Below, piece by piece: positions 1-64,000 of a DNA stretch of 64,000 bases (positions are counted from its first letter, which is position 1; each line of letters opens with the position of its first letter). Origin of the DNA: Parcubacteria group bacterium (GTDB taxonomy: Bacteria; Patescibacteriota; Minisyncoccia; Phycocordibacterales; UBA2135). The notes under the pieces were generated by a model. It was not told where the DNA came from, made no database searches, and was given only the letters and a program-made list of their open reading frames with translations. The translations under genes were made by a program, and so were the position numbers. The stretch lies in assembly GCA_016180525.1 (NCBI GenBank), contig JACPBB010000001.1, forward strand, positions 75,320-139,319, in the 5' to 3' direction.

Positions 1-553
1 GTTTATTTCAATGTTAGTAGTCTCCCGCACGGGAAGTACCGCAACAGATGCGGTAGAGGTATGCACTCTGCCTGATTTCTCTGTCGCAGGAACACGCTGT
101 ATCCGATGCACGCCAGTCTCATATCGCAATTTTTTATACACATCGTTTCCTTTTAGTTCAAAAGAACCTTCTTTGAGCCCTCCCAAATCGCTCTCCGAAA
201 CATCAATTTTCCTAAAAGACCATCCTTCTCGTGCGGCATATTTTTCATACATAGAAGCAAGCGTTTCGGCAAAAAGCGCAGCCTCTTCTCCGCCGGCTCC
301 CGCTCGAACCTCAAGAATGACTTCACGAGGAAACACCTGCGCTTCTTTTTCTGTGGCAAGTATTGATTCCATTTGTGTCAAGAGCACTTGTTTTTGTTCT
401 TCGTTTTTTTTCTTTTCCTCTTCAACAAGGTCTTTCATTGTTGGATCTTTTTCCGCCAAACGCAAAAGTTCAGCCTCTTCTTTCAAGAGCCGTTGATATT
501 CTCCAGCAAAATAGGCGGTTTTTTTATTTTTTATATATTTTTCCAAATCCATA
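1..553 (-). CDS. prfA: Peptide chain release factor 1, N-terminal part; ORF runs off the window start
   Basis: Reverse-strand translation from ATG at 553 gives MDLEKYIKNKKTAYFAGEYQRLL...GVHRIQRVPATEKSGRVHTSTASVAVLP, matching the RF1 domain 2/3 region; no stop before position 1. Confidence 0.8.
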
Positions 554-595
554 TCGTGTAGCGTATATCATATAACAGATAACACAAGACGCAAA

Positions 596-632
596 AAGAA
601 AAAAACCGCAACTATGCGGTTTTTTTCTTTTT
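596..632. terminator. Intrinsic terminator hairpin (ACCGCA/TGCGGT) flanked by A- and T-runs, downstream of rpmE
   Basis: aaaaaaaccgcaactatgcggtttttttc seen directly. Confidence 0.6.
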
Positions 633-866
633 AGGCTTCGTTTTTTGTTCTACCTTTTTTTGCTCTGCTTTTGCTCTACGGGCTTTGAATCTTTCTACTC
701 GTCCGGCAGAGTCAAGAATCTTCTCTTCGCCGGTATAGAGCGGATGACACGCGCTGCAAATTTCAACAGAAATTTTCTCCTGTGTTGAGCCAACAGAAAA
801 AACGTTACCGCACGCGCAGGTTACCTTTGCTTCAGGAAAATATGTTGGGTGTATTTTATCTTTCAT
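612..866 (-). CDS. rpmE: 50S ribosomal protein L31
   Basis: 84 aa, MKDKIHPTY...CxC...CSACHP zinc-ribbon pattern typical of L31. Confidence 0.9.
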
Positions 867-948
867 GATCGTTTCTTGTGTCTCGTATAAAGTAACATTT
901 TTTGAATTTTTTATACAAAATACAAGATACGAGATACTATATACTAAA

Positions 949-2352
949 TTAATTTTGTTGCAATATGTCTATCTGTCTTTGATATTTTCCGGCTAAACTG
1001 TTGGGGTCGCCTGCATATCCACCGACAATATCATTACCGTAAAACGCATATGCGGATTTATTCCAATTTCCTCCCGCAAAATAACGAAGCACTGCCCGAC
1101 GCTCTGCCGTATGCGTGAGAGCAGCGGCGCCGCTGTCCTTCAGTAAAAGCGCCGCCGCAATAAATGCATCATGTGGATCCCATGGATTAGGTGGGTTATG
1201 TCCGGTGAGTTTTGCGATTCTTTCTTCAAATAAAACCCACGTTGAAGGTATAAATTGCGCGGGACCCATCGCACCGCCATAGCCATATCTGGGAGGACAC
1301 GACACAACTTGCCCATAGGGGTTAATTCCAAGTTTTTCTGTTATATTAAAAAATATATCAACATCGCGGCTCGCTTTCATAACACCTCTAAACGATCTTC
1401 CGGTGTTTATCCCTTTTCCGTCTCCTTTATTTGGCTGATTTGTGAGTACACACTGGCCGACATTCTCTCCCAGGTTTGACTCTTCCGCAATAACGCCAAG
1501 AATAAGCGCCGGCCGTACTCCCGTTTTCTGAGATGCAATATTCGCAAGTTCAAGGGCACGCTCAAAAGAAATAGCGTCCGTCCCCTGTAAAATAAACAGT
1601 TCTATCCTGATTGCCGCCGCGTCTTTTTGAATAGTGTCAATAATATTTTTATAAACTGCTTCTTGCCCTTTTGATATTTTTAAAATTTCCCTTTTTTGTG
1701 CCTTATCTTCTTCAATCCTCCGCTTTTGTAAATCTTGAATGCGTCGAAGCTCCTCTTCTTCCTTCCGGCGATCCTCAAGGGTTGTTTTTTCCTCTTGTGT
1801 TTTTTCTTTCGTAGCAGTTATTTCTTTGAATGAACTATTGAGCCCTGCCTGAATGGCATTAAACGAGTTAATATCAGAAAAAAATTCAGACAAATTTTTA
1901 TTTGCAAGCACGACCTCGGCAAGTGAGTACGTGTCCATCTCACGCGTTTTACGTAAAAGTTGAGCAAGTGATTGCTTTTCTCTATTAAGTTTCTCAGATA
2001 AATCGTCAATGAGTGTTTCTTTTCCTCCTATTTCAGTTCCGAGTTTTTTAATAGTAAGGTCTCGAGCGCGAATAGAAAGTTCAGCGGATTGAATTCTTGC
2101 ATCTATTATCGCAATATCTCGTTCAAGAGATACTGTTTCCCGCTGCTTCTCCTCTAGAATCGCCTGTTGTGCTTCTATTTGAGATTCAAGCGTAGCGAGA
2201 TCTTCTTCAAGTTGAGCACGACGAGCCCTAACATCATCCCCTGTTGCCTGTGCGTATACGACGCACACACTACCAAAAAATATCCCGAGCGCAACGGAAG
2301 CAAGAAATATGTGCTCAAGAAAAGAAGCGGTCTGTCTTCTACGTATTTGCAT
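949..2352 (-). CDS. Membrane-anchored coiled-coil protein with C-terminal lytic transglycosylase-like (SLT/MltB-type) domain
   Basis: N-terminal hydrophobic segment, long heptad-like region, C-terminal [13 protein letters not shown] motif typical of lytic murein transglycosylases. Confidence 0.6.
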
Positions 2353-2442
2353 TAATCCTTATAGTATATACTTTTTTACGACTTTCTTAAAACAAAATAT
2401 CTACCTTGAGTAGATATTTTGTATCTTATTATATAATAAGAT

Positions 2443-3152
2443 TTATTTGTCTTTCTCTTTTTTGCCACCCTCTGCTTTTGGTTTTGGTGCTCCTCCTGCT
2501 TCCACTTTTGCTTCACCTCCTTCCACCCCCTCTTCGGGAAGCTTGCCTTTCTTTTCTACCTCAATCTTCGTCGGGTCAAATTCTTCGACGGGAGCTTCTT
2601 CTACTTCCGCTTTAGCAACAGAAACGGCCGCAATTATTTCTTCAGGATTTGCCATCAGTGTAATGCCGGTGGGAAGTTTTACATCTTTCGCAAAAATTTG
2701 ATCTTCAATAGTTTGAAGGACAGACAAGTCAACTGTCAGAACTTGCGGCAAATCTTTTGGAAGTCCTTTTATTTTAATTTCATGAAGCACTTTTACCACA
2801 GAAACACCTTCCTGTTTTTGAACTGGCGCCTCTCCGATAAAGGTAATGGGCACCGGTACTTCTACAGCTCGATCAGCCTCAACAACATAAAAATCAACGT
2901 GCGTTGGAGTATCTTTAACCGGGTCAAACGCGACGTCATAAATAAGCACACTCAAATCTTTTCCATCATAGGAAAGATTTACAATACTTGACTCTCCCGC
3001 CTCGCGCCACACCTTTAAAAAATCTCCTTGAGGAATGGCAACAGGCGTGGACTTCGTTTTACGGCCATAAAAAACAGCCGGGATTTTTCCCGTTAATCTC
3101 ACCTGTTGAGCCCTTGTTTTAAGGTCTCTTTTTTCGGCAGTCAATTTTTGCA
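2443..3152 (-). CDS. rplY: 50S ribosomal protein L25 / general stress protein Ctc; six-frame ORF extends to 3210 but the MQKLTAEKR start at 3152 with an AGGA RBS is more likely
   Basis: KLTAEKR...GKIPAVFYG...HVDFY motifs of L25/Ctc; acidic/lysine-rich C-terminal tail. Confidence 0.85.
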
Positions 3153-3190
3153 TTATTGTCCTATCATATGAATTTCTAATAAAAATGCAA

Positions 3191-3505
3191 CTACGTGTCT
3201 TTCCGCTCAAACCGCTCCTTGTCCCGTCCGTAACATTTATCCATCACCCGTTTAAAGTGTTTGTCTAGATCAATATTCAAAGCATTTGCAAAACACCCAA
3301 CTGTAAAAATGATATCGGCCATTTCATCCCCAATTTCTTTTTGTTTTTCGGTTTCTTTTTTCTTTTTTGGGCCATACTGATGGTTAATTTCACGGGCCAA
3401 CTCCCCCACTTCTTCAGTCAACCGTGCCAACATCTCATGCGGAGTCCAATATCCGATCTTGTACTGCGTTACCCAGTCATCTATGTCTTTTTGTATTTTT
3501 TTCAT
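3191..3505 (-). CDS. MazG-like nucleoside triphosphate pyrophosphohydrolase (small all-alpha NTP-PPase)
   Basis: 104 aa; EExGE(L)...E..D motifs (TEEVGELAREI ... IGDEMADIIF) characteristic of the MazG/HisE family. Confidence 0.7.
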   Translation of the reverse strand: MKKIQKDIDDWVTQYKIGYWTPHEMLARLTEEVGELAREINHQYGPKKKKETEKQKEIGDEMADIIFTVGCFANALNIDLDKHFKRVMDKCYGRDKERFERKDT

Positions 3506-3528
3506 AATACCTCCTAATAATCTAGTGG

Positions 3529-4500
3529 CTAAAACCTGACGGCATTTGGTGCTTCTTTACCGGAAAGCACGGCGATGATATTTTCTGCGGCGACTTCCGC
3601 CATTTTCGCCCGCGTCTCTTCCGTTGCGGATGCCAAATGTGGAGTGAGCACCACATTATCAAGTTCCGTAAGCCCCGGCGCTGTCTTTGGTTCATTTTCA
3701 AACACATCAAGCGCAGCACCTTTTATGCTTCCCTTTTTAAGCGCCTCCACAAGCGCCACCTCATCCACAACAGGCCCACGCGAAGAATTTATGAGGTACG
3801 CCGATGGTTTCATGAGCGCGAGCCGTTCTTTGTTTATAAGATGCCTCGTTGCGGGGAGAAGAGGTACGTGAATACTTACGAAGTCCGCCTCTTTGAGCAC
3901 TTCCTCAACACTTGCTCTATATTCTGCTCCTGTTTCTTTTTCAATGTATTCATTTTGTTTAATATCGTAATAGACAACCTGCATATCAAAACTTTTGACC
4001 GCGTGATACGCAACACGGCTTCCAATACGTCCGGCGCCGAGAAGTCCTAGGGTTTTCCCTGACACATCAGTTCCTAACAACAACAGTGGAGCCCAGCCAA
4101 TATATTTTCCAGCACGAGTAAACCTGTCTCCCTCGGCAATTCTGTGAGCAATTGAAAGCAGAAGGGCAAATGTGTGCTCCGCAACGGTGTTTGTAAGAAC
4201 CTCCGGTGTGTTTGAAATTATAATCCCTCGTTTTTTTGCCTCAGGAATATCTATATTGTCAAAACCAACCGCATAATTGGCAAATATTTTTGCCTTCGGC
4301 GCCGCGTCAAATACTTCTCCGTCAATTTTGTCAGTCAGTAAACAAAGCACCGCGTCATACTCTTTTTCAGAAAGTGCAGCGACAAGCTCTGCCTTCGTGA
4401 GCACGCCGTCTTTTAAGCTTACATCAACCGCGTGTCCTACTTTTTTGAGCATTTCTATTCCCGCATCGGGAATTTTTCTTGTCACATAAACAAGAGCCAT
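3529..4500 (-). CDS. D-isomer-specific 2-hydroxyacid dehydrogenase (glyoxylate/hydroxypyruvate reductase-like)
   Basis: GLLGAGRIGSRVA NAD-binding Rossmann motif, catalytic R/E/H arrangement, 323 aa. Confidence 0.85.
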   Translation of the reverse strand: MALVYVTRKIPDAGIEMLKKVGHAVDVSLKDGVLTKAELVAALSEKEYDAVLCLLTDKIDGEVFDAAPKAKIFANYAVGFDNIDIPEAKKRGIIISNTPEVLTNTVAEHTFALLLSIAHRIAEGDRFTRAGKYIGWAPLLLLGTDVSGKTLGLLGAGRIGSRVAYHAVKSFDMQVVYYDIKQNEYIEKETGAEYRASVEEVLKEADFVSIHVPLLPATRHLINKERLALMKPSAYLINSSRGPVVDEVALVEALKKGSIKGAALDVFENEPKTAPGLTELDNVVLTPHLASATEETRAKMAEVAAENIIAVLSGKEAPNAVRF

Positions 4501-4511
4501 AGTTTTAAAAA

Positions 4512-5387
4512 TTAAAGATTGTTAAATAATTTTAGCCGTTTCTCAACAACTTCCTCAACCGCCCTCACCGCTTCTTTTATAAATTTATACGGAGCGATTT
4601 CGTCAGGATTTTCTTGAATTCCCATTTGTACTCCACTTTTATACGCCACACGAATTTCAGTATTAATATGCACGATTGAAATACCCGCCGCAATCGCATT
4701 TTTAAAATCTTCATCGGATATTCCCGAGCCGCCATGAAGCACGAGCGGCACCCCGCCCGCCACCCGCAATTCTTGTATACGAGAAATATTGAGGTTCGGA
4801 TTTTTACCGGATTTTAGCATTCCGTGTAAATTTCCCACAGCAGGAGCCGCAAGATCAACTCCTGTTTCCTTTATAAATTGTGAGAACTCTTTAGGTTTAG
4901 TGAGCATTTCATCTCTAACTGCCGCTCCTTCAGGAATTGCATCAAGAAGTTTTGAGGATGTACCTATGTAACCAAGCTCTCCCTCTACCAATATATGTTT
5001 ATTAACAGACCGAGCATATTCCACGCATTGTTTTGTAATCTTAATATTTTCAGCAAGCGGCAACTTCGTACCATCAAAAATAACCGCGTCATATCCGGCA
5101 TCCACCGCCTCTTTTACTCTCTCAAAAGAATACGTATGATCGGCATTTAAAAATACGGGGTAGTCAAATTCCTCACGCAGACTTTTTACGAGTGCCACTG
5201 CCTGCCGTACGCCGACAAAATCCCGCTCTCCCTCCGATGTGCCGATAATAACCGGCACATTCAATTTCCGCGCCGCATTAAAAATACCCCACAGAGTTTC
5301 AAGGTTTGAAATATTAAAATGGCCAATTGCCACCTTATTTTTTTCTGCATCAACAATTATCTCTCGAAGAGTTTTCATGTTATGCAT
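4512..5387 (-). CDS. fba: Class II fructose-1,6-bisphosphate aldolase
   Basis: GHFN...NADH...GELG...HG(G)SG motifs of class II FBP/tagatose-bisphosphate aldolases. Confidence 0.85.
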   Translation of the reverse strand: MHNMKTLREIIVDAEKNKVAIGHFNISNLETLWGIFNAARKLNVPVIIGTSEGERDFVGVRQAVALVKSLREEFDYPVFLNADHTYSFERVKEAVDAGYDAVIFDGTKLPLAENIKITKQCVEYARSVNKHILVEGELGYIGTSSKLLDAIPEGAAVRDEMLTKPKEFSQFIKETGVDLAAPAVGNLHGMLKSGKNPNLNISRIQELRVAGGVPLVLHGGSGISDEDFKNAIAAGISIVHINTEIRVAYKSGVQMGIQENPDEIAPYKFIKEAVRAVEEVVEKRLKLFNNL

Positions 5388-5407
5388 TATAGCATTTATA
5401 TTTTATA

Positions 5408-5438
5408 CAAAAACCCCGCCAGAGTGGCGGGGTTAGTG
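5408..5438. terminator. Intrinsic terminator hairpin CCCCGCC-agagt-GGCGGGG, T-run on the minus strand
   Basis: seen directly; lies just 3' of the hypothetical gene 5433-5894. Confidence 0.6.
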
Positions 5439-5894
5439 AGAAAGAATGTCCTTGAGCTCCTGACAAGAGCAAAGCAAATCTTCCTTGTCTTCCATTTTGA
5501 TAAGACACAAAAGCGCGTGATATTCTTTTTCGCTTACAGCAAGCATTTTTACGTCATTTTTCTTAAAGAACCGTGGAATATCGGATTCCTCTATTTCATT
5601 GATCTCGGTTACTGTCCAGTTCACTAATTTTTTTGAGGAACGGACTGATTCTTGTTTGCAAAAAAACAGTACAAACTGCTTCGCGTCATACTCGGTAAAC
5701 GCACGGGTGCCGAATGTTTTAACTATGTGAATCTTTTTTGCGGAATAGGAATAGCGGACAGAAACAAAAAATATTTTTATTTTTTCTCCATAGACCTTTC
5801 GCAGCCATACGGGCCAGAAACTACGGTCTTCATCTTTATCCTGCGCATGTGCAAGAATTGTTTCAACCATTCCGTTTTCTGCCAGTTTCGACAT
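5433..5894 (-). CDS. Hypothetical protein (likely start MSKLAENGM...; the six-frame ORF extends to 6023)
   Basis: ORF followed by its own terminator; no recognisable motif. Confidence 0.4.
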   Translation of the reverse strand: MSKLAENGMVETILAHAQDKDEDRSFWPVWLRKVYGEKIKIFFVSVRYSYSAKKIHIVKTFGTRAFTEYDAKQFVLFFCKQESVRSSKKLVNWTVTEINEIEESDIPRFFKKNDVKMLAVSEKEYHALLCLIKMEDKEDLLCSCQELKDILSH

Positions 5895-5985
5895 TATAAT
5901 CCTCAATTTTCTAAGATCTACTAATAGATAGTATAGCATTTTATTTAGAAAACAAAAATTTTTAAAAAATGATATACTATCACAT

Positions 5986-6978
5986 ATGCAAGAATATGAC
6001 TTTATCGCAATCGGCGATATCACGACGGACGCTTTTATCCGGCTCTCTGGGGATGACGCAGATGTAACCAGAGACGATCACAAAAAAGTAAAGTTGTGTT
6101 TTAATTTCGGTGACAAAATTGAATACGACGACGTGATTGAAGTTCCCGCTGTGGGCAATTCCCCGAATGCCGCTGTTTCCGCTCACCGACTTGAACTAAA
6201 ATCAGCGCTCATAACAAACCTCGGAGATGACTACCACGGGGAAAATTCCCTCAATGCCCTAAAAAAAGAAGGTGTTTCAACAGAGTTTGTAAAAATACAT
6301 AAGGATATCGGAAGTAATTATCATTATGTGCTTTGGTATGAAGAAGAACGAACCATTTTAGTAAAACATCATGAATATCCCTATGAGATGCCTGAAGTCG
6401 GCAAGCCTAAGTGGTTTTATTTAAGCTCTCTCGGAGAACACTCTCTTCAATTTCATAAAGACATTGTGAAATACATGAAGCACAATGAAAATATCAAACT
6501 CGCGTTCCAGCCGGGAACATTTCAGATGCGGCTTGGATATCACGCGCTCAAAGATGTCTACGAGATGACGGAGGTTTTTTTCTGTAATACCGAGGAAGCG
6601 CGAAGAATACTAGAAACAGAAGAGAGTGATATTAAAAAACTTCTATATAATATGCATGAGCTCGGCCCTCGTATTGTTGTCATTACCGATGGGCCTAAGG
6701 GAGCATACGCATACAATGGAGAAGAAACGTGGTTTATGCCTATGTACCCTGACCCAAAACCGCCACTTGATAGAACCGGCGCCGGAGACGCATTTGCTTC
6801 AACATTTACCGCGATCCTTGTATTAGGAAAAACCGTGCCAGAGGCGCTGACATACGCGCCTGTCAATTCAATGTCGGTAGTGCAAAAAGTCGGTGCGCAA
6901 GAAGGACTCCTCACACTTGCCGAAATTGAAGAGTGGCTCAAAAAAGCACCGCCGGATTATAAGGCAAAGAAAATATAA
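5986..6978 (+). CDS. PfkB-family carbohydrate/nucleoside kinase (ribokinase-like)
   Basis: N-terminal GDxxxD and C-terminal DRTGAGDAF motifs of the PfkB ribokinase superfamily. Confidence 0.8.
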   Translation: MQEYDFIAIGDITTDAFIRLSGDDADVTRDDHKKVKLCFNFGDKIEYDDVIEVPAVGNSPNAAVSAHRLELKSALITNLGDDYHGENSLNALKKEGVSTEFVKIHKDIGSNYHYVLWYEEERTILVKHHEYPYEMPEVGKPKWFYLSSLGEHSLQFHKDIVKYMKHNENIKLAFQPGTFQMRLGYHALKDVYEMTEVFFCNTEEARRILETEESDIKKLLYNMHELGPRIVVITDGPKGAYAYNGEETWFMPMYPDPKPPLDRTGAGDAFASTFTAILVLGKTVPEALTYAPVNSMSVVQKVGAQEGLLTLAEIEEWLKKAPPDYKAKKI

Positions 6979-7245
6979 ATCTATTTGACACTTTCTTAAA
7001 AACATTAAAATTCACCACAGTAAACATTAACGGAGCAAAAATCGTGCGGCCGCTTGCAGATCTTTTGAACAATTTTTCTCCAAAACGAAGACGGGGAATT
7101 GAGGAAAAAGCGCGCAGAATAATTACGGAAGTTGATTTCAGAACACGTAATAAACGAGCAATAGTGGTACACACAAATGACAAAGCCAACAAAAAGCCGA
7201 TCTTATAAAAAGACCGGTTTTTATTTAAAAAAAGGCTTTTCGTCG

Positions 7246-8559
7246 TTACCGCGAAAGCCAGGCACTCTCTTGCCGCGCTAAAAACTTTGTATCCGCGAGA
7301 TTTTCAAGAATCCGCTCCACTACCCTCTCCATCCGCATTGACTGCGAACCCTTTACAAGCACAATGTCTCCAGAACGCAAAAAGGTTTTTAGAAATTCCC
7401 CTGCCTCAATTGAATTTTCAAAATGATGCGTGTCGGCTTTTTTCATCTTTTTCTTTAGAGCAGATTCATTGATAAGCTGTGCCCGAATACCAACGGTTAT
7501 TAAAACACCGCAAACATCAGGAATTCGAGCCCCAATTTTTTTATGTTCATCCGCGCTGTACTTTCCAAGCTCAAGCATATCTCCCAAAACGGCTATTTTT
7601 CTTCCTCCCTCTGCAGATTGCTCTTTTGTGGGAACCGTCAGGCTCTCTAGAGCATTGAGTGCCGCATGAAGCGCCGCGGGAGATGAGTTGTATGAATCAT
7701 CTATAATAGTTGAGCCGTTGATACCGTGTAACAGTCGCATCCGCCCGGCAGGAAATTGAAATTGCGCGAGTGCTTCAAGCGCGGAGACAATATTAACGCC
7801 CTTTCCAACGCCAACCGCGAGACTCGCGAGTACGCTTAAAAATATATGTGTTCCCAAAACTCCTTTCAAGTGAAGCGGGAGTTTGTTTTCTTTATATGAA
7901 ACTTTTCCAAACATTCCGACAGGATGTTCCTCTCTGTCATATTCTATTTCCGGATTTAAAATAGAAATATCGGCATTAAGAGTTTCTCCAAAAGTAAGCG
8001 TGTTATGCAAAGAAAATTGTTTAAGCGCTAAAACATCTCTGTCGTCAGCATTGAGTACCAGTAAACCTGCTGGTTTAAGCGCTCGCACGAGATGTGTTTT
8101 TTCTTCAATAAGAGCTTCGCGTGAGGGGAAAAATTCTATATGTACTGGTATTTCGGGAAACGCGGTCACCACGACGACGTCAGGTTTAAGCCATGAGGTA
8201 ATTTTTTGTATGTCACCCGGCCTGTCCGTCCCCACTTCAACGACCAGCATTTTTGGATAATGATTTTTTAAAAAAATAAGACTTAATCCTTCAAAAATAA
8301 TTTTAAGCCATCGTATTACGTTGCCCCACGCACTCTCACATCCTAAAACAGTAAGTGGTATGCCGATTTCGCTGTTAAAACTTTTATCGCCTTTCCACAC
8401 ATACATTTCTCTTGAAAGCACTGTCCATGTCGCATCTTTCGCTCCAGTTTTCCCAACACTTCCTGTTATTGCCACGATTTCAGGCTTATACTTATGCAAA
8501 ACAGCGCGCGCAAGCAGTGTAATAATAAGCACAATTATTTTTTTAAACAGTTGCTTCAT
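7246..8559 (-). CDS. murF: Mur ligase family protein, probable UDP-MurNAc-tripeptide--D-Ala-D-Ala ligase (MurF-like), N-terminal TM helix
   Basis: ITGSVGKTG P-loop of Mur ligases, central and C-terminal Mur domains; sits immediately after ftsI in the dcw cluster. Confidence 0.7.
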   Translation of the reverse strand: MKQLFKKIIVLIITLLARAVLHKYKPEIVAITGSVGKTGAKDATWTVLSREMYVWKGDKSFNSEIGIPLTVLGCESAWGNVIRWLKIIFEGLSLIFLKNHYPKMLVVEVGTDRPGDIQKITSWLKPDVVVVTAFPEIPVHIEFFPSREALIEEKTHLVRALKPAGLLVLNADDRDVLALKQFSLHNTLTFGETLNADISILNPEIEYDREEHPVGMFGKVSYKENKLPLHLKGVLGTHIFLSVLASLAVGVGKGVNIVSALEALAQFQFPAGRMRLLHGINGSTIIDDSYNSSPAALHAALNALESLTVPTKEQSAEGGRKIAVLGDMLELGKYSADEHKKIGARIPDVCGVLITVGIRAQLINESALKKKMKKADTHHFENSIEAGEFLKTFLRSGDIVLVKGSQSMRMERVVERILENLADTKFLARQESAWLSR

Positions 8560-8641
8560 CTTTTATAATTTTTAAATTTTGAATTTATTTAGAAGTTAAG
8601 AATTCCAGATCGCTAAATTATAGACATCAGATTTCCATAGT

Positions 8642-10345
8642 TTAGCGGTCAGGTGGCACATTGTAATAATGTACCAAAAAAGTAACCGTATCAATAAATG
8701 GAATTGTGAGCGTCTCGGAAGCATATCGTACCCCCTTCGGTTCTACAACATAGAGGAAAACAAGAAACTGCGGATCATATGCGGGAAAATATCCAAAAAA
8801 TGAATGAAAAAAACGATCATCATAATAACCGCCCTTCGAGCCTGCGATCTGCGCGGTTCCCGTCTTTGCCGCGATGCTGTAGTGGGGCATTTTTACCGTA
8901 CCTCCTAGGAGTGCTTCGTCAACAACCCGCACGAGCATACGGGTTATTTCTTCACTCGCTTCCGGTGAAATCGCTCGTTTAAACTCTTCATTTGACCGTC
9001 GTACTTTAGCAGTAAGTCCTTCTTCAAATTCAATTGCGTCAACCACGTGCGGGGTCACAAGCACTCCGCCATTTGCGAGCACTGAAAGCGCGCGCACCAT
9101 TGAAATAGGAGTAACCGCAAACCCTTGCCCGAATGAAGCGGTCGCGATTTCAACATTCCGGTTATTTCGTAAATTCTTTACGAGGTTTGTGGCTTCATTC
9201 GGCAAATCAATCCCCGTTTGCTCGCCAAATCCATACGCAAAAAAATATTCCGAAAACAATTCATTTCCGAGTTTTTTCGCCACATGCACAGCTCCGGTAT
9301 TTAAAGATTGATTTAATATTTCTTGTATAGGAACCCGTCCACGAGCCTTCCCGTCAAAATTTTCAATACGTGCGTTATCTATTTCAACAAACCCATCATC
9401 ATAATAGGTGTCAGTTGGTTTTATTACTCCCGCATCAAGCCCCGCTGCAAGCGTAAGCGGCTTTACCGTTGATCCCATTTCAAATACGCTTTCCACAACA
9501 GAATTTGAAAATATGGAATAATCAGTTTCGTCTCTAAAATTATTCGGGTCAAATGTAGGACGTGCCGCAAGCGCATAGAGCGCGCCTGTTTTTGGATTAA
9601 TGATAACCGCGCCACCAGATTTTGCGTTCCATTTTTTCACAATACCAGAAAGAATTCCTTCCAAAAATCCCTGCACCTCGGAATCTATCGTCAATACCAA
9701 ATCCCCGGCACCAGCATATCTGCTGTCATAAAATAAAGAATTTCTAATGTTGGCAAATGCTTGTGCAAAAAGATTTACCTGCTCTCCCTCTTTTCTTAAA
9801 AGTACGTCTTCATAATATCGTTCAAGTCCATACCGACCGGTAAGCTCATCCCCTTCATACCCTACGAACCCTAAGACGTGCGCGGCCAGTTCACCGCCCG
9901 GATATGAACGCCAGCGCTCTTTGTGAACAGAAACACCTGCAATATTAAGTTGCTGTATTTTTTTAGCGTCTGCTTCAGATATTCTCCAGGCAATTTCCTC
10001 GTACGGATCAAGAACTTTTCCTGCTTGAAGAAAAAAAGAGTCGTCGTCTATGTCCGGTACGATACTCTTTAATTTGGGAAGAACTTCGGAGACATTTTTT
10101 AAAATAGACGGATTAATAGCCACTGTGTAACCTGATTTAAGCGTTGCTCCAGAAAAAATTCCACCAGAAAAAAAAATACTCCCGCGGTCAAAAATGTGCG
10201 CTATCGGGGAAATATATTGTTCTGATGCTTTTTCCAAGTAATAATTACCCCGTATAATCTGCAGAAAAAAAAGCTTGCCCGCGAAAATGAGAGCAAACAA
10301 GGCTATTGGTATATAAAAGAATCGTATTCGTGATGTAGGAGACAT
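8642..10345 (-). CDS. ftsI: Penicillin-binding protein (class B transpeptidase), divisome FtsI/PBP3 by context
   Basis: N-terminal TM, STVKP (SxxK), SxN and KTGTA motifs; follows ftsL. Confidence 0.85.
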   Translation of the reverse strand: MSPTSRIRFFYIPIALFALIFAGKLFFLQIIRGNYYLEKASEQYISPIAHIFDRGSIFFSGGIFSGATLKSGYTVAINPSILKNVSEVLPKLKSIVPDIDDDSFFLQAGKVLDPYEEIAWRISEADAKKIQQLNIAGVSVHKERWRSYPGGELAAHVLGFVGYEGDELTGRYGLERYYEDVLLRKEGEQVNLFAQAFANIRNSLFYDSRYAGAGDLVLTIDSEVQGFLEGILSGIVKKWNAKSGGAVIINPKTGALYALAARPTFDPNNFRDETDYSIFSNSVVESVFEMGSTVKPLTLAAGLDAGVIKPTDTYYDDGFVEIDNARIENFDGKARGRVPIQEILNQSLNTGAVHVAKKLGNELFSEYFFAYGFGEQTGIDLPNEATNLVKNLRNNRNVEIATASFGQGFAVTPISMVRALSVLANGGVLVTPHVVDAIEFEEGLTAKVRRSNEEFKRAISPEASEEITRMLVRVVDEALLGGTVKMPHYSIAAKTGTAQIAGSKGGYYDDRFFHSFFGYFPAYDPQFLVFLYVVEPKGVRYASETLTIPFIDTVTFLVHYYNVPPDR

Positions 10346-10372
10346 GCCAAAAATTAAGGAGTGAAGCGACTA

Positions 10373-10442
10373 TAATTTTTGAGCACCCCCTCTTTTTGAG
10401 TTCCTTTTAAATTTATAAGAATCTAAAAAGAGGGGGTTAATA
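10373..10442. repeat. Intergenic palindromic element (CCCCCTCTTTTTGAG ... CTAAAAAGAGGGGG) with a 5' flank TTTGAGCACCC shared with the elements at 18550 and 32412
   Basis: seen directly; near-identical core at 30585-30634. Confidence 0.6.
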
Positions 10443-10470
10443 AAACATACTCGCTTCGTTCATTGTTTTA

Positions 10471-10782
10471 TTAAAACTCATTCTGTACCAGTCTCTGCCT
10501 AAAAGCAAATATTTCTTTCTTCGGTTCCACAAATCCAAGAGTGGCGGCCCTCTCATGATTTATGGCATTATTTAGCCCCGTGTATTCAGACTCCAAATCA
10601 CTGATATTTGAGTATAATGATTGCATATTATTTTGAAGTGCTCGTTGAGCGGAAATATTAAATGTCGCAAGCCCTACAAGCAAGACATATAAAAATACTA
10701 TTCCAAGAAATCCCATAAAAAGCATGATCGTCAGTTGGCGTTCTGCGGCATATGTGTATAGTTTGTGAATTTTAATATACAT
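10471..10782 (-). CDS. ftsL: Cell division protein FtsL-like (small bitopic membrane protein)
   Basis: 103 aa, single TM plus coiled-coil, located between rsmH and ftsI. Confidence 0.55.
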   Translation of the reverse strand: MYIKIHKLYTYAAERQLTIMLFMGFLGIVFLYVLLVGLATFNISAQRALQNNMQSLYSNISDLESEYTGLNNAINHERAATLGFVEPKKEIFAFRQRLVQNEF

Positions 10783-10791
10783 GAAAATATA

Positions 10792-11682
10792 TTATAGTTT
10801 TTGCGCAATTCGAAGCTTTGCGCTCCGTGCTCGCGAATTTTGAGATACTTCTTCCCGTGAAGGAGTAATTGGTTTTTTTGTCAAAATTAAAATATTCCCC
10901 TCTCGTTCTTGTTTTTTAAAAAATTGTTTCGCGATCCGATCCTCAAGGCTATGAAATGAAATTACTCCGATCTTCCCCCCGCTGTTTAAAACTTGAAGTC
11001 CCTTCTCAAGCCCTTCCTTTAAAGCCGAGAGTTCATCATTAACCACAATCCGAATCGCCTGAAATGTCTTTGTCGCAGGATGTGTTTTTTCTCTCCTTCC
11101 TCCAATCGCCTTTTCTATAACTTCCGCAAGCTCATGAGCATATCCAATTCGTTTTATTTCTCTTCTTTTCACAATTGCGTGAGCAATGTCCCTCGCGCGC
11201 CGCTCTTCTCCATACTCTTGTATAATTTTCGCGATTTTCTTTTCATCCCAATAATTAACAATCTCATACGCCGTGAGCGCACCTTCCTTTGGATGAGCGG
11301 CAAAGGTCATGAGAAGTGGGTCTTTCGTGTGGAAGGAAAAACCTCTCCCTGACTCCGTAAGTTGCATGCTACTTAACCCAAGATCAAGTAAGACAATATC
11401 GGTTTTTTCCACCTTGCACACCTGAAGTGCCGTATCAATGTTTCTAAAATTGAGGCGTTGAAGACATAAACGACAAGGGAGTTTTTTTATTTTCTTTTCC
11501 GCCGTTCTTAATGCGTGTTCATCCTCATCAATGCCAATGAGAATTCCGCTTTCCCCTATTTTCTCCCCAAGTGCCTCAGCGTGCCCCCCGCCACCAAGCG
11601 TGCCGTCAACAACAATATCTCCTTCTTTGGGCAAAAGTCCTGCGATTGTTTCTTTTAAAAGAACCGGGGTGTGCTTAGTCAT
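10792..11682 (-). CDS. rsmH: 16S rRNA (cytosine1402-N4)-methyltransferase RsmH/MraW
   Basis: TPVLLKE...VDGTLGGGGH SAM-binding motif, 296 aa. Confidence 0.9.
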   Translation of the reverse strand: MTKHTPVLLKETIAGLLPKEGDIVVDGTLGGGGHAEALGEKIGESGILIGIDEDEHALRTAEKKIKKLPCRLCLQRLNFRNIDTALQVCKVEKTDIVLLDLGLSSMQLTESGRGFSFHTKDPLLMTFAAHPKEGALTAYEIVNYWDEKKIAKIIQEYGEERRARDIAHAIVKRREIKRIGYAHELAEVIEKAIGGRREKTHPATKTFQAIRIVVNDELSALKEGLEKGLQVLNSGGKIGVISFHSLEDRIAKQFFKKQEREGNILILTKKPITPSREEVSQNSRARSAKLRIAQKL

Positions 11683-11784
11683 ACTTATTCAAATCCTAAG
11701 CACTAAACTCTAAACAAATCTGTTTCATTTTGCATTTCTATCATTGAGATTTATTTAGAAATTAGAAATTAGGATTTAGAAATT

Positions 11785-11816
11785 CTCTTTAAAAATTTAT
11801 TTCAATTTTTAAAGAG
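11785..11816. repeat. AT-rich perfect hairpin CTCTTTAAAAAT/ATTTTTAAAGAG immediately 3' of the mraZ stop; related in form to the CTCTTTTTGAG palindromes
   Basis: seen directly. Confidence 0.5.
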
Positions 11817-12243
11817 CCCCTATCTCTCCAAGCTGCTCCGCAAGCATGTCAGCTTCTTTTTCACTCTGAGCGCGATATTCAATCCAGTTCTTTTCATCCC
11901 AAATTTCAACACGATCATTAACTCCGATAAGCACGATAGTATTTTTCAGTTCCGCAAAATCTTTAAGAAAATCTGGAACAAGAATTCGTCCGAGAGAATC
12001 AATCTGTGTATCTATCGCTCCACCAAGCACAAAACGGTTAAATCTCCTGCTTGCCGATTTTCCGACGGAAAGTTCTTTAAGTCGCGTCAAAAAACGTTGG
12101 AAGTTTTTTGGAGAATAAATAAAGAGACATGTATCAAGCCCTTTTGTTATTACAATGTTCTTTCCAAGTTCTTTCCGAAATTTTGAAGGCAATGAAAGTC
12201 GTTTCTTTGCATCAATCGTGTGTTTATATTCTCCGATAAGCAT
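11809..12243 (-). CDS. mraZ: Transcriptional regulator MraZ
   Basis: Duplicated MraZ domain, MLIGEY...DAKKRLSLP motif. Confidence 0.9.
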   Translation of the reverse strand: MLIGEYKHTIDAKKRLSLPSKFRKELGKNIVITKGLDTCLFIYSPKNFQRFLTRLKELSVGKSASRRFNRFVLGGAIDTQIDSLGRILVPDFLKDFAELKNTIVLIGVNDRVEIWDEKNWIEYRAQSEKEADMLAEQLGEIGAL

Positions 12244-12398
12244 GGTAAGTCGCGGAGTACCAAGAGGCGCGGAGAGAAAGAAAGCTTTACAAAACTGTCA
12301 TAAAGTAAAGTATTTCAATCTACGCCTCTTGCTCCACTTAATTCATCAAACTAGCGCAGTTAAGTGAGAATATTTTTACATGGGTTCAGAATGTGTAA

Positions 12399-12450
12399 AT
12401 ACCACTTTATACCACGCAATATAAATTATATACCACTTTATTCCACAACA
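12399..12450 (-). promoter_or_regulatory. Candidate MraZ operator/Pmra: four GTGG(T/A) direct repeats at 10-bp phasing (minus strand) flanking a TATAAT-like box, ~160-200 bp upstream of mraZ
   Basis: minus-strand reading GTGGAATAAAGTGGTATATAATTTATATTGCGTGGTATAAAGTGGTATTT. Confidence 0.5.
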
Positions 12451-12615
12451 ACATGTTGAAAACTTTCAAAATAACTCCATAAAAAGAAGAAACGCTTCAA
12501 AATGTGTTGTTTTTAAAGCATTTTTTAAAAAATACCATCTCTGTGGATAAGTTGTGGGAAAACCAACTTTTTATTAAAAAAACCGCCCTAATTTGTAATT
12601 TAGAGCGATTTGTGA

Positions 12616-12825
12616 TCACCATGTACCAACCTCTCTATTCCCTGGAGGTATTAACGTAATAATCCCCTTTTCTCCCGGATCAATTTCCACAAGAGTATAA
12701 CCATTCGAGAATTCTTTTCCGTGTTCTTCGTCAATTAAACGCCGCGCCTCCATTTCATCTTCCGCCGTAACCAATACCACCTGTGAAACTCCATAAAAAT
12801 TCATCCCGAAATAAAACACATGCAT
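12616..12825 (-). CDS. Small hypothetical protein (69 aa)
   Basis: ORF only; mixed-charge protein-like composition. Confidence 0.3.
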   Translation of the reverse strand: MHVFYFGMNFYGVSQVVLVTAEDEMEARRLIDEEHGKEFSNGYTLVEIDPGEKGIITLIPPGNREVGTW

Positions 12826-12880
12826 ATTTTATCCCCTTCAGATATTTCTCACACTAGCTTAATGAAACACTGCTTTGAAG

Positions 12881-13486
12881 TCAAGGTTTATTTTTATATT
12901 TTTTCCAAAGGGACCTCCAGCCTTTTTTAAACACTGCCATAAGTATTTCATCTTCATATCGTCCGTTTTTATATATCTCCCGAACACAGCATCCCTCAAC
13001 GATAAATCCACATTTATGATAACAAGCCTGTCCGCGTTTATTGTTGCCGAGTACCGACAGTGTGATCTTCCGAAGATTAAGCGCGTTAAACGCGTAATCA
13101 AGAAGAAGCATGATCGCCTCCGTGCCAATTCCTTTATTCCAATATTTTTTCTCTCCAATCGCAATGCCGAGAACTCCGGTTCTGTCTTTCCAGTGTATCC
13201 TGTGAAGTCCCACTGTACCGAGAGAAACACCGCCAATAGTTTCTATTACAAATACAATATCTGTTTCTTTGTTTTTTTGTAAGCTCTCAAGCCACAGCTC
13301 TTCATCTCTTTCATACACAGGAAGATATCGGTTTAGATAACCGTTTATTTCCGGGTCATTAAACCATACCAAAAATTTTGGAATGTCTGCTTTTGTCGGC
13401 GGTCTAAGAATTATATTTTTTCCCGTCCGTATTGCGGGCCGCAACAATTTGGTTTCATTTGGCATGGGAACCTCCTTTTTTGCCAA
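12881..13486 (-). CDS. GNAT-family N-acetyltransferase (RimJ/RimL-like)
   Basis: GNAT motif A region (KGIGTEAI...) and overall acetyltransferase fold signature, 201 aa. Confidence 0.8.
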   Translation of the reverse strand: MAKKEVPMPNETKLLRPAIRTGKNIILRPPTKADIPKFLVWFNDPEINGYLNRYLPVYERDEELWLESLQKNKETDIVFVIETIGGVSLGTVGLHRIHWKDRTGVLGIAIGEKKYWNKGIGTEAIMLLLDYAFNALNLRKITLSVLGNNKRGQACYHKCGFIVEGCCVREIYKNGRYEDEILMAVFKKGWRSLWKKYKNKP

Positions 13487-13726
13487 AGAACAATGCTGAA
13501 TGAAAAACCTCGGCTTTCATTCAGCCGAGGTTTTTCTAAAAAATAGTTCAAAAATTTAAATAGAATTAAAACTACCACGGCTAAATAAAAGAATGTGTAT
13601 TTCTGCAGAAAGCCATACAGAAATACCCCCACGTGTTTGTGCGGTCATAAAATTATTTGTATTGTGGCAGTGTTTTTTATACATAACCCCAGATTACTCT
13701 GAAGAAAATTTTTGTCAATAAATTGA

Positions 13727-13775
13727 AAAACGGGCTCGGGGAATTGCTCCCTCGAGCCCGTATTAGTTTTTTTGT
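13727..13775. terminator. Strong bidirectional intrinsic terminator (CGGGCTCGGGG...CCCTCGAGCCCG) 3' of the helicase gene
   Basis: seen directly, T-runs on both strands. Confidence 0.65.
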
Positions 13776-13779
13776 TAGT

Positions 13780-16311
13780 TTACTTCGTAACTAAAGCTGT
13801 CATGCCACACCCAGAACAAGTAAGTGTGAGCACCTGTCCCAGCCTGCTGTAACCCTGAAATTGCTTTCTGGTCACATGAGCTACCACGCCGCATCCAACG
13901 CACTGAAACTCACGTGCTTTCACTGGAGTAAATACAACATTTTTTTTCTCTGCTGGTTTTTCTTCCTTTGGTTTTTGAGGGTAGACAATCTTCGGAGTTT
14001 CGGATATAGACGATGTTTTCATCTCTCCGCGAAATTCATAAGCAGCAAACGCTTTTCTTTCTTCATCTTCTGCTCCCAAAAATGAAAATAAAGGAAACTG
14101 CGGATCTGCTACCATGTCTCCTCCAAATGAAGAAGTGCGAATTTTACAGTAATATACTTTTCTTACAAGCGGATTTACGGCTGGCAGAGTTTCAAGTTGA
14201 TACCGAACACCATCACACACTGCTTCCATAGAAAAATGTCCGGGCCTAAAGACAAGTGGAACCCAACTATTTTTCTGCGCTTCGGCGATACAGTTCTCCT
14301 GAATCTTTCGTGCCTCTGCAACGGAAACATCTGACTCTCGAATCCCGACTTTTGTTTCCTGCTCTTCTCCTCGGTAATCATTGTAACGATAGAGAATCTC
14401 TTGCTGTACGCTGGCAATAGGATCCCCCTCAAAACATGAGACAATCCGTTGTAAGCCATAGCGGAAACGTGACGGTGCAAGTTCCGGAAGCCATGCGGCT
14501 TCCACGCTTGAAACAGTGCGCGCGAAGCGTTTCGTCGTCTCTACAATCTCGGAAGCAACCATCCATGTTGGACTGCCAAAGCCAAACACGGATGAGCCTG
14601 GGTGAATAAAGATTTCCTGTAAATCTCGCATCACTCCGCTATAAGCATGCCGTGAGCCGTGTCGGAACAAATTGTAAGCGAGACCTGCGGCCACTGATTT
14701 CATGACCACGTTCTTATCTTCTGATTCAGTGATCTCAACGCCACTTCTCTCCAAAATGGAGAGCAATTGCTCACGGATATTTTTCGCCTCCCAAAGTGAC
14801 TTAGAGTGTAGAAAATTTTTGAAACACCAATCTCTGTCAAATTCAGACTCTTCGTACGCCTTCCATGCGTTCAAAAATGTGAGCGCGTCTGATTTAGGAT
14901 TCTTGAATTGCGTATGTGCCCTGTCTGCTTCATACTCCTTATCTTTTGGACGAGGGAACACGGAGCGAACAGAGAAAAACGCCGCAATTGTTGCGATGTT
15001 TTTAACACATCCATGCTTTTTCGCCTCAAGAACCATTCGTGCTATTTTCGGGTCAAGCGGCAAACGGGCCATTTCCCGGCCCATGTCAGTAAGCCCTTTC
15101 TCCCCAGGCTTAATCGCGCCGAGAGCGATTAAAGTCTCATACGCTTCGTGGAATGCTTCGCTGTCAGGCGGATCAATAAAGTCAAAATCCGCTACATTTT
15201 CAATACCGATTGATTCCATCAAAAGCACCACACCCGCAAGACTAATTCGCCGGATTTCCGGCTCAGTAAACAGGGGGCGTCTGTTGAAATTCTTCTCGGT
15301 GTACATCCTGAAACAAAAGCCTGGACCAGTTCTTCCCGCACGCCCCGTCCGCTGATTACATCCCGCCTGAGAGTGATGTACGACATCCAGACTCTCTATG
15401 CCGGATTCAGGATGGAAATGCTTCTGCTTCACGAATCCCGAATCAATAACATAGACGATTCCGTCAATTGTGATAGAAGTCTCCGCGATGTTTGTCGCAA
15501 CTACAACTTTTCGTTTTCCGGGAAAAGAGTGGAATATTTTTTGCTGATCTTCTGGAGAAAGTCCCGCGTGAACGGGTAGGATCATAAGATTTGAGACCAC
15601 AGACTGCTTCAGCAACTCTACCACCTCTCCAATATCCTTCGCCCCGGTCATAAAGACCAGCACATCTCCTTCTGCTTCAGTTCTGTGAATGTTCAAGATC
15701 TTTTCAGAGATCGCGCATGCGATAGTTTCTTCAGAATAATCCCTGTCTGCCCAGACGATATCAACCGGATACATCCTGCCGGATACTTCAATGACTGGAG
15801 CGCCACCAAAGTACTGAGAGAATTTTTCCGCATCAATCGTTGCCGAAGAAACGACAACCGTAAGGTCGTCACGTCGCTTAAGTAGATTTTTCAGAAGCCC
15901 GAGAATGAAGTCAATATTGCAGCTGCGCTCATGCGCTTCGTCCACCATAATGACGGAGTACTTGCGTAAGTCAGGGTCAACCTGAAACTCTCGCAAAAGA
16001 ATTCCATCGGTCATAAACTTGATGGGGGTCTCACCGTCCGTTCGGTCATCAAACCGAACCTGATAGCCGACCACCTTACCAAGTTCCGAACCCATCTCTT
16101 CTGCAACGAAGCGGGCAACCGAAGTTGCCGCAATTCGTCGCGGTTCGGTGATGCCAATGACACCACCCTCGCCGATACCTGATTCGTAGAGAAAACGAGG
16201 AAGCAGAGTTGTTTTGCCTGACCCCGTCTCTCCCACTACAATCACGACACTATTCTCGCGCGCCGCATTCACAATTTCTTCACGGTGAGCAAAAATTGGA
16301 AGTTCTAACAT
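13780..16311 (-). CDS. ATP-dependent DEAH-box RNA helicase, HrpA/HrpB family, with C-terminal Cys4 zinc ribbon
   Basis: GETGSGKTT Walker A, DEAHER, helicase C and HA2-like regions; C-terminal CVGCG...CSGCG. Confidence 0.85.
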   Translation of the reverse strand: MLELPIFAHREEIVNAARENSVVIVVGETGSGKTTLLPRFLYESGIGEGGVIGITEPRRIAATSVARFVAEEMGSELGKVVGYQVRFDDRTDGETPIKFMTDGILLREFQVDPDLRKYSVIMVDEAHERSCNIDFILGLLKNLLKRRDDLTVVVSSATIDAEKFSQYFGGAPVIEVSGRMYPVDIVWADRDYSEETIACAISEKILNIHRTEAEGDVLVFMTGAKDIGEVVELLKQSVVSNLMILPVHAGLSPEDQQKIFHSFPGKRKVVVATNIAETSITIDGIVYVIDSGFVKQKHFHPESGIESLDVVHHSQAGCNQRTGRAGRTGPGFCFRMYTEKNFNRRPLFTEPEIRRISLAGVVLLMESIGIENVADFDFIDPPDSEAFHEAYETLIALGAIKPGEKGLTDMGREMARLPLDPKIARMVLEAKKHGCVKNIATIAAFFSVRSVFPRPKDKEYEADRAHTQFKNPKSDALTFLNAWKAYEESEFDRDWCFKNFLHSKSLWEAKNIREQLLSILERSGVEITESEDKNVVMKSVAAGLAYNLFRHGSRHAYSGVMRDLQEIFIHPGSSVFGFGSPTWMVASEIVETTKRFARTVSSVEAAWLPELAPSRFRYGLQRIVSCFEGDPIASVQQEILYRYNDYRGEEQETKVGIRESDVSVAEARKIQENCIAEAQKNSWVPLVFRPGHFSMEAVCDGVRYQLETLPAVNPLVRKVYYCKIRTSSFGGDMVADPQFPLFSFLGAEDEERKAFAAYEFRGEMKTSSISETPKIVYPQKPKEEKPAEKKNVVFTPVKAREFQCVGCGVVAHVTRKQFQGYSRLGQVLTLTCSGCGMTALVTK

Positions 16312-16566
16312 CTAATCTCTCCCACGAGCGGCGCGACTTCAGCTTTTAAACCGAAGTGCCTTGCCACTCGCGCGCACTACGTGCACTTCCTTTTGATGCA
16401 ATCGCAAGGCATGCGGGCAAGGCTACCCATGGTGAAAGGCGCTTATTCAACTCACTCAAAGAACAATTGCTACAAATTATACATAAAAATATATATTTGT
16501 CAACAATTTGACAGCGGTGAGTATTAATACTATTTTAGATTAAGAACCAGAAAAAAGGCATACACA

Positions 16567-16995
16567 ATGTCCAAAGAATCTGAAAGCATATTGCGTGGAG
16601 TGCGAGAAGCGTTTCTTATTGCCCAAGGGGAAATAACCTCCCCGCACGAAACTCGCATAACTGTGCATGGCGAACGGATGGTAACACGAACAATTGAATA
16701 CGGAGTGGAAACTCGCTGTGAAATAGGCCTTCTGCCGCGGTCGGAATGGAAACCATTCTGTTTTGAAGATAGAGAGGGCGCAAAAACACTAATTCTCTCT
16801 CCCGCAAAATGGGTCGAGATGCGAGATTCCTATCGCAGTTTAAGGAAAGATGGGAGTGTTTCATGGCTACACCTCGCAAGAGCTTGCCCCTTGAGTTTAT
16901 ATGATGACGTTCCTTATTTTGGTTTCAACGCTAACGTGCATTGCGGCTCGCTCACATTTGGCGAATGGGCAGAGCAAAACGGCATTAATCTTTAA
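16567..16995 (+). CDS. Hypothetical protein (142 aa), relatively GC-rich
   Basis: ORF preceded by TTGACA-containing promoter-like sequence and followed by terminator at 17006-17040. Confidence 0.5.
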   Translation: MSKESESILRGVREAFLIAQGEITSPHETRITVHGERMVTRTIEYGVETRCEIGLLPRSEWKPFCFEDREGAKTLILSPAKWVEMRDSYRSLRKDGSVSWLHLARACPLSLYDDVPYFGFNANVHCGSLTFGEWAEQNGINL

Positions 16996-17005
16996 ATATA
17001 AAAAA

Positions 17006-17040
17006 CAAAAGCCACCCAAGCGGGTGGTTTTTTTATTCCT
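17006..17040. terminator. Bidirectional intrinsic terminator CCACCC-aagc-GGGTGG + T7
   Basis: seen directly between the convergent 16567 ORF and lysS. Confidence 0.65.
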
Positions 17041-18502
17041 TCTGCCGCATTGTAGGAAAGAGGATGATGTCTTTGATGTTGTGCGTGTCTGTAAGAAGCA
17101 TCGTAAGCCGATCTAATCCGATGCCAACACCCCCTGCCGGAGGCATGCCATATTCAAGCGCCTCAAGAAAATCTTCGTCAACTTGCTGAGCATCTTTTTC
17201 TCCTTGTATGCGTTTTTCTTCCTGTGCAAGAAGGCGCGTGCGCTGGTCAAGCGGGTCATTCAATTCAGAAAATCCTTTCACAAACTCTATCCCTCCGGCT
17301 ACAAGCTGGAACGCGTCAACCAACTCCGCATCCCCCTCTTTTTTCTTGGCAAGCGGGAGCATGTGCGCAGGATAGTCAACAATAAACGTCGGCTGGATAA
17401 TTTTCGGCCTGCATGCTTTTTTATAAATATTGTCCATAATTTTTTCTCTGCTATCAGATTTGGTGATTGGCACACCGAGCTGTTGTGCCTTTAACGCTAA
17501 TTCTTCTCGCTTCGATGATTCTGGATTTAAAAGAAGCGCGTATTGCTTCAAAATAGAATAGTACGTAACTCGCTTGAATGGTTTACCAAAATCAAGGGTG
17601 TTTTTATTATACGGAAACGTAGCTTTTCCAAGGAGTTTCTTAACAATTTCCTTGAGCATTTTTTCCGTCCGTTTCATTTGGCTCTCCGCCGTTCCGTAAC
17701 TTTCATAAAATTCAATCATTGTGAATTCCGGATAATGCGTTACGTCAATACCTTCGTTTCGAAATGCTTTGTATATTTCATACACCCGCGGAACATTGCC
17801 CACTAAAAGCCGTTTAAGATAGAGCTCGTTTGAAATACGCAAATATAAATCAACATCAAGCGCGTTGTGATGCGTCGTAAATGGCTCCGCGGAAGCTCCG
17901 CCATAGAGCGGCTGAAGTGTTGGGGTTTCAACTTCCAAAAAATCATCTTCGTCAAGAAATCGACGGATTTCTTGAATCATTTTAGAGCGCAACACAAAAC
18001 GGCCTCGGGATTCCTCTGATGAGAGAATATCTAAATATCTCTTTCTGAATTTTTCTTCCACATCTTGAAGCCCGTGCCATTTTTCCGGAAGCGGGCGCAA
18101 TGCTTTGCCAATCATTTTCCAACTTGAAACAGAGAGTGTTTGCTCGCCTTTTTTTGTTTTAAAGAAACTTCCAGAAACTTCTACAAAATCTCCAATATCC
18201 ACAAAATCTACAAAGTTAGAAAATTGTTCCGGCTCCATTTCATCTTTTTTACAAAGCCCCTGAAAAACCCCTGTACCGTCCGTAAAATTAAAAAAAATAA
18301 TTTTTCCCTGCCCGCGGAGCGCGGTTATTCTTCCAACTAAAAAGAGTAATTTTTTCCGCTTTGAAAGTTTTTGAAATTGTTCATGCGCCTCCTCAATCGT
18401 TACGTCGCGCCGAGACAGAACGGGATATGAATTAATACCCTTTTCACTGAGGGCTTGTAATTTTTTTATTCGTTCATTTCGCAGTTCTTCAATAGAGACC
18501 AT
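17033..18502 (-). CDS. lysS: Lysyl-tRNA synthetase (class II)
   Basis: 489 aa, OB-fold N-terminus, class II motifs (FRNEG, GGxGxGxDR). Confidence 0.9.
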   Translation of the reverse strand: MVSIEELRNERIKKLQALSEKGINSYPVLSRRDVTIEEAHEQFQKLSKRKKLLFLVGRITALRGQGKIIFFNFTDGTGVFQGLCKKDEMEPEQFSNFVDFVDIGDFVEVSGSFFKTKKGEQTLSVSSWKMIGKALRPLPEKWHGLQDVEEKFRKRYLDILSSEESRGRFVLRSKMIQEIRRFLDEDDFLEVETPTLQPLYGGASAEPFTTHHNALDVDLYLRISNELYLKRLLVGNVPRVYEIYKAFRNEGIDVTHYPEFTMIEFYESYGTAESQMKRTEKMLKEIVKKLLGKATFPYNKNTLDFGKPFKRVTYYSILKQYALLLNPESSKREELALKAQQLGVPITKSDSREKIMDNIYKKACRPKIIQPTFIVDYPAHMLPLAKKKEGDAELVDAFQLVAGGIEFVKGFSELNDPLDQRTRLLAQEEKRIQGEKDAQQVDEDFLEALEYGMPPAGGVGIGLDRLTMLLTDTHNIKDIILFPTMRQKE

Positions 18503-18549
18503 GCCAAATTTTTAAAAATTTTAGAATGATAATGAATAAAATTTTCTTA

Positions 18550-18625
18550 AAATTTGAGCACCCTATTAAATAAAATTTGTTTTACAAATTTTAAATTTTC
18601 TTTAAAAATTTATTTAACAGGGTTG
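18550..18625. repeat. Intergenic palindromic element (ACCCTATTAAATAAA...TTTATTTAACAGGGT) with TTTGAGCACCC flank, upstream of lysS
   Basis: seen directly; paralogous to 32412-32485. Confidence 0.55.
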
Positions 18626-18654
18626 AATAAATCATAGTCGCTCTGCTCCTTGAT

Positions 18655-19125
18655 TTATTCAACACTCACAATCACATACGGCACTTCCCCATTTGGAGTT
18701 TTAACAAAAGCGCGATCACCTTTCTTTTTTCCAATAAGCGCAGCCCCTAAAGGAGAACGATTTGAAATCTTTCCTTGAGCCATATTTGACTCCTCAGAAC
18801 CAACAATGCGATATGTTTTTTTCATCTGGTCCCCTTCTTTTTCTACCGTTACCGTTGAGCCAATATTAATAACCCCACCCTTGTAATCAGAAACAATAAT
18901 TGCGGAGCGAAGAAGTGCCTCAATGACTGAGATACGGTCTTCAACTTCAGTTTGAAGCCTTCCTGCTTCCTGGTATTCAGCATTTTCAGACAAATCACCC
19001 AAAGAACGGGCATATTCTAAACTCTCCGCCACCTCTTTGCGTTTTTCTGTTTTAAGATACTCAAGCTCTTTTTTTAAGTCTTCAAGCTTCTCTTTGCTTA
19101 AATATGTTTTTTCTTCATTTGCCAT
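18655..19125 (-). CDS. greA: Transcription elongation factor GreA
   Basis: N-terminal coiled-coil with conserved acidic tip region, C-terminal FKBP-like domain, 156 aa. Confidence 0.9.
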   Translation of the reverse strand: MANEEKTYLSKEKLEDLKKELEYLKTEKRKEVAESLEYARSLGDLSENAEYQEAGRLQTEVEDRISVIEALLRSAIIVSDYKGGVINIGSTVTVEKEGDQMKKTYRIVGSEESNMAQGKISNRSPLGAALIGKKKGDRAFVKTPNGEVPYVIVSVE

Positions 19126-19257
19126 TCATTTAAGATTTAGGTGTTTAGGATTTAGTTGCGTCTAAACGCTGTACGCTAGCCGCTAAACACTTCGGTGTTT
19201 TGATAGTTTCCTAATTGTATAGCCTCCCACGTTAACAGTCAATATAAGCAAACGTAT

Positions 19258-20952
19258 TTAGCGCATATATTGAGGAGTGTTTATAGACATCCACTCAAGC
19301 ATCTGTCGCATTACGTATGGAGCGCCAATAAGATTTTTGGGATTACCGCGCTCCATAACAATTGCAAACGCATAGCGAGGTTTTTCATACGGGAAAAATC
19401 CGATAACCCATGAATTTACAAATTTTTTAAGTGTTCCAACTTCAGCAGTTCCGGTCTTTGCGGCAACAGAAATTAGAGGAATATTTAGCGCGCTTGCGGT
19501 ACCGGAACGTACTGATTCTTGAAGTCCTTCTTGCACAACAGTAAAATATTCAGCCGGTATTTTAATACGACTATCTTTCCCTGCTGTTAATTTTATATAT
19601 TCATTTTCGGCGACAATGTGCGGAGTAAGCAACATTCCCTTATTGGCAATCGCCGCAATAGCTCGAACCGCCTGAATCGGTGTTACCTGAAAGCCATATT
19701 GGCCAATTGCCGTGTTATATGTGTCTCCGATTCTCCACTCATCGTTAAATACTGTTTCCTTCCACTCAGGAGATGGGATAGTGCCCGCTTCTTCTCCGTA
19801 TATGTCTATGCCGGTTTCTTGTCCAAATCCAAACAGACGCATATATTGCTCAATCCTGCCAATGCCGAGACCTTTCTGGTCTTCAAATCCACCGCCCACT
19901 TCATAAAAATAAACATTAGAAGAATGCGCAAGTGCAGAGCGAACATCAACCCATCCGTGCGCCTTCCAATCTTTAAACACAGACTCTTGATTTAGAAGAT
20001 ATGGATGTGGCACAGAAATAGAACCTGTGCTTAAGATTTTCTCAGTCTCGCCAATCACTTTCTCATTAAGGGCGGCGATCGCGATAAATGGCTTTACAAT
20101 TGAGCCGGGAGTATAGACACCGGAGACTACTCTGTTTAAAAACGGCTTGCGGCTGTCAGTAACAAACTCTTTTATTTTTTCCGCATTCTTTCCTTGTGTT
20201 AAAATATTTGATTTGTATTCCGGAAAACTGACAAGGGCGAGTATTTCTCCATTTTCCACATCCATGATAACTCCGGCACCGCCGACGAACTCAACATTCT
20301 CCGCGAGATTTTTAATAAAATTAAACAATGCCTCAGATACTGCGATATCGATTGAAAGAGTAATGCTCTCCCCGTCTTGTGGGGGTCGAGTTGCGCTTTC
20401 GGATTCTGTTTCCCCAATGGCATTCGTCTCTATGATTTTAACCCCATAAGAACCCGCGAGCGTCTCTCCGTAAAAACGCTCTACTCCGTCTTTACCTTCA
20501 ATTTCTTTTTGATAAAAATATCCGTCCGTATCTTTTGCCGGATAACTCACATACCCAAGAACATGCGCGAGGCCGCTTGTACTATTATATGCACGCAATG
20601 AAAATTCCCCCGGAGAATCATTGGGTACATTATCCGCGAGTTTTATGCCGTTTCTGTCAAAGATAATTCCGCGCTCACTCCAGAGAATAGTGTGTCGAAG
20701 CGTGTTGCTCAGAGAAGCATTTTTATAATAGTCGGCACGCAAAATTTGCAAATCCACGGCTTTAGAGCCAAACACAAGCGCGACGAGCAAGAAAAAGAGA
20801 CCCACGCCTAAAAACGGCGCCTTACTAAGTGGCCGTTCGATTCTCCCTTCAAATTGATGGCGGTCAAACTCCGGAGAATTATGAGAATCCAAAAAAATCT
20901 CATCCGGGTCAATCTCATGCCCATATTTTTTTTTATTTTTTCTAAAAATCAT
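19258..20952 (-). CDS. mrdA: Penicillin-binding protein 2 (elongasome class B transpeptidase)
   Basis: SIVKP (SxxK), SSN, KTGTAE motifs; last gene of the mreBCD-containing operon. Confidence 0.85.
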   Translation of the reverse strand: MIFRKNKKKYGHEIDPDEIFLDSHNSPEFDRHQFEGRIERPLSKAPFLGVGLFFLLVALVFGSKAVDLQILRADYYKNASLSNTLRHTILWSERGIIFDRNGIKLADNVPNDSPGEFSLRAYNSTSGLAHVLGYVSYPAKDTDGYFYQKEIEGKDGVERFYGETLAGSYGVKIIETNAIGETESESATRPPQDGESITLSIDIAVSEALFNFIKNLAENVEFVGGAGVIMDVENGEILALVSFPEYKSNILTQGKNAEKIKEFVTDSRKPFLNRVVSGVYTPGSIVKPFIAIAALNEKVIGETEKILSTGSISVPHPYLLNQESVFKDWKAHGWVDVRSALAHSSNVYFYEVGGGFEDQKGLGIGRIEQYMRLFGFGQETGIDIYGEEAGTIPSPEWKETVFNDEWRIGDTYNTAIGQYGFQVTPIQAVRAIAAIANKGMLLTPHIVAENEYIKLTAGKDSRIKIPAEYFTVVQEGLQESVRSGTASALNIPLISVAAKTGTAEVGTLKKFVNSWVIGFFPYEKPRYAFAIVMERGNPKNLIGAPYVMRQMLEWMSINTPQYMR

Positions 20953-20956
20953 ACGC

Positions 20957-23900
20957 TTATTTGTTCTTTTTTAAAATCCTTACTACCCCCTCATTCGCAT
21001 CCACCTCCACGAGGTCGCCGTCTCTAAGAATTTTAGTGGCAACCCTGGTCCCTATGATACACGGGGTATCTAGTTCACGAGCAGAAATCGCCGCGTGAGA
21101 AAGCATTCCTCCAACATCGGTCACAATAGCCCCCGCCTTTTTTAGGCCGTCCATGAAGTCAGGATCTGTGGTTGCAGAAACAAGAATATCTCCTCTTTGC
21201 ATTTTGTCTATAGCGTTCTTTAGGACTTGAGGGTTGCTAAAGTCCCTACTAATAATTCTCACAATCCCTCTAATTTTTCTTCCAAGACCGTGCGCAATGG
21301 TTCCTTTTAAAATTCCTTCTTCTTTTTTTGTGTCGGGTGCAAATGTATCCCAGAGTTTAAGAGCCACCTCACCCGTATAGAGAAAGCGCCTACAATCTTT
21401 ATCAACATAAAATGCGTATGCTTTTTTTCGCTCTTCAATCTCAAATTCTGTTACCTTTTTATTCTCAAAAAGACAAAGCACTTCACTCTCTGTATACCAG
21501 CTGAACATTTCAGTTGAAATCTTAAACTGCTTACTTAATTTTTTAATAAGAGTCATGAGCCATCCATTGGAGTCTATAAAAGGCATATTGAGTCTTTCAC
21601 GAATTTCATTTTTGTAGTTTTCAATAAGTTTTACATTTTTTTTCGCTTGAGAATTTTTGCTAATTGATGCCCACATGCCGTCAGAATAATGAATGTCAAA
21701 ATATCTATATTCTCTGCAAATATCGGCTAGTTTTTTAAACATATATATGGCATCCTCTTTTGAAAAAATTTTCTTTCCCTGATAAACAGAGAGCTCTTGC
21801 TCCATGTCGTCAACTGTCTTTTTAATTGAATTGGTGCTTTTTTGTAGAGCTTTTGCGGTAAACGAGGAACCAATTTTATTAAGTTTTGCAACTGAATCTT
21901 TGTGCGCAAAAACACGAAGGATATAATTCTTCCATAAAACTAAAACCTCCCAGTTGCTATAATAAGACAATATAAGATCTTCAAATAAAAAAATTGACCC
22001 TTGCGATTCAAAAGAAAAAATAAAATCTTTCTTATCAAAGGCTGGGGCTTGCGAATCTTGTCTTTTTAAAACCCTCACCACCCCCTCATTCGCATCCACT
22101 TCCACAAGGTCGCCATCTTTTAAAACTTGCGTGGCGATTTTTGTGCCGATAACGCAGGGTTTTTTAAGTTCGCGTGATACAATGGCGGCGTGGGAAGTAA
22201 TACCACCTTCATCGGTAACAAAAGCAATTGCTTTTTTGAGAGCTGGCATAAATTCAGGAGTTGTCATTGCCGTTACCAAAACTTCTCCGTCGCGAACCGC
22301 CCCTATCTTACTTTTTGATATGATAACTCTCACTTTCCCCTTCGCATATCCTGCATACGCAGTAACGCCTTTTATAATATTAGTATCTTTGTTTTCAGCT
22401 CCTTTAATGCTGAGGCCTTCAAGCACTGCGTATTGAGCAACAGACATAAACTGAATCCCCCTAGCACCATAGACAAACCCTTTCATGCGTTTTTGTATTT
22501 CTTTTTCATTGGGCACTATCCCTTTTATTAAAAAATTATATGCTTCACCAAGAGAAATAAATTTGGCGTACGCTTCCTTTTTAAACATTCTTTTGCTAAT
22601 TTCTTGAGCAAGTTGTCTGGCAACCCTGTCCCCCTCAGGGCCAACTTTTTCAGTTTCAGCACGTGTTTTTGCCGCAACAGAAATCTCTTTTTCCCACCTC
22701 TTGTTTTCTGAATGATTTTCCATTTGAATCGGAAACCAGAAGTTTATTACAAACGTGGGCTCTAATTTTGTATGAGCATCAATAAAGTTTTTGAGCAATT
22801 TTGCTAATTCTTTATCAGAAAGACGAGATAATATACTTTTATCAACGGTATCAACTGTTCCCAGAAAGTTTTTATAGTGTTTAAATAATTCTTTTGAGTA
22901 TTTGCTTATAAAATTTTGATTTTTATCTAGTTCTGCTAGAATAAACGCCCTCATTTTTTCAATGTGCTCAATCGGCGCTCTATAAATATCAAGATGGTCT
23001 ACGTAAATATCAAACAACACTTCTGCGTAAGACCAATTAAATTGCTTGTTAAATTCTTTAGTAAATCCTTCATGCAGCATTTCTACTATAAATAACGGCC
23101 AATCGCGGGTAATGCTTTTTTCAAATATTAATTTACTAACCTTCTCTATTTTTACATTTGAAAGAGTGGTAATCGGCCGACTTTGAACAATATAAAATTT
23201 CCCTTTCTCATACGCCCACTCAATGTCAACCGGGAATTCGTAATGCTTTTCAATCTTAAGAACTAATTCGGAGAGTTGTAAAATTTGTTCATCAGTCAAA
23301 ACTTGCTTCTCGCCTTTTTCTTTTGGCACCGCAACCCACTCATTCCCTATTTCACCATTCGCGCGAATTAGAGATTTGTTTTGTGTAACAATGTTTTTAT
23401 CAACAATTCGTCTCGGCTCTTTTTCTACCACATACGAGTCAGGCGTAATTTGACCCGACACAATTGCCTCGCCAAGCCCGAGCGCCGCTTCAATAATGAG
23501 CTGATTATAGTCTTGCGTTACTGGATGAACTGAAAACGCAATACCCGACACCTCGCTCTCCACCATTTTCTGTACTACAACCGCGACAGAAATTTTCTGC
23601 GTATGAAGTCCTTTTTCAAAGCGGTAGAAAATAGCGCGCGGCGTAAAAAGTGAGGCCCAGCATTTCTGCACATTTTCAAGTAGTTTTTCTTCCGTGGTGT
23701 TTAAAAAACTGTCTAACTGCCCCGCCCATGCGGCAGTCGCGGAGTCCTCTGCTGTGGCAGATGAACGCACTGCAACATATTTTGCGCCAAGTTTTTTAAA
23801 AGATTTCCCAATATCTTTCGCAATATCTTTTGGCATCTTTGCTTCAAGAATAAGTGCCTGAATTTTCTCCGAAGCGTTTTCAACCGTATGCATTTGTTCG

Positions 23901-24100
23901 TGTTTTACCGTGTGAAGAATGGAATCAATCTCAATATTCAAGTCAGTCTCCGTAAGAAATTGTTCAAATGCATCAGCAAGTACGACAAATCCTGGGGGCA
24001 CTGGAATCCCCGCCCGTGTCATCTCTCCTAAAGAAGCCCCCTTGCCTCCGGCGGCAGAAACATCTGATTTTGATATATCTTTGAAAAATTTTAAAAACAT
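20957..24100 (-). CDS. PEP synthase / pyruvate-phosphate dikinase-like protein: N-terminal ATP-grasp (PPDK_N-like) domain plus two PEP-utilising phosphohistidine mobile domains; no C-terminal PEP/pyruvate TIM barrel
   Basis: N-term MFLKFF...GGKGASLGEM...PVPPGFVV; mobile-domain motifs GGITSHAAIVSRELKKPCVIG (middle) and GGMLSHAAISARELDTPCIIG (C-term). Confidence 0.75.
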   Translation of the reverse strand: MFLKFFKDISKSDVSAAGGKGASLGEMTRAGIPVPPGFVVLADAFEQFLTETDLNIEIDSILHTVKHEQMHTVENASEKIQALILEAKMPKDIAKDIGKSFKKLGAKYVAVRSSATAEDSATAAWAGQLDSFLNTTEEKLLENVQKCWASLFTPRAIFYRFEKGLHTQKISVAVVVQKMVESEVSGIAFSVHPVTQDYNQLIIEAALGLGEAIVSGQITPDSYVVEKEPRRIVDKNIVTQNKSLIRANGEIGNEWVAVPKEKGEKQVLTDEQILQLSELVLKIEKHYEFPVDIEWAYEKGKFYIVQSRPITTLSNVKIEKVSKLIFEKSITRDWPLFIVEMLHEGFTKEFNKQFNWSYAEVLFDIYVDHLDIYRAPIEHIEKMRAFILAELDKNQNFISKYSKELFKHYKNFLGTVDTVDKSILSRLSDKELAKLLKNFIDAHTKLEPTFVINFWFPIQMENHSENKRWEKEISVAAKTRAETEKVGPEGDRVARQLAQEISKRMFKKEAYAKFISLGEAYNFLIKGIVPNEKEIQKRMKGFVYGARGIQFMSVAQYAVLEGLSIKGAENKDTNIIKGVTAYAGYAKGKVRVIISKSKIGAVRDGEVLVTAMTTPEFMPALKKAIAFVTDEGGITSHAAIVSRELKKPCVIGTKIATQVLKDGDLVEVDANEGVVRVLKRQDSQAPAFDKKDFIFSFESQGSIFLFEDLILSYYSNWEVLVLWKNYILRVFAHKDSVAKLNKIGSSFTAKALQKSTNSIKKTVDDMEQELSVYQGKKIFSKEDAIYMFKKLADICREYRYFDIHYSDGMWASISKNSQAKKNVKLIENYKNEIRERLNMPFIDSNGWLMTLIKKLSKQFKISTEMFSWYTESEVLCLFENKKVTEFEIEERKKAYAFYVDKDCRRFLYTGEVALKLWDTFAPDTKKEEGILKGTIAHGLGRKIRGIVRIISRDFSNPQVLKNAIDKMQRGDILVSATTDPDFMDGLKKAGAIVTDVGGMLSHAAISARELDTPCIIGTRVATKILRDGDLVEVDANEGVVRILKKNK

Positions 24101-24103
24101 AAT

Positions 24104-24367
24104 TTATGAAAATCGTGTTTTGCTTTTTAAAAATTCCGCGGAGTAAAAAAGAATAAGCGCGCCGAGCGTGAAAAAAAATGTAAAGCCCCATATATCTATT
24201 CCCGATACGTTGTAGAGCAAGTCATAAAAAATCGCCCATGCGATAATTTCGTAAAAATTTTTCTGAACAAGCACCAAAGCAATTCCAATAATAATCGTAG
24301 CCCACCACGGAAGAAACAGTATTGAAACCAATAGTATGCTATTTAACCCAAGGCGCTTTAAGGACAT
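24104..24367 (-). CDS. Small polytopic membrane protein, MreD-like by operon position
   Basis: 87 aa, hydrophobic, directly follows mreC. Confidence 0.4.
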   Translation of the reverse strand: MSLKRLGLNSILLVSILFLPWWATIIIGIALVLVQKNFYEIIAWAIFYDLLYNVSGIDIWGFTFFFTLGALILFYSAEFLKSKTRFS

Positions 24368-24414
24368 AATTATTTTTGATTAACAATAGTAAATCTGAAA
24401 TTTGAAATCTGAAA

Positions 24415-25272
24415 TTATTCTTGTTCTTCTATTTTTAATATAAGGTCGTCAGTGACCAAAACAAATTGAGTAGTAAAAATATTAATAGGGGCTCGAAAGA
24501 AAACGGACTGGAATGAGCTCGTAGATTTTGACTCTATTTTAAGAACTGTGCCTAAGAGATAATTATGAATTGAAGGATACATAACAGCATCGCCCGCGGC
24601 TATCTCTATGTCCCGAGGAATTTTAATTTCAAATACTCCACCTCCCTGGCCATACGCGGTAGCGGAAATTTTTTTCTTTGAAATTACCGCGTGGGTTTCA
24701 GTATCAGGAGAAGAGAAGAGCCGTATTTTAGCGCTGTGCGCATAGACCGTATCCACAACCCCCAATAAAACATTACCAGAAATTACAAGAGAGCCTGTTA
24801 TAATATCGCGGTCTTTTCCAATATCAATATAAAAAATGTCATAGGGAGAACGATTTGGTTGGGAGAGAACGCGGCCCAAAATTCCTCGCGATACATCCTC
24901 TCTTCCAAGCAATCGTTTTAATTCTTCATTTTCTTGTATTACTGCTTCATATACAAGCGTCTGCGTTTTTGCGATACGAAGCGCGTTTTGCAGTTCAGTG
25001 TTTTCTTCAACAAGATTTTGTTTATCTTTAAAAAAAATACCAGCAGCAGAAAAACGTTCTGCAATAAAAACGCCAATGTTCCAAAAAATCCCCGATACAG
25101 AAACCGCACCCGCTTCAAGTGGCCGTACTACGAGAGATGCATACCACAAAATAAAAATAAGCACTGCGATTAGTGCTGTTCTTTTCACATATAATTTAGT
25201 TTTTTCTCTATTGCCTTGAAGCATAGTTTCACGAAATCTATTGTATCGGGGGTAACCCCTCATCACTATCAA
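24415..25272 (-). CDS. mreC: Rod shape-determining protein MreC
   Basis: N-terminal TM, coiled-coil (NTELQNALRIAKTQTLVYE...), C-terminal beta domain. Confidence 0.8.
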   Translation of the reverse strand: MIVMRGYPRYNRFRETMLQGNREKTKLYVKRTALIAVLIFILWYASLVVRPLEAGAVSVSGIFWNIGVFIAERFSAAGIFFKDKQNLVEENTELQNALRIAKTQTLVYEAVIQENEELKRLLGREDVSRGILGRVLSQPNRSPYDIFYIDIGKDRDIITGSLVISGNVLLGVVDTVYAHSAKIRLFSSPDTETHAVISKKKISATAYGQGGGVFEIKIPRDIEIAAGDAVMYPSIHNYLLGTVLKIESKSTSSFQSVFFRAPINIFTTQFVLVTDDLILKIEEQE

Positions 25273-26311
25273 TCAATACTTCTTGATGACCCTCTAAATT
25301 CTCAATAATAACTCCAGTACCACGCACAACGGCCGTCATCGGATCCGGAGCAATGTGAATAGGAATACGGACAGACTCTTCCAATAATTCAGAAAACCCA
25401 GAAATGGTAGCTCCTCCACCGACAAGAATAATTCCGCGTGCCATCACATCAGAGAGCACCTCGGGCGGCGTTGTTTCCAGCACTTCTTTTACTGCGTCAA
25501 TAAGAGTAAATATTGAACTTGAAATTGCTTCCCGAATATCGGTGTCTGTAATAATAACCTCCCTCGGTAGTCCTGTAACAAGATCCCGCCCCCGCACCGG
25601 AGCTTCAATCCGCTCACGCCCTTCGAGCACGGAACCAATCGCGATTTTAATACTCTCCGCGGTTCGCTCGCCAATCAAAATTTTAAATTCATTCCTGATA
25701 TAAGAAATAATATCCTCGTTAAAACGATCTCCGGCGATTCGGACATTTTTTGAACGGACAACGCCGCTTAAAGAAATGACGGCAATGTCAGTATTCCCGC
25801 CGCCGATATCAATAATCATACTCCCCACGGGCTCTTTTACAGGTAACTCTATACCGATAGCCGCGGCCATCGGCTCTTCTACTATATATACCTCGCGCGC
25901 GCCCGCATTTTTTGCCGCGTCACGAACCGCGCGGGTTTCAACATTTGTGATATTTGAAGGGACACCAACCACAACAGTTGGACGCGCAAGTTTTGGAGAA
26001 ATTTTATGTACTTTTCTTAAAAAGTAAGCGAGCATTTCTTCGGCAACTTCAAAGTTGGAAATAACTCCATCAACAAGCGGACGAACGGCAGAAATATGTG
26101 CCGGGGTTCTCCCAAGCATTTGTTTTGCTTCAGTGCCCACAGCTACGACTTGCCCTGTTTTTTGATTGACCGCAACGACGGAGGGTTCATTGATTATAAT
26201 TCCCATGTTGCGGACATACACGAGCGTATTGGTAGTGCCCAAATCAATACCGACACTATTTGAAAACAGCGTGTATAATTTATCTTTTGTTTGTTTTATT
26301 TTTTTTCGCAT
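25238..26311 (-). CDS. mreB: Rod shape-determining actin homologue MreB
   Basis: GIDLGTTNT...VVGVPS...DIGGGNTD actin-fold motifs. Confidence 0.9.
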   Translation of the reverse strand: MRKKIKQTKDKLYTLFSNSVGIDLGTTNTLVYVRNMGIIINEPSVVAVNQKTGQVVAVGTEAKQMLGRTPAHISAVRPLVDGVISNFEVAEEMLAYFLRKVHKISPKLARPTVVVGVPSNITNVETRAVRDAAKNAGAREVYIVEEPMAAAIGIELPVKEPVGSMIIDIGGGNTDIAVISLSGVVRSKNVRIAGDRFNEDIISYIRNEFKILIGERTAESIKIAIGSVLEGRERIEAPVRGRDLVTGLPREVIITDTDIREAISSSIFTLIDAVKEVLETTPPEVLSDVMARGIILVGGGATISGFSELLEESVRIPIHIAPDPMTAVVRGTGVIIENLEGHQEVLIDSDEGLPPIQ

Positions 26312-26318
26312 TATGTTG

Positions 26319-27566
26319 TTAATGGTCAGTTATATACTGCGCAACTTTATTTATTTTTACCTCTTTTACCTCTCCGCTTTTTCTGTCTTTAATCTCAACG
26401 GCTTCTTTCTTCACGAGAGCTTCGCTTATAATAATACTCGTAGGAATGCCCATAAGCTCTGCATCAGAAAATTTAATCCCCGCACCCGCCACTCTGTCAT
26501 CATAGAGGGTCTCTATGCCGTTCTCTATAAGTTCTTTATAGAGTGCTTCCGCCTTATTTGCAACGTCTGTGCTCTTGCCAGCAAGCGAGATAAGGTGCAC
26601 CTGAAACGGAGCAACCGACTTCGGCCACACGAGCCCCCTGTCATCCCCGAGAATCTCGGCAATAGCACCCATGACCCGCGACGGCCCCAGTCCGTAACAT
26701 CCCATAACAGTCGGCTGTGATTTTCCTTTCTCATCTTTGAACGAAAGGCCAAGTGCTTCTGAAAAACGAGTCCCGAGTTTAAAAATGTTTCCCACTTCAA
26801 TCGCCTTGTGTTCCGTAAGTGAGTCTTTGTGAAGCCCGAGGTCAGAGAGCACTGCATCCGTGTATACTTCTGCATTAATGCCAATTTCTTTTTCGCGCGA
26901 AACATACACCGTGTCCTCGCCCGCTTCCGAAAGAGCTTGAAACTCATGACTGTATTTTGAAAATGCTCCCCCGCTTGCAAAAGTTAAAACAGTTTGCTCT
27001 CCAATACCAACGCGTTTAAATATTTTTTTATACGCTTCTTGCACCCGTTTGTAAAACATATCCAAGTCTTTTTCATCTGTGTGAAACGAATACAAATCTT
27101 TCATCCTAAACTCTCTGCCTCGCAATATGCCGCTTTTGGCCCGTTCTTCATTTCTAAACTTTGTTTGAATCTGATACGCAGAAAACGGCAAGTCTTTATA
27201 TGACCCCACGTGCTGCGTAAGCGCGTGCACAATCTGCTCTTCTTGTGTCCAGCCAAGCCCGACTTCAGCCCCCTCTTTGAGCTGCGTCTTAAACCACACA
27301 TCCTGCTCCCACCGGTCTGATTTTTTCCAAAGCTCCGGATTCTGAAGAGCAGTCAAAAGCACCTCCTGCGCTCCGAGCGCATTCATTTCTTCACGAACAA
27401 TATTTTCTATCTTTGAAAGCACACGCAGACCAAGCGGCAAATACGCGTAAACTCCGGCCATTTCCTTATGAATAAACCCCGCGCGAATGAGTAAGCGCGC
27501 GTTTTTTGAAACCTCGCCTTTCGGCGCCTCCTTGCGGGTTTTTGTAAAAATTTCTGAGAATAACAT
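26319..27566 (-). CDS. proS: Prolyl-tRNA synthetase, short bacterial form without editing insertion
   Basis: class II aaRS motifs (FRNE, RGREF), C-terminal anticodon-binding domain, 415 aa. Confidence 0.85.
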   Translation of the reverse strand: MLFSEIFTKTRKEAPKGEVSKNARLLIRAGFIHKEMAGVYAYLPLGLRVLSKIENIVREEMNALGAQEVLLTALQNPELWKKSDRWEQDVWFKTQLKEGAEVGLGWTQEEQIVHALTQHVGSYKDLPFSAYQIQTKFRNEERAKSGILRGREFRMKDLYSFHTDEKDLDMFYKRVQEAYKKIFKRVGIGEQTVLTFASGGAFSKYSHEFQALSEAGEDTVYVSREKEIGINAEVYTDAVLSDLGLHKDSLTEHKAIEVGNIFKLGTRFSEALGLSFKDEKGKSQPTVMGCYGLGPSRVMGAIAEILGDDRGLVWPKSVAPFQVHLISLAGKSTDVANKAEALYKELIENGIETLYDDRVAGAGIKFSDAELMGIPTSIIISEALVKKEAVEIKDRKSGEVKEVKINKVAQYITDH

Positions 27567-27665
27567 CTTTCAATAATATCTTAAAGAATGCTCTAATTCA
27601 AACGCATATTACGAATTTGAAAAGACACACTATTGGGTATATACTTTTAGCAGAAACGCAAATGA

Positions 27666-27920
27666 ATGGGTGCAGAGATGACCGAAGGAAAATGCAGAGT
27701 TCTCGGGATGTTCTTGTTTATTCTCGTATGGCTTGCACTTGAACATCTGTGGGACTATTTCTTTATGCCATGGCCATCAGTTGATGTGGCGCTTGCTATC
27801 CTCGTACGAAGTATCTTTGTGCTTACGCTCGTTGCATTATGTGCGGGTGGCATATTTCTCTCATTCGCGCCCGTGCGCTATCTCGGTTTAAGACCGCCCA
27901 CCATTGACGACCCTTGGTAA
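27666..27920 (+). CDS. Small hypothetical membrane protein (84 aa)
   Basis: two predicted TM segments; followed by a clean terminator. Confidence 0.45.
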   Translation: MGAEMTEGKCRVLGMFLFILVWLALEHLWDYFFMPWPSVDVALAILVRSIFVLTLVALCAGGIFLSFAPVRYLGLRPPTIDDPW

Positions 27921-27941
27921 TTACAAAACTTAGAATTTTGA

Positions 27942-27981
27942 AAACCGCTTCAGAAGACACTTGAAGCGGCTTTTCTTTTTT
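27942..27981. terminator. Intrinsic terminator AAACCGCTTCA...TGAAGCGGCTTT + T-run
   Basis: seen directly. Confidence 0.6.
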
Positions 27982-27995
27982 ATACTCGGTGACAG

Positions 27996-29102
27996 TTAGG
28001 AGCCAATCAGCCGTGCGATATCATTGTATGTGACAAGCACCATAAGAAGAACAAGTATTGCAAACCCGGCCGCGTGAATTGTATTTACAATTTTGTAATT
28101 TACCGGAGAACCTTTTATTGCTTCAATTATAAGAAACAGCAAGCGCCCGCCGTCTAACGCCGGTATCGGAAGCAGATTCAAAACTCCCAAGTTAATTGAA
28201 ATAAACGCGACAAAGCTTAATAAATACGCAAACCCTAAATTTGTCGCGTCTCCCACCAAAGAAACAATGCCGACAGGCCCGGTAAGATTCGCAAGGTCGG
28301 CACTGCCTTTAAAAGCATCCGCAATAAGTCCTAAAAACGCAACAACTATCGCGCCGATAAGCGTTACGGTCATCTTCCCTCCCTCAAAAATTGCTTTAAA
28401 AAAAGGCAGCTGCACCAAGCCAATAGAATTCATTGCTATGCCAATGGCTGGCCTGTCACTGACAATACCTGAAACTGGCATGACAACAACACTCCCTTCT
28501 TTTTTTTCTTTCTCACGCTGGTATGTAAGTATGATTTCTTCTTTCTCGTGCCGTGCGATAAACTCTTGAGTTTCAAGCGCCGTCGGAAGAGAAAGTGTGT
28601 TGTTCTTTGCAGAAAGAGAGATAATAGTGTCTCCCGCCATAAGACCCGCGGCTTCCGCGGGAGAGTTCCGCTCTACTGCGGTAATAAGCAGCCGCTCGTC
28701 TTTTATCGTTGCCCCGCTTATATTTTCATCAACGGACATTGGCAGACCGGAAATAAATCCGACAGAAAATAAAATCCACGCGAGCAAAAAATTAAAGCCG
28801 ACTCCGGCAACAATCACTCCCGTCTGTACCCACTTTGGTTTATTTATAAAACTCCGAGCACTATCAGATCCATGCAATGATTCATCGTCTGGATTTTCTC
28901 CAAAAATTTTAACAAAACCCCCAAACGGAATCGCGTTCACTGTATATTCCGTCTCCCCTTTTTTAATGCCGAAAAGTTTGGGCGGAAACCCAAACCCAAA
29001 CTCATCAACTCGTATGCCGGACTTTTTCGCAACAATAAAATGCCCGAACTCGTGCACCAAAATGAGAACGGCAAGTACAATTAAAAAAATAATTATGTTC
29101 AT
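27996..29102 (-). CDS. rseP: RIP zinc metalloprotease RseP (site-2 protease, M50 family)
   Basis: HEFGH zinc motif in TM1, PDZ-like middle region, LDGG motif. Confidence 0.85.
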   Translation of the reverse strand: MNIIIFLIVLAVLILVHEFGHFIVAKKSGIRVDEFGFGFPPKLFGIKKGETEYTVNAIPFGGFVKIFGENPDDESLHGSDSARSFINKPKWVQTGVIVAGVGFNFLLAWILFSVGFISGLPMSVDENISGATIKDERLLITAVERNSPAEAAGLMAGDTIISLSAKNNTLSLPTALETQEFIARHEKEEIILTYQREKEKKEGSVVVMPVSGIVSDRPAIGIAMNSIGLVQLPFFKAIFEGGKMTVTLIGAIVVAFLGLIADAFKGSADLANLTGPVGIVSLVGDATNLGFAYLLSFVAFISINLGVLNLLPIPALDGGRLLFLIIEAIKGSPVNYKIVNTIHAAGFAILVLLMVLVTYNDIARLIGS

Positions 29103-29130
29103 GGGTGCTAGGTGTTAAAAAGCTTAGTGT

Positions 29131-29694
29131 CTAGGCAGAAATTTCTTTTTCTTTTTTCGCCACCATTTCGTTAAAGAGTTTATTCGCGTCATCAATCATT
29201 TTTTGCATTTCGTCTTTAAATCGAAATTTATCGTCTTCCGGAATTTCTCCATCCCGTTCTTTTTTCTGAATATCCTCCCACACGACATCACGCGCCTTGC
29301 GAGTGCGCACCCGCGCTTCTTCATGTTTTGTTTTCACAATTTTTAAAAGCGTTTCCCGTGTTTCAGAGGTAAGCTCCGGAAAAATGACCCGCACTCCGTC
29401 GCCAGATGTCGTCGTTGAAATGCCGAGCCCGGCGTTTATAATCGCCGTTTCAATCGGTTTAATCTGATTTTTATCCCACGGCGCGACGAGAATTGTCTTC
29501 GCATCAGAAACAGTCACGCTCGCCACATGATTTATGGGAACCTGTGAGCCGTATGAATCAACTTTTATACTGTCTAAAATAGAAGGTGTCGCCCGCCCCG
29601 TGCGAATATGTGAGAGTTCTTTTCCGAACCATTCTTTTATTTCTTCAAGTTCTTTTTTAAGCGATGAAAAATTGTACGTCATGTATTGAGGCAA
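29131..29694 (-). CDS. frr: Ribosome recycling factor
   Basis: 187 aa, conserved RRF arm and head domains (GRATPSILD...). Confidence 0.9.
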   Translation of the reverse strand: MPQYMTYNFSSLKKELEEIKEWFGKELSHIRTGRATPSILDSIKVDSYGSQVPINHVASVTVSDAKTILVAPWDKNQIKPIETAIINAGLGISTTTSGDGVRVIFPELTSETRETLLKIVKTKHEEARVRTRKARDVVWEDIQKKERDGEIPEDDKFRFKDEMQKMIDDANKLFNEMVAKKEKEISA

Positions 29695-29778
29695 TTAGTT
29701 GTTGGTAGTCAATTGTTAGTTTCGTGTAATATATACAGGATTGTAGCATAAAAGACCAAAAAATAAGGGCTTTTTAAG

Positions 29779-29807
29779 CTTGACAAACATATATTATTGT
29801 GATAAAA
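29779..29807 (+). promoter_or_regulatory. Near-consensus sigma70-type promoter TTGACA-17 bp-TAAAAT driving the 29900 ORF
   Basis: ttgacaaacatatattattgtgataaaat seen directly; GGGAGG RBS 7 nt before ATG at 29900. Confidence 0.6.
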
Positions 29808-29899
29808 TTAAAACGGTAAATGCTCAACTGCGTGAGCACATATTTTGTAATCATCTGAACAGCTCGCAGTAACTGTTCGTTTTATAGGGAGGTTTCCCC

Positions 29900-30442
29900 A
29901 TGAAGTGCTATACCGTGAAACGCTTCTACCCTCAACCCATGGTTGGTGGAGGAATCGAGATCACCCATGACAACAAATACGGAGACGCGGTGGTAATCGG
30001 CAAGGATTGGAACGATAAGCGAGGGTGGTACTCCGCCACCGCCCTCTGCAAGAAGTTCCCGCCCAAGACGGATGGCGGGGTGCTCTTCACCGCTCATCCG
30101 TTCTTCTGTCACCCCAAGAAGGAGGAGAGCAAACCATTCTGGGTTCTGCGAGACGAAAATGAGAAGCGCAAAGACGACACGCGCGCCCTCGTCGTCGTGG
30201 ACTGCTCGAACATTTCCGCTCACCACCTCAGACCTCACGGAATCTGGTGTACGCTTGAGGGACACATCGTCACCGTCGCCTCCGGTCGTACGATTAACGA
30301 TGACGGAGTCGTGTACGCGGAAGACCTCGTCATCATGTATCCGGGTTCATCCGCGTCCGTCCGATTCGTCGGAAACGAGCAGGAATACCTCCTCCGCTAC
30401 GACGACCCGAGCAAGGGGCCGCAACTCGAAGTGATGCCGTAA
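29900..30442 (+). CDS. Hypothetical protein (180 aa) encoded in a markedly GC-rich cassette
   Basis: strong promoter, RBS and terminator define the + strand ORF; no recognisable domain. Confidence 0.6.
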   Translation: MKCYTVKRFYPQPMVGGGIEITHDNKYGDAVVIGKDWNDKRGWYSATALCKKFPPKTDGGVLFTAHPFFCHPKKEESKPFWVLRDENEKRKDDTRALVVVDCSNISAHHLRPHGIWCTLEGHIVTVASGRTINDDGVVYAEDLVIMYPGSSASVRFVGNEQEYLLRYDDPSKGPQLEVMP

Positions 30443-30470
30443 CCGGCATTAACACGCCACTATCGCCTTC

Positions 30471-30504
30471 AGAGGCGACTCGCAAGAGTCGCCTCTTCTT
30501 TTTT
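30471..30504. terminator. Intrinsic terminator AGAGGCGACTC-gcaa-GAGTCGCCTCT + T-run
   Basis: seen directly. Confidence 0.65.
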
Positions 30505-30584
30505 CCAAAAATTGGGGAGCATAAGCGACCATAATTTTTGCCTGCCCCGTAGCCAGTGCGAAGCACTGTGGTACTGGGGAGAAT

Positions 30585-30634
30585 CCTCTCTTTTTGAGCT
30601 CATTTTAAATTTAGAAGAGTCTAAAAAGAGGGAG
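30585..30634. repeat. Intergenic palindromic element CTCTCTTTTTGAG...CTAAAAAGAGGGAG, paralogue of 10386-10435; immediately 3' of holB
   Basis: seen directly. Confidence 0.6.
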
Positions 30635-31324
30635 TCAAAGCGTAAGCGCCAAATGTTCAAAAATAAGTTTGATTGACGGTGAGTTAATCATGAGATCAGC
30701 TCGGGCACGCGCCATTTTTTTTAATTGAGCAATAGTTTGAATAGTGGCATTTCCAGCATTAAAATGCTCGGCAATATTTTTTTCAAGAGCGTTTAAAAAC
30801 AGAGTCGCCTGTTCTTTATTTTTCTCTTCAACTAAATCAGAAATAATTTTAAGACGCTTTTCGGGAGAAGATGTTAAAAACTGCTTTGCCTTAGTTACAG
30901 TATCAGTGGTATTTTTAGAAACATTGGTTTGTTTTACAATAACCACACGAGAGAGAAGCGTCGGAAATAACCTGGCTGTGGTCGGCGTGATAATAAAAAA
31001 ATGGGTTCCCTCTGTCGGCTCTTCAAATATTTTCAAAAGCGTGTTTTGGGCTTCTTCCGTAATCGTAAAAAACGAAATAATAAAAATTTTCTTTCCGCCA
31101 TCAATGCCTTTCCGCGCCTGCATTTCTTTAAGGGGCCTCGCGTCATCAATGCCAAATGTTTCAAAATCACGATGCCAAAAATCAGGATTTCCCCGCACAG
31201 AAACCTCGTGTTCTGTTTCTAAAAAAGAAAAAAGTTCCGGAATTATTTTTTCCTTACTCCCTTCAAGTATATATGCGTGATGCAAATTTTTAGAATATAG
31301 AGTATTGAGAGTAGAATGTAGCAT
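30635..31324 (-). CDS. holB: DNA polymerase III delta' subunit-like (clamp-loader AAA+ fold, no P-loop)
   Basis: HAYIL..., EEPT..T.FII, TLLSRV (SRC-like) motifs, 229 aa. Confidence 0.55.
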   Translation of the reverse strand: MLHSTLNTLYSKNLHHAYILEGSKEKIIPELFSFLETEHEVSVRGNPDFWHRDFETFGIDDARPLKEMQARKGIDGGKKIFIISFFTITEEAQNTLLKIFEEPTEGTHFFIITPTTARLFPTLLSRVVIVKQTNVSKNTTDTVTKAKQFLTSSPEKRLKIISDLVEEKNKEQATLFLNALEKNIAEHFNAGNATIQTIAQLKKMARARADLMINSPSIKLIFEHLALTL

Positions 31325-31368
31325 ATTCTTTTCGTATATTTCGAATCTTATTTCGTAGTTTCGAGTTA

Positions 31369-32382
31369 TTATCGTTTCGCAATAATGCTCTTTTTGTATA
31401 CATCTAAATGCTCAAGCGCGATGCCGGTGCCCTTCGCGACGCAGTAGAGGGCATCATCCGCAAGAATGGCTTTCACGCCTGTTCTGCGAAATACGAGTTC
31501 CGGAAAATTACGCAACTGCGATGTTCCTCCGGTCATGATAATTCCCTGGTCAATAATGTCCGCAGAGAGTTCCGGAGGAGTTTCTTGTAACACATCTTTT
31601 ATCGCTTTTACCATTTCACGCAGCTCAGGACTAATCGCTTTTACGATTTCATTTGTTCCAATTTCAGCGGTGCGCGGAAGCCCCGCAATAAAATCACGGC
31701 CCTTTATGGTAATTTTCAACTCTTCTTCAACGGGCACTGCTGAGCCAATTTTTATTTTCACGTCTTCCGCGGTTTTGTCGCCAATCGCCAGATTAAATGT
31801 TTTTTTGATATAGTCGGCTATCGCGGTATCAATTCTGTTCCCCGCACATTTTACCGACTTTGAGGCAACAATGCCGCCAAGAGAAATAACGGCAACATCC
31901 GTCGTGCCTCCGCCAATATCAACAATCATATGCCCATGCGCCGCGTGAATGGGAACCCCCGCGCCGATTGCCGCGAGTATCGGCTCTTTGACCACATATG
32001 CGTTTTTCGCACCCGCTTTGATTGCGGCCTCAATAACCGCTCTTCGTTCGGTAGATGAAACGCCGGCCGGCACTGAAATAAGCACATCGGGTTTAAAAAT
32101 ATTCCATTTACCGAGCGCTTTGTTTATGTAATACCGAAGCATCGCTTCCGTTACCCGATAATCGGCAATGACTCCATCTTTCATCGGGCGATATGCGATA
32201 ATCGTGTCGGGGGTTTTCCCAATCATGTCTTTTGCCTCAAGTCCCACAGCCAAAATTCTGTTGTCCTCAAGCGAAACCGCGACAACAGAGGGCTCGTTTA
32301 ACACAACGGCTTTTCCCGGCACGTAGACAAGTGTGTTTGCGGTACCGAGATCAATTCCTAATTTTTTTGAAAAAAAAGACAT
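31369..32382 (-). CDS. Second MreB/Mbl-family actin homologue
   Basis: GIDLGTANT...DIGGGTTD...; 337 aa. Confidence 0.85.
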   Translation of the reverse strand: MSFFSKKLGIDLGTANTLVYVPGKAVVLNEPSVVAVSLEDNRILAVGLEAKDMIGKTPDTIIAYRPMKDGVIADYRVTEAMLRYYINKALGKWNIFKPDVLISVPAGVSSTERRAVIEAAIKAGAKNAYVVKEPILAAIGAGVPIHAAHGHMIVDIGGGTTDVAVISLGGIVASKSVKCAGNRIDTAIADYIKKTFNLAIGDKTAEDVKIKIGSAVPVEEELKITIKGRDFIAGLPRTAEIGTNEIVKAISPELREMVKAIKDVLQETPPELSADIIDQGIIMTGGTSQLRNFPELVFRRTGVKAILADDALYCVAKGTGIALEHLDVYKKSIIAKR

Positions 32383-32411
32383 ACCAAATTTTAACGAATG
32401 TTAATGAGTAT

Positions 32412-32485
32412 AAAATTTGCGCACCCTGTTAAATGCGCCTCCGGCGCCCTTCGCCCTCAGGCGAAGGATTTAACAGGGTAAAGGT
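32412..32485. repeat. Intergenic palindromic element ACCCTGTTAAAT-[GC-rich insert]-ATTTAACAGGGT with TTTGCGCACCC flank, upstream of the second mreB
   Basis: seen directly. Confidence 0.55.
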
Positions 32486-32528
32486 TTGGCAACCATAGTT
32501 TTTGCTCCAATATTCATCGGAACAAAAA

Positions 32529-33824
32529 CTATGGGCCAATTCTCTTTATATCCACCCCTACTCCTCGCAATCGCTCTTCTATCTTCTCATACCCCCTATC
32601 AATATTGTATACATTATGTATAACTGAGTCCCCTTTGGCAACAATTGCAGCAATTACAAACGCAAGACCCGCGCGCAGGTCAGGACTTTCCATTTCCCGC
32701 CCTTTGAGCGCCTTGGGACCTCTGACAATAACCCGATGCGGGTCGAGCGCTTTAATATCGGCACCCATGCGCACCAATTCTTCCACGTATGAAAGCCTGC
32801 CCTCAAAAATAGTTTCAAACACGAGCGACTGTCCGCTTGTTTGCGTTAAAAATACCGTCATTGGCGCTTGTAAGTCAGTGGGAAAGCCCGGATACTCACG
32901 AGTCTCAATATCTACTGATGTAAGAGACGAGGGGTGGGCATTTTTGGAAAGCATAATAGAATTTTTCCCAACGTCTACCGCAACACCAACTTGTCGCAGT
33001 ATTTCTGTAAGCGCCTCAACATGCTTGGGATTACAGTTTTTAATTTCAAAATTAACTCCTGCAAGGGCGCCTAAAATTAAAAAACTTCCTGTTTCAATCC
33101 GATCTGAAGGAGTATGAAACACGTCTCTTACGCCAGAGAGCAACCCACCTCCCTCAATATAAATATTTGCATCACCTGCGCCTCGTATTCGTGCCCCGCA
33201 CGAATTAAGAAAGTCCGCAAGAATTCCAATTTCCGGCTCTCGTGCGGCATTTTTTATAATTGTTTCTCCTTTTGCAAGCGTTGCCGCCATTATTAAAGTT
33301 TCTGTTGCGGTAACACTTGGTTTTTTAAAAAAAATAGAGGTGCCCGAAAGTCTCCCGTCGGGGACAAAGAGCGTGTAACGGTCACTCTCACGAGTAACGC
33401 GAGCGCCCATGGCCTCAAACCCTGAAAGAAAAAGATCAATCGGCCGTTCGCCAATAACACAGCCCCCCGGATGCGGAAACGATACTTTTCCAAAGCGTGA
33501 AAGTATGGGACCCGTGAGCACAATTGACGCGCGCATTTTCTGCGCCAAATCAACGGGCAAATCAGTGGCAAGTGTTCCCGGTACGGAAAGAGCATACTCC
33601 CCCTCTTTCTTGTTTGAAACAACAACACCGAGAGCAGAGAGAATATCATTCATCCGTTTTACGTCTTCAATGTCCGGAACATTATTAAGAGTAATACCAT
33701 CTTCAAATAAAATAGATGACGCAAGCGCCTTTAATGCGGCGTTTTTTGCTCCCTTTACGGCAATACTTCCAGAGAGCGCTTGTGCTCCGCCGAGACCTTT
33801 AATGAGAAAACGTTCTCTAGCCAT
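32529..33824 (-). CDS. murA: UDP-N-acetylglucosamine 1-carboxyvinyltransferase
   Basis: 431 aa; K/R-rich N-terminus, active-site Cys region (HPGGCVIG), EPSP-synthase-like fold motifs. Confidence 0.9.
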   Translation of the reverse strand: MARERFLIKGLGGAQALSGSIAVKGAKNAALKALASSILFEDGITLNNVPDIEDVKRMNDILSALGVVVSNKKEGEYALSVPGTLATDLPVDLAQKMRASIVLTGPILSRFGKVSFPHPGGCVIGERPIDLFLSGFEAMGARVTRESDRYTLFVPDGRLSGTSIFFKKPSVTATETLIMAATLAKGETIIKNAAREPEIGILADFLNSCGARIRGAGDANIYIEGGGLLSGVRDVFHTPSDRIETGSFLILGALAGVNFEIKNCNPKHVEALTEILRQVGVAVDVGKNSIMLSKNAHPSSLTSVDIETREYPGFPTDLQAPMTVFLTQTSGQSLVFETIFEGRLSYVEELVRMGADIKALDPHRVIVRGPKALKGREMESPDLRAGLAFVIAAIVAKGDSVIHNVYNIDRGYEKIEERLRGVGVDIKRIGP

Positions 33825-33867
33825 ATATTATAGTATAGTATGTTTTTTAATCTCTTTCACAACAAAA

Positions 33868-33895
33868 CCCCGCTATGAAGCGGGGTTTAAAACAG
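33868..33895. terminator. Intrinsic terminator CCCCGCT-atgaa-GCGGGG between the membrane protein gene and murA
   Basis: seen directly. Confidence 0.6.
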
Positions 33896-34496
33896 GAGCT
33901 GGCGAAGGTGCTAATTTTTCTTTCATGGATGCAGCCCATTTTTGTAAGCGTGATTTCTCACTACCCGGTGGAAGCGGATCACAGGTCAAGAAATAAAAAA
34001 ACAATAAGCATAAAACCCAGAGAAAAATGAGAGAAAGCCATAATACATTATCTGGAAACCTATCCAAGAATATCCTCGGGACATAGAATAAAGAAATTCC
34101 AATTCCGTAAAACAGGTAGAACATTCTAAACAAAAAATCAGGTTGATTAATCTTTGCAGAATTTGAAGTGCCCTCCCTCAGCGCTGCATATGTTTCTTTC
34201 TTATCTCTATGCACCCGAAAAAGAAAAAAGGGAGTTGTAACTACCGCAAGCCCAGAAGCAAACAACCAATTGTATTCATTTTTAAAAAGATATTCAGTAA
34301 TAGCGGCAGAAATAGTAAGTACCAACATACCAATAATTGAAATTTTTGCCCACCAGAAACAATCCTGCTCGTGTGAAACTGTTTTCTGCCACCAGTGTGA
34401 AAACTTCTCAAATATATTCTCAATGAGCCACGCGTCCATTTGCGTAAACATGAACCACCGTGGATTAATTTCTAAATAAAACAATAAATAAAGCAA
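33873..34496 (-). CDS. Hypothetical integral membrane protein
   Basis: several hydrophobic helices; own terminator. Confidence 0.45.
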   Translation of the reverse strand: MLYLLFYLEINPRWFMFTQMDAWLIENIFEKFSHWWQKTVSHEQDCFWWAKISIIGMLVLTISAAITEYLFKNEYNWLFASGLAVVTTPFFLFRVHRDKKETYAALREGTSNSAKINQPDFLFRMFYLFYGIGISLFYVPRIFLDRFPDNVLWLSLIFLWVLCLLFFYFLTCDPLPPGSEKSRLQKWAASMKEKLAPSPAPVLNPAS

Positions 34497-34515
34497 GAGA
34501 GGAAGTCAACGGTAA

Positions 34516-36483
34516 TTGAAGTCAGGCGCTTTTTTTGAGAAAATATACTTAATGTATATTGTTCACGTCATTCCCCTCTCGCGCAGCATGCAAAAAGAAA
34601 CACTTTCCTACTTTACCGCGCAACCCGTCTCTGCCGGAGACATGGTGCTCATCCCCCTTCGCAAAAAAGAAATTCCCGCAATTGTCACGGATATTCAAGA
34701 TGCCACATCTTTAAAAACAAACATTAAACAATCCTCGTACGGATTGCGAAAAATATCAAAGATACTATTCCCACATTTTTTTCTTCCGGCATTCATATCT
34801 GCGGCAGAAAAATCAGCCCGTTACTTTGCATGCAGCAGCGGAGCAGTTATTGACTCTCTCGTCCCAAAAGCTATTTTAGATTCAATTATAAAAACTGCCG
34901 CTCATATTGAAACAAAAGTACAGGCATCGGTGCAAAATACACCAAACACATTTTTTGAAACACTGGTTTTACAAGCATCATTTAAAGATCGAATTGTGGC
35001 TTACAAAGGAATCATTCGTGAAGAATTTGCTAAAGGTAAGTCAGTACTCCTGCTTATCCCTACCGCGGACGATATCCCTTATATCCTTTCAATATTAGAA
35101 CGAGGCATAGAAGAACACACCTATGTCATCCATGGAGGACTTTCAAAACAAAAGATCATTTCGCTCTGGCACAAAGCACTTGGCGACACTCACCCCATAC
35201 TTATTATAGGAACCGGAATGTCTGTAAGTATCCCCAGAGAAGATCTGCGCACTATTATTGTTGAACGAGAGGGATCTTGGCTATATAAGCAGGAACACAG
35301 GCCATTTATTGACGTAAGAATATATGCGGAATATTTTGCCGAAGCGCTTCACGGTAAATGCGTTCTCGGCGGCACCGTGCTTTCGCTTGAAACATTATAT
35401 CGGAGAGAACAGAGGGGGGTATCCGATTTTGCGCCCCCCCAGTTTAGACTCCTCTCGTCGGCAGAACAATCCACTGTTGATATGCGGGGCACTCATTCCC
35501 CGCTTCAGCTTACTCCGAAAACATTTACCGTAATCAGTGATGAGTTGAAAGATGCCATAGAAGACGTGCGAAAACACAACCAGCACATACTTTTGTATGT
35601 CACACGAAGAGGATTGTTCCCGATTACGCTATGCAGTGATTGCGGAGCAACTGTTCTGTGCAAGCAGTGTGAAGCACCGCTCGTGCTTCATAAAGACACC
35701 GGCGAGAAGCGGGCGGGAGAGAGGGTGTACCTCTGCCATAAATGTAAAGAAGAAAACGTGGTCACCGATCGCTGCAAAAGATGCAACAGCTGGAGACTCG
35801 CCCCGCTTGGTGTTGGCACTGAACGGGTGGAAGAAGAAGCTCGGTGCCTATTTAGGACCATAAAGGTCCTTCGCGTGGATAAAGACAAGACTCCGACTCG
35901 GAAAAAGGCCGAGAAGATGATTTCTGAATTTTTAAATTCTCCCGGAAGTATCCTCGTGGGGACCGAGCTCGCGCTTACCCTGCTCAAGAAAAAAATAGCA
36001 GTGACGGCGGCTGTTTCCATTGACCCCCTTTTTGCGCTTCCCTCATTTCGGACCTATGAGCGAGCATTTAATATTCTGCTGTCACTGCGAGAAAAAGCGA
36101 ATAAAAAATTTATTATACAGACGCGTATCCCCGACCTGCATCTTTTCAAGTATGTACAGAACGGAAATATTACGGATTTTTATAGAGAAGAAAAAAAAAC
36201 ACGAGAGCAATTCGGCTATCCTCCATTTACCACTATTATTAAATTAACAATGAGCGGCACAAAGCAGTACGTTGAAAAAGAAACAGCTTCAATCAAAAAA
36301 CATCTGCACGGATACGATTTGTTTATATTCCCTGCCTTTATTTCAAAAATACGCGGGAAATATGTGGTGCATGTAGTCCTTAAAATGAAACGTGAAGAGT
36401 GGCCAAATGAAAAACTCCGCGAACGTCTTTTGGCGCTCCCTCCCTCGGTTGTGGTTAATGTTAATCCAGAACACCTGTTGTAA
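34516..36483 (+). CDS. priA: Primosomal protein N' (PriA)-like with degenerate Walker A and DEAH motifs but intact Cys-rich zinc-binding region
   Basis: N-terminal 3'-binding-domain-like region, CSDCG...CKQC...CHKC...CKRC zinc module, C-terminal PriA-type region (LVGTELA..., SFRTYERAFNILLSL); expected GxGKT absent. Confidence 0.65.
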   Translation: MKSGAFFEKIYLMYIVHVIPLSRSMQKETLSYFTAQPVSAGDMVLIPLRKKEIPAIVTDIQDATSLKTNIKQSSYGLRKISKILFPHFFLPAFISAAEKSARYFACSSGAVIDSLVPKAILDSIIKTAAHIETKVQASVQNTPNTFFETLVLQASFKDRIVAYKGIIREEFAKGKSVLLLIPTADDIPYILSILERGIEEHTYVIHGGLSKQKIISLWHKALGDTHPILIIGTGMSVSIPREDLRTIIVEREGSWLYKQEHRPFIDVRIYAEYFAEALHGKCVLGGTVLSLETLYRREQRGVSDFAPPQFRLLSSAEQSTVDMRGTHSPLQLTPKTFTVISDELKDAIEDVRKHNQHILLYVTRRGLFPITLCSDCGATVLCKQCEAPLVLHKDTGEKRAGERVYLCHKCKEENVVTDRCKRCNSWRLAPLGVGTERVEEEARCLFRTIKVLRVDKDKTPTRKKAEKMISEFLNSPGSILVGTELALTLLKKKIAVTAAVSIDPLFALPSFRTYERAFNILLSLREKANKKFIIQTRIPDLHLFKYVQNGNITDFYREEKKTREQFGYPPFTTIIKLTMSGTKQYVEKETASIKKHLHGYDLFIFPAFISKIRGKYVVHVVLKMKREEWPNEKLRERLLALPPSVVVNVNPEHLL

Positions 36484-36520
36484 TTTCAGATTTAAGATTT
36501 ATAATTTATGATTTAAGAAT

Positions 36521-37063
36521 ATGGTGAAAATACTTCAAAAAGATGAAGGGGGGCTACGAGAAATTTCTAAGCCCGTGCCCATCGGCAATATTGATACTCC
36601 GCGCATCCAAAAAATAATCGCGGATATGAAAAAGGCAATGCATGGTGAGGATGATGCAGTGGCAATTGCCGCTCCACAAATCGGAGTGTTACTTCGTATA
36701 TTTATAGTATCTGGAAAAGTGTTTCTTTCAAAAGAAGAGATTGCAAAAAAAGAGGAGATAAAAAACCTGCCACCGGACTTGGTTTTTATAAATCCTGAAC
36801 TTTTAAGGTGCTCAAAAAAAGAAAAGTGGACTGAAGAAGGATGTTTGTCGGTGCGATGGCTCTATGGAGAAGTGAGGCGAAGTGAAAAAGCAACTGTTCG
36901 CGCGTATGATGAGAGTGGAAAATTATTTACCAGAGGAGCAAGCGGTATCCTCGCGCAAGTTTTTCAGCACGAGATAGAACACTTAGACGGAAAATTATTT
37001 ACTGACAAGGCGCGTAACATCCAAAACATTCCTCCAGAAAAAAACTTGACAAAAAGAAGGTAA
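36521..37063 (+). CDS. def: Peptide deformylase
   Basis: GIAAPQIG-like (AIAAPQIG), EGCLS, QHEIEHLDG motifs. Confidence 0.9.
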   Translation: MVKILQKDEGGLREISKPVPIGNIDTPRIQKIIADMKKAMHGEDDAVAIAAPQIGVLLRIFIVSGKVFLSKEEIAKKEEIKNLPPDLVFINPELLRCSKKEKWTEEGCLSVRWLYGEVRRSEKATVRAYDESGKLFTRGASGILAQVFQHEIEHLDGKLFTDKARNIQNIPPEKNLTKRR

Positions 37064-37084
37064 TTTGATAATATATCATTTGAG

Positions 37085-37850
37085 CCTAGCCAACTCCGGG
37101 TTAGAAGTGTTCAAGCACGTTCTAACCAGGCTGGATGCCTCGCGTGGGGTCCAAAAAGGGCTCAGGACACGCGAGGCCGCGGCGGGGACCCGGACGCAGA
37201 CGCAAACCTTGTTGACGCAACTGAGGACGCTGAGCGCCCGGGACCCCGCTCCAGCCCTGTTCTTTAACGAATATCAAAGAATGAACCCCGGTGTTGCCTC
37301 GGAGTAAACCGAGCAACTACGCCGGGAGAAGTATTTCCCCCGCGGGAATACTTCCCGCCGAGATGCCTTTTTGTCTCGGTCTTTACTCCCCGCCCCGATG
37401 ACGAAAACGTCGGGGCTTTTCATTTTATATGCATTTAGTATACTAACAATGGCCGGCGTGGGAGATAGTGTTCTTCATGTCCCCCAACATCAACCACCAT
37501 ACACAACAAATGAATAGCACGTGGTGTGCGATGTTGCGCCTCGACTTGATCGAGCGGAGATCCATAGACACCCTTCCGGATACGCCCTTGCCCAACTTCG
37601 GCCGCATGGTTTACCCAGCGGCCTTTTTGTTTTTGAAAAAGTAGTGATACAATAATATATGCAAGCGCAGAGTATGTGAATCTTTCGCGCCTCCCGCACG
37701 CCCCGCCGCTCCCTTCCGTGCCTATGGCACCCGATGCAGGGACAACCTGATGGAGAGAAAAGCCTCCCTAAGGAATGTGCAGGAGCTCATTGGGATTCCT
37801 TCTCTGCGCTCGCACCACCGGAAAAGCTATTCGCTTTCCGGTTTTTTAAC
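37085..37850 (+). ncRNA. GC-rich highly structured non-coding locus with four intrinsic-terminator-like hairpins (T-runs at ~37368, ~37417, ~37624, ~37842); candidate structured RNA gene(s), family unassigned
   Basis: sharp GC increase versus flanks, many perfect 8-10 bp stems (e.g. GCCTCGCGTG/CACGCGAGGC), no convincing ORF. Confidence 0.3.
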
Positions 37851-38248
37851 ACTTCCGCGAAGTTGACTTTTTCCCAATACGAAGATATCTTACCTATAGA
37901 TAATAAAAAAATCATAGTGGGGAATCCGCGCATGAAAATACGTGCATCAAGTCTCCACACGCATGAAGGATTTATACTTGAATCTGAAGACCTAAGAGAA
38001 GCAGAAAAGTTAAAAATATTAGCGAGTTTTTTCAGAAACTACAGAGCAAGCACAGATGCCGGTCCGGATAACAAAAGTTCAGGAATACGAAAAATACTGA
38101 CAGAGGAAGATGGATCAAAAAATAGCAAACCCTCGCTTCATATCATTAAAGTAACTACTCCTAAAAAAACAAAAAACCCCCATCCTTTGGACACCAGATA
38201 GTACAACATACTGGTGTTTTTTATTGTTAAATATACTATTCTTAGTTT

Positions 38249-39121
38249 ATGAATCAAAAAACTAAATCCTTAACCCTAAACGCTAAACGCTTTAATTTCG
38301 TTTTCTTCGGCACCGATGATTTTTCGGTTATTGTTTTGGAAGAATTAAAAAAGGCAGGACTTATTCCCGCCCTCTTAGTCACTGCTCCAGACCGCAAAAA
38401 AGGCCGTGGTATGATTCTCACTCCCCCACCCGCAAAACTCTGGGCACAAGAAAACAACATTCCCCTCCTCCAACCAGAAAAATTAGACAAGGCCCTAGGC
38501 TCTAGGCTTCAGGCTCTAGGGGCAGATTTGTTTATCGTCGCGAGTTACGGAAACATTTTGCCGAAGGAGGTTTTAAAAATTCCAAAACATGGCACGCTCA
38601 ATGTGCACCCATCGCTTTTGCCACTCTTTCGCGGCCCCTCCCCTCTACAGCACCAAATACTTGAGAATGCAGAAGACGTGGGAGTCACCATTATGCTTAT
38701 AGATGAAAAAATTGACCACGGGCCAATCGTCGCGCAGGAAGTGTTGGGATTTAAGATTTCAGATTTAAGATTTAAGGATTTGCGGGATGAACTTGCGCAT
38801 CTAGGCGGGAAATTGCTTGCCAGCACCATTCCCGATTGGGTAGCAGGAAACATTGACCCGCAAGAGCAAGACCACGCCGCCGCTACATACACAAAAATGA
38901 TTACAAAAGAATCGGGGCTTATTGATATGCTACAGGAAAGCCCTGAGATGCTCTACAGAAAATGGAGGGCGTTTACCCCATGGCCCGGAGTGTACTTTTT
39001 CAAAAACAATAGGCGCATAAAAATCACCGACGCGGAATTAAAAAATGGATCATTTGTGATAAAAAAAGTAATTCCGGAGGGAAAAAGAGAAATTGATTAT
39101 TCAGCATATGGACAAAATTAA
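38249..39121 (+). CDS. fmt: Methionyl-tRNA formyltransferase, carrying in-frame heptamer-repeat insertions
   Basis: formyltransferase N-domain (SYGNILPKEVL...HPSLLP..RG) and C-terminal domain; def-fmt operon. Confidence 0.9.
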   Translation: MNQKTKSLTLNAKRFNFVFFGTDDFSVIVLEELKKAGLIPALLVTAPDRKKGRGMILTPPPAKLWAQENNIPLLQPEKLDKALGSRLQALGADLFIVASYGNILPKEVLKIPKHGTLNVHPSLLPLFRGPSPLQHQILENAEDVGVTIMLIDEKIDHGPIVAQEVLGFKISDLRFKDLRDELAHLGGKLLASTIPDWVAGNIDPQEQDHAAATYTKMITKESGLIDMLQESPEMLYRKWRAFTPWPGVYFFKNNRRIKITDAELKNGSFVIKKVIPEGKREIDYSAYGQN

Positions 39122-39123
39122 AA

Positions 39124-39160
39124 CCCGTCGCGTAAGCGACGGGCGTTTTAAATATTTTGG
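39124..39160. terminator. Bidirectional intrinsic terminator CCCGTCGC-gtaa-GCGACGGG
   Basis: seen directly between convergent fmt and the 39163 gene. Confidence 0.65.
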
Positions 39161-39162
39161 TA

Positions 39163-39837
39163 TTAGCCGTCAATGCCAATACTTTTGAGGTCGCGGAAAA
39201 ACTCCGGCTTGAGGTCAAAATATCGCTCTTCTTTTGGCGGCTTTGTGTCCACTGGGCGAATATCTTCCCAGTCGCGCGACTCGCACGGAAATGGAACTTC
39301 AACATCATAAAACATGATCGCCTCAACCGTTGCTCCCATTGCGCGTGTCAGGTAACTTCGATGAATACCGTCAAGAAGTTTTGGTTTTCTGCCGTTTTTA
39401 CGAACCTCAATAATCGTCGGTACATAATGTGCAAGCGCAATGTCGCCTTCTGTAGTCTTTCCAACCACGATCATTGGAGGATAGTTCTTAAAACCACCAG
39501 GCACCGCAAATCCTGAAAAGACTGAAGGAAACTCTTCAAGAAGTTTTTGATATTTTGAACGTTCTACAAATGTTTGTCCAATACGTACCTGGCGCGGATC
39601 AATTTGTACCCGCTTCATCCAACAATTTTGGGTGTATACCTTACAAGAACTATCGCCCACGATGGATACGTTAAAAAGAATTTTCTTCAAATATTCAATC
39701 GGCATAATATGCACCTGAAGGACCGATGCAATGTTTCGTAAAGACACGATTTCTTTAATATTGGGCGTAAACAAAAAATCATTCTTCACAATACCGGTTC
39801 TGTCTTGAAATATTTCAAGCGGAATCGGATCAAACAT
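39163..39837 (-). CDS. Hypothetical protein with ParB/sulfiredoxin-like nuclease motif (LLDGIHRSYLTRAMG)
   Basis: DGxHR-type motif; likely start MFDPIPLE (ORF extends to 39906). Confidence 0.4.
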   Translation of the reverse strand: MFDPIPLEIFQDRTGIVKNDFLFTPNIKEIVSLRNIASVLQVHIMPIEYLKKILFNVSIVGDSSCKVYTQNCWMKRVQIDPRQVRIGQTFVERSKYQKLLEEFPSVFSGFAVPGGFKNYPPMIVVGKTTEGDIALAHYVPTIIEVRKNGRKPKLLDGIHRSYLTRAMGATVEAIMFYDVEVPFPCESRDWEDIRPVDTKPPKEERYFDLKPEFFRDLKSIGIDG

Positions 39838-39907
39838 CGTGTTTCTCCTATACAAAAAACTCTCTATTCTAATAGAGAGTGTAGAAAAATGAACCGCCCG
39901 TGTCACT

Positions 39908-40294
39908 TTACGAGCGACGAAAAATGTTTTTCAATATTCCACCGCCGCGCCTTAAAACATGGAGTGCCTTTCGCTTGCTTCTGCGAAGTTCGCGCGACAT
40001 TTCATCTTTCGCCTCGTCAATTGCCGCGTATAAGTCGTCTTTGACTGCCTCCGAGCGCATGTGCGCACTGTCGGAGTTAAAGTTTATCTCCGCACGATAC
40101 ACATCCCCTTTAAGGTGGTGTTTCGTAGTTTTTCCGATTTCAATTTCAAACAAAAGTTCCCCCGACTCTTCCGCATAATGCTTAAAAAATTTCTGAAGCG
40201 AATCAATTTTTGCCCGCGTGTACTCCTCAATCGCCGGGGTTAAATCAATCCCCGTCGTCTTTATTTTTACAACAATATTTTTATCCCGATCCAT
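39908..40294 (-). CDS. hpf: Ribosome hibernation promoting factor (short HPF/RaiA)
   Basis: 128 aa, beta-alpha-beta-beta-beta-alpha pattern with conserved basic residues (IKTTGIDLTPAIEEY...). Confidence 0.8.
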   Translation of the reverse strand: MDRDKNIVVKIKTTGIDLTPAIEEYTRAKIDSLQKFFKHYAEESGELLFEIEIGKTTKHHLKGDVYRAEINFNSDSAHMRSEAVKDDLYAAIDEAKDEMSRELRRSKRKALHVLRRGGGILKNIFRRS

Positions 40295-40318
40295 GTACTT
40301 ATATTAACTCTTTATTCC

Positions 40319-40540
40319 TCATTCCTCAATATATATAAGTTTGCTCGGGTGATGGTGGCCATTTACAATCCGCACTTTTCCAAGCGAAACACAAAAATGC
40401 CGAGCAACAAGCTCAACAATTCTTTTGTTTGCCGCGTTTTTCTGCGGCCGCTCTTTTACCTTTATTTCAAAAAGAGTGTCGCTTATTTTCTCAACTGACT
40501 CCTTCTTTGCCCCCGGCGTCGCCCTCACTTTAACGTACAT
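40319..40540 (-). CDS. YggU/DUF167 family protein
   Basis: 73 aa, VRATPGAKKESV...IKVKERPQKNAANK...VSLGKVRIVNGH pattern. Confidence 0.65.
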   Translation of the reverse strand: MYVKVRATPGAKKESVEKISDTLFEIKVKERPQKNAANKRIVELVARHFCVSLGKVRIVNGHHHPSKLIYIEE

Positions 40541-40563
40541 AATTGAATACCAGATACAAAATA

Positions 40564-40794
40564 CTAAATACGAGATTCTAGATATTTTACGATATCATCC
40601 GATTCGTACATTGAAACTCCTTTTTCTTCATCAACTAAAAAAGGCACTTGACGTTTGCCTCCTTTTTCCATAAGGTCCGCGAGGTTTTTTTCATCAGCAA
40701 TATTGCGTTCGTCTAAAGTAATGCCGATCTCCGCTGCCGCGCGCAAAACCTTTGCACAAAACGGACACCCTGTTTTTACGTAGAGTATTAACAT
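40564..40794 (-). CDS. Glutaredoxin-like protein
   Basis: CPFC active site, 76 aa thioredoxin fold. Confidence 0.8.
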   Translation of the reverse strand: MLILYVKTGCPFCAKVLRAAAEIGITLDERNIADEKNLADLMEKGGKRQVPFLVDEEKGVSMYESDDIVKYLESRI

Positions 40795-40816
40795 CGTATT
40801 AACTGAAAGTAGAGAG

Positions 40817-41116
40817 TTATTTAGAAACCTCTGCCCGATCTTGCGTGGTAAGCCAGTCCATGACTTTTTTGCGATGTTTTACGACTGACCAGTGTTCTTC
40901 TTTGCCATCCCCTTCTTTAAACAAAGATGGGTGCGTATTTTTAAACTGTTTTAAAAGTGTCGTTGACGCCTGAGGAAACCTCTCCGGAATAGTGCTGTTA
41001 TAGGAGTCTTTGAAATCAGAAAGTTTTACGAGGCCTTCGTTTTCTTTGAGTTTTTCGTCTATTTCGTAGTAGACCATAATGTTCTTAACCTTATCACATA
41101 TGTCCTCAAAAAGCAA
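40817..41116 (-). CDS. Hypothetical protein (99 aa)
   Basis: ORF only. Confidence 0.35.
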   Translation of the reverse strand: MLFEDICDKVKNIMVYYEIDEKLKENEGLVKLSDFKDSYNSTIPERFPQASTTLLKQFKNTHPSLFKEGDGKEEHWSVVKHRKKVMDWLTTQDRAEVSK

Positions 41117-41197
41117 AATCTCTGCGACTACCTAAAAAACATTCCAATATTCTGCAGAATATTGGAATGTTTTTAGTATATTATATTCTGTAATTAT

Positions 41198-41647
41198 TTA
41201 TTCTTTAGATTTTTCTTTTTTCGGAATAAATTGCGAACCGCTTCCTTCATAAACCGGCTTCCCTTTTAAATTCTCGTTCCATTCGGTCATGTGCGCCTTC
41301 ATGTCGCCGCCAAGTTCATTTTCCATTTTCGCCATTCTTCTTGCTATAAATTCATCCTCGTCAACGGGTCGTATCCAGTGCTGCACCTCAATGCGCCCAA
41401 ACCTATTTCTGCCATAGACGCACCAGCGCGGATTCTCCCCTACCTTGCAGTCATACTCGTGCGCCAAACCCTGCAATTCATGCTCGGTTTTATGCGCATG
41501 TTTCTTCGGCTCTTCTTCTCCGTCAATAGTTTTAAATTTTTCAGTAGGCATATGCTTTATACTACACAGAACGCAAAAAAAAGAAAAGGGATATTTGAAT
41601 ATCCCTATATTTCTGCTATGATACTTTTCATATTCCCTAGCGGCCAT
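41198..41647 (-). CDS. Hypothetical protein (likely start MPTEKFK...)
   Basis: ORF only; charged, His-rich. Confidence 0.4.
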   Translation of the reverse strand: MAAREYEKYHSRNIGIFKYPFSFFCVLCSIKHMPTEKFKTIDGEEEPKKHAHKTEHELQGLAHEYDCKVGENPRWCVYGRNRFGRIEVQHWIRPVDEDEFIARRMAKMENELGGDMKAHMTEWNENLKGKPVYEGSGSQFIPKKEKSKE

Positions 41648-41705
41648 GTCCCATACTAAGCTTTGCTCTAGTATCGGAGTCAGCGGCCACGCACCAAATT
41701 TTCCC

Positions 41706-41777
41706 TCCGCGGTAGCTCAGCGGTAGAGCGGCTCCCTGTTAAGGAGATGGTCGCAGGTTCGATCCCTGCCCGCGGAG
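41706..41777 (+). tRNA. tRNA-Asn (anticodon GTT)
   Basis: Cloverleaf read manually: acceptor TCCGCGG/CCGCGGA, D-arm GCTC-AGCGGTA-GAGC, anticodon loop CTGTTAA, T-arm GCAGG-TTCGATC-CCTGC, discriminator G; CCA not encoded. Confidence 0.8.
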
Positions 41778-41835
41778 GAAAGATCTGGTGTGGAGTGTAA
41801 AGAACGTCGTGGCTCCCCGCCTAGAAAGTTTGAAA

Positions 41836-41855
41836 AAATCACACCACAAATTTTA
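41836..41855. repeat. Left copy of perfect 20-bp direct repeat AAATCACACCACAAATTTTA (right copy at 48946-48965)
   Basis: seen directly; flanks a ~7.1 kb accessory block next to tRNA-Asn. Confidence 0.7.
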
Positions 41856-41863
41856 GCGCGTAA

Positions 41864-44638
41864 TTGTACCTGTCCCCATTTTTAAATTTGGCAGAGAAAT
41901 TCGTAAAAATATCATTAAAGGTACAATTAGAGACAAGAGGCAAAATTAGAACCAAAAAATATTGCATGATTTATTGCAACATAGAAGATCTAAGAAACGA
42001 AAGCGACGTAGAGCAAAAGCTCTGCGTTCCTCTTATTACGACTTCTTCAGAAAAAGGTTTAGGCTACTCAAAAAGTGATTATAGTTCAAAAAAGACTCTT
42101 AAAAAAATGGTCATTGGCAAAAGCGGGGACAAAAAATCTTATCGCCCAGATTTCATTACATTTATTCAAGGAACGCCAGTATTGGTAATTGAAGCAAAAA
42201 GCCCAGAGGAAGACCTGACAGAGGGATATAGAGAAGCGAGATTGTATGCGAACGAGTTAAATGCCATATACCCCTCCGGAATAAATCCATGTACGAAGGT
42301 TCTGGTGACAAATGGTAAAGAAATTTGGTACGGCAAAAATGATGAAAGAGAAGTCTTCGGTAAATTAACTTTTAAAGATATCAACATTTCCAACAAGAAA
42401 TTTACTGATCTGTTAGATTTTTGCAGCAAAAGTAAGATTAATAATGAATTAGAGACTGTTATAAAAAAAACGCGCAGTAAAAAAAATTTTAGTAAACCAA
42501 CTGCAATACTTGGAGGAAAAGCGAGTAGGGAGGAGGAACTTGGAAGCAATACTTTTGGTTCTGCTTTAATGTATGAATATCAGAGAATATTCAACCCTGA
42601 AACAAGAGAAGACAGGGTAGAAATTGTCAGAAATGCTTATATACCTTCTACGGGAATTGAAAAACACAAGAGCCCAATTCGAAAGCTAATTCTCGCTACG
42701 CTGCCACCCAGCTTAAAAAACACAACGAAAATCGAAAATACATCAAAACCACGAGAACTTTTGAGCAAGCTCCTGTCCCCCCAAAGGCTATCCAATCAGC
42801 TAATTTTATTAATTGGTAATGTTGGATCAGGAAAAACTACCTTTATTGATTATTTGAGAGAAATCGTATTGCCCACAGAGATAAAAAATAAGACAACGTG
42901 GGTATATATTGATTTAAACTTCGCACCCAACACGAAAGATGAAATTTATCCCTGGGTCCAAGAAAAAATAGTTGCTCAATTGAAAGATACACACCAAGAA
43001 CTTAACCTCGATCACATTGATGAATTGAAAAAGCTATATGCTGGTGATATAGAAGCATTTGAAATTGGTGAAGGAAGTTTACTAAGAGATGACCCAAAAG
43101 AATATAATAAATTGCTTGCCAAACTGATCCAAGAAGCAAAGGCAGACAAAAATAAAACCGCTAAAGCATACACAAGATATTTATGCGGCGATAGAGGAAA
43201 AACATTTATACTCATACTTGATAATGGAGATAAGAGAAACAAAGAAGATCAACTGCTGATGTTCGAAGTGGCCAGATGGGCAAAAGAAGAGTTTCGAGCT
43301 TTAATATTTTTGTCACTACGAGATGTCACATACGATTTACACAAAACGGAGCCTCCTCTTGATACTGTTATCAAGGATATGGCCTTTAGAATTGATCCAC
43401 CAGAATTAAGCCAAGTACTTTACAGAAGAGTCGCATACGCAATTCAGAACTCACCGTCAAGGGGAATCAAAATGACCTTAAATAATATGGTTGTGAATAT
43501 CTCAAAAAAAGAACAAGACATGTATTTAAAATGTATTCTAGAATCGCTTTATAATTCAAGTCCGTTCTCAAGAAAATTGATAAATGGGCTGGCTGGAAGG
43601 GATCTGCGAAGAGGGATAGAGATATTTATAACGTTTTGTAGAAGTGGACATATTTCTAATAAAGAAATATTGAAAATGCGTGTCTCAAATGGTTCCCACC
43701 CCCTTGAAGAACACATCGTCTTGAGGGCTTTGTTAAGGGGTAGTAAGCGATTTTATTCAGGGAGAGACTCTTATATTAAAAACTTATTTGAAAGCTACCC
43801 GGACGAAGAAGTAATCCCCGATCCATTTGTGAGGATGTCAATATTGAAATGGTTTCAAGAAAAAAAAGCGATCCGAGGTCCTAGTGATGCTAAGGGCTTC
43901 CATCCTATCGCTGATCTAGAAACAGATCTCCAATTGATTGGACATAATGAGAAAAGAGTACGAAGTGAAGTAGTAAACTTGCTAAGAGAGCGCTGCCTCA
44001 TAAGTGAAGCGCAAACAGAAGAAATTCTTGCGGAGACAGATCCAAAAGAAATAGAAAAAGGAATTGAGGATAATGATCTGATAAAAATAGCGCCCGCTGG
44101 CACAATTCACTTAGACCTGCTTCTGAATATTGTTTATTTGTCTGCCTGTGCCGAGGATATTTGGTATTGGAGCCATCAGACGGCAACAACTATAAAGGAA
44201 CGACTAACAAGAGAACAGGGGGTTGGACATTATTCGTTATCGACCAACTTAAAAAATTCATCGGACCTAATTGATTATTTAATTGATTATCAAAAAAAAT
44301 ACTACCCCAACAATGAGACTATCATTGACAAAGACATTCCACGCATAGACCTACAAACAATTAAAAAATTTGTCTCTGAGAGAGAACTAAAGGTACAAAA
44401 CAAGAACTCTGACTTGAAGAGGCGTTACCCTTTTAATAAAGAGCTTGTATGTTCTATTGAGAGGATTATCCTCAGGGCTGGAATCAGAGTACTCGTAGAG
44501 CCGGGCGTCTACGGCTTCATCATGAAAAGAGACATAAGGCAAGCAGAAAGTTTCCAGCAAGGTAAAAAAGTCAAAGTGCGAGTCAATGGTCTAGATGAAG
44601 ATCGTAGTACGCTTATTTTAAGTCTAATAGAAAAATGA
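41864..44638 (+). CDS. Large hypothetical protein: N-terminal PD-(D/E)xK nuclease (HsdR-N/Mrr-like) motif fused to a P-loop NTPase
   Basis: YRPDFITFIQGTPVLVIEAK (PD...ExK); LLIGNVGSGKTTFIDYL Walker A; FILILDNGD Walker B; ~500 aa further of unknown function. Confidence 0.6.
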   Translation: MYLSPFLNLAEKFVKISLKVQLETRGKIRTKKYCMIYCNIEDLRNESDVEQKLCVPLITTSSEKGLGYSKSDYSSKKTLKKMVIGKSGDKKSYRPDFITFIQGTPVLVIEAKSPEEDLTEGYREARLYANELNAIYPSGINPCTKVLVTNGKEIWYGKNDEREVFGKLTFKDINISNKKFTDLLDFCSKSKINNELETVIKKTRSKKNFSKPTAILGGKASREEELGSNTFGSALMYEYQRIFNPETREDRVEIVRNAYIPSTGIEKHKSPIRKLILATLPPSLKNTTKIENTSKPRELLSKLLSPQRLSNQLILLIGNVGSGKTTFIDYLREIVLPTEIKNKTTWVYIDLNFAPNTKDEIYPWVQEKIVAQLKDTHQELNLDHIDELKKLYAGDIEAFEIGEGSLLRDDPKEYNKLLAKLIQEAKADKNKTAKAYTRYLCGDRGKTFILILDNGDKRNKEDQLLMFEVARWAKEEFRALIFLSLRDVTYDLHKTEPPLDTVIKDMAFRIDPPELSQVLYRRVAYAIQNSPSRGIKMTLNNMVVNISKKEQDMYLKCILESLYNSSPFSRKLINGLAGRDLRRGIEIFITFCRSGHISNKEILKMRVSNGSHPLEEHIVLRALLRGSKRFYSGRDSYIKNLFESYPDEEVIPDPFVRMSILKWFQEKKAIRGPSDAKGFHPIADLETDLQLIGHNEKRVRSEVVNLLRERCLISEAQTEEILAETDPKEIEKGIEDNDLIKIAPAGTIHLDLLLNIVYLSACAEDIWYWSHQTATTIKERLTREQGVGHYSLSTNLKNSSDLIDYLIDYQKKYYPNNETIIDKDIPRIDLQTIKKFVSERELKVQNKNSDLKRRYPFNKELVCSIERIILRAGIRVLVEPGVYGFIMKRDIRQAESFQQGKKVKVRVNGLDEDRSTLILSLIEK

Positions 44639-44889
44639 GGGGTTTAGAAAGGTTTCATAGGTGACTCCGAATGAACTAAGATTATTAATTGTCTAACTTG
44701 CTCCAGCGACACGCTCGGATAAGAAAACACCCCCTCCCACCTTGTCGTCCGTAGCGTGTCCAGCCACGCGAGTACTTTTTTGAGCCTTGATTTTCAATGC
44801 TCTTTTTTGATACTCCAAGTTGGACATCAGAACTTTTCTTGGTTATATTTCCCATAGAAAGATTTTATTACAAAAAAGGGGTGGTATCA

Positions 44890-45512
44890 TGAACAACCTG
44901 CGACTACAAGGAAAGATTGTCGTTGTCGCTTACTCTGGAGGGCCTGATGCAACAGCACTTACACATCGCTTGAAAATGTCTGGGGCGGTGGTTCATCCGT
45001 TCTACATTAATTACCGCAAACAACACAATCACCCTAAGACTCTTAACGACTTAAGGGCGGCAAATGCATCTGCAGAAATCCTCGGTATCCAGAAAGTCGA
45101 AACAGTTCGAGCCCCACTTGGAGAACGAAGCAAGGGTGAGCGTAATGGGTTCTTCGTTGAAGTTCTCTCACCCATTGCGAGAGAACTTGGAAGTTCCCAC
45201 ATTGGACTTGGCACCATATGGGATGGAACAGACGATGATTTGAGTGTTGAATCCTTGTCTCTTCGTGGCTGTGAGCACAACTGTGAAGTAGTCACGTGGG
45301 ATAGTTTCGGTATACACGAAAAGGCAGATCAGTTTCTGGGGGTAGACACTAAGACGCGCGAAGCGCTGTTTCAGACCACATCATGCCAACGGTGGTGGAT
45401 ATGGAAAACCGAGTGTGGTGGATGCTACAGCTGCAAGGCACGTCACGGAGCTTTTCTCAAGGCCTTTGGGTACGACCCCACGGTTTATTACAAAGCTGTA
45501 TCCTCACTATAA
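44890..45512 (+). CDS. QueC-like PP-loop ATP pyrophosphatase (7-cyano-7-deazaguanine synthase family) paralogue
   Basis: VVVAYSGGPDAT PP-loop (SGGxD), C-terminal CGGCYSCKAR zinc motif as in QueC; AAGGGGTGG RBS before ATG 44890. Confidence 0.55.
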
Positions 45513-45601
45513 TTCTTTTCTCAAAAGTCGCTTCATTATTGAGTGACTTTTTTGTTACGTAAATCCAAGTAATTGTAAATCCCGTTCAACATTTACCCAA
45601 T

Positions 45602-45661
45602 CAAAAGTTCTCCGCCTCGCTCTTACTCGTCGAGACGGGTGAACTCGTCCACAATGGGGAG
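45602..45661. repeat. Copy 1 of ~60-bp direct repeat CAAAAGTTCTCCGCCTCGCTCTTACTCGTC(G/A)AGACGG...CTCGTCCACAATG(G/T)GGAG (copy 2 at 46089-46148)
   Basis: seen directly, ~90% identical. Confidence 0.65.
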
Positions 45662-45733
45662 TAACATTGACAAAGTAATAGTATTGTGCTATTTTTTGTA
45701 CAGTTTTCAAAATAATTAGAGAGGAAAAAATTA

Positions 45734-45937
45734 ATGCACACGCGTGATACATCGAGATTCACGTTCCATTTTAATTCAGATTTCAGTGGCAATATCGTCT
45801 GCATCAATAAGGAAACAGGAGCAGAGATGCAAATTCCCGCAGAGGAAATCTTGCAACTGGTAGCCTACCATTATCTAGCTGCAAAAAAAATTGAAAAACT
45901 CGAACAAGCAAGTATTGAAGAACTTCTACTAGCATGA
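45734..45937 (+). CDS. Small hypothetical protein (67 aa)
   Basis: promoter-like TTGACA and AGAGAGG RBS upstream, two terminator hairpins downstream. Confidence 0.4.
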   Translation: MHTRDTSRFTFHFNSDFSGNIVCINKETGAEMQIPAEEILQLVAYHYLAAKKIEKLEQASIEELLLA

Positions 45938-46088
45938 GTTTGTAATATTTTTATAACCAACCGCCCAAGGAAAACCGTCCTTGCGGCGGTTTTTTACATA
46001 AACCCTGCCTGCCAGTAGGCAGGCAGCCCCCCTATTTCAATTTTAATTTGTTTCCACCCCGCCTTGCCTGATGCAAGTCGAGGCAGGT

Positions 46089-46148
46089 CAAAAGTTCTCC
46101 GCCTCGCTCTTACTCGTCAAGACGGATAAACTCGTCCACAATGTGGAG
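46089..46148. repeat. Copy 2 of the ~60-bp direct repeat, upstream of TspO gene
   Basis: seen directly. Confidence 0.65.
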
Positions 46149-46244
46149 CAAGCAATTTTTCAATTGTGTTTGCAGTAGAGCGCATTTCACATCTGATACA
46201 CTTTTGTTATGTATCTGAAGCGTGCTTTTTGGTAAAATTGGGTT

Positions 46245-46751
46245 ATGAGACTTCCTCCTTCGTTAAAACTTCGGCGGACAAGCAATAATTTTTTCAGATT
46301 GGTTATTGCGATTGCGGTGTCAGAAGCGGCCGGAATTATCGGGTCAGTTTTCACCGTCTCGGCCATTCCGACTTGGTATGCCGGACTTGTGAAGCCGGCG
46401 CTCAATCCTCCGAGCTGGGTTTTCGGGCCTGTTTGGACGATACTCTATGCGCTGATGGGCATTGCGGCGTTTTGGGTGTGGCGTATGGGTTGGGAACGGA
46501 AAGAGATAAAAATGGCGCTTGGAGTGTTTGGCATCCAGCTTTTCTTAAATGCCATCTGGTCAATCATTTTCTTTGGTCTGCATAGCTCCACCTGGGCCCT
46601 CGTGGATATCATTCTGCTGTGGTTTGCAATCGTTTGGACAATGGTTGTTTTCTATAAAATTTCAAAGCCGGCAGCATATTTACTTATTCCATATCTTCTC
46701 TGGGTTAGTTTTGCTTCGTATCTTAATTATTCTATTTGGTTATTAAACTAA
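46245..46751 (+). CDS. tspO: TspO/MBR family tryptophan-rich sensory protein
   Basis: five TM helices, W/Y-rich conserved pattern (PSWVFGPVWTILYALMG...). Confidence 0.8.
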   Translation: MRLPPSLKLRRTSNNFFRLVIAIAVSEAAGIIGSVFTVSAIPTWYAGLVKPALNPPSWVFGPVWTILYALMGIAAFWVWRMGWERKEIKMALGVFGIQLFLNAIWSIIFFGLHSSTWALVDIILLWFAIVWTMVVFYKISKPAAYLLIPYLLWVSFASYLNYSIWLLN

Positions 46752-46755
46752 CTAC

Positions 46756-47268
46756 ATGAGAAAAAAGACAGTAAAAGTAAGTGACAAGATCCAGAAAAAC
46801 TATCAATATGAGCTTACCGAACCGGCTGGCAGGAATTTTCATGCTAGTTTTAAGCCCGAGCTCACTCCCAAACAAATGCTTACCTTGGGCGTTTTCGGCG
46901 GCAAGTACATGACCGACTGCAAAAAAGAATTTCCCAAGGGCTGGTTTACGCGCGCCAAACTTTCGCCCGAGCATCACGACGATACGCTGAATTATTTTCA
47001 TAAACACGCGAGCCAACCGCTTAAGGTGTGGGTTAAAAAGGGATGGATCAATAAAAAGCATGATCCAAGAGGATGGTTTCAGTGGTATTGCCGTTACTAC
47101 ATGGGCCGGCGACTTCCCGGCGAAGACGAACGGCAGATCAAACGCTGGAAAGCCATTCGGCGGCACATTGCGCAGGTCAAAAAGAATTGCAGAAAGAGAG
47201 ATTTAACCTGCCGTCCGACGCAAAGACAGGCGGTACTTCACTGGGCCTACGACAGCCGGAAAATATAA
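46756..47268 (+). CDS. Hypothetical protein (170 aa), basic, W-rich
   Basis: ORF 4 bp after tspO stop; no assignable motif. Confidence 0.5.
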   Translation: MRKKTVKVSDKIQKNYQYELTEPAGRNFHASFKPELTPKQMLTLGVFGGKYMTDCKKEFPKGWFTRAKLSPEHHDDTLNYFHKHASQPLKVWVKKGWINKKHDPRGWFQWYCRYYMGRRLPGEDERQIKRWKAIRRHIAQVKKNCRKRDLTCRPTQRQAVLHWAYDSRKI

Positions 47269-47405
47269 CTCGCACAATTTGCTTAATTAAGCAAACCTGC
47301 CCGCCGGCAGACAAGACTGGATCACAATTGAGGGCCGAGGAGTGAAAGAAGTGCAAGACAGGCGACGAAATCCTTTTTCCCTTCATAGTAACTCGCTGTT
47401 CCCGC

Positions 47406-47438
47406 AAAAAACTCCCATTGTCGGGAGTTTTTTGTTTT
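47406..47438. terminator. Intrinsic terminator AACTCCC-attgtc-GGGAGTT + T-run
   Basis: seen directly. Confidence 0.6.
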
Positions 47439-47506
47439 CTTCTTGAAAAATAAAGACGGGGATGTTACTTTATTTCCAGAGTCATTGGAAATAAGGAGGG
47501 CTCAAT

Positions 47507-48049
47507 ATGCGTAAGGGCAGAGGGCTCGTAGATGTTGATATTTATAATGAATTATTGAAAGTTCCCGGAGCGCGCAAATTGTTACTTGATAACACAACAA
47601 ACCACAGAACAAATCCGAAGACGAATAAGGTGTGCGCTGAAATTCATGAGGACGCTTGGCCAGAAGTGAAAGAAATGGTCGCCAATTGGAAACGCTTCAA
47701 GAAAGGACAGCCGCAGCAAACGCATACAAAAATAGCGCCAAAGAAAGGGACTGCTGTTAAAAAAGAATCGGCTATTGACCCGAAACAGCAAGAGTGTATT
47801 CGGAGACTAAGAAAGCTGAAGCCAGGAGATAAGTTTGCATACAAAAATGTTGGCTATGGCCTCACGAGCTACGAAGATGGCAGTGACGCCATTGAAATCA
47901 AAAAAGGGAAACTATTCACCGAGACCTTCGATAGCATGGGCATGGAATGGACGGGAGCCACTTGGAAGTTTGACGGCGGACTTGGCTTAGTAACCTATAT
48001 CGTTCTTATGGAAGATGTGCCCGAGGGGCAACTCGCGGATCAAGGTTAA
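47507..48049 (+). CDS. Hypothetical protein (180 aa)
   Basis: AAGGAGGG RBS, terminator at 48060-48084. Confidence 0.5.
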   Translation: MRKGRGLVDVDIYNELLKVPGARKLLLDNTTNHRTNPKTNKVCAEIHEDAWPEVKEMVANWKRFKKGQPQQTHTKIAPKKGTAVKKESAIDPKQQECIRRLRKLKPGDKFAYKNVGYGLTSYEDGSDAIEIKKGKLFTETFDSMGMEWTGATWKFDGGLGLVTYIVLMEDVPEGQLADQG

Positions 48050-48385
48050 CACATCACATACCCGGCTCTTGTAGTCGGGTTTTTATCGCACAGATCGCTC
48101 AAGCGGGATTAATCTGGACAAAGCTCTGGCACCTGCGATAAACTCTCGCCACCTCAGTAGTAGAGCGCTACGCGCTCACTACGGGGCAGGCACGAGCATA
48201 CCCGCCTTCACACGAGGTTACGGCAGGTAGGCAGCTCGTAACACGGGGTTACTTCTGGTCAGTGGTGCCAACGAGTTTTGGTTTTATTTTTACCGAAAGT
48301 GTTGCTGCGGGCGAAATACGAACCCAGTGCATTGACCAAGGCAATAGATTACTCTAAGCTAATTTCAGCTTTTAAAGTTCCTTGA

Positions 48386-48805
48386 TTGGGGTGGGATATG
48401 AGAGTTGGCCTGATTGCTTGTTCAAAAACCAAACGAGTTGGCAGGTATAAGGCGAGAGAATTGTATTGTTCTCCTTTATTTCGTTTTGCGTGGCAATACA
48501 CAAGTCAGCATTTTGATAGGGTGTTTATCCTTTCTGCTAAATATGGTCTACTTGACCCAGAAAGACGCGTCTGCGACTACGACACTACGTTGAATACTAT
48601 GACAATTGATGCGCGGAAACGATGGTCTGTACAAGTAGCGAAACAAATTCTGCAAAAAACAAACACAAGTGACGAGCTTCACCTCTTTTGCGGTAAAAAA
48701 TATAGAGAATTTGTTGTGGCATTGCTACGAGGGCAAAAATGTTTTTATCCTCTCCACGGTTTAGGTATCGGGCAGCAGCTGCAATGGTATAAAGAGAGAT
48801 TATAG
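48386..48805 (+). CDS. Hypothetical protein (139 aa; conserved-looking IACSKTK...ILSAKYGLL pattern)
   Basis: ORF only. Confidence 0.45.
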   Translation: MGWDMRVGLIACSKTKRVGRYKARELYCSPLFRFAWQYTSQHFDRVFILSAKYGLLDPERRVCDYDTTLNTMTIDARKRWSVQVAKQILQKTNTSDELHLFCGKKYREFVVALLRGQKCFYPLHGLGIGQQLQWYKERL

Positions 48806-48945
48806 GCCGCCGACATAATTAATCGGCGGTTTTCATTTTACAATCGCAAGCAACGAGTTAGTCTGTTGCAACGAAACGTTAGGGCGCGGAAACATCTCCT
48901 CCCGTTTTATCTTCCATAACATGTCCAAGCCCCACGCGAGCCAAC

Positions 48946-48965
48946 AAATCACACCACAAATTTTA
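48946..48965. repeat. Right copy of the 20-bp direct repeat AAATCACACCACAAATTTTA
   Basis: seen directly. Confidence 0.7.
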
Positions 48966-49047
48966 TTAAAAAAATGTACTTATCCCTATTTCTATTTCCC
49001 GATTCCCCAAGTAAGTAGTTTAAAAAAACCAGCCTTTTCCAAAGTCT

Positions 49048-50583
49048 TTATTGTAATTTATCCAGGCTAAGCAGCATATTCCACGTTTTTCCCTTGTCGC
49101 TTGATTTCCAGATGCGCGCTAGATCTGAATTTATGTAGATGACATTCGGATCAATCGGGTCAAAGACGATGTTTGCAACACGATGGTCATTGGTAATACC
49201 GTTCGGAAGTTTTCCTACGGCATTCCACGTTCTACCGCCGTTGGTACTCTCAAAAATGTCATTTGGCTGGGCATATAGATTGACTCCGATCAGTTTCGTG
49301 CCGGTTTCATCATGCGGATTGTAACGCGCGAAGTTGACCATCATATTATCCGGTTCAAGGAGACTGCCATCGATTGAGTAATAAATTTTATCCATATTAT
49401 CCTTGCTGGCCATAATATAAAAACGGTTTAAATCCACCGCTGAGACATCAAGATGCCTTATGCCAAGGTCAAGCGTAGCACCAAGTTTCGTCCAGCTCTC
49501 TCCGGCATCATTAGTTTCCAAAAACCCCCATTGTTCGTCTGTAGATTTTTTGTCGACATTGGTGCCGCTTGGCAACCCAAACGTGGCCAACCTCAACCTC
49601 TTCGGATCCCGGACATCAATGAAAATTCCAGGCACTCTTAAATCTGGAAACAGTCCGGTCGAAAGCTCTTTCCATGTTTTGCCATTATCCACCGTTTTGT
49701 AGACAATACCTTTCGTTACAAAAGTCTTGCCCTTATCGGGGCCATCCATGCCTTGAGGCAAAGCCGATGTCGTGACATACACTATGTTCGTATCCGTTGG
49801 ATTCATGACCGCACTTTCCGTATAGGCACTCATCTCGCTCGTGAAAAGTTGGTGCCAGGTGGCACCGCCGTCCAAACTTTCAGAAAGCCCCCCAAGTCCT
49901 TCTCCCACTTTTCCTGGAGCACTGCCGCCCGGAGCCAACAGGCGCTGTGGATTTGAAGGATCTATATACAGGTGGAAACGAAGTTCATAACAAGGCTTTG
50001 ATGGATCATCGTTTCGAGGCAAGCCCTTAAGTCCCTTCCCCGAAAAACTCCACGTATTGCCGCCGTCAACACTTTTATATAGACCCTTATACTCTACATT
50101 GATATACATTTCCTTGTTGTTTTTTGGATTAACCACAAACGCCTGTTCAGTTCTGTAGTTATCAAAACCCAACCTTGGATAGCAGTTCACCGGATGTCCT
50201 TGGACAACATCGCTCTCAGCCACTGTTCTTGGTTTACTAGGAAAAGATATTTTCTGAAGCGTTGTTGCCGGCTTAGATTTTCCGAGATCTGTCTCGGATA
50301 CATTTTCTTGGCCGGATTTTGGCATGTCTGCGCGTGGTATTGCCTCTTCAATATTTTGCATACTACGAGCGGAGCTCTGCGGCTCATTTATGATTTCTTC
50401 CGGCCCTTCTCGTTCTGATTGTGTTGAAAAATAAAAATGACTGCCCAGTCCGGCTGCCACGATGACAGCTACAATTCCAATAATGAAAATATGAGTGAAT
50501 CCCCTTTCGGTTTTCATGTTTTTTATTGTATCAAAACTTTTATGACACTCAAAAACTAGGAGAATTCGGAGAGAGTGCTGCAA
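49048..50583 (-). CDS. Exported BNR/Asp-box repeat protein (sialidase/Sortilin-like beta-propeller)
   Basis: N-terminal TM/signal; at least six SxDxGxTW repeats (SVDGGNTW, SLDGGATW, TVDNGKTW, TNDAGESW, STNGGRTW, SSDKGKTW). Confidence 0.7.
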   Translation of the reverse strand: MQHSLRILLVFECHKSFDTIKNMKTERGFTHIFIIGIVAVIVAAGLGSHFYFSTQSEREGPEEIINEPQSSARSMQNIEEAIPRADMPKSGQENVSETDLGKSKPATTLQKISFPSKPRTVAESDVVQGHPVNCYPRLGFDNYRTEQAFVVNPKNNKEMYINVEYKGLYKSVDGGNTWSFSGKGLKGLPRNDDPSKPCYELRFHLYIDPSNPQRLLAPGGSAPGKVGEGLGGLSESLDGGATWHQLFTSEMSAYTESAVMNPTDTNIVYVTTSALPQGMDGPDKGKTFVTKGIVYKTVDNGKTWKELSTGLFPDLRVPGIFIDVRDPKRLRLATFGLPSGTNVDKKSTDEQWGFLETNDAGESWTKLGATLDLGIRHLDVSAVDLNRFYIMASKDNMDKIYYSIDGSLLEPDNMMVNFARYNPHDETGTKLIGVNLYAQPNDIFESTNGGRTWNAVGKLPNGITNDHRVANIVFDPIDPNVIYINSDLARIWKSSDKGKTWNMLLSLDKLQ

Positions 50584-50784
50584 AGGCCAGAGAAAAAAAT
50601 TCGTTCAGCAAAACTTTAACCGGAAACACCTCTTCCTGCCTTGTCATTCATGGCATATCCAGCTACGCACGCTTGATATTAAGGCTAAATTTTTTTCAAC
50701 ATATTGTAAATCTCTTGTCTATACCAAAAAATATTTACCCCCACACCTGTTTTCTTTTTCTCCTCAAATCGTTATTATATCTAG

Positions 50785-51039
50785 ATGTTTTATGTGTATA
50801 TTTTAAAAAGCAAACAGGATCATAGGTTATATGTGGGTTCAACCAATAATTTAAAGCGTAGATTTGCTGAGCATAACAAAAATCTGGTATACTCAACAAA
50901 ATCCCGCGCTCCATTTGAGTTGCGTTATTATGAAGCATATCACTCTGAAAAAGATGCTAGATATCGTGAACGCTCATTAAAGAAAGGCGGCAATGCGCTT
51001 GCGCAACTCAAACGAAGAATTGTAAAAAGTATATTCTAA
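50785..51039 (+). CDS. GIY-YIG nuclease superfamily protein (stand-alone)
   Basis: FYVYILKS...RLYVGST.NL..R..EHN motif, 84 aa. Confidence 0.8.
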   Translation: MFYVYILKSKQDHRLYVGSTNNLKRRFAEHNKNLVYSTKSRAPFELRYYEAYHSEKDARYRERSLKKGGNALAQLKRRIVKSIF

Positions 51040-51100
51040 AGAAAATAGGTGTGGGGGTTTACGTTTAAACATAAATCGTCTACAATACAGAGTTATAAGT

Positions 51101-51601
51101 ATGACAATCGCAAAAGTATATTTAATCGGATCATTAAGAAACCCTGAAGTCCCGCAGATAGCAAATAAAATACGGGAGCTCGGGTTTGAAGTTTTTGATG
51201 ACTGGCACGCCGCCGGACCGGAAGCGGATGATAAGTGGAGAGATTATGAAAAATCAAGAGGCCGCACGTATAAAGAGGCACTTGATGGGTTGGCGGCAAA
51301 CCATGTATATCATTTTGACTTAAAACATCTGGATGAATCCCATATCACCATTTTGCATTTACCCGCGGGAAAATCGGGCCATCTTGAACTTGGGTACGCA
51401 ATCGGAAAAGGCAAGAAGGGCTACATTCTCCTTGATAGCGCCGAGCGATGGGATGTGATGTACAAGTTTGCTCATGGAGTATTCCATAATTTTGATGAAC
51501 TGTTGGAAGAATTAAATCGGATAAAAAGCGAATTTGTACAACCTGAAAAAATAAATAATGAGTCCGGTATTCATCAGGACGATTATTCACTTCAATTTTA
51601 A
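51101..51601 (+). CDS. Nucleoside 2-deoxyribosyltransferase-like protein
   Basis: KVYLIGSL...AGKSGHLELGYAIGKGK pattern typical of the NDT/flavodoxin-like fold. Confidence 0.65.
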   Translation: MTIAKVYLIGSLRNPEVPQIANKIRELGFEVFDDWHAAGPEADDKWRDYEKSRGRTYKEALDGLAANHVYHFDLKHLDESHITILHLPAGKSGHLELGYAIGKGKKGYILLDSAERWDVMYKFAHGVFHNFDELLEELNRIKSEFVQPEKINNESGIHQDDYSLQF

Positions 51602-51690
51602 CTTGTCTCAACTCCCCACTCTGATAAACATCGGAGCGGGGGTTTATTTTATATCTGAAATGCGCAAGGCGCTAATAATTTGAGATTTTT

Positions 51691-53532
51691 TTAGCCAATT
51701 GCAACTCCGTGATATGTTGAAATGCCGGATATTTGCATCATTGCGGGTGTATATCCTCGTTTGGGACGTATGGCAGAACCCGAAAGCGGCACAGAGGTAT
51801 CCGGAACAAATATGGAAGGGTGAGAAAGAGGGTCTGGTGCGAATTCCTGTTTAAATAAGTCACCGCGTTTCGTTGCCTTAATCCAGTGCTCTTCAATTTT
51901 GGTACCAAGCGGCGTTGATGGGTGACCGGTTGTAGTTGCACCTTGTTCACTTGGGGCCACAAAAAAAGGAATATATACGCCTTGTTTTGCCATTTCTCGC
52001 GCAAACTCTTCCGCAAAATCACTTTGATAGCACGCGTTAGAAAGTATGACATCATCTTCCGGTTTTTTAACTCCATCACGATATCGGCTCGCAAAAGCTT
52101 CCGCGAGTTTTTTAGGTGAAAGGTACCTGCTTGTGTTCAATGTTACAACATTGCCTCCACCCAAATCCTGACCCCCATCACGAAAATAAATACCGTCTGG
52201 GGAGCCGTGCGCAAAAATATACAATATCATTTCCGCTGGAGCGTCAATAATCGCTTTTGTGGCAACCGTTTCAGGGTCAGACTCATCACCACTCACATGT
52301 ACAAAGGAACCCCCCTCACGCGCAACACGCTCTTTAATCGCATTGAGTTTTTCGGGAGTTGCAAATAATGGCACCCCCTTCTTTTTTTCGTTGTGTGTAA
52401 GAACTACCGCGTTTTTAGGGATTAGTTTATTCATGTTTTTGCCCCGCTCCTCTTCAATCGCAAAAGATGCTCGTTTGATTCCATTTTCATCCAATGACTC
52501 ATTTCTATTAAAAAGATACTGCATAACGTGTGCGGCTCTGTGCATGAGCTGTATGGGGTTGACCCCGTATTTTATTTGCGTTTCGTGAAGCATTGCAAGG
52601 CTAGCTTCTTGTTTCTTTTTGTTAAATCCTTCAAAAGCTACTCTCATTAATTGTTCTCGCCATTGTGTAAATTCAGTATCACCAAAAAGCGTTGAAGATT
52701 TTTTTAAATATTTAGCAATCAGCATAAGAGTGGGATCATCAATGGTCTCAAAGGCTAGATTAGAGGCTATATTCTCCATTACCTCAAGTTGTTTTATATG
52801 CTGCAAAGACAGCAAAGTAAGAAATAGCTGCCGCGGGCGCGGTGGCAATGCCTCACGAATTTTTTTCTTATCAGGTTCAGAAATAAGTTCAGAAGAAAGA
52901 ATAACATCTATTTCATTGTAATGCGTGCTACCTTGTTTGCGTATATTTTCAAGAAGAATATCGGCCGCTCCTGGCACTTTGTTATATTTTTCATAATAAG
53001 ATACGGCAACGGCATATCGGGATAGTGCCCTTCGCACTAAGTCAGGGGCATTTGGAGTCGCGGAAAAAGAATTTGCGTTTATAATAAAATAAAAAGGAGA
53101 TCTTTCCGCGAGTTTTTTAATAACCTCTTGATCACGGCCCGGAGATTGCCAACTGCTATAATGCTCCAACAGTACCTGCGCTATACGTTCTCCTGTTTTT
53201 GTATTTGGAAATTCTATAGCTATCCGTTTTGCAAACGTAAATTTTTCATCCTTTGCAAGCCCCGTAAAAATTTTTTCAGCTTTTTCAAGAAACGCGGATT
53301 CAGATTTGTAATCATATGTGTCACTGAGTTTTGTAAGTAACAATTCCGTATATGATTTATTGACCGCTTCAGCGGGGACCCTTGTTTCGTAGACTGCACG
53401 AGGATGAGTGGTAGTATCGAGCGCATTTGCTTCCAGTGCTTGAGATGCGGGTGCCGTGGCAAGAAATGCCGCTACCACCTTAGCTGTTTTAGCGGCTTTT
53501 GTCGGTTTAAAATTTCGTTCCCCTTCTTTCAT
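51691..53532 (-). CDS. Secreted hypothetical protein with C-terminal caspase-like (clan CD) His/Cys dyad
   Basis: signal-like N-terminus; ...YIFAHGSPDG... then ~55 aa later ...VILSNACYQS... in hydrophobic-strand contexts typical of caspase/CHAT folds. Confidence 0.45.
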   Translation of the reverse strand: MKEGERNFKPTKAAKTAKVVAAFLATAPASQALEANALDTTTHPRAVYETRVPAEAVNKSYTELLLTKLSDTYDYKSESAFLEKAEKIFTGLAKDEKFTFAKRIAIEFPNTKTGERIAQVLLEHYSSWQSPGRDQEVIKKLAERSPFYFIINANSFSATPNAPDLVRRALSRYAVAVSYYEKYNKVPGAADILLENIRKQGSTHYNEIDVILSSELISEPDKKKIREALPPRPRQLFLTLLSLQHIKQLEVMENIASNLAFETIDDPTLMLIAKYLKKSSTLFGDTEFTQWREQLMRVAFEGFNKKKQEASLAMLHETQIKYGVNPIQLMHRAAHVMQYLFNRNESLDENGIKRASFAIEEERGKNMNKLIPKNAVVLTHNEKKKGVPLFATPEKLNAIKERVAREGGSFVHVSGDESDPETVATKAIIDAPAEMILYIFAHGSPDGIYFRDGGQDLGGGNVVTLNTSRYLSPKKLAEAFASRYRDGVKKPEDDVILSNACYQSDFAEEFAREMAKQGVYIPFFVAPSEQGATTTGHPSTPLGTKIEEHWIKATKRGDLFKQEFAPDPLSHPSIFVPDTSVPLSGSAIRPKRGYTPAMMQISGISTYHGVAIG

Positions 53533-53608
53533 AAGCCTATTTTAACACATCTGAGATAGTTTGACTTATAGCTAAAAATGTATTAATTTTCAAAGAGCGT
53601 TTCCGGTT

Positions 53609-54196
53609 TTGAGGAGGAGACTTTTGACTAAGATTCTTTCCCTTGCTCTGCATAGAGTGATACGCCGCGTCGGAGTCAATATCCTCGTCTGTGTAGTACT
53701 TTTGAATATGGCGCTCGGGTGGGTGCTTGACCGCCTGCACGAAGCAACTCACGCGCTCATACAAGCGCTTGGTCTCAAGCACCTTGAGGATTGGCTCCGC
53801 AGACAACCTTTGTGGTTTCCCGTGATGCTTATGGTGTGTATGGTAGTAGGTTATGTCGCCTTTAACATATACGAGCTCGCTCTCTTGCTTAACAAACAGA
53901 TCATCTTGGCGCTCGTGCTCAGTACAATCTTTAAGGTCGTGTATCTGGGGATCTTTAACTATCTGATGCACATCTATTCGGAACAATTCCTGGGAATCTG
54001 GTGGATCAGAAAATTGTATGAGCGGTATCAGGCGATACGGGCCTTTGTGCTCAATTATATTAAGCAACAGCCGTGGTACACGCGCGCGGTTATCATTAAA
54101 AATATGATTAAAGACCGCGCGAAAGAATTTTTGAAAACTTCGCCGATGTTCGCTCTCGCAAAACGATTATTGCGACGCAAATCAAGTGAGGTATAA
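53609..54196 (+). CDS. Hypothetical membrane protein (TTG start at 53609 or 53624 after GAGGAGGAG RBS)
   Basis: hydrophobic helices, terminator 54202-54232; preferred over the overlapping minus-strand ORF. Confidence 0.45.
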   Translation: MRRRLLTKILSLALHRVIRRVGVNILVCVVLLNMALGWVLDRLHEATHALIQALGLKHLEDWLRRQPLWFPVMLMVCMVVGYVAFNIYELALLLNKQIILALVLSTIFKVVYLGIFNYLMHIYSEQFLGIWWIRKLYERYQAIRAFVLNYIKQQPWYTRAVIIKNMIKDRAKEFLKTSPMFALAKRLLRRKSSEV

Positions 54197-54201
54197 CACA
54201 A

Positions 54202-54232
54202 GAAGCGGCCCTCCAGCCGCTTTTTTATTTTT
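54202..54232. terminator. Intrinsic terminator AAGCGGC-cctcca-GCCGCTT + T-run
   Basis: seen directly. Confidence 0.65.
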
Positions 54233-54298
54233 CTTGACACATGCACTAATATGTGATAATTTTTGCACAGTTTGTCATCGCAAAGAAGCGAGAGGTAA

Positions 54299-54865
54299 AT
54301 GAGTATTGCATCCACAGTTTACAACGCCGTACGTGACGCGATAGCTCTTTTTTTTGAGCCGCTCAGCATTGAAGACACGCCACGCTTGCAGAGAAATACT
54401 CCCAAAGTAAAGTCTCTTGTATCCGGTTTTTTAATTACCATAGAGCGGAAAAAAGGGTGTGTGCTTAAGAGTCGTCCTAAGGACTCTCCTGAGGAAACTC
54501 CTTATACAGATTCCGGAGTAGATGAATATTTTGAGGTTACGGTCACATTTGATCCAAAACAGAATGCCCAGTTTCCAAATGCAAAGGGTCCGTGGAAATT
54601 TTTACTCACCAACAGTATGAATAAAAACAGCGGCTATGGTTTTTCCGGGCGCGTTCACTACCAACCGCGTGGAGACAAATTCAAAATAATCGAAGTTGCG
54701 GAGGCATATGAAGATTACCGTCATGCCGATATCATAGGAGGTGGTAGACCTTCACCCGAGATGGTTGTATGGGTGCGAATCCATGTACAACAAGCAAACG
54801 GTACAACAACATACTCTGGAAACGGAATTGCCTGCCGACCCTGTTCTTCAGAAACTGGTATATAA
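54299..54865 (+). CDS. Hypothetical protein (188 aa)
   Basis: AGAGG RBS; terminator at 54876-54905. Confidence 0.5.
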   Translation: MSIASTVYNAVRDAIALFFEPLSIEDTPRLQRNTPKVKSLVSGFLITIERKKGCVLKSRPKDSPEETPYTDSGVDEYFEVTVTFDPKQNAQFPNAKGPWKFLLTNSMNKNSGYGFSGRVHYQPRGDKFKIIEVAEAYEDYRHADIIGGGRPSPEMVVWVRIHVQQANGTTTYSGNGIACRPCSSETGI

Positions 54866-54936
54866 TAATTTTTCTCGCCATCCCTTGGGGTGGCTTTTTT
54901 GTTTTTATAAAATAAAAAAATGAGTATACTTTTATT

Positions 54937-55281
54937 ATGGAAGAGCAGTGTTCTGTATGCAAAATAATACCAAAAGTTCTCGGCAAAAAATTTTTCTTTC
55001 ATCTTTTTGGGCACGAGTATCCAAAACTTTTCTCCAAAGATGTTGCAAAACATCTTATCGGTCTTAATTTAAAACTCGTCGGCGGACTCTCAACGCGCGG
55101 GTGGACCGTGCATGATGTTGACGTAACTGGAGAGAAAAAGGACGCCGCCGTTTTAGAAGAACGTCTGCGCAAGGACAACATCCCCCATCCTATCCATCTC
55201 TGTAGACAAAAACCAAACCACTCCCACTTTCTCTGCGCGTTAAACGGCATAAAACTCGTCCTCACCGGAAGGGGGTATTAA
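54937..55281 (+). CDS. Minimal nucleotidyltransferase (Pol-beta-like NTase fold) protein with N-terminal CxxC
   Basis: LVGGLSTRGWTVHDVDV fits the hG[GS]x9-13Dh[DE]h NTase signature. Confidence 0.5.
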   Translation: MEEQCSVCKIIPKVLGKKFFFHLFGHEYPKLFSKDVAKHLIGLNLKLVGGLSTRGWTVHDVDVTGEKKDAAVLEERLRKDNIPHPIHLCRQKPNHSHFLCALNGIKLVLTGRGY

Positions 55282-55290
55282 AAATTGACA
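55251..55290. repeat. Copy 1 of ~40-bp module AAAACTC(G/A)TCCTCACCGGAAGGGGGTATTAAAAA(A)TTGAC(A/G) (copy 2 at 57004-57044); contains a -35-like TTGACA
   Basis: seen directly. Confidence 0.6.
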
Positions 55291-55350
55291 ATTTTATTTC
55301 AATACAATAAGATTTATTTCAGTTTGCGGTCAACAAAAAGAGAGGTAGAA

Positions 55351-55923
55351 ATGCTATACGAAGACTATATGGTAGTTGCCTGTGGCATGCGCGAGAGTAA
55401 GGAACGATCAACATATTTTTGCGAACTAGTGGGAAACAGTGGATTTGGAGGCAGGAATCATAAAATTAACTTTAGTTTGATAATCAAAGGATGCGTAGGA
55501 GAGAAAGAATACCGTGCCAAATATGATGCTGTTATGCCGCACATTAAAGTAGGAGATCTGCTACATTGTGAGTTTGTTTGGCAGTGGCACGGTGATTTTC
55601 TCAATTTATGCCTGTCTGGGTTTATTCAGGTAAAACCATGCCGATTAGGATCAATCCAAAATGTTTCCGCTGAAGATTTTCTTAACCCTGATAGGGGCTA
55701 CTGGGTAAGAACAAAAGTCGTCGGAAAATGGGTCCACTTTCCCGGAGTCATTCACTGTGGCGGTAATGCGTTTATTCCCCTAAACTTGAGGAGTGGGTAT
55801 CCTCAGTTAGTAGATTCAGGTTATTCAGAATCAGCACAAGGCGCCCTCGTGTGGAAGCCAAAACCGAAACGACTGGTACGAAACATCGTGAGGGAATTCT
55901 TCAAACCACTCTTTCAAGAATAA
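55351..55923 (+). CDS. Hypothetical protein (Cys/His/Trp-rich; six-frame ORF starts 55285)
   Basis: ORF with terminator 55932-55955. Confidence 0.45.
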   Translation: MLYEDYMVVACGMRESKERSTYFCELVGNSGFGGRNHKINFSLIIKGCVGEKEYRAKYDAVMPHIKVGDLLHCEFVWQWHGDFLNLCLSGFIQVKPCRLGSIQNVSAEDFLNPDRGYWVRTKVVGKWVHFPGVIHCGGNAFIPLNLRSGYPQLVDSGYSESAQGALVWKPKPKRLVRNIVREFFKPLFQE

Positions 55924-56025
55924 TTTGAGTTAGCCGACAGATAGTCGGCTTTTTCTTTTTTAGAAAACTTGACATTTTTATTGTGGTAATGTAATATTTA
56001 TTTCGGACAAAAAGGAGGTTTCCGA

Positions 56026-56493
56026 ATGGCTACAACTAAGTACCCGCCCATTTCTCCCGGAACACTTGTGAAGACAACGCAGCCAAATTTGAATTTAAGA
56101 CATCAGTGGACAGATGAAGGGTGGGCAAGTAAGAAGTCGTGGGTTCAAGGAAAGGTCATCACCCACCACGATTCTCATGGCCTTTGCTATGATGTAGAGC
56201 ACGAGGACGGAACGGTGGGCTGCTATGATCCATCAGAGATTGAAGCGGTTCGAGAGACACCCGATCTCGCAAGAGAGGAGAGGCGGAGAGAAGCAGAGAT
56301 GGTTCTCCATCATGATGATTCTCCCTGTACCGCGCGCTTGAACAAAAATGGATACTGCCCTGAATGTAAATTTGTTCCGGATATGCAGAGTACGTGTTTT
56401 TATTATTACTGTCCCGCATGCAATATTCCATTACCCTCAAAAAGCATGACTTGCACCCAGTGTAACCATACCTTCGCGAAGCCCGGTAAATAG
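56026..56493 (+). CDS. Hypothetical protein with C-terminal double zinc-ribbon
   Basis: AAAGGAGG RBS; CPECK...CPAC...CTQC cysteine pairs; terminator 56482-56510. Confidence 0.5.
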   Translation: MATTKYPPISPGTLVKTTQPNLNLRHQWTDEGWASKKSWVQGKVITHHDSHGLCYDVEHEDGTVGCYDPSEIEAVRETPDLAREERRREAEMVLHHDDSPCTARLNKNGYCPECKFVPDMQSTCFYYYCPACNIPLPSKSMTCTQCNHTFAKPGK

Positions 56494-56588
56494 CCGGGTT
56501 TTTCTTTTTTACATTTACTAGATATTATATTTGAGTTGTGATATGTTGGTAGCAGATAAAATCAGCCTCTGTAAGTGAGAAAGCCGAG

Positions 56589-56951
56589 ATGAAAACACCG
56601 CGCATCAGCTTTAACATTCGGATTGACGATAAAGGCTCCTTTTCCGGAAAGCAAATAATGAATGCCGTACGCAAAGTAGCGGGAGACGCTTACCACGAAG
56701 TTCTTGTAGAGGTCAAAGATGACAGAATGTTTTATGAGATAGGACATAATTCACCAAGTCCGGAAAGCGATTGCGTTGTTTCCGCCGATGGTGGCAATAT
56801 ATGTCCCCAAGAAAGATATAGTGAGGTAATAACAATACAATCTCATAAACATGAGGGAGAAAAGTTTGCGGTTAATGTGCCCCTTGAAACAGCCGTGAAA
56901 AGACTTCGTGATTTAAGCAAACAAGTTGCATCCATTCTGTTAAAAAAGTAA
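56589..56951 (+). CDS. Hypothetical protein (120 aa)
   Basis: ORF with terminator 56958-56982. Confidence 0.45.
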   Translation: MKTPRISFNIRIDDKGSFSGKQIMNAVRKVAGDAYHEVLVEVKDDRMFYEIGHNSPSPESDCVVSADGGNICPQERYSEVITIQSHKHEGEKFAVNVPLETAVKRLRDLSKQVASILLKK

Positions 56952-57003
56952 ATGTGAAATCCGCTTGAAAGCGGATTTTTTATATCTTATTCACAAAAAT
57001 TTA

Positions 57004-57044
57004 AAACTCATCCTCACCGGAAGGGGGTATTAAAAAATTGACGT
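57004..57044. repeat. Copy 2 of the ~40-bp promoter-proximal module
   Basis: seen directly. Confidence 0.6.
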
Positions 57045-57099
57045 TTTTGTCTTCCTGTGTTATTTTTAAAACAGAGGTTCGGTCAATGAGAGGTGCGGC

Positions 57100-57897
57100 G
57101 TGAAAGAACTTTTTGTACTCGGAGCACATGATCCGGAGATGGTCCGCATTATTGCCCTTTTAGAGGGTGCGGGAAAAAATTTTATCTATGCAAAAAAAGA
57201 CGGAGAGCGAGTCCGCTCCGGTACTGCATATGAAGCAAATAATAAAGATGAAATACCCGATACTGTCCGAGTGATTTTTGTTGAGTGTGAAGTGGCCGGC
57301 GTAATGCCATCATTTCGTATTGATCACCACCGCCCCGGAGATCCCGGATATGACAAGCGACCGGAAGAATATTTGCTTGGATCATCTCTCGGACAATTGT
57401 GTGCGTATCTTGAGAGAACACCCACCGAGGAAGATACAGTAATTGCGGCTATGGATCATTGCTTTCACGCCGCAGTAAAAGGCCTGTGCCCCGGAGTTTC
57501 TCCGTCCGCTGTGCTTAAAATGAAAATTGAAAAAATCGCAGAGGGGTACAATTGTTCCACCAAAGAGGTTGAAAAAGAGATAAGGCGATTTCAAGAAATA
57601 ATCAGCACTTCCGAAACCATCCTCATAGGTGATCAATCTGTGCATGATGTCATTGGATCTTTAGGAGTTGGCTACACATTACAATTGCTTACAGCCTTAA
57701 CGGCAGCAACAATAGAGAGAAAGGCGGTATTACTCCATGCCTTTGACACGAAGGGTGGCCCCGAAAAATTAATTTTAGGCGGCGATGTGCATGAGAAAAC
57801 GGTACGTTATTTTATGCAAATATGGGCACCTGCTAATAGTCTTGAAAAAATTTTTGGAACGCCGAGCAGAGGATATGCCGGAGGATATCGAAAATAA
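57100..57897 (+). CDS. Hypothetical protein (265 aa; GTG start; contains IDHHRPGDPGY)
   Basis: ORF with terminator 57904-57927. Confidence 0.45.
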   Translation: MKELFVLGAHDPEMVRIIALLEGAGKNFIYAKKDGERVRSGTAYEANNKDEIPDTVRVIFVECEVAGVMPSFRIDHHRPGDPGYDKRPEEYLLGSSLGQLCAYLERTPTEEDTVIAAMDHCFHAAVKGLCPGVSPSAVLKMKIEKIAEGYNCSTKEVEKEIRRFQEIISTSETILIGDQSVHDVIGSLGVGYTLQLLTALTAATIERKAVLLHAFDTKGGPEKLILGGDVHEKTVRYFMQIWAPANSLEKIFGTPSRGYAGGYRK

Positions 57898-58008
57898 ATG
57901 TAGACTGCTGTAAGGCAGTCTTTTTTAATTAGAAACAAACTCCTTTATGTAGTATGCCCAGTTACATTTGACAAAACGGTATATTATGGGAACCTGTCCG
58001 AAGACAGT

Positions 58009-60675
58009 TTGTTGACACAGAGGACGCACATGCGCCTTGTCTTTGTCCGTTTTTTGCTTTTTATTGTCAGGCTCCTGCTGCCCCTTCATTACAGAATACG
58101 GATAAAAAATATTGAGGCCGTTAAGAATTTCAAGGGCGGGCTTATCATGCCGGACCACGTAGCTCTCATTGACCCCGTCATTTTGATGAGTCATGTGTGG
58201 AGATATACGAAAGCACGCCCTGTTGCATACACGGGACAGTTTGTGCAGCACCAACATGTCATGAAACTGATACGCGCATTGCCTATGGATAGCACGAGCG
58301 ACGGAGCAAGCGCGTGGAAAGTCTGGAAAATTAACAAACAAAAAAAAGCTGTGCAAGAAGCGCTCGCCTCAGGAGAAAATATTCTTATTTACCCGTCTGG
58401 ACAACTACGGGTCGGAGAATTTGAATCACTCGGTGGAAAAACTGCCACATTTGAACTCATGAAACAGAATCCGAATGCGCCAATTCTTTTAGTGCGCATC
58501 AGAGGACTGCGTGAAAGTCTCTTGTCACGGTTTTTCACGGATGGAGTACAAGTTCCCTCTTCAAAACATATGCTCGCGCTCATAAAGAAAAACTGGTGGA
58601 AACTCCTCACGCGTCGCGTGGAAGTTTCCCTAGAGTGCGAGCGGTTTGATACAGCCCCCTCTTTCCGAAATGCGCGAGAATGCAATGAATGGCTTGAGAA
58701 ATGGTATCATCAAACACCTGACCCTCTCATTTCCGGACGCGATACCTGGAATGTCGGCGGGTTTTCGTACAATGCACGCATAAGCGAACATGATAATACC
58801 CCGATTGACCCTTCAATTGATAAGAAAGTGCGCACGCATATTGCAAACGAAGCGAATAAAAAACCGGGAGACATACATCTTGACCAAGAACTTGTGAAGG
58901 ACCTGGGATTTGATTCACTTACGACTGCAACATTTTATTTCTGGATTGAAGAGCAATTTGGCCGCACAGTAGATATGAATGTTCCACTCCACACCGTCCG
59001 CGACGTAGTACTTGCGGCCTCAGGAGTATTCGGAGAAATATCTACTAAAGATGACTCTCCAGTACCTCCCCGCTGGATTGAGCATGGCCGAAAAACGCCT
59101 CTCTATCCAATTGAAGTGGAAAATATTCCGGCTGCATTTTTAAGTACCTTGCGGAGAATGGGACGAGGACGGATTGCGATGGGAGATGAGCGTGCAGGAA
59201 TTCTTACCTACGGACAAACCCTGGAGCGAGCCCTTATGCTCTCCGACATTCTGCGAGAACTTCCGGGTGAGTGCGTTGGCATCATGCTTCCCGCATCAGT
59301 CGCCGCGACCATTACTGGGCTTGCGGTAATGCTTTCGGGAAAAGTGCCTGCATTTCTCAACTGGACAAACGGACAATCTCCGCTTGATGAATCAATCCGC
59401 CTTGCTGAAATAAAAACAATTCTCACCTCTGACGCGTTCCTTGATAAAGCACAAGTGATGCTCTCGAATGAAACCGCACAGATCATCCTGCCACTTGAGG
59501 AGATGCGAAAGCGTATCGGCCTCTCTTCGCTTTTAAAAGCAAAAATACGTTCACGTCTTCCCACTTCTCTATTGTTTAGAATTCTGGGCCTACATCTTTC
59601 AAAAAAAGATGATGCCGTAATTTTATTCACGAGTGGCTCTGAAAAAGCACCAAAAGGCGTGCGCCTCACTCACGGCAACATTCTTTCAAACATTGACGGG
59701 GCGCTTGAAGCAATTGAGAGTACGAAAGACGACGTCATGCTTGGATTTCTGCCCCCGTTTCACTCATTCGGGCTTACCCTCATTGCGATGCTCTGCCTTG
59801 TGGGCGGAGTAAAAACCGCATTTGACGCTGACCCCAAAAAATATCGTCGACTTGCAAGGCAGGCTCGTAAATGGAGAGCAACGCTTATTCCGGGCACGCC
59901 TGATTTTCTAAGCGGAATCATATCCGCCGGAACACCGGATGATTTTAAAACCGTGCGAGCGTTTCTTGCGGGAGCGCAGAAAACACCGCAGTCGCTTCGC
60001 GATCGCGCACAAGAGCTTAGCGGAGTGGTGCTTGAGGGATACGGCATCACCGAAACAGGGCCGCTTGTCGCGGTGAACAGATTAGATGAGCCGGCGGTAG
60101 GAGTTGGCAGGCCGATCAAAAACACACATATATGCATTGTTCATCCGGAAACAAAAACATTTTGTGCGCACGGAACAGAGGGGTTGATTTTGGTGCGAGG
60201 GCCAGGCGTATCCGTCGGATACCTTGGAGAAGTTCCGTTCCCAAAAATTTATGCCGAAAACAGATTGTGGTACAACACGGGCGATCTCGGAATGTTGAGC
60301 TCTCGCGGAGAACTGATAATTACCGGACGATTATCGCTCTTTCTAAAATCAGGCGGCGAAATGATAAGTATTCCTGCAGTTGAAGAAGCACTCATAACTC
60401 GCTGGCCTTCAAATGAAAATGGACCCGTGCTTACAGTGCACGGAGAAGAGCGAGAGGGTGAAACCGCCATTTTGTGCCTATATACGAAAGATGAAACAAT
60501 TACCTGCGATGACGCGAACAAAGTTTTGAAAGAAGCGGGATTTAATCCGCTTTCGTATGTGCGCGTACGATGCGTACTTCCGGAAATTCCCCTTCTTGGA
60601 ACCGGTAAGACAAATCGCCGCGCGCTGCCGAAACCAACGGAAGTCCTCAAACTACAGAAGCAGGAAATTGTGTAG
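58009..60675 (+). CDS. Tri-domain Aas-like enzyme: PlsC-type lysophospholipid acyltransferase + phosphopantetheine-binding carrier domain + acyl-AMP/acyl-ACP synthetase (ANL)
   Basis: H(X)4D box PDHVALIDP; carrier-protein motif LGFDSLT; AMP-binding motifs FTSGSEKAPKGV ... GYGITETG ... YNTGDLG ... GRLS..LKSGGE. Confidence 0.75.
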   Translation: MLTQRTHMRLVFVRFLLFIVRLLLPLHYRIRIKNIEAVKNFKGGLIMPDHVALIDPVILMSHVWRYTKARPVAYTGQFVQHQHVMKLIRALPMDSTSDGASAWKVWKINKQKKAVQEALASGENILIYPSGQLRVGEFESLGGKTATFELMKQNPNAPILLVRIRGLRESLLSRFFTDGVQVPSSKHMLALIKKNWWKLLTRRVEVSLECERFDTAPSFRNARECNEWLEKWYHQTPDPLISGRDTWNVGGFSYNARISEHDNTPIDPSIDKKVRTHIANEANKKPGDIHLDQELVKDLGFDSLTTATFYFWIEEQFGRTVDMNVPLHTVRDVVLAASGVFGEISTKDDSPVPPRWIEHGRKTPLYPIEVENIPAAFLSTLRRMGRGRIAMGDERAGILTYGQTLERALMLSDILRELPGECVGIMLPASVAATITGLAVMLSGKVPAFLNWTNGQSPLDESIRLAEIKTILTSDAFLDKAQVMLSNETAQIILPLEEMRKRIGLSSLLKAKIRSRLPTSLLFRILGLHLSKKDDAVILFTSGSEKAPKGVRLTHGNILSNIDGALEAIESTKDDVMLGFLPPFHSFGLTLIAMLCLVGGVKTAFDADPKKYRRLARQARKWRATLIPGTPDFLSGIISAGTPDDFKTVRAFLAGAQKTPQSLRDRAQELSGVVLEGYGITETGPLVAVNRLDEPAVGVGRPIKNTHICIVHPETKTFCAHGTEGLILVRGPGVSVGYLGEVPFPKIYAENRLWYNTGDLGMLSSRGELIITGRLSLFLKSGGEMISIPAVEEALITRWPSNENGPVLTVHGEEREGETAILCLYTKDETITCDDANKVLKEAGFNPLSYVRVRCVLPEIPLLGTGKTNRRALPKPTEVLKLQKQEIV

Positions 60676-60684
60676 CTTTTGTGC

Positions 60685-60712
60685 AAATCCCGACCAATGG
60701 TCGGGATTTTTT
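60685..60712. terminator. Intrinsic terminator TCCCGACC-aatg-GTCGGGA + T6 (near-identical to the one at 61861-61887)
   Basis: seen directly. Confidence 0.65.
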
Positions 60713-60785
60713 AAACCATTGACAAATCTTTTTTAATTAGTTATTATTTTACACAGAAAAACTAATTGAGAGGCGGGTTTACGCA

Positions 60786-61823
60786 ATGAGTCACGCGCAG
60801 AAAACTATTGATGTGCATTGTCATCTTCATCATTTTGGCGATGAAAAACACGGGTATGTTCATCCGCAGTTTATAAACGGAGTTCGTGCCCGTTATTTTA
60901 TGAGATCCATGGGTCTTATAACCGTTAAAGAAATGCTTGGTATGAAAAAGACAGACAAGGTACGTTTATCATATAAATATGCGCAACAACTAAAAGACAC
61001 GGCAGAAAATTCATCTCTAGACCATGTGGTAATACTTGCGCTCGACGGTGTCTATTCCGGCGGCATATCGTTTGATAAAGAGCAGACAACATTTTATGTT
61101 AGTAATGATCTGGTTTTTGAATTTATTGGTAATTCAAAAAAAATGAAATGTGGAGCTTCAATTAATCCAAGCCGCCCCGACTGGGAAGACGAGCTTGATA
61201 AAAGCGCCGAGCAGGGAGCGGTGCTCATTAAGTGGCTACCCTGTACTATGGGCTTTGACCCCTCTAATCCTCAATATATTCCATTCTATGAAAAACTGCT
61301 TCATTATAAACTGCCGCTTTTATCTCATGTTGGATTTGAATACGCCCTGAATAATATCAACCCACGCTTTTCTGACTTAGACCGATTGCAATTACCGCTC
61401 CAGATGGGAGTTACGATCATTGCCGCTCATTGCTGCGGCGGGCGTCCTTTTGTTGATAGCGAAAAAATGTTTCAGGAGATGAAAAAATATATGGAGCGCT
61501 ATCCAACACTGTATACTGATGTTTCTGCAATGGCTGTCGTAACCAGGAAGCATAGATTTAAAAAGTGCCTTGCTAACCCTATCATTAAGAAGCGGCTGAT
61601 ATACGGATCTGATTATCCTGTGCCCTATCAGTCCTGGGCATTTACTGCTGAGCTCAAGGATGCAAAGCTAGATATTCGCGATGTTCACAATTTTTTTGAC
61701 CGAGACATATTGATTAAAAAAGCATGTGGCCTTTCTCATGAACACCTTGCGGCGGGTACTGCACTTATGAGAATGCCCCCAGGACAACATGAACTATGTT
61801 CTCCAAAAGAAATCGTCCAGTAA
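60786..61823 (+). CDS. Amidohydrolase-2-type metal-dependent TIM-barrel hydrolase
   Basis: IDVHCHLHHF N-terminal metal-ligand motif, later HV/D motifs, GSDYPVP. Confidence 0.65.
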   Translation: MSHAQKTIDVHCHLHHFGDEKHGYVHPQFINGVRARYFMRSMGLITVKEMLGMKKTDKVRLSYKYAQQLKDTAENSSLDHVVILALDGVYSGGISFDKEQTTFYVSNDLVFEFIGNSKKMKCGASINPSRPDWEDELDKSAEQGAVLIKWLPCTMGFDPSNPQYIPFYEKLLHYKLPLLSHVGFEYALNNINPRFSDLDRLQLPLQMGVTIIAAHCCGGRPFVDSEKMFQEMKKYMERYPTLYTDVSAMAVVTRKHRFKKCLANPIIKKRLIYGSDYPVPYQSWAFTAELKDAKLDIRDVHNFFDRDILIKKACGLSHEHLAAGTALMRMPPGQHELCSPKEIVQ

Positions 61824-61974
61824 GGGATATCGTCCGTAGTCGTGAACGGTAGACGCTTTATATCCCGACCTTGTGTCGGGATTTTTTAATCTTCAGTTTT
61901 ACTTGACAAAAGATGGTTTTTATGCTTTTCTAAATCAAGATACCTCAACGACATTCCGAGAAGGAGCAGCATCC

Positions 61975-63492
61975 ATGAACGTGGGTTGTTTCCGCATTTT
62001 CGATCTGATCTTTAAATTTGGCGACTGGTTTTTAGCGCTCGTTGGGCACCATTACGCTGTTTTCCGCTGGTTTGTGAGATGGACACCAGCTCCGCTTATT
62101 CGTTATTCAAGCAGGCTTCGAGCATGGCGTGCGTACAAACACGCATCTCTTTTTGTACCCGCTTATAGAGAATTTTTAAAAGCCCGCGATTACTTACCGT
62201 GTGTAAAGCAATACGAACAGATTCCTGAAACCGATAAAGATAATTACATAAAAAAGTTTTCTACTGATGCGCGCTGTGTCAAGGGTGTGATTCCCTCTAC
62301 TAATATAGTCATAGACGAATCTTCCGGCAGTTCCGGCACGCCATATAATTGGGTGCGCTCGCTTGAAGAGCGGCGTGTAAGTCACTTACTTGTCAGCCAC
62401 TTCGCTCGTTTTTGCTTCGGTACACCATCCCGTCTCATCACCATCAACGCGTTCTCAATGGGCTCTTGGGCAACCGGGCTTAACATGGGACTCGCGCTTC
62501 AGAAGAATGGTCTTGTAAAAAATGTTGGGCCCGACATAGAGAAGATCCTTCACACGCTCCAATTCTTCGGCCCCTCCTATTCGTATCTTATCTGCGGGTA
62601 TCCCCCATTTCTCAAATACCTCATTGATGAAGCAGGCGCACGAAAGTTTCCACTTTCCGAATACGAGCTTTTAGGCCTCGTAGGCGGGGAAGGAATGTCG
62701 GAAGGACTGCGAGATTATCTCCTTGCGCGCTTTAAGAAGGTCTACAGCGGATATGGCGCAACTGACTTAGAAATCGGAATCGCCGGAGAATCGCCGATAT
62801 CGGTCGCTATACGCAGAGAGGCGCGAAACAATACCGCGCTGCGACACGCGCTATTTGGAGAAGATTCTCGCTTGCCGATGCTATTTCACTACAACCCCAT
62901 GATGCACCATATTGAGGTGAATGCAAACAAAGAACTAATTTTTACAATCACGCGCTTGAATGTATTATCTCCTCGTGTGAGATACAACATACATGACGAA
63001 GGCGGAGTTATGGATTTTGGTACCATGGTCTCAAAATGCAGAGACCAGGGGCTCGATCTTGCAGAGAAATTCGGTTCAGAATATGCTGCTATGCCACGCC
63101 TGCCATTCATGTGGATATATGGCCGTAAAGATTCAACCATCAGTGTCATGGGAGCAAACATTTATCCCGAAGACATTGAACAATGTCTCTATGCAGAGCC
63201 TGCGCTTGCGAAAATCACGAGGTCGTTCTGCATTGGACTCCACGAAGAGCAAAATCAGGAAGTGCGCCCATCTTTTTCATTCGAGATAGTGGGCAGCGAT
63301 ATTACAGAAAAACTCAAGGAGGAGTTTCAGCAGAAGATTCTTCGGCATCTCATCGCGCTTAACAAAGATTTCAAGGAGGCGTGGCACGAGCATAAAGCTA
63401 CGCTTATACCAACCATCAATTTGTGGCCCGAGCACGAGGGACCGTTCAAGCAAGACTCTAGCCGTATTAAACAAATTAGAGTGATAAAATAG
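61975..63492 (+). CDS. PaaK/F390-synthetase-like adenylate-forming enzyme (ANL superfamily; ORF extends 5' to 61873)
   Basis: IDESSGSSGTPYNW (SSGTTG-like P-loop of PaaK family), YGATD, C-terminal domain. Confidence 0.6.
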   Translation: MNVGCFRIFDLIFKFGDWFLALVGHHYAVFRWFVRWTPAPLIRYSSRLRAWRAYKHASLFVPAYREFLKARDYLPCVKQYEQIPETDKDNYIKKFSTDARCVKGVIPSTNIVIDESSGSSGTPYNWVRSLEERRVSHLLVSHFARFCFGTPSRLITINAFSMGSWATGLNMGLALQKNGLVKNVGPDIEKILHTLQFFGPSYSYLICGYPPFLKYLIDEAGARKFPLSEYELLGLVGGEGMSEGLRDYLLARFKKVYSGYGATDLEIGIAGESPISVAIRREARNNTALRHALFGEDSRLPMLFHYNPMMHHIEVNANKELIFTITRLNVLSPRVRYNIHDEGGVMDFGTMVSKCRDQGLDLAEKFGSEYAAMPRLPFMWIYGRKDSTISVMGANIYPEDIEQCLYAEPALAKITRSFCIGLHEEQNQEVRPSFSFEIVGSDITEKLKEEFQQKILRHLIALNKDFKEAWHEHKATLIPTINLWPEHEGPFKQDSSRIKQIRVIK

Positions 63493-63499
63493 AAAAAGT

Positions 63500-63528
63500 A
63501 CCCGTCTTAATTGGCGGGTTTTTTATTT
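63500..63528. terminator. Intrinsic terminator ACCCGTC-ttaattg-GCGGGT + T-run
   Basis: seen directly. Confidence 0.65.
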
Positions 63529-63690
63529 CTACCTAATATACAATTAAATTAAGGTACAAAAGCCTGAATTTTATTTACTCACCCCATTAGTATAAAACGC
63601 CTTTTTTGATATAATAAGAATATAGAAAACGTATTGCCAAGCAGACGCGTGAAGGACTGTCTGCTTTTTCAATGCTCTTTTCTTTCTTTT

Positions 63691-64000
63691 ATGGCAGGAG
63701 AAATACAAAACACAAGTAGAATTCCGATAACACTTTCAAGAACCTTGGGGGTCGGGCGCGTGACACTCCTTGGTATTGGAGCGCTTCTCGGCGGAGGAAT
63801 TTTTACATTGATCGGACACGCGGCCGGACTTTCTGGAGGTGGGCTCGTGATCGCAATTCTTTTAGGAGCGCTTATTTCATTTTTAAATTTGAACGCGTAT
63901 GTCTCGCTTGCGACAACGTTTCCGCAAGCTGGCGGGGGTTACACATGGGTAAAAACAGGGCTCGGAAACCTCCAGGGATTTTTAAGCGGATGGTTTTCGT
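63691..64000 (+). CDS. APC-family amino acid permease, N-terminal part (runs off the window end)
   Basis: MAGEIQNT...LGIGALLGGGIFTLIGHAAGLSGGGLV consensus of APC transporters TM1. Confidence 0.6.
   Translation, partial: MAGEIQNTSRIPITLSRTLGVGRVTLLGIGALLGGGIFTLIGHAAGLSGGGLVIAILLGALISFLNLNAYVSLATTFPQAGGGYTWVKTGLGNLQGFLSGWFS

Follow-up and report, generated by a model that had tools for sequence, protein, structure and literature searches.

Do six small genes that lie in a row on the chromosome of a Parcubacteria group bacterium (candidate phyla radiation, CPR) belong to one functional system, or do they simply share the same piece of DNA? The genes occupy positions 54,299-57,897, on the + strand, of a 64,000-nt stretch that was analysed as a whole (the window; GCA_016180525.1 JACPBB010000001.1:75320-139319). 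An initial annotation drew attention to a minimal nucleotidyltransferase (NTase), raising the prospect of a toxin-antitoxin or defence locus, and to a short duplicated module interpreted as a sign of co-regulation or modular duplication. We consider it likely that the region is instead a strain-variable patch of the chromosome made up of six separate, mostly monocistronic genes rather than a single system, and that the repeat is a scar.

Organisation of the region

All six ORFs of the initial annotation (188, 114, ~190, 155, 120 and 265 aa) were confirmed where it had placed them, all on the + strand and with a length of 190 aa for the third. Together with their associated signals they are as follows (SD, Shine-Dalgarno sequence):

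54299..54865, +, 188-aa ORF (HYT93_00695); SD is GAGAGG; TTGACA upstream at 54234-54239
54877..54894, +, terminator-like hairpin 3' of the 188-aa ORF; 7 pairs, 5 of them GC, then a T-run
54937..55281, +, 114-aa ORF (HYT93_00700), nucleotidyltransferase-like mini-protein; lacking both an SD and its own terminator
55285..55313, +, promoter-like site of the 190-aa ORF; TTGACA-17-TAAGAT, 10/12 consensus positions matched
55351..55923, +, 190-aa ORF (HYT93_00705); 7 Cys
55932..55950, +, terminator-like hairpin 3' of the 190-aa ORF; resembles the terminator of the 155-aa gene (83% over 29 nt)
55969..55997, +, promoter-like site of the 155-aa ORF; TTGACA-17-TAATAT, resembles the promoter of the 190-aa gene (76% over 41 nt)
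56026..56493, +, 155-aa ORF (HYT93_00710); N-terminal domain and C-terminal 8-Cys double zinc ribbon
56478..56502, +, terminator-like hairpin at the 3' end of the 155-aa ORF, overlapping its stop
56589..56951, +, 120-aa ORF (HYT93_00715); weak SD
56956..56979, +, terminator-like hairpin 3' of the 120-aa ORF
57038..57066, +, promoter-like site of the 265-aa ORF; TTGACG-17-TATTTT, with TG in front
57100..57897, +, 265-aa ORF (HYT93_00720), NrN-like DHH/DHHA1 phosphodiesterase (predicted); GTG start
57902..57921, +, terminator-like hairpin 3' of the 265-aa ORF

Each of the six genes has its own promoter-like site and strong + strand terminator-like hairpins lie behind five of them (at 54877, 55932, 56478, 56956 and 57902). 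Every ORF had been credited with its own ribosome-binding site and a clean terminator, which holds for five, the SD of the 120-aa ORF being weak, but not for the 114-aa ORF: its start lacks a Shine-Dalgarno sequence (TATACT is found 6 nt ahead of the ATG) and its 3' end has no terminator hairpin, folding no better than shuffled sequences. The arrangement had also been thought unusual for its surroundings. Single promoter-ORF-terminator organisation is indeed denser here than elsewhere in the window but is not unique to the region, as single-gene terminators occur elsewhere too, where terminator-like sites number 35-39 per 20 kb against ~20 expected.

A rare nucleotidyltransferase-like family

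The 114-aa protein carries an NTase signature, VGG-x9-DVDV, at residues 48-63 (V48-G49-G50-x9-D60-V-D62-V; residues 47-63 read LVGGLSTRGWTVHDVDV), in addition to a CxxC...HxC...HxH set formed by C5, C8, H87, C89, H95 and H97, and to C100. The family to which it belongs is very rare, with 14 matches among 1.84 billion (1.84e9) representatives and ~33 loci, in CPR bacteria and Nanoarchaeia. Conservation of the signature, on which the NTase proposal had been made to depend, is borne out in 14 homologues identified with HMMER independently of the motif: D60 and D62 are invariant and G49/G50 are at least 90% conserved. None of these four GG...DxD residues varies among 32 homologues from genomes and metagenomes, a biased set in which motif conservation is partly circular, the motif having served as the search pattern with which these loci were fetched. 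C5, C8, H87, H95 and H97 are present in every homologue covering those positions and C89 in 28/29, whilst a C-terminal KLxLTGxGY motif is conserved throughout the family.

The AlphaFold core of the protein (residues 30-90) has pLDDT > 90, and the order of elements in the model, beta-GG-alpha-beta(DxD)-alpha-beta, is that of Pol-beta-type nucleotidyltransferases. Pfam returned no match for any of the 14 family members (14/14) at E up to 10. The best Foldseek match has a non-significant E of 0.45, the top matches being mostly NTases, namely Pol mu/TdT, an MNT antitoxin (8xeo) and TM1012, a member of the Pfam PF10706, ANT(2'') family. TM1012 is the best match by profile as well as by structure, though sub-threshold: a search of the PDB with the family profile places it first with E 0.12, also sub-threshold, and hhalign aligns the two with P 3.3e-4 and a probability of 38%. 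The proposal of a minimal NTase is thus upheld as regards the conserved signature and the order of strands and helices, but the fold assignment itself is sub-threshold.

Comparison with members of the Pol-beta superfamily (MNT, ANT(2'')/TM1012, PF10706) brings out both sides of this relationship. The consensus hG[GS]-x9-13-Dh[DE]h accommodates the VGG-x9-DVDV of the 114-aa protein, the predicted succession of strand, GG, helix, strand (DxD), helix and strand appears to be shared, and so is the ~110-aa size of minimal NTases. However, the 114-aa family has no significant match to any known NTase profile, is confined to CPR bacteria and DPANN archaea, and adds an invariant N-terminal CxxC and an HxH at 95-97. 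Furthermore, the strand expected to supply the third carboxylate, next after the helix behind DxD (predicted at residues 86-89, with the pattern (I/V)H(L/Y)C), instead carries H87, found in 29/29 homologues, and C89, found in 28/29, with no conserved D/E there at the level of sequence. We suggest that the 114-aa protein would work alone, as a nucleotidyltransferase-like enzyme that binds metal and is probably stapled by zinc.

A predicted NrN-like phosphodiesterase

The initial annotation overlooked the 265-aa protein as a NrN-like DHH phosphodiesterase. Its model (pLDDT 97.3) finds NrN entries at Foldseek ranks 1-4 (E 5.7e-10 to 7e-9, TM 0.58-0.65), the closest solved structure being NrN at E 5.7e-10 and TM 0.62-0.65; the next-best matches are five orders of magnitude weaker. 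On the evidence of this model the protein has a two-domain fold closest to that of NrN, the enzyme that cleaves SAM-AMP in CorA type III CRISPR (PMC10600005), and is a predicted DHH phosphodiesterase.

The two proteins share their length, the two-domain fold (TM 0.62-0.65, E 5.7e-10) and the DHH motif. When the 265-aa profile is aligned with NrN, the D-x-E, DHH, S-L-x-Q and AA-x-D motifs match up (DLE, DHH and AAND in NrN), so that, by position, D-x-E falls on the residue replaced in the E21A crystal form of NrN and AA-x-D on the stretch that contains the residue changed in D119A. Conserved residues of the 265-aa protein are D11-P-E13, E62, D75-H76-H77, S95-S96-L-G-Q99, D119-H120 and R257-G-Y-A-G; across 62 sequences, D75-H76-H77, E62 and D119-H120 are invariant and D11-P-E13 is at least 90% conserved. 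Set against this, the 265-aa protein is just 20-21% identical to NrN and its family has invariant motifs of its own (HRPGD, SSLGQ, CPG and RGYAG). A DHH core and two domains are also common to the DHH-DHHA1 nanoRNA/dinucleotide phosphodiesterases NrnA, GdpP and PggH, but these are much less similar to the 265-aa protein than is NrN (PggH matches the model with E 1.6e-4 and TM ~0.45), and their DHHA1 GGGH motif is not evident in the 265-aa family, where a C-terminal RGYAGG is conserved instead. Neither Pfam DHH nor Pfam DHHA1 matches the protein.

In contrast to NrN, the 265-aa family occurs in varied contexts (CPR chromosomes, other bacteria and real phage contigs), and its 44 loci contain no CorA, no cas gene and no recurrent neighbour of any kind. 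Antisense shadow ORFs are the sole recurrent 'neighbours' of the homologues in these loci. We suggest that the protein works as a stand-alone hydrolase, whose substrate would be a small phosphodiester of nucleotides, for instance a nanoRNA, dinucleotide or nucleotide conjugate.

The other four proteins and linkage in relatives

The 188-aa protein has no Pfam, PHROG, PADLOC, NCBIfam or PDB match, and family libraries, the PDB, viral scans and local tblastn yielded no family for the 190-aa and 120-aa proteins. The 155-aa protein gives weak Zn-ribbon and DZR matches; its residues 79-155 are 60% identical, with 8/8 Cys kept, to the C-terminus of a 186-aa protein encoded in a relative (L021), which combines the same zinc-ribbon tail with a different N-terminus. 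As no family was found for the four proteins in these same searches, the zinc-ribbon tail of the 155-aa protein aside, the 188-, 190-, 155- and 120-aa genes are to all appearances lineage-restricted ORFans.

Linkage was examined at ~77 loci, 33 with a member of the 114-aa family and 44 with one of the 265-aa family, the window itself being counted once in each set. Scattering of the genes in relatives had been set beforehand as an outcome that would refute the initial annotation, and the genes do prove to be scattered: the only pairing of the six families seen again is that of the 188-aa gene followed by the 114-aa gene, in one close relative (L087, ~82% nucleotide identity). Members of the other five families occur near 114-aa homologues at only two loci besides the window, these being the zinc-ribbon tail in L021 and the 188-aa gene in L087. 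The gene order in L021 is membrane protein, 186-aa zinc-ribbon protein, 114-aa gene, with a different gene in the slot of the 188-aa gene; in L087 a different upstream block precedes the 188-aa and 114-aa genes. Both contigs end inside or ~100 nt past the 114-aa gene, and the comparison covers the upstream side. The 114-aa and 265-aa families are each solitary, without conserved neighbours.

A 41-bp repeat

The duplicated module of ~40 bp is present as two direct copies:

55250..55290, +, copy A; final 10 codons of the 114-aa gene with the stop, then an A-tract and, for the 190-aa gene, a TTGACA -35
57002..57043, +, copy B; in-frame ..LKLILTGRGY-stop relic (non-coding), then an A-tract and, for the 265-aa gene, a TTGACG -35

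The copies differ by one substitution and one 1-nt indel, with 40/41 aligned positions identical, and share the GC-rich part CCTCACCGGAAGGGGG. The recurrence is as had been described, including the -35-like TTGAC(A/G) with which both copies end: a 30-mer from the repeat, with 3 mismatches allowed, is found twice in the window, the expectation from 100 shuffles being 0.00. The description of the module as promoter-proximal is accurate in that 60 nt and 56 nt separate the ends of copies A and B from the downstream starts at 55351 and 57100, respectively, and a scan pairs each -35 with a -10-like hexamer, but the first 31 nt of copy A are coding sequence for the 114-aa C-terminus (..KLVLTGRGY-stop). 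Copy A can be taken as the original because the C-terminal KLxLTGxGY is conserved across the 114-aa family. CGGTCAA is common to both 5' UTRs, 42-43 nt after the -35, a like offset that could point to regulation rather than to a scar.

Between the two meanings proposed for the module, modular duplication is the one favoured by the evidence, and we read the repeat as a rearrangement scar bracketing the 190/155/120-aa block (1,752 bp from start to start). Co-regulation of the 190-aa and 265-aa genes by the module, as a cis-regulatory element that has been maintained (a -35 together with an activator or UP site), seems unlikely to us. It would account for the near-identity of the copies through the non-coding A-tract and -35, for their equivalent spacing from the downstream genes and the placement of CGGTCAA, and for the resemblance among promoters within the patch. 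However, the 64 kb contain just these two copies, the module shows no structure as RNA or DNA and no regulator gene lies nearby; protein-coding constraint on the conserved C-terminus explains three quarters of copy A, and no TTGAC follows the stop of the 114-aa homologue in L021, which is 81% identical. It is highly improbable that the copies are attachment sites (attL and attR) flanking a small integrated element with the 190-, 155- and 120-aa genes, even though they are direct repeats flanking a 1.75-kb three-gene block and one overlaps a gene 3' end, like many integrative elements. Neither the block proteins nor the flanking ones match an integrase, recombinase or transposase, and for the zinc-ribbon gene, terminator and promoter of the block there are counterparts in L021 upstream of the 114-aa gene, which suggests local reshuffling rather than import. 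Under the scar reading, a recent insertion or duplication-deletion would have left the two copies behind, and the same rearrangement would have placed one -35 element before two different -10 regions.

Defence, signalling and toxin-antitoxin readings

That the 114-aa protein might be the MNT half of an MNT-HEPN toxin-antitoxin pair is suggested by its small size and GG...DxD signature, and the MNT antitoxin 8xeo is among its top, non-significant, structural matches. We find this barely credible: its 188-aa and 190-aa neighbours have neither an Rx4-6H motif nor a Pfam match, HEPN included, the invariant Cys/His set is foreign to MNT, and at the 33 loci the gene stands alone among housekeeping genes (for example those for PBP, CysS, CarB, GyrA, RecG and EF-Ts), no partner recurring and no neighbour family being seen in more than four loci. 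The MNT-HEPN identity, and with it the toxin-antitoxin link made in the initial annotation, is contradicted by these results.

A broader proposal is that the six genes constitute a nucleotide-signalling or defence island, in which the 114-aa protein makes a signal, the 265-aa protein degrades it and the Cys-rich and zinc-ribbon proteins are sensors or effectors. The GG...DxD mini-enzyme and the predicted phosphodiesterase are indeed encoded 1.8 kb apart, and the nearest solved relative of the latter breaks down SAM-AMP, a CRISPR signal; the 265-aa family is found in phage contigs, one member lying two genes downstream of a Gad2-domain protein, and there are weak PADLOC matches to DHH_CorA (E 1e-3, over residues 1-34 only of the 265-aa protein) and C3a116 (E 3.6e-3). 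However, the defence-finder check made with PADLOC (PADLOC-DB v2) gave no significant match for any protein and no system partners; CorA, Cas10 and effector-like domains are absent; the 114-aa and 265-aa families were not found together in the 33 + 44 loci outside this genome, and neither has a conserved neighbour; and each gene has its own promoter-like site, five also their own terminator. A defence or signalling-island reading is not supported, and we regard it as very unlikely. A distinct long shot is that the 265-aa family is a widespread stand-alone eraser of SAM-AMP-like or nucleotide-conjugate signals, serving both CPR bacteria and phage anti-defence, with the 114-aa protein as its possible partner here, the writer of a small-molecule signal of an undescribed kind.

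Implications

In the reading that we prefer, that of a strain-variable patch, each of the four ORFan genes would have come and gone as a unit of one promoter, ORF and terminator. A variable patch of this kind, made up of single-gene units that are unrelated to one another, has no place in a count of defence or toxin-antitoxin loci. The repeat, for its part, would show that a gene 3' end and the abutting -35 can be duplicated together when DNA is rearranged, the copy then driving another gene.

Two protein families emerge from the region. With NrN as its nearest solved relative, the 265-aa protein represents a sizeable unannotated family that lies outside CRISPR loci and is also found in phages, and thus bears on the origin of SAM-AMP-degrading enzymes and on whether phages carry anti-signalling enzymes of the phosphodiesterase type. 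The 114-aa protein represents a ~110-aa CPR/DPANN family that combines a GG...DxD core with an invariant Cys/His set and for which there is no Pfam model, making it a candidate lineage-specific enzyme of ultra-small symbiotic cells.

Gene content and expression signals

The window comes from a metagenome-assembled genome of the Parcubacteria group (CPR). All six of the ORFs proposed in the initial annotation were recovered at exactly the positions claimed, those encoding the 114-aa and 265-aa proteins lying on a 344,533-bp contig in the NCBI record:

54299-54865, + strand, 188-aa ORF (HYT93_00695)
54937-55281, + strand, 114-aa ORF (HYT93_00700)
55351-55923, + strand, 190-aa ORF (HYT93_00705)
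56026-56493, + strand, 155-aa ORF (HYT93_00710)
56589-56951, + strand, 120-aa ORF (HYT93_00715)
57100-57897, + strand, 265-aa ORF (HYT93_00720)

Each gene had also been credited with its own ribosome-binding site and a clean terminator, and this holds for most but not all of them. Strong terminator-like hairpins are found on the + strand 3′ of the 188-, 190-, 155-, 120- and 265-aa ORFs but not of the 114-aa ORF, where structure at the 3′ end is no better than that of shuffled sequence. Similarly, a good Shine–Dalgarno sequence is present at four of the starts, with that of the 120-aa ORF being weak and that of the 114-aa ORF absent. In the 5-kb region, 14 terminator-like sites were counted where 5.3 ± 2.6 would be expected, but the rest of the window is enriched too (35–39 per 20 kb against ~20 expected), and the patch is therefore denser in such sites than its surroundings rather than different in kind. 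Within 54925–54939 of the window, the sequence TATACT ends 6 nt before the ATG of the 114-aa ORF and this, together with the missing Shine–Dalgarno sequence, makes it possible that the 114-aa mRNA is leaderless or has a very short leader. In the close relative L021, TATACT is retained before the 114-aa gene but at ~15 nt from the ATG. When the window was searched against Rfam, a tRNA was the sole match.

The 114-aa protein

The 114-aa protein is not recognised in sequence searches of Pfam, PHROGs, PADLOC, NCBIfam or the PDB, and an exhaustive HMMER run against 1.84 billion representative proteins identified only 14 relatives. As the motif played no part in finding these, they provide an independent view of the nucleotidyltransferase signature first noticed in this protein: positions 60 and 62 are always Asp, and G49 and G50 each reach at least 90% conservation, bearing out the suggestion. 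Further homologues were sought with a degenerate DNA pattern designed by hand around the motif; for these, conservation within the pattern is circular. This recovered homologues in nine GTDB genomes (including Kaiserbacteria, Paceibacterota, Azambacteria, three Saccharibacteria, an unclassified bacterium and a Nanoarchaeia archaeon) and in ~22 metagenome contigs. Outside the pattern, all sequences spanning the positions concerned have C5, C8, G16, H87, H95 and H97; C89 is found in 28 of 29 sequences and C100 in 23.

Structure prediction points in the same direction. The AlphaFold model, built from a shallow alignment, has a mean pLDDT of 76 with residues 30–90 above 90, and its order of elements (helix, strand at 45–48, GG, short helix, strand at 61–65 bearing the DxD, helix, strand at 86–89) is that of the Pol-beta nucleotidyltransferase core. 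A Foldseek search of the PDB with this model returned nothing significant (E 0.45 at best); the 50 highest-ranked matches are nonetheless mainly Pol mu, TdT or Pol X, an MNT antitoxin and TM1012, a solved putative nucleotidyltransferase. TM1012 likewise ranks first among the PDB matches of the family profile (90 residues aligned at E 0.12, HDIDV opposite HDIDI), with hhalign giving a P-value of 3.3e-4 and a probability of 38%. TM1012 is assigned to the ANT(2″) family (Pfam PF10706); no member of the 114-aa family matches any Pfam nucleotidyltransferase model. On balance, we consider it likely that the protein is nucleotidyltransferase-like. The strand expected to bear the third carboxylate carries an invariant His and Cys instead, which, with the CxxC and HxH motifs, suggests a putative site for zinc or another transition metal.

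A second family, of still shorter proteins (~80–100 aa) found in the Hadesarchaea loci L016 and L020 and in loci L035 and L043, has the KLVGGLxRRGWTxHDIDI core in common with the 114-aa family but differs in its C-terminal half, and likewise lacks a Pfam match.

Small nucleotidyltransferases of the MNT type are partnered by HEPN proteins, and a search for such a partner had been proposed here. None was found. Neither of the flanking 188- and 190-aa proteins contains an Rx4-6H motif, and no HEPN-like partner is present across 33 loci carrying the 114-aa gene; an MNT–HEPN pair was rejected. The gene is solitary in these loci, its neighbours being unrelated and mostly of housekeeping function: when all ORFs within ±3 kb were clustered against one another, no neighbour family occurred in more than four loci, and those recurring in four or fewer reflect local synteny among close relatives. 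The 114-aa protein is thus a solitary member of a rare, unannotated family of mini-proteins, probably nucleotidyltransferase-like, in CPR bacteria and DPANN archaea. The literature searched contained no paper on CPR mini-nucleotidyltransferases.

The 265-aa protein

Homologues of the 265-aa protein form more than 100 clusters, none of which carries a Pfam domain or is informatively named. The protein itself gave no significant match in Pfam, PHROGs, PADLOC or NCBIfam, and in sequence searches of the PDB a match came only with the family profile. Conserved residues include D-P-E (11–13), E62-C63, DHHRPGD (75–81), SSLGQ (95–99), DH (119–120), CPG (130–132) and RGYAG (257–261). For the AlphaFold model (pLDDT 97.3, pTM 0.90), the best four PDB structure matches are all to NrN, the SAM-AMP phosphodiesterase of CorA type III CRISPR systems (E 5.7e-10 to 7e-9, TM 0.58–0.65, with 20–21% identity); exopolyphosphatase, PggH and RecJ/Cdc45 follow far behind. 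Comparison of the family profile with NrN (E 0.0015) matched D-x-E, DHH, S-L-x-Q and AA-x-D, the first spanning the residue altered in the NrN E21A mutant held in the PDB and the last the stretch containing D119A.

The CRISPR association of NrN is not shared by the 265-aa family, however, there being no recurrent neighbour in 44 loci. Settings of the gene are diverse and include pilin clusters, ribosomal genes and, in a Ktedonobacteraceae genome (L047), a prophage-like region that encodes holin and amidase. Family members are also present in 37 IMG/VR viral contigs (L050–L086), several of which have primase, tail or tail-fibre genes nearby, whilst a tblastn search of cultured phages (INPHARED) gave no match. 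The 265-aa protein is therefore a predicted, solitary NrN-like DHH phosphodiesterase of a larger unannotated family also carried by phages; the literature searched had nothing on NrN-like enzymes that stand alone or are phage-borne. The Parcubacteria-like locus L022 keeps partial synteny with the window, an amino-acid permease–Usp gene being downstream in both, suggesting that the 265-aa gene is part of the conserved backbone here. Within 5074–6798 of the metagenome contig L049, a 179-aa protein matching Pfam Gad2 (Gabija anti-defence 2) is encoded two genes upstream of the NrN-like gene.

The four remaining proteins

The 188-, 190-, 155- and 120-aa proteins gave nothing significant in Pfam, PHROGs, PADLOC, NCBIfam or the PDB, no relatives in scans of viral contigs and, for the 190-aa protein, none by phage tblastn. 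Relatives were also lacking from ~75 fetched loci, with two exceptions. In the close relative L087, the 188-aa gene adjoins the 114-aa gene (~82% nucleotide identity), whilst in L021 the gene immediately upstream of the 114-aa gene encodes a 186-aa protein with a different N-terminus but a C-terminus 60% identical to residues 79–155 of the 155-aa protein, an eight-cysteine double zinc ribbon. From these searches, we take the four to be lineage-restricted small genes.

The 41-bp repeat and plasticity of the region

The repeat (CCTCACCGGAAGGGGGTATTAAAAA) occurs at 55250–55290 (copy A) and 57002–57043 (copy B), the two being identical apart from a single substitution and an additional A; no further similar sequence is present in the 64 kb, where 0.00 chance matches are expected. 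It had been described as a promoter-proximal module. A −35-like hexamer does end both copies but copy A is mostly coding sequence: its first 31 nt code for the C-terminal ten residues of the 114-aa protein (IKLVLTGRGY, then stop), after which come AAAAA and TTGACA. Copy B is intergenic, past the terminator that follows the 120-aa gene; translated in frame it gives LKLILTGRGY-stop, with AAAAAA and TTGACG next. Since the KLxLTGxGY C-terminal motif is conserved across the 114-aa family, copy A, maintained by its coding role, is likely to be the original and copy B a fragment duplicated from it. Similarity ends sharply at both flanks, and each −35-like hexamer is paired at 17-nt spacing with a different −10 (TAAGAT or TATTTT). 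A terminator or RNA element was rejected, as both copies folded on both strands no better than shuffles (z-scores −0.4 to +0.9). The repeat is best read as a rearrangement scar that would have put the same −35 before two genes. Outside its well-conserved portion, CGGTCAA is found in both 5′ UTRs (55328–55334 and 57080–57086), 42–43 nt past the repeated −35.

The copies bracket the 190-, 155- and 120-aa genes, 1,752 bp apart start to start. Gene order here is variable: membrane protein, 188, 114, 190, 155, 120, relic and 265 in the window; membrane protein, zinc-ribbon protein and 114 in L021; and different genes, 188 and 114 in L087, the two relatives' contigs ending at or just past the 114-aa gene. 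The promoter and 5′ UTR of the 190-aa gene have look-alikes before the zinc-ribbon gene of L021. Within the window, the 190- and 155-aa ORFs are unrelated, yet their promoters are 76% similar over 41 nt (55280–55320 and 55964–56004) and their terminators 83% similar over 29 nt (55934–55962 and 56483–56511). Recombination may thus shuffle single promoter–ORF–terminator units in this region. The window order would then stem from a duplication or insertion involving the 114-aa gene, and all that is left of a second copy, its final 31 nt of coding sequence plus the −35, would now lie before the 265-aa gene.

Variation is also seen upstream. The stretch at 41800–51050, next to tRNA-Asn (41705–41778), is ~9 kb in the window and ~1.4 kb in L087, which matches the window on both sides at ~79–83% nucleotide identity. 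Encoding a 924-aa HSDR_N/AAA/S1 protein, a QueC-like protein, TspO and a BNR-repeat protein, it looks like a strain-specific island beside a tRNA gene. A second variable slot lies directly upstream of the six-gene patch at 51600–54215 (a 613-aa ORF and a 195-aa membrane protein, the latter retained in L021). In its place L087 has 5.9 kb of other genes, whose products include a beta-propeller protein and a cation efflux protein. Three independent assemblies of one population (L002–L004) share a break 318 nt upstream of the 114-aa gene, inside the 188-aa gene, hinting at strain heterogeneity there.

Do the six genes form a system?

The initial annotation was largely right about the ORFs and the repeat; its reading of them as a defence, toxin–antitoxin or signalling string is not supported. 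A PADLOC scan of all six proteins found nothing significant, and the loci carrying 114-aa or 265-aa homologues show the genes to be scattered in relatives rather than co-localised. A prophage or integrative element was rejected, there being no phage or recombinase genes. With one protein resembling nucleotidyltransferases and another a SAM-AMP phosphodiesterase, the two could be imagined as writer and eraser of a nucleotide signal, but we think this very improbable. What the patch contains is a rare nucleotidyltransferase-like mini-protein, an NrN-like phosphodiesterase, four lineage-restricted genes and a 41-bp repeat that is probably a scar.

Follow-up and report, generated by a model that had tools for sequence, protein, structure and literature searches.

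An Aas-like acyltransferase/acyl-ACP synthetase fusion with a built-in acyl carrier domain in a Parcubacteria genome

Described systems and the Parcubacteria locus

The closest described counterpart of the locus is Aas of E. coli (2-acylglycerophosphoethanolamine acyltransferase/acyl-ACP synthetase, b2836), which has LplT as its transporter partner and uses free holo-ACP (PMC11416262). Fused LplT-Aas proteins (PRK08633/PRK06814, approximately 1140 aa, such as P0060 of Campylobacter) are themselves uncharacterised (PMC11416262). In Chlamydia, a system of the acyl-ACP synthetase AasC and the acyltransferase CT775 has been described (PMC5693948); synthetase, ACP, and acyltransferase are separate there, and the organism is host-dependent and has fatty-acid synthesis. 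Among CPR bacteria, lipid synthesis was reported to be missing and lysolipids to be enriched, ACP-using enzymes were not found, and the lysolipids attributed to CPR had betaine head groups (PMC7242380). For Patescibacteria, no means of taking up lipids has been identified (PMC11665869), and horizontal transfer into these bacteria has been reported for acpP and a lysophospholipase gene (PMC12455944).

The DNA analyzed here (the window) is a 64-kb stretch of a 344-kb contig that also bears housekeeping genes, from the MAG of a CPR bacterium of the Parcubacteria. Three ORFs, named genes 1 to 3 and all on the plus (+) strand, as are all features below, were confirmed. Scanning of the window ORFs brought up no fab, ACP, or phosphopantetheinyl-transferase gene, a result that applies to the window and not to the genome, and an earlier sequence-only reading was thus correct that fatty-acid biosynthesis genes are missing from this stretch. 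The window also held no LplT or other lipid gene.

The domain order of gene 1 is that of E. coli Aas, with which it is colinear from residue 1. The two share the HX4D motif and all ANL motifs, and Aas-family models were the best for both domains. However, whereas Aas works with free ACP, gene 1 has an AcpP-type carrier with a conserved Ser, housed in an insert of approximately 140 residues. It scored far under the Aas equivalog cut-off (231 versus 886 bits), and its host is a Gram-positive-like CPR bacterium with no lplT adjacent to the gene, rather than a proteobacterium. The top model was that of the LplT-Aas fusions, PRK08633 (396 bits), although gene 1 has no transporter domain, and the canonical fusions, which lack a carrier, group in a clade of their own. 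The chlamydial-type model PRK06334, which we take to represent AasC/CT776, matched the ANL domain over its full length (305 bits). Gene 1 places on one chain the three functions that are separate in Chlamydia, and the scavenging logic proposed for it is alike. PlsC (1-acyl-sn-glycerol-3-phosphate acyltransferase, 5KYM) shares a fold with gene 1 (E = 1.6e-6, probability 1.0) and the HX4D dyad, but its identity is 12%, the PlsC model TIGR00530 (E = 0.011) ranked behind the Aas models, and the gene 1 protein, unlike PlsC, also bears carrier and synthetase domains.

The most probable reading, to which we assign a probability of about 0.6, is that the product of gene 1 is a self-contained Aas relative, which loads free fatty acid on its built-in carrier and uses it to re-acylate lysolipids. 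The C-terminal ANL domain would adenylate a free long-chain fatty acid, and the acyl group would pass to the phosphopantetheine thiol at Ser296 in the AcpP-type carrier of the same chain. Tethered by a flexible linker, the carrier would dock at the N-terminal acyltransferase domain at the membrane surface, where His43 and Asp48 of HX4D would catalyse acylation of a lysolipid (most probably a lysophospholipid) at its free hydroxyl, and a diacyl lipid would be regenerated. Such chemistry would be ATP-dependent with no need of a separate ACP, and therefore could run in a Parcubacteria cell without a fatty-acid synthase. The Parcubacteria host fits the scavenging of fatty acids suggested by the earlier reading, and the enzyme offers a concrete, testable candidate for how CPR bacteria with tiny genomes may rebuild membrane lipids from scavenged parts, in salvage or repair.

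Domain architecture of the fusion protein

Gene 1 (58030..60675) was identified as an Aas-like fusion of acyltransferase, acyl carrier, and acyl-ACP synthetase from Pfam and NCBIfam models, the comparison with E. coli Aas, and an alignment of 55 homologues. Its ORF does open at TTG 58009, which gives the 888 aa reported earlier, but the likely true start is ATG 58030, giving 881 aa. A ribosome-binding site, GAGGA, was read in the sequence 5 nt upstream of this ATG (58020..58024), and gene callers on four independent contigs returned the 881-aa product. Matches to Acyltransferase, PP-binding, and AMP-binding occurred in this order, all above the Pfam gathering scores, confirming the fusion that had been read from the sequence. 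The best NCBIfam models were Aas, LplT-Aas, and PRK06334 (long-chain fatty acid--[ACP] ligase), and no NCBIfam equivalog cut-off was attained. The motifs first quoted, HVALID (H43-D48), DSL (Ser296), and TSGSEKAPK, were all found. Among the 55 homologues, H43, D48, D295, the P-loop, EGYGxTE, D752, and K860 were invariant, so that HX4D is not degenerate elsewhere in the family.

The acyltransferase domain (aa 1-235, 58030..58734) has a PlsC fold and an N-terminal hydrophobic helix, as indicated by AF2, Foldseek, and profile matches, with the catalytic HX4D at 58156-58173. The AF2 model of residues 1-370 had a pLDDT of 88.2, and its Foldseek matches were led by PlsC 5kym (TMt 0.58), followed by dozens of type II ACPs. 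The Pfam match (residues 29-159) scored 25.6 bits against a cut-off of 23, compared to 87 in E. coli Aas, and identity to the latter was 24% over 174 aa (E = 9e-5). Motif III reads YPSG (58390-58401), in contrast to FPEG in Aas and PlsC. Since the domain is this divergent, the acyl acceptor may differ from that of Aas. The same in-cis chemistry could serve an acceptor other than a lysophospholipid, for example a lyso-betaine lipid or glycolipid, a lyso-ornithine lipid, or glycerol-3-phosphate/lysophosphatidic acid, the last in de novo formation of phosphatidate from scavenged fatty acids. The Foldseek matches to the GPATs 8ia1 and 1iuq and the betaine head groups of CPR-attributed lysolipids would agree with such an acceptor. 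Nevertheless, we regard it as unlikely, as the domain alone best matched Aas and LplT-Aas models (PRK08633, E = 2.5e-10) rather than PlsC, its clade is the sister of canonical Aas, and some of its members carry an LplT-like lysophospholipid transporter as a fused domain.

The acyl carrier domain (aa 259-332, 58804..59025) was assigned to the AcpP type. The PP-binding match (residues 273-324) scored 27.5 bits (cut-off 20.8), the best models for the domain alone were those of AcpP (TIGR00517, E = 5e-8), and identity to E. coli AcpP was 29% (E = 1e-7). Many type II ACPs were matched by Foldseek (TMt 0.75-0.84, rmsd 1.2-2.2 A). Ser296 (codon 58915-58917), where phosphopantetheine is predicted to be attached, lies at the N-terminus of helix II in the AF2 model, and the DSL motif with this Ser was conserved in 54 of the 55 homologues. 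No PP-binding match was present in E. coli Aas or in one canonical LplT-Aas. Between the carrier and the adenylation domain is a low-confidence linker (aa 333-365, 59026..59124; AF2 pLDDT 57-70), which is probably flexible.

The ANL acyl-ACP synthetase domain (aa 366-881, 59125..60672) had 31% identity to Aas over 518 aa (E = 4e-58) and an AMP-binding match of 188 bits (residues 387-739). Its best NCBIfam matches were PRK08633, PRK06814, PRK06334, and PRK08043. The P-loop TSGSEKAPK (59629-59655), the EGYGITE motif (60034-60054), the TGD motif (60277-60285), and the catalytic Lys860 (60607-60609) are each invariant, the second as EGYGxTE. NRPS and PKS systems, too, usually load through an ANL domain joined to a carrier, and weak matches to adenylation domains were observed, which would suit a FAAL-ACP-like module that loads a lipid starter into a secondary-metabolite pathway rather than a membrane-lipid enzyme. 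We consider this extremely improbable: the carrier is AcpP-like and not PCP-like, the domains run acyltransferase-ACP-ANL, the first being of Aas type, and NRPS, PKS, condensation, or thioesterase genes were found at none of the loci examined.

Relatives and acquisition of gene 1

Gene 1 is part of a large sister clade of canonical Aas. At 50% identity, its N-terminal module is represented by 677 clusters. The family falls into two length classes, one of approximately 880 aa and one of approximately 1280 aa; in the longer class, the acyltransferase is preceded by an MFS domain (MFS-acyltransferase-ACP-ANL), which can be aligned with E. coli LplT over the entire length. The ACP-containing clade was monophyletic with respect to canonical Aas (100/100 bootstrap), and gene 1 is hence not a simple Aas orthologue. 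The kinship with Aas that had been suggested, in a protein with its own ACP, was upheld by colinearity and domain models; the activity is assigned by homology, because no characterised member of the tri-domain clade was found in the literature searched. A member of the family also occurs in a Parachlamydiales MAG (P0376). The idea of the built-in carrier as an adaptation to the loss of ACP was rejected, since free-living Alphaproteobacteria that own an ACP share the architecture.

The nearest relative of gene 1 (64% identity) lies on a Patescibacteria contig of 129 kb (L019), which represents a second CPR genome, and the next (51-55%) are on alphaproteobacterial contigs of 62-66% GC, one of them 6 Mb long. 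This distribution points to probable horizontal transfer from an alphaproteobacterium-like donor, with retention in at least two CPR genomes. As these two are the only ones found, gene 1 does not represent a solution shared by CPR bacteria at large.

The three Logan contigs L008-L010 carry identical, intact copies of the ORF, and the NCBI MAG has the same protein sequence. In L001, a 2.3-kb contig of the same species, the carrier/linker region of gene 1 has a frameshifting 238-nt deletion.

Alternatively, gene 1 could be a horizontally acquired accessory that contributes little or nothing to this host and is decaying, such as an apo-enzyme that is never phosphopantetheinylated. Its rarity in CPR, its GC of 48.2% (the highest in the window, z 1.65), the deletion variant, and the window's lack of a phosphopantetheinyl transferase are in line with this view. 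We nonetheless find it quite unlikely, given the intact ORF, a well ameliorated GC3 (z 1.0), the gene's own RBS and terminator, and the retention of every catalytic residue by the two CPR orthologues, although they have diverged by 36%.

Neighboring genes and transcription signals

Gene 2 (60786..61823) encodes a 345-aa metal-dependent TIM-barrel hydrolase of the Amidohydro_2 family (Pfam, 44.1 bits), as predicted. Of its metal ligands, H11/H13 were nearly invariant and H181/H215/D276 invariant. Gene 3 (61975..63492) encodes a 505-aa adenylate-forming enzyme of the PaaK family. Its annotated GTG start, 61873, falls within the terminator of gene 2, and the start at ATG 61975 was supported by about 120 homologues of approximately 505 aa. 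The earlier PaaK-like assignment was supported by the AF2 model (pLDDT 89.9; Foldseek PaaK1 2y27, E = 4.7e-22, TMt 0.77), a PDB phmmer match (2y4o, E = 4e-4), and the invariant P-loop ESSGSSGTP and C-terminal K499.

Each gene is followed by its own intrinsic terminator. That of gene 1 (60688..60714) is TCCCGACCAATGGTCGGGATTTTTTAA, that of gene 2 (61863..61889) has the same stem and tail, and that of gene 3 is at 63500..63519. The reported near-identity of the first two holds: both contain TCCCGACC-N4-GTCGGGATTTTTTAA, which had two matches in the window against none expected. A promoter-like site for gene 2, TTGACA-17-TATTAT (11/12 matches), lies at 60719..60747.

The sequence-only reading had grouped the three genes as a cluster, which is unsupported because the terminators are separate, the PaaK-like gene is stand-alone, and neither an amidohydrolase nor a PaaK-like neighbor was present at any of the nine alphaproteobacterial loci (L002-L007, L011, L021-L022). 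No evidence pointed to the handling of aryl acids that it had also considered. A single acyl/aryl-acid pathway, in which the PaaK-like enzyme activates, the amidohydrolase processes, and the fusion installs the substrate, would draw on the adjacency of the genes on one strand, the matching terminators of genes 1 and 2, and an amidohydrolase (46% identity to gene 2) that the second CPR genome has at a distance of 2.1 kb from its fusion gene, amid otherwise different neighbors. The probability of this pathway is slight, considering the promoter-like site of gene 2 besides the terminators and the lack of a PaaK-like gene within 10 kb of the L019 fusion gene; additionally, the other close relatives of gene 2 are on archaeal-looking contigs without lipid genes.

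The amidohydrolase was the only neighbor that recurred near the fusion gene, and since it did so in the second CPR genome, gene 2 may be a candidate functional partner of the self-contained Aas relative proposed here. Gene 3 is probably functionally independent of gene 1. Its homologues (57-84% identity) occur in many phyla among variable, unrelated neighbors, as a widely conserved stand-alone gene.

Domain architecture of the fusion protein

Three open reading frames, all on one strand, occupy the interval. The first, gene 1 (58030-60675, plus strand), most likely starts at the ATG at 58030, which is preceded by a GAGGA at 58020-58024, and its 881-aa product was also called by gene callers on independent contigs. 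The fusion of an acyltransferase, a carrier, and a synthetase of the adenylate-forming (ANL) superfamily, noted from the sequence before any database search, was confirmed by three Pfam domains above gathering score. These included Acyltransferase (residues 29-159; 25.6 bits, cut-off 23), PP-binding (residues 273-324; 27.5 bits, cut-off 20.8), and AMP-binding (residues 387-739; 188 bits).

The N-terminal domain is of the LPLAT/PlsC type, with an HX4D dyad and a PlsC fold. When residues 1-370 were modeled with AF2 (pLDDT 88.2, pTM 0.79), this domain matched the PlsC structure 5kym (E 1.6e-6) and plant GPATs. An alignment of 55 full-length homologues revealed H43 and D48 to be invariant, along with D295, the P-loop T534-S-G-x-E-x-x-P-K542, E669-G-Y-G-x-T-E675, D752, R767, and K860. 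The adenylation motifs of the C-terminal ANL domain are intact, its P-loop, EGYGxTE, TGD, and Lys860 being retained in all 55 sequences. The carrier serine Ser296 of the DSL motif was kept in all homologues except one (54 of 55). Hence, neither a poorly conserved carrier serine nor a degenerate HX4D motif, both named by the sequence-only reading as grounds against itself, was observed.

The carrier domain conforms to the PF00550 pattern of a four-helix ACP fold in which helix II begins with the DSL serine, and in the AF2 model Ser296 opens a helix spanning residues 296-310. The modeled insert resembled the structures of dozens of type II ACPs (TMt 0.75-0.84, rmsd 1.2-2.2 A), and in isolation it matched ACP models of the fatty acid synthase type (TIGR00517, E 5e-8) and E. 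coli AcpP (29% identity, E 1e-7). A chance or degenerate PP-binding match was ruled out by the fold, the conservation of the serine, and the matches to AcpP models, and the insert is a genuine AcpP-type carrier. Such a carrier needs a phosphopantetheinyl transferase and CoA. Residues 333-365 were modeled with low confidence and probably form a flexible tether.

In a search with the acyltransferase domain alone, the top-scoring models were those of LplT-Aas and Aas (E 2.5e-10, 1e-5, and 3e-4); the PlsC model gave an E-value of 0.011. Its motif III reads YPSG, with a family consensus of LIYPSGxL, as opposed to FPEG in Aas. Because the domain is divergent, the acceptor of gene 1 may differ.

Relationship to Aas and distribution of the family

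Two segments of gene 1 aligned with E. coli Aas: residues 9-168 with Aas residues 2-148 (24% identity, E 9e-5), and residues 364-862 with Aas residues 204-703 (31% identity over 518 aa, E 4e-58). The two proteins are colinear except for an insert of about 140 residues in gene 1. In Aas, a two-domain protein, free holo-ACP is used in trans, while in gene 1 the carrier sits between the two domains. A 2024 study divided Aas into Aas-T (residues 1-203) and Aas-S (residues 204-719) and described ACP as a separate substrate (PMC11416262). A PP-binding match was absent in E. coli Aas and in the canonical LplT-Aas fusion of Campylobacter. The suggestion of the sequence-only reading that gene 1 is an Aas relative with a built-in ACP was well supported at the level of homology, by both the AcpP-type insert and the colinearity with Aas.

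The alternative of a simple Aas orthologue was ruled out. Gene 1 scored below the NCBIfam equivalog cut-offs (231 against 886 bits for PRK08043, and 396 against 1221 bits for PRK08633), and it carries the inserted carrier. Additionally, a neighbor-joining tree rooted with E. coli Aas placed the ACP-containing proteins in one clade (bootstrap 100/100), apart from canonical Aas and LplT-Aas fusions. Given the sub-equivalog scores and the separate clade, gene 1 was assigned to an Aas-like paralogous family.

When the N-terminal acyltransferase-ACP module was searched with phmmer against a set of 1.84 billion representatives, it identified 677 clusters at E <= 1e-3, including 403 at E <= 1e-10. 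The matches fell into two length classes of about 870-910 aa and about 1270-1340 aa, the longer with the domain order MFS_1, Acyltransferase, PP-binding, AMP-binding. About a quarter of the best matches were such N-terminal MFS fusions, and their MFS part could be aligned with LplT of E. coli along the full length (21% identity over 383 aa). An MFS gene adjoining the fusion gene was found neither in the window nor in L019, a second CPR (Patescibacteria) genome. Named members of the family included Parcubacteria/Patescibacteria, Alphaproteobacteria, Blastopirellula (Planctomycetota), and Parachlamydiales. Literature searches yielded no paper on this three-domain arrangement and none on Aas-like genes of CPR bacteria.

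Four homologous proteins of the LplT-Aas type (P0057, P0059, P0078, and P0079), two of them about 1260-1290 aa long, branched beside the ACP-containing clade. They lack the DSL motif at the carrier position, which reads, for example, QLGATAVN or ELGVEAFA. Judged from their sequences, these proteins may carry a degenerate, serine-less carrier-like insert and hence may be evolutionary intermediates.

Within the clade, gene 1 paired with P0002/P0515 (64% identical, bootstrap 100/100). P0515, annotated as "Patescibacteria group bacterium", is encoded on a contig of 129 kb that was recovered from the 0.1-um filtrate of groundwater. This pair joined a tight group of relatives with 51-55% identity (bootstrap 74/100), whose contigs are of 62-66% GC and titled Devosia, Hyphomicrobiaceae, Bradyrhizobiaceae, or Alphaproteobacteria; one of these contigs is 6 Mb long, with a typical free-living gene content. 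The GC content of gene 1 (48.2%) was the highest among 35 window genes (z 1.65), and its GC3 was ordinary (z 1.0). The simplest reading of this rough tree would be that a CPR lineage acquired the gene long ago from a donor resembling an alphaproteobacterium and has since kept it. Transfers of acpP and of one lysophospholipase gene into Patescibacteria have been reported (PMC12455944). As free-living bacteria with their own ACP share the architecture, the built-in carrier is a trait of the family rather than an adaptation to ACP loss, and it may have eased the transfer. Among the genomes found, the family occurred in only two of CPR, and a metagenome scan added three further loci of alphaproteobacterial type and no new CPR locus.

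Organization of the three genes and identity of the neighbors

The sequence-only reading grouped gene 1 with the two genes downstream into a lipid- and acyl-handling cluster; a joint pathway of the three was not supported by the present analysis. Between 56589 and 63492, an intrinsic terminator follows each individual gene, and gene 2 (60786-61823, plus strand) is preceded by a sigma-70-like promoter (11/12). Neither an amidohydrolase nor a PaaK-like neighbor was encoded in any of nine alphaproteobacterial loci bearing the fusion gene, and the contexts of the PaaK-like gene are variable. A three-gene operon or pathway was rejected on the separate terminators and promoters and the lack of conserved synteny; the only recurrent association with gene 1 was that of the amidohydrolase, and it was weak.

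The near-identical terminators described for genes 1 and 2 proved to be real. The pattern TCCCGACC-N4-GTCGGGATTTTTTAA occurred at 60688-60714 and 61863-61889, where none is expected by chance. Stem and T-tail are the same in both copies, the 4-nt loop being their sole difference. A TTGACA box lies downstream of each terminator, and the window has no third copy of the pattern. The pair may have arisen by local duplication of a terminator-promoter cassette.

Gene 2 encodes an Amidohydro_2 protein of 345 aa (PF04909; 44.1 bits, cut-off 26.4). Its metal ligands follow the pattern HxH...H...H...D, with H11 and H13 nearly invariant and H181, H215, and D276 invariant. The best solved relative in a profile search was the uncharacterized 3irs (E 1.6e-4). 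L019 has a counterpart of gene 2, also of the Amidohydro_2 type (46% identity, E 5e-96), at 2.1 kb from the fusion gene, on the opposite strand, with GIY-YIG, Obg, and YgjP-like genes in between. The fusion gene and the amidohydrolase were the only matches between the 22-kb L019 locus and the window. Seen in two genomes only, this recurrence could reflect a loose functional link or co-inheritance.

The contigs that carry the other close relatives of gene 2 (45-49% identity) have an archaeal type of gene content (Cbf5/Pus10, PAC2, a TFIIB-type zinc ribbon, and Kae1) and no lipid genes. The closest relatives (of 60786-61823 in the window; locus L018:6001-7029) were divided between the Patescibacteria genome L019 and the archaeal-content contigs, a sequence-based distribution that suggests an exchange of the amidohydrolase gene between CPR bacteria and archaea, possibly DPANN-like.

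Around L019:12697-13932, the genes that flank the fusion gene encode the copper-containing nitrite reductase NirK (TIGR02376, with 311 bits exceeding the cut-off) and a small cupredoxin. A 548-aa FAD oxidase near this orthologue was considered as an ether-lipid enzyme and rejected, being of the GlcD/YdiJ type and not lipid-related.

Gene 3 (61975-63492, plus strand) had no Pfam match and is named by NCBI as a phenylacetate-CoA ligase family protein. It matched the PaaK structure 2y4o weakly by sequence (E 4e-4), and its AF2 model (pLDDT 89.9) matched PaaK1 2y27 in Foldseek (E 4.7e-22, TMt 0.77). The protein has the two-domain ANL fold of PaaK with an SSG-x-x-G P-loop, and both ESSGSSGTP and the C-terminal catalytic lysine K499 are invariant. 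Orthology to phenylacetate-CoA ligase (TIGR02155; 16.9 bits, cut-off 646) or to F390 synthetase (TIGR03335; 17.7 bits, cut-off 459) was not indicated. Identity to PaaK structures was 15-18%, and no paa genes were found nearby. The annotated start, a GTG at 61873 (539 aa), falls within the gene 2 terminator. An ATG at 61975, preceded by GAAGGAG, yields 505 aa, the length of about 120 homologues among the matches listed; the homologue lengths and the ribosome binding site point to this ATG as the start. Homologues of gene 3 numbered more than 2800 matches with 57-84% identity, spread across many phyla and with unrelated neighbors. The family is strikingly conserved (57-60% identity across Bacteroidota, Fibrobacterota, Dehalococcoidia, Poribacteria, and CPR), its PaaK fold is lengthened at the N-terminus by some 80 aa of additional helical sequence, and no conserved gene context was seen for it.

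Genome setting and a possible role in lipid salvage

The proteins of the window are exact matches to the MBI21086xx proteins of the NCBI MAG "Parcubacteria group bacterium", encoded on a 344,533-bp contig, and a 99.5%-identical contig was found in a MAG of an independent binning effort, likewise labelled CPR. Housekeeping genes of the window included those for cell wall and shape (two mreB copies, mreC, two PBP2-type transpeptidases, and a Mur ligase) as well as RsmH, LysRS, RRF, GreA, peptide deformylase, Fmt, ribosomal protein L25, and a class II aldolase. A mis-binned contaminant contig is unlikely, as gene 1 lies on the 344-kb contig together with housekeeping genes, all named Parcubacteria. 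This explanation is further opposed by the GC3 of gene 1, which is near the window mean, by the best named match of gene 3 (Lloydbacteria), and by the orthologue of gene 1 on the 129-kb Patescibacteria contig.

In a contig of the MAG that is the GTDB species representative (L001:1-2258, aligned with 58695-61190 and 99.5% identical to the window), 238 nt corresponding to 58945-59182 are missing. The gap introduces a frameshift within gene 1 and removes the C-terminal half of the carrier and the linker, while three Logan contigs of related runs are intact. It is either a misassembly near the contig end or a real population variant.

The window was described by the sequence-only reading as free of fatty-acid biosynthesis genes, and this held true: no fab, acpP, pls, or phosphopantetheinyl-transferase genes were found among the scanned ORFs of the 64 kb. 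Members of the CPR have been reported to lack fatty-acid and phospholipid synthesis and to have lysolipid-enriched membranes, with no ACP-using enzymes found (PMC7242380), and according to a 2024 review a mechanism of lipid uptake has not been identified in Patescibacteria (PMC11665869).

The homology of gene 1 suggests, as its proposed activity, an Aas-type, ATP-dependent acylation of lysophospholipids with free fatty acids. The ANL domain would form acyl-AMP from a free fatty acid and ATP, and the tethered carrier would then receive the acyl group on the phosphopantetheine of its Ser296. The carrier would swing to the membrane-associated acyltransferase domain, where His43 and Asp48 would transfer the acyl group to the hydroxyl of a lysolipid. 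These steps would be those established for E. coli Aas (PMC11416262), except that the ACP is part of the protein itself. By this route, a CPR cell could use the product of gene 1 to make diacyl lipids out of lysolipids and fatty acids that it scavenges.

Such a salvage would fit the lysolipid-rich, synthesis-deficient membranes of CPR (PMC7242380) and would address the missing mechanism of lipid acquisition (PMC11665869). The full reading is that a CPR bacterium with neither ACP nor fatty acid synthase makes or repairs diacyl lipids with one self-sufficient, horizontally acquired enzyme that passes scavenged, carrier-loaded fatty acids to scavenged lysolipids, perhaps with the co-located Amidohydro_2 hydrolase freeing fatty acids from host lipids. 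It is a tentative one, to which we assign a probability of roughly one in five. If true, it would be the first concrete molecular route of membrane-lipid acquisition in Patescibacteria. Given its rarity in CPR, the gene cannot explain how the group as a whole obtains its membrane lipids.

Gene 1 is a specific, clonable candidate, with all protein functions predicted for the conversion of free fatty acid and lysolipid to diacyl lipid on one polypeptide, and the hypothesis is open to heterologous expression without cultivation of the organism. The analysis also set apart a large, uncharacterized sister family of Aas that comprises hundreds of sequence clusters with a carrier built in throughout, spans Alphaproteobacteria, Planctomycetota, Parachlamydiales, and CPR, and is in part fused to an LplT-like transporter. 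It would suit the study of acyl-ACP hand-over between the two active sites of Aas. The family is uncharacterized yet widespread, and the interest of gene 1 is moderate and comes mainly from its CPR host.

Several other features of the window were recorded. Upstream of gene 1, six small same-strand genes at 54299-57897 (188, 114, 190, 155, 120, and 265 aa) gave no Pfam or NCBIfam matches. At least the last two have their own terminators (56956-56979 and 57902-57921, to which the scan was limited), and the 155-aa product is cysteine-rich with CxxC pairs. On the minus strand, 20957-24100 encodes a 1047-aa protein annotated as hypothetical, which combines a PPDK_N ATP-binding domain with two PEP-utilizer mobile domains, an unusual architecture for a PEP synthase or phosphotransferase-like enzyme in a CPR genome. 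At 41705-44638, a tRNA-Asn is followed by a low-GC gene (36.8%, z -2.4) for a 924-aa protein with an HSDR_N restriction-enzyme N-terminus, an AAA ATPase, and a C-terminal S1 domain, which may represent an integrated island or a defence gene. The gene at 46245-46751 codes for a membrane protein of the TspO/MBR family (175.9 bits).
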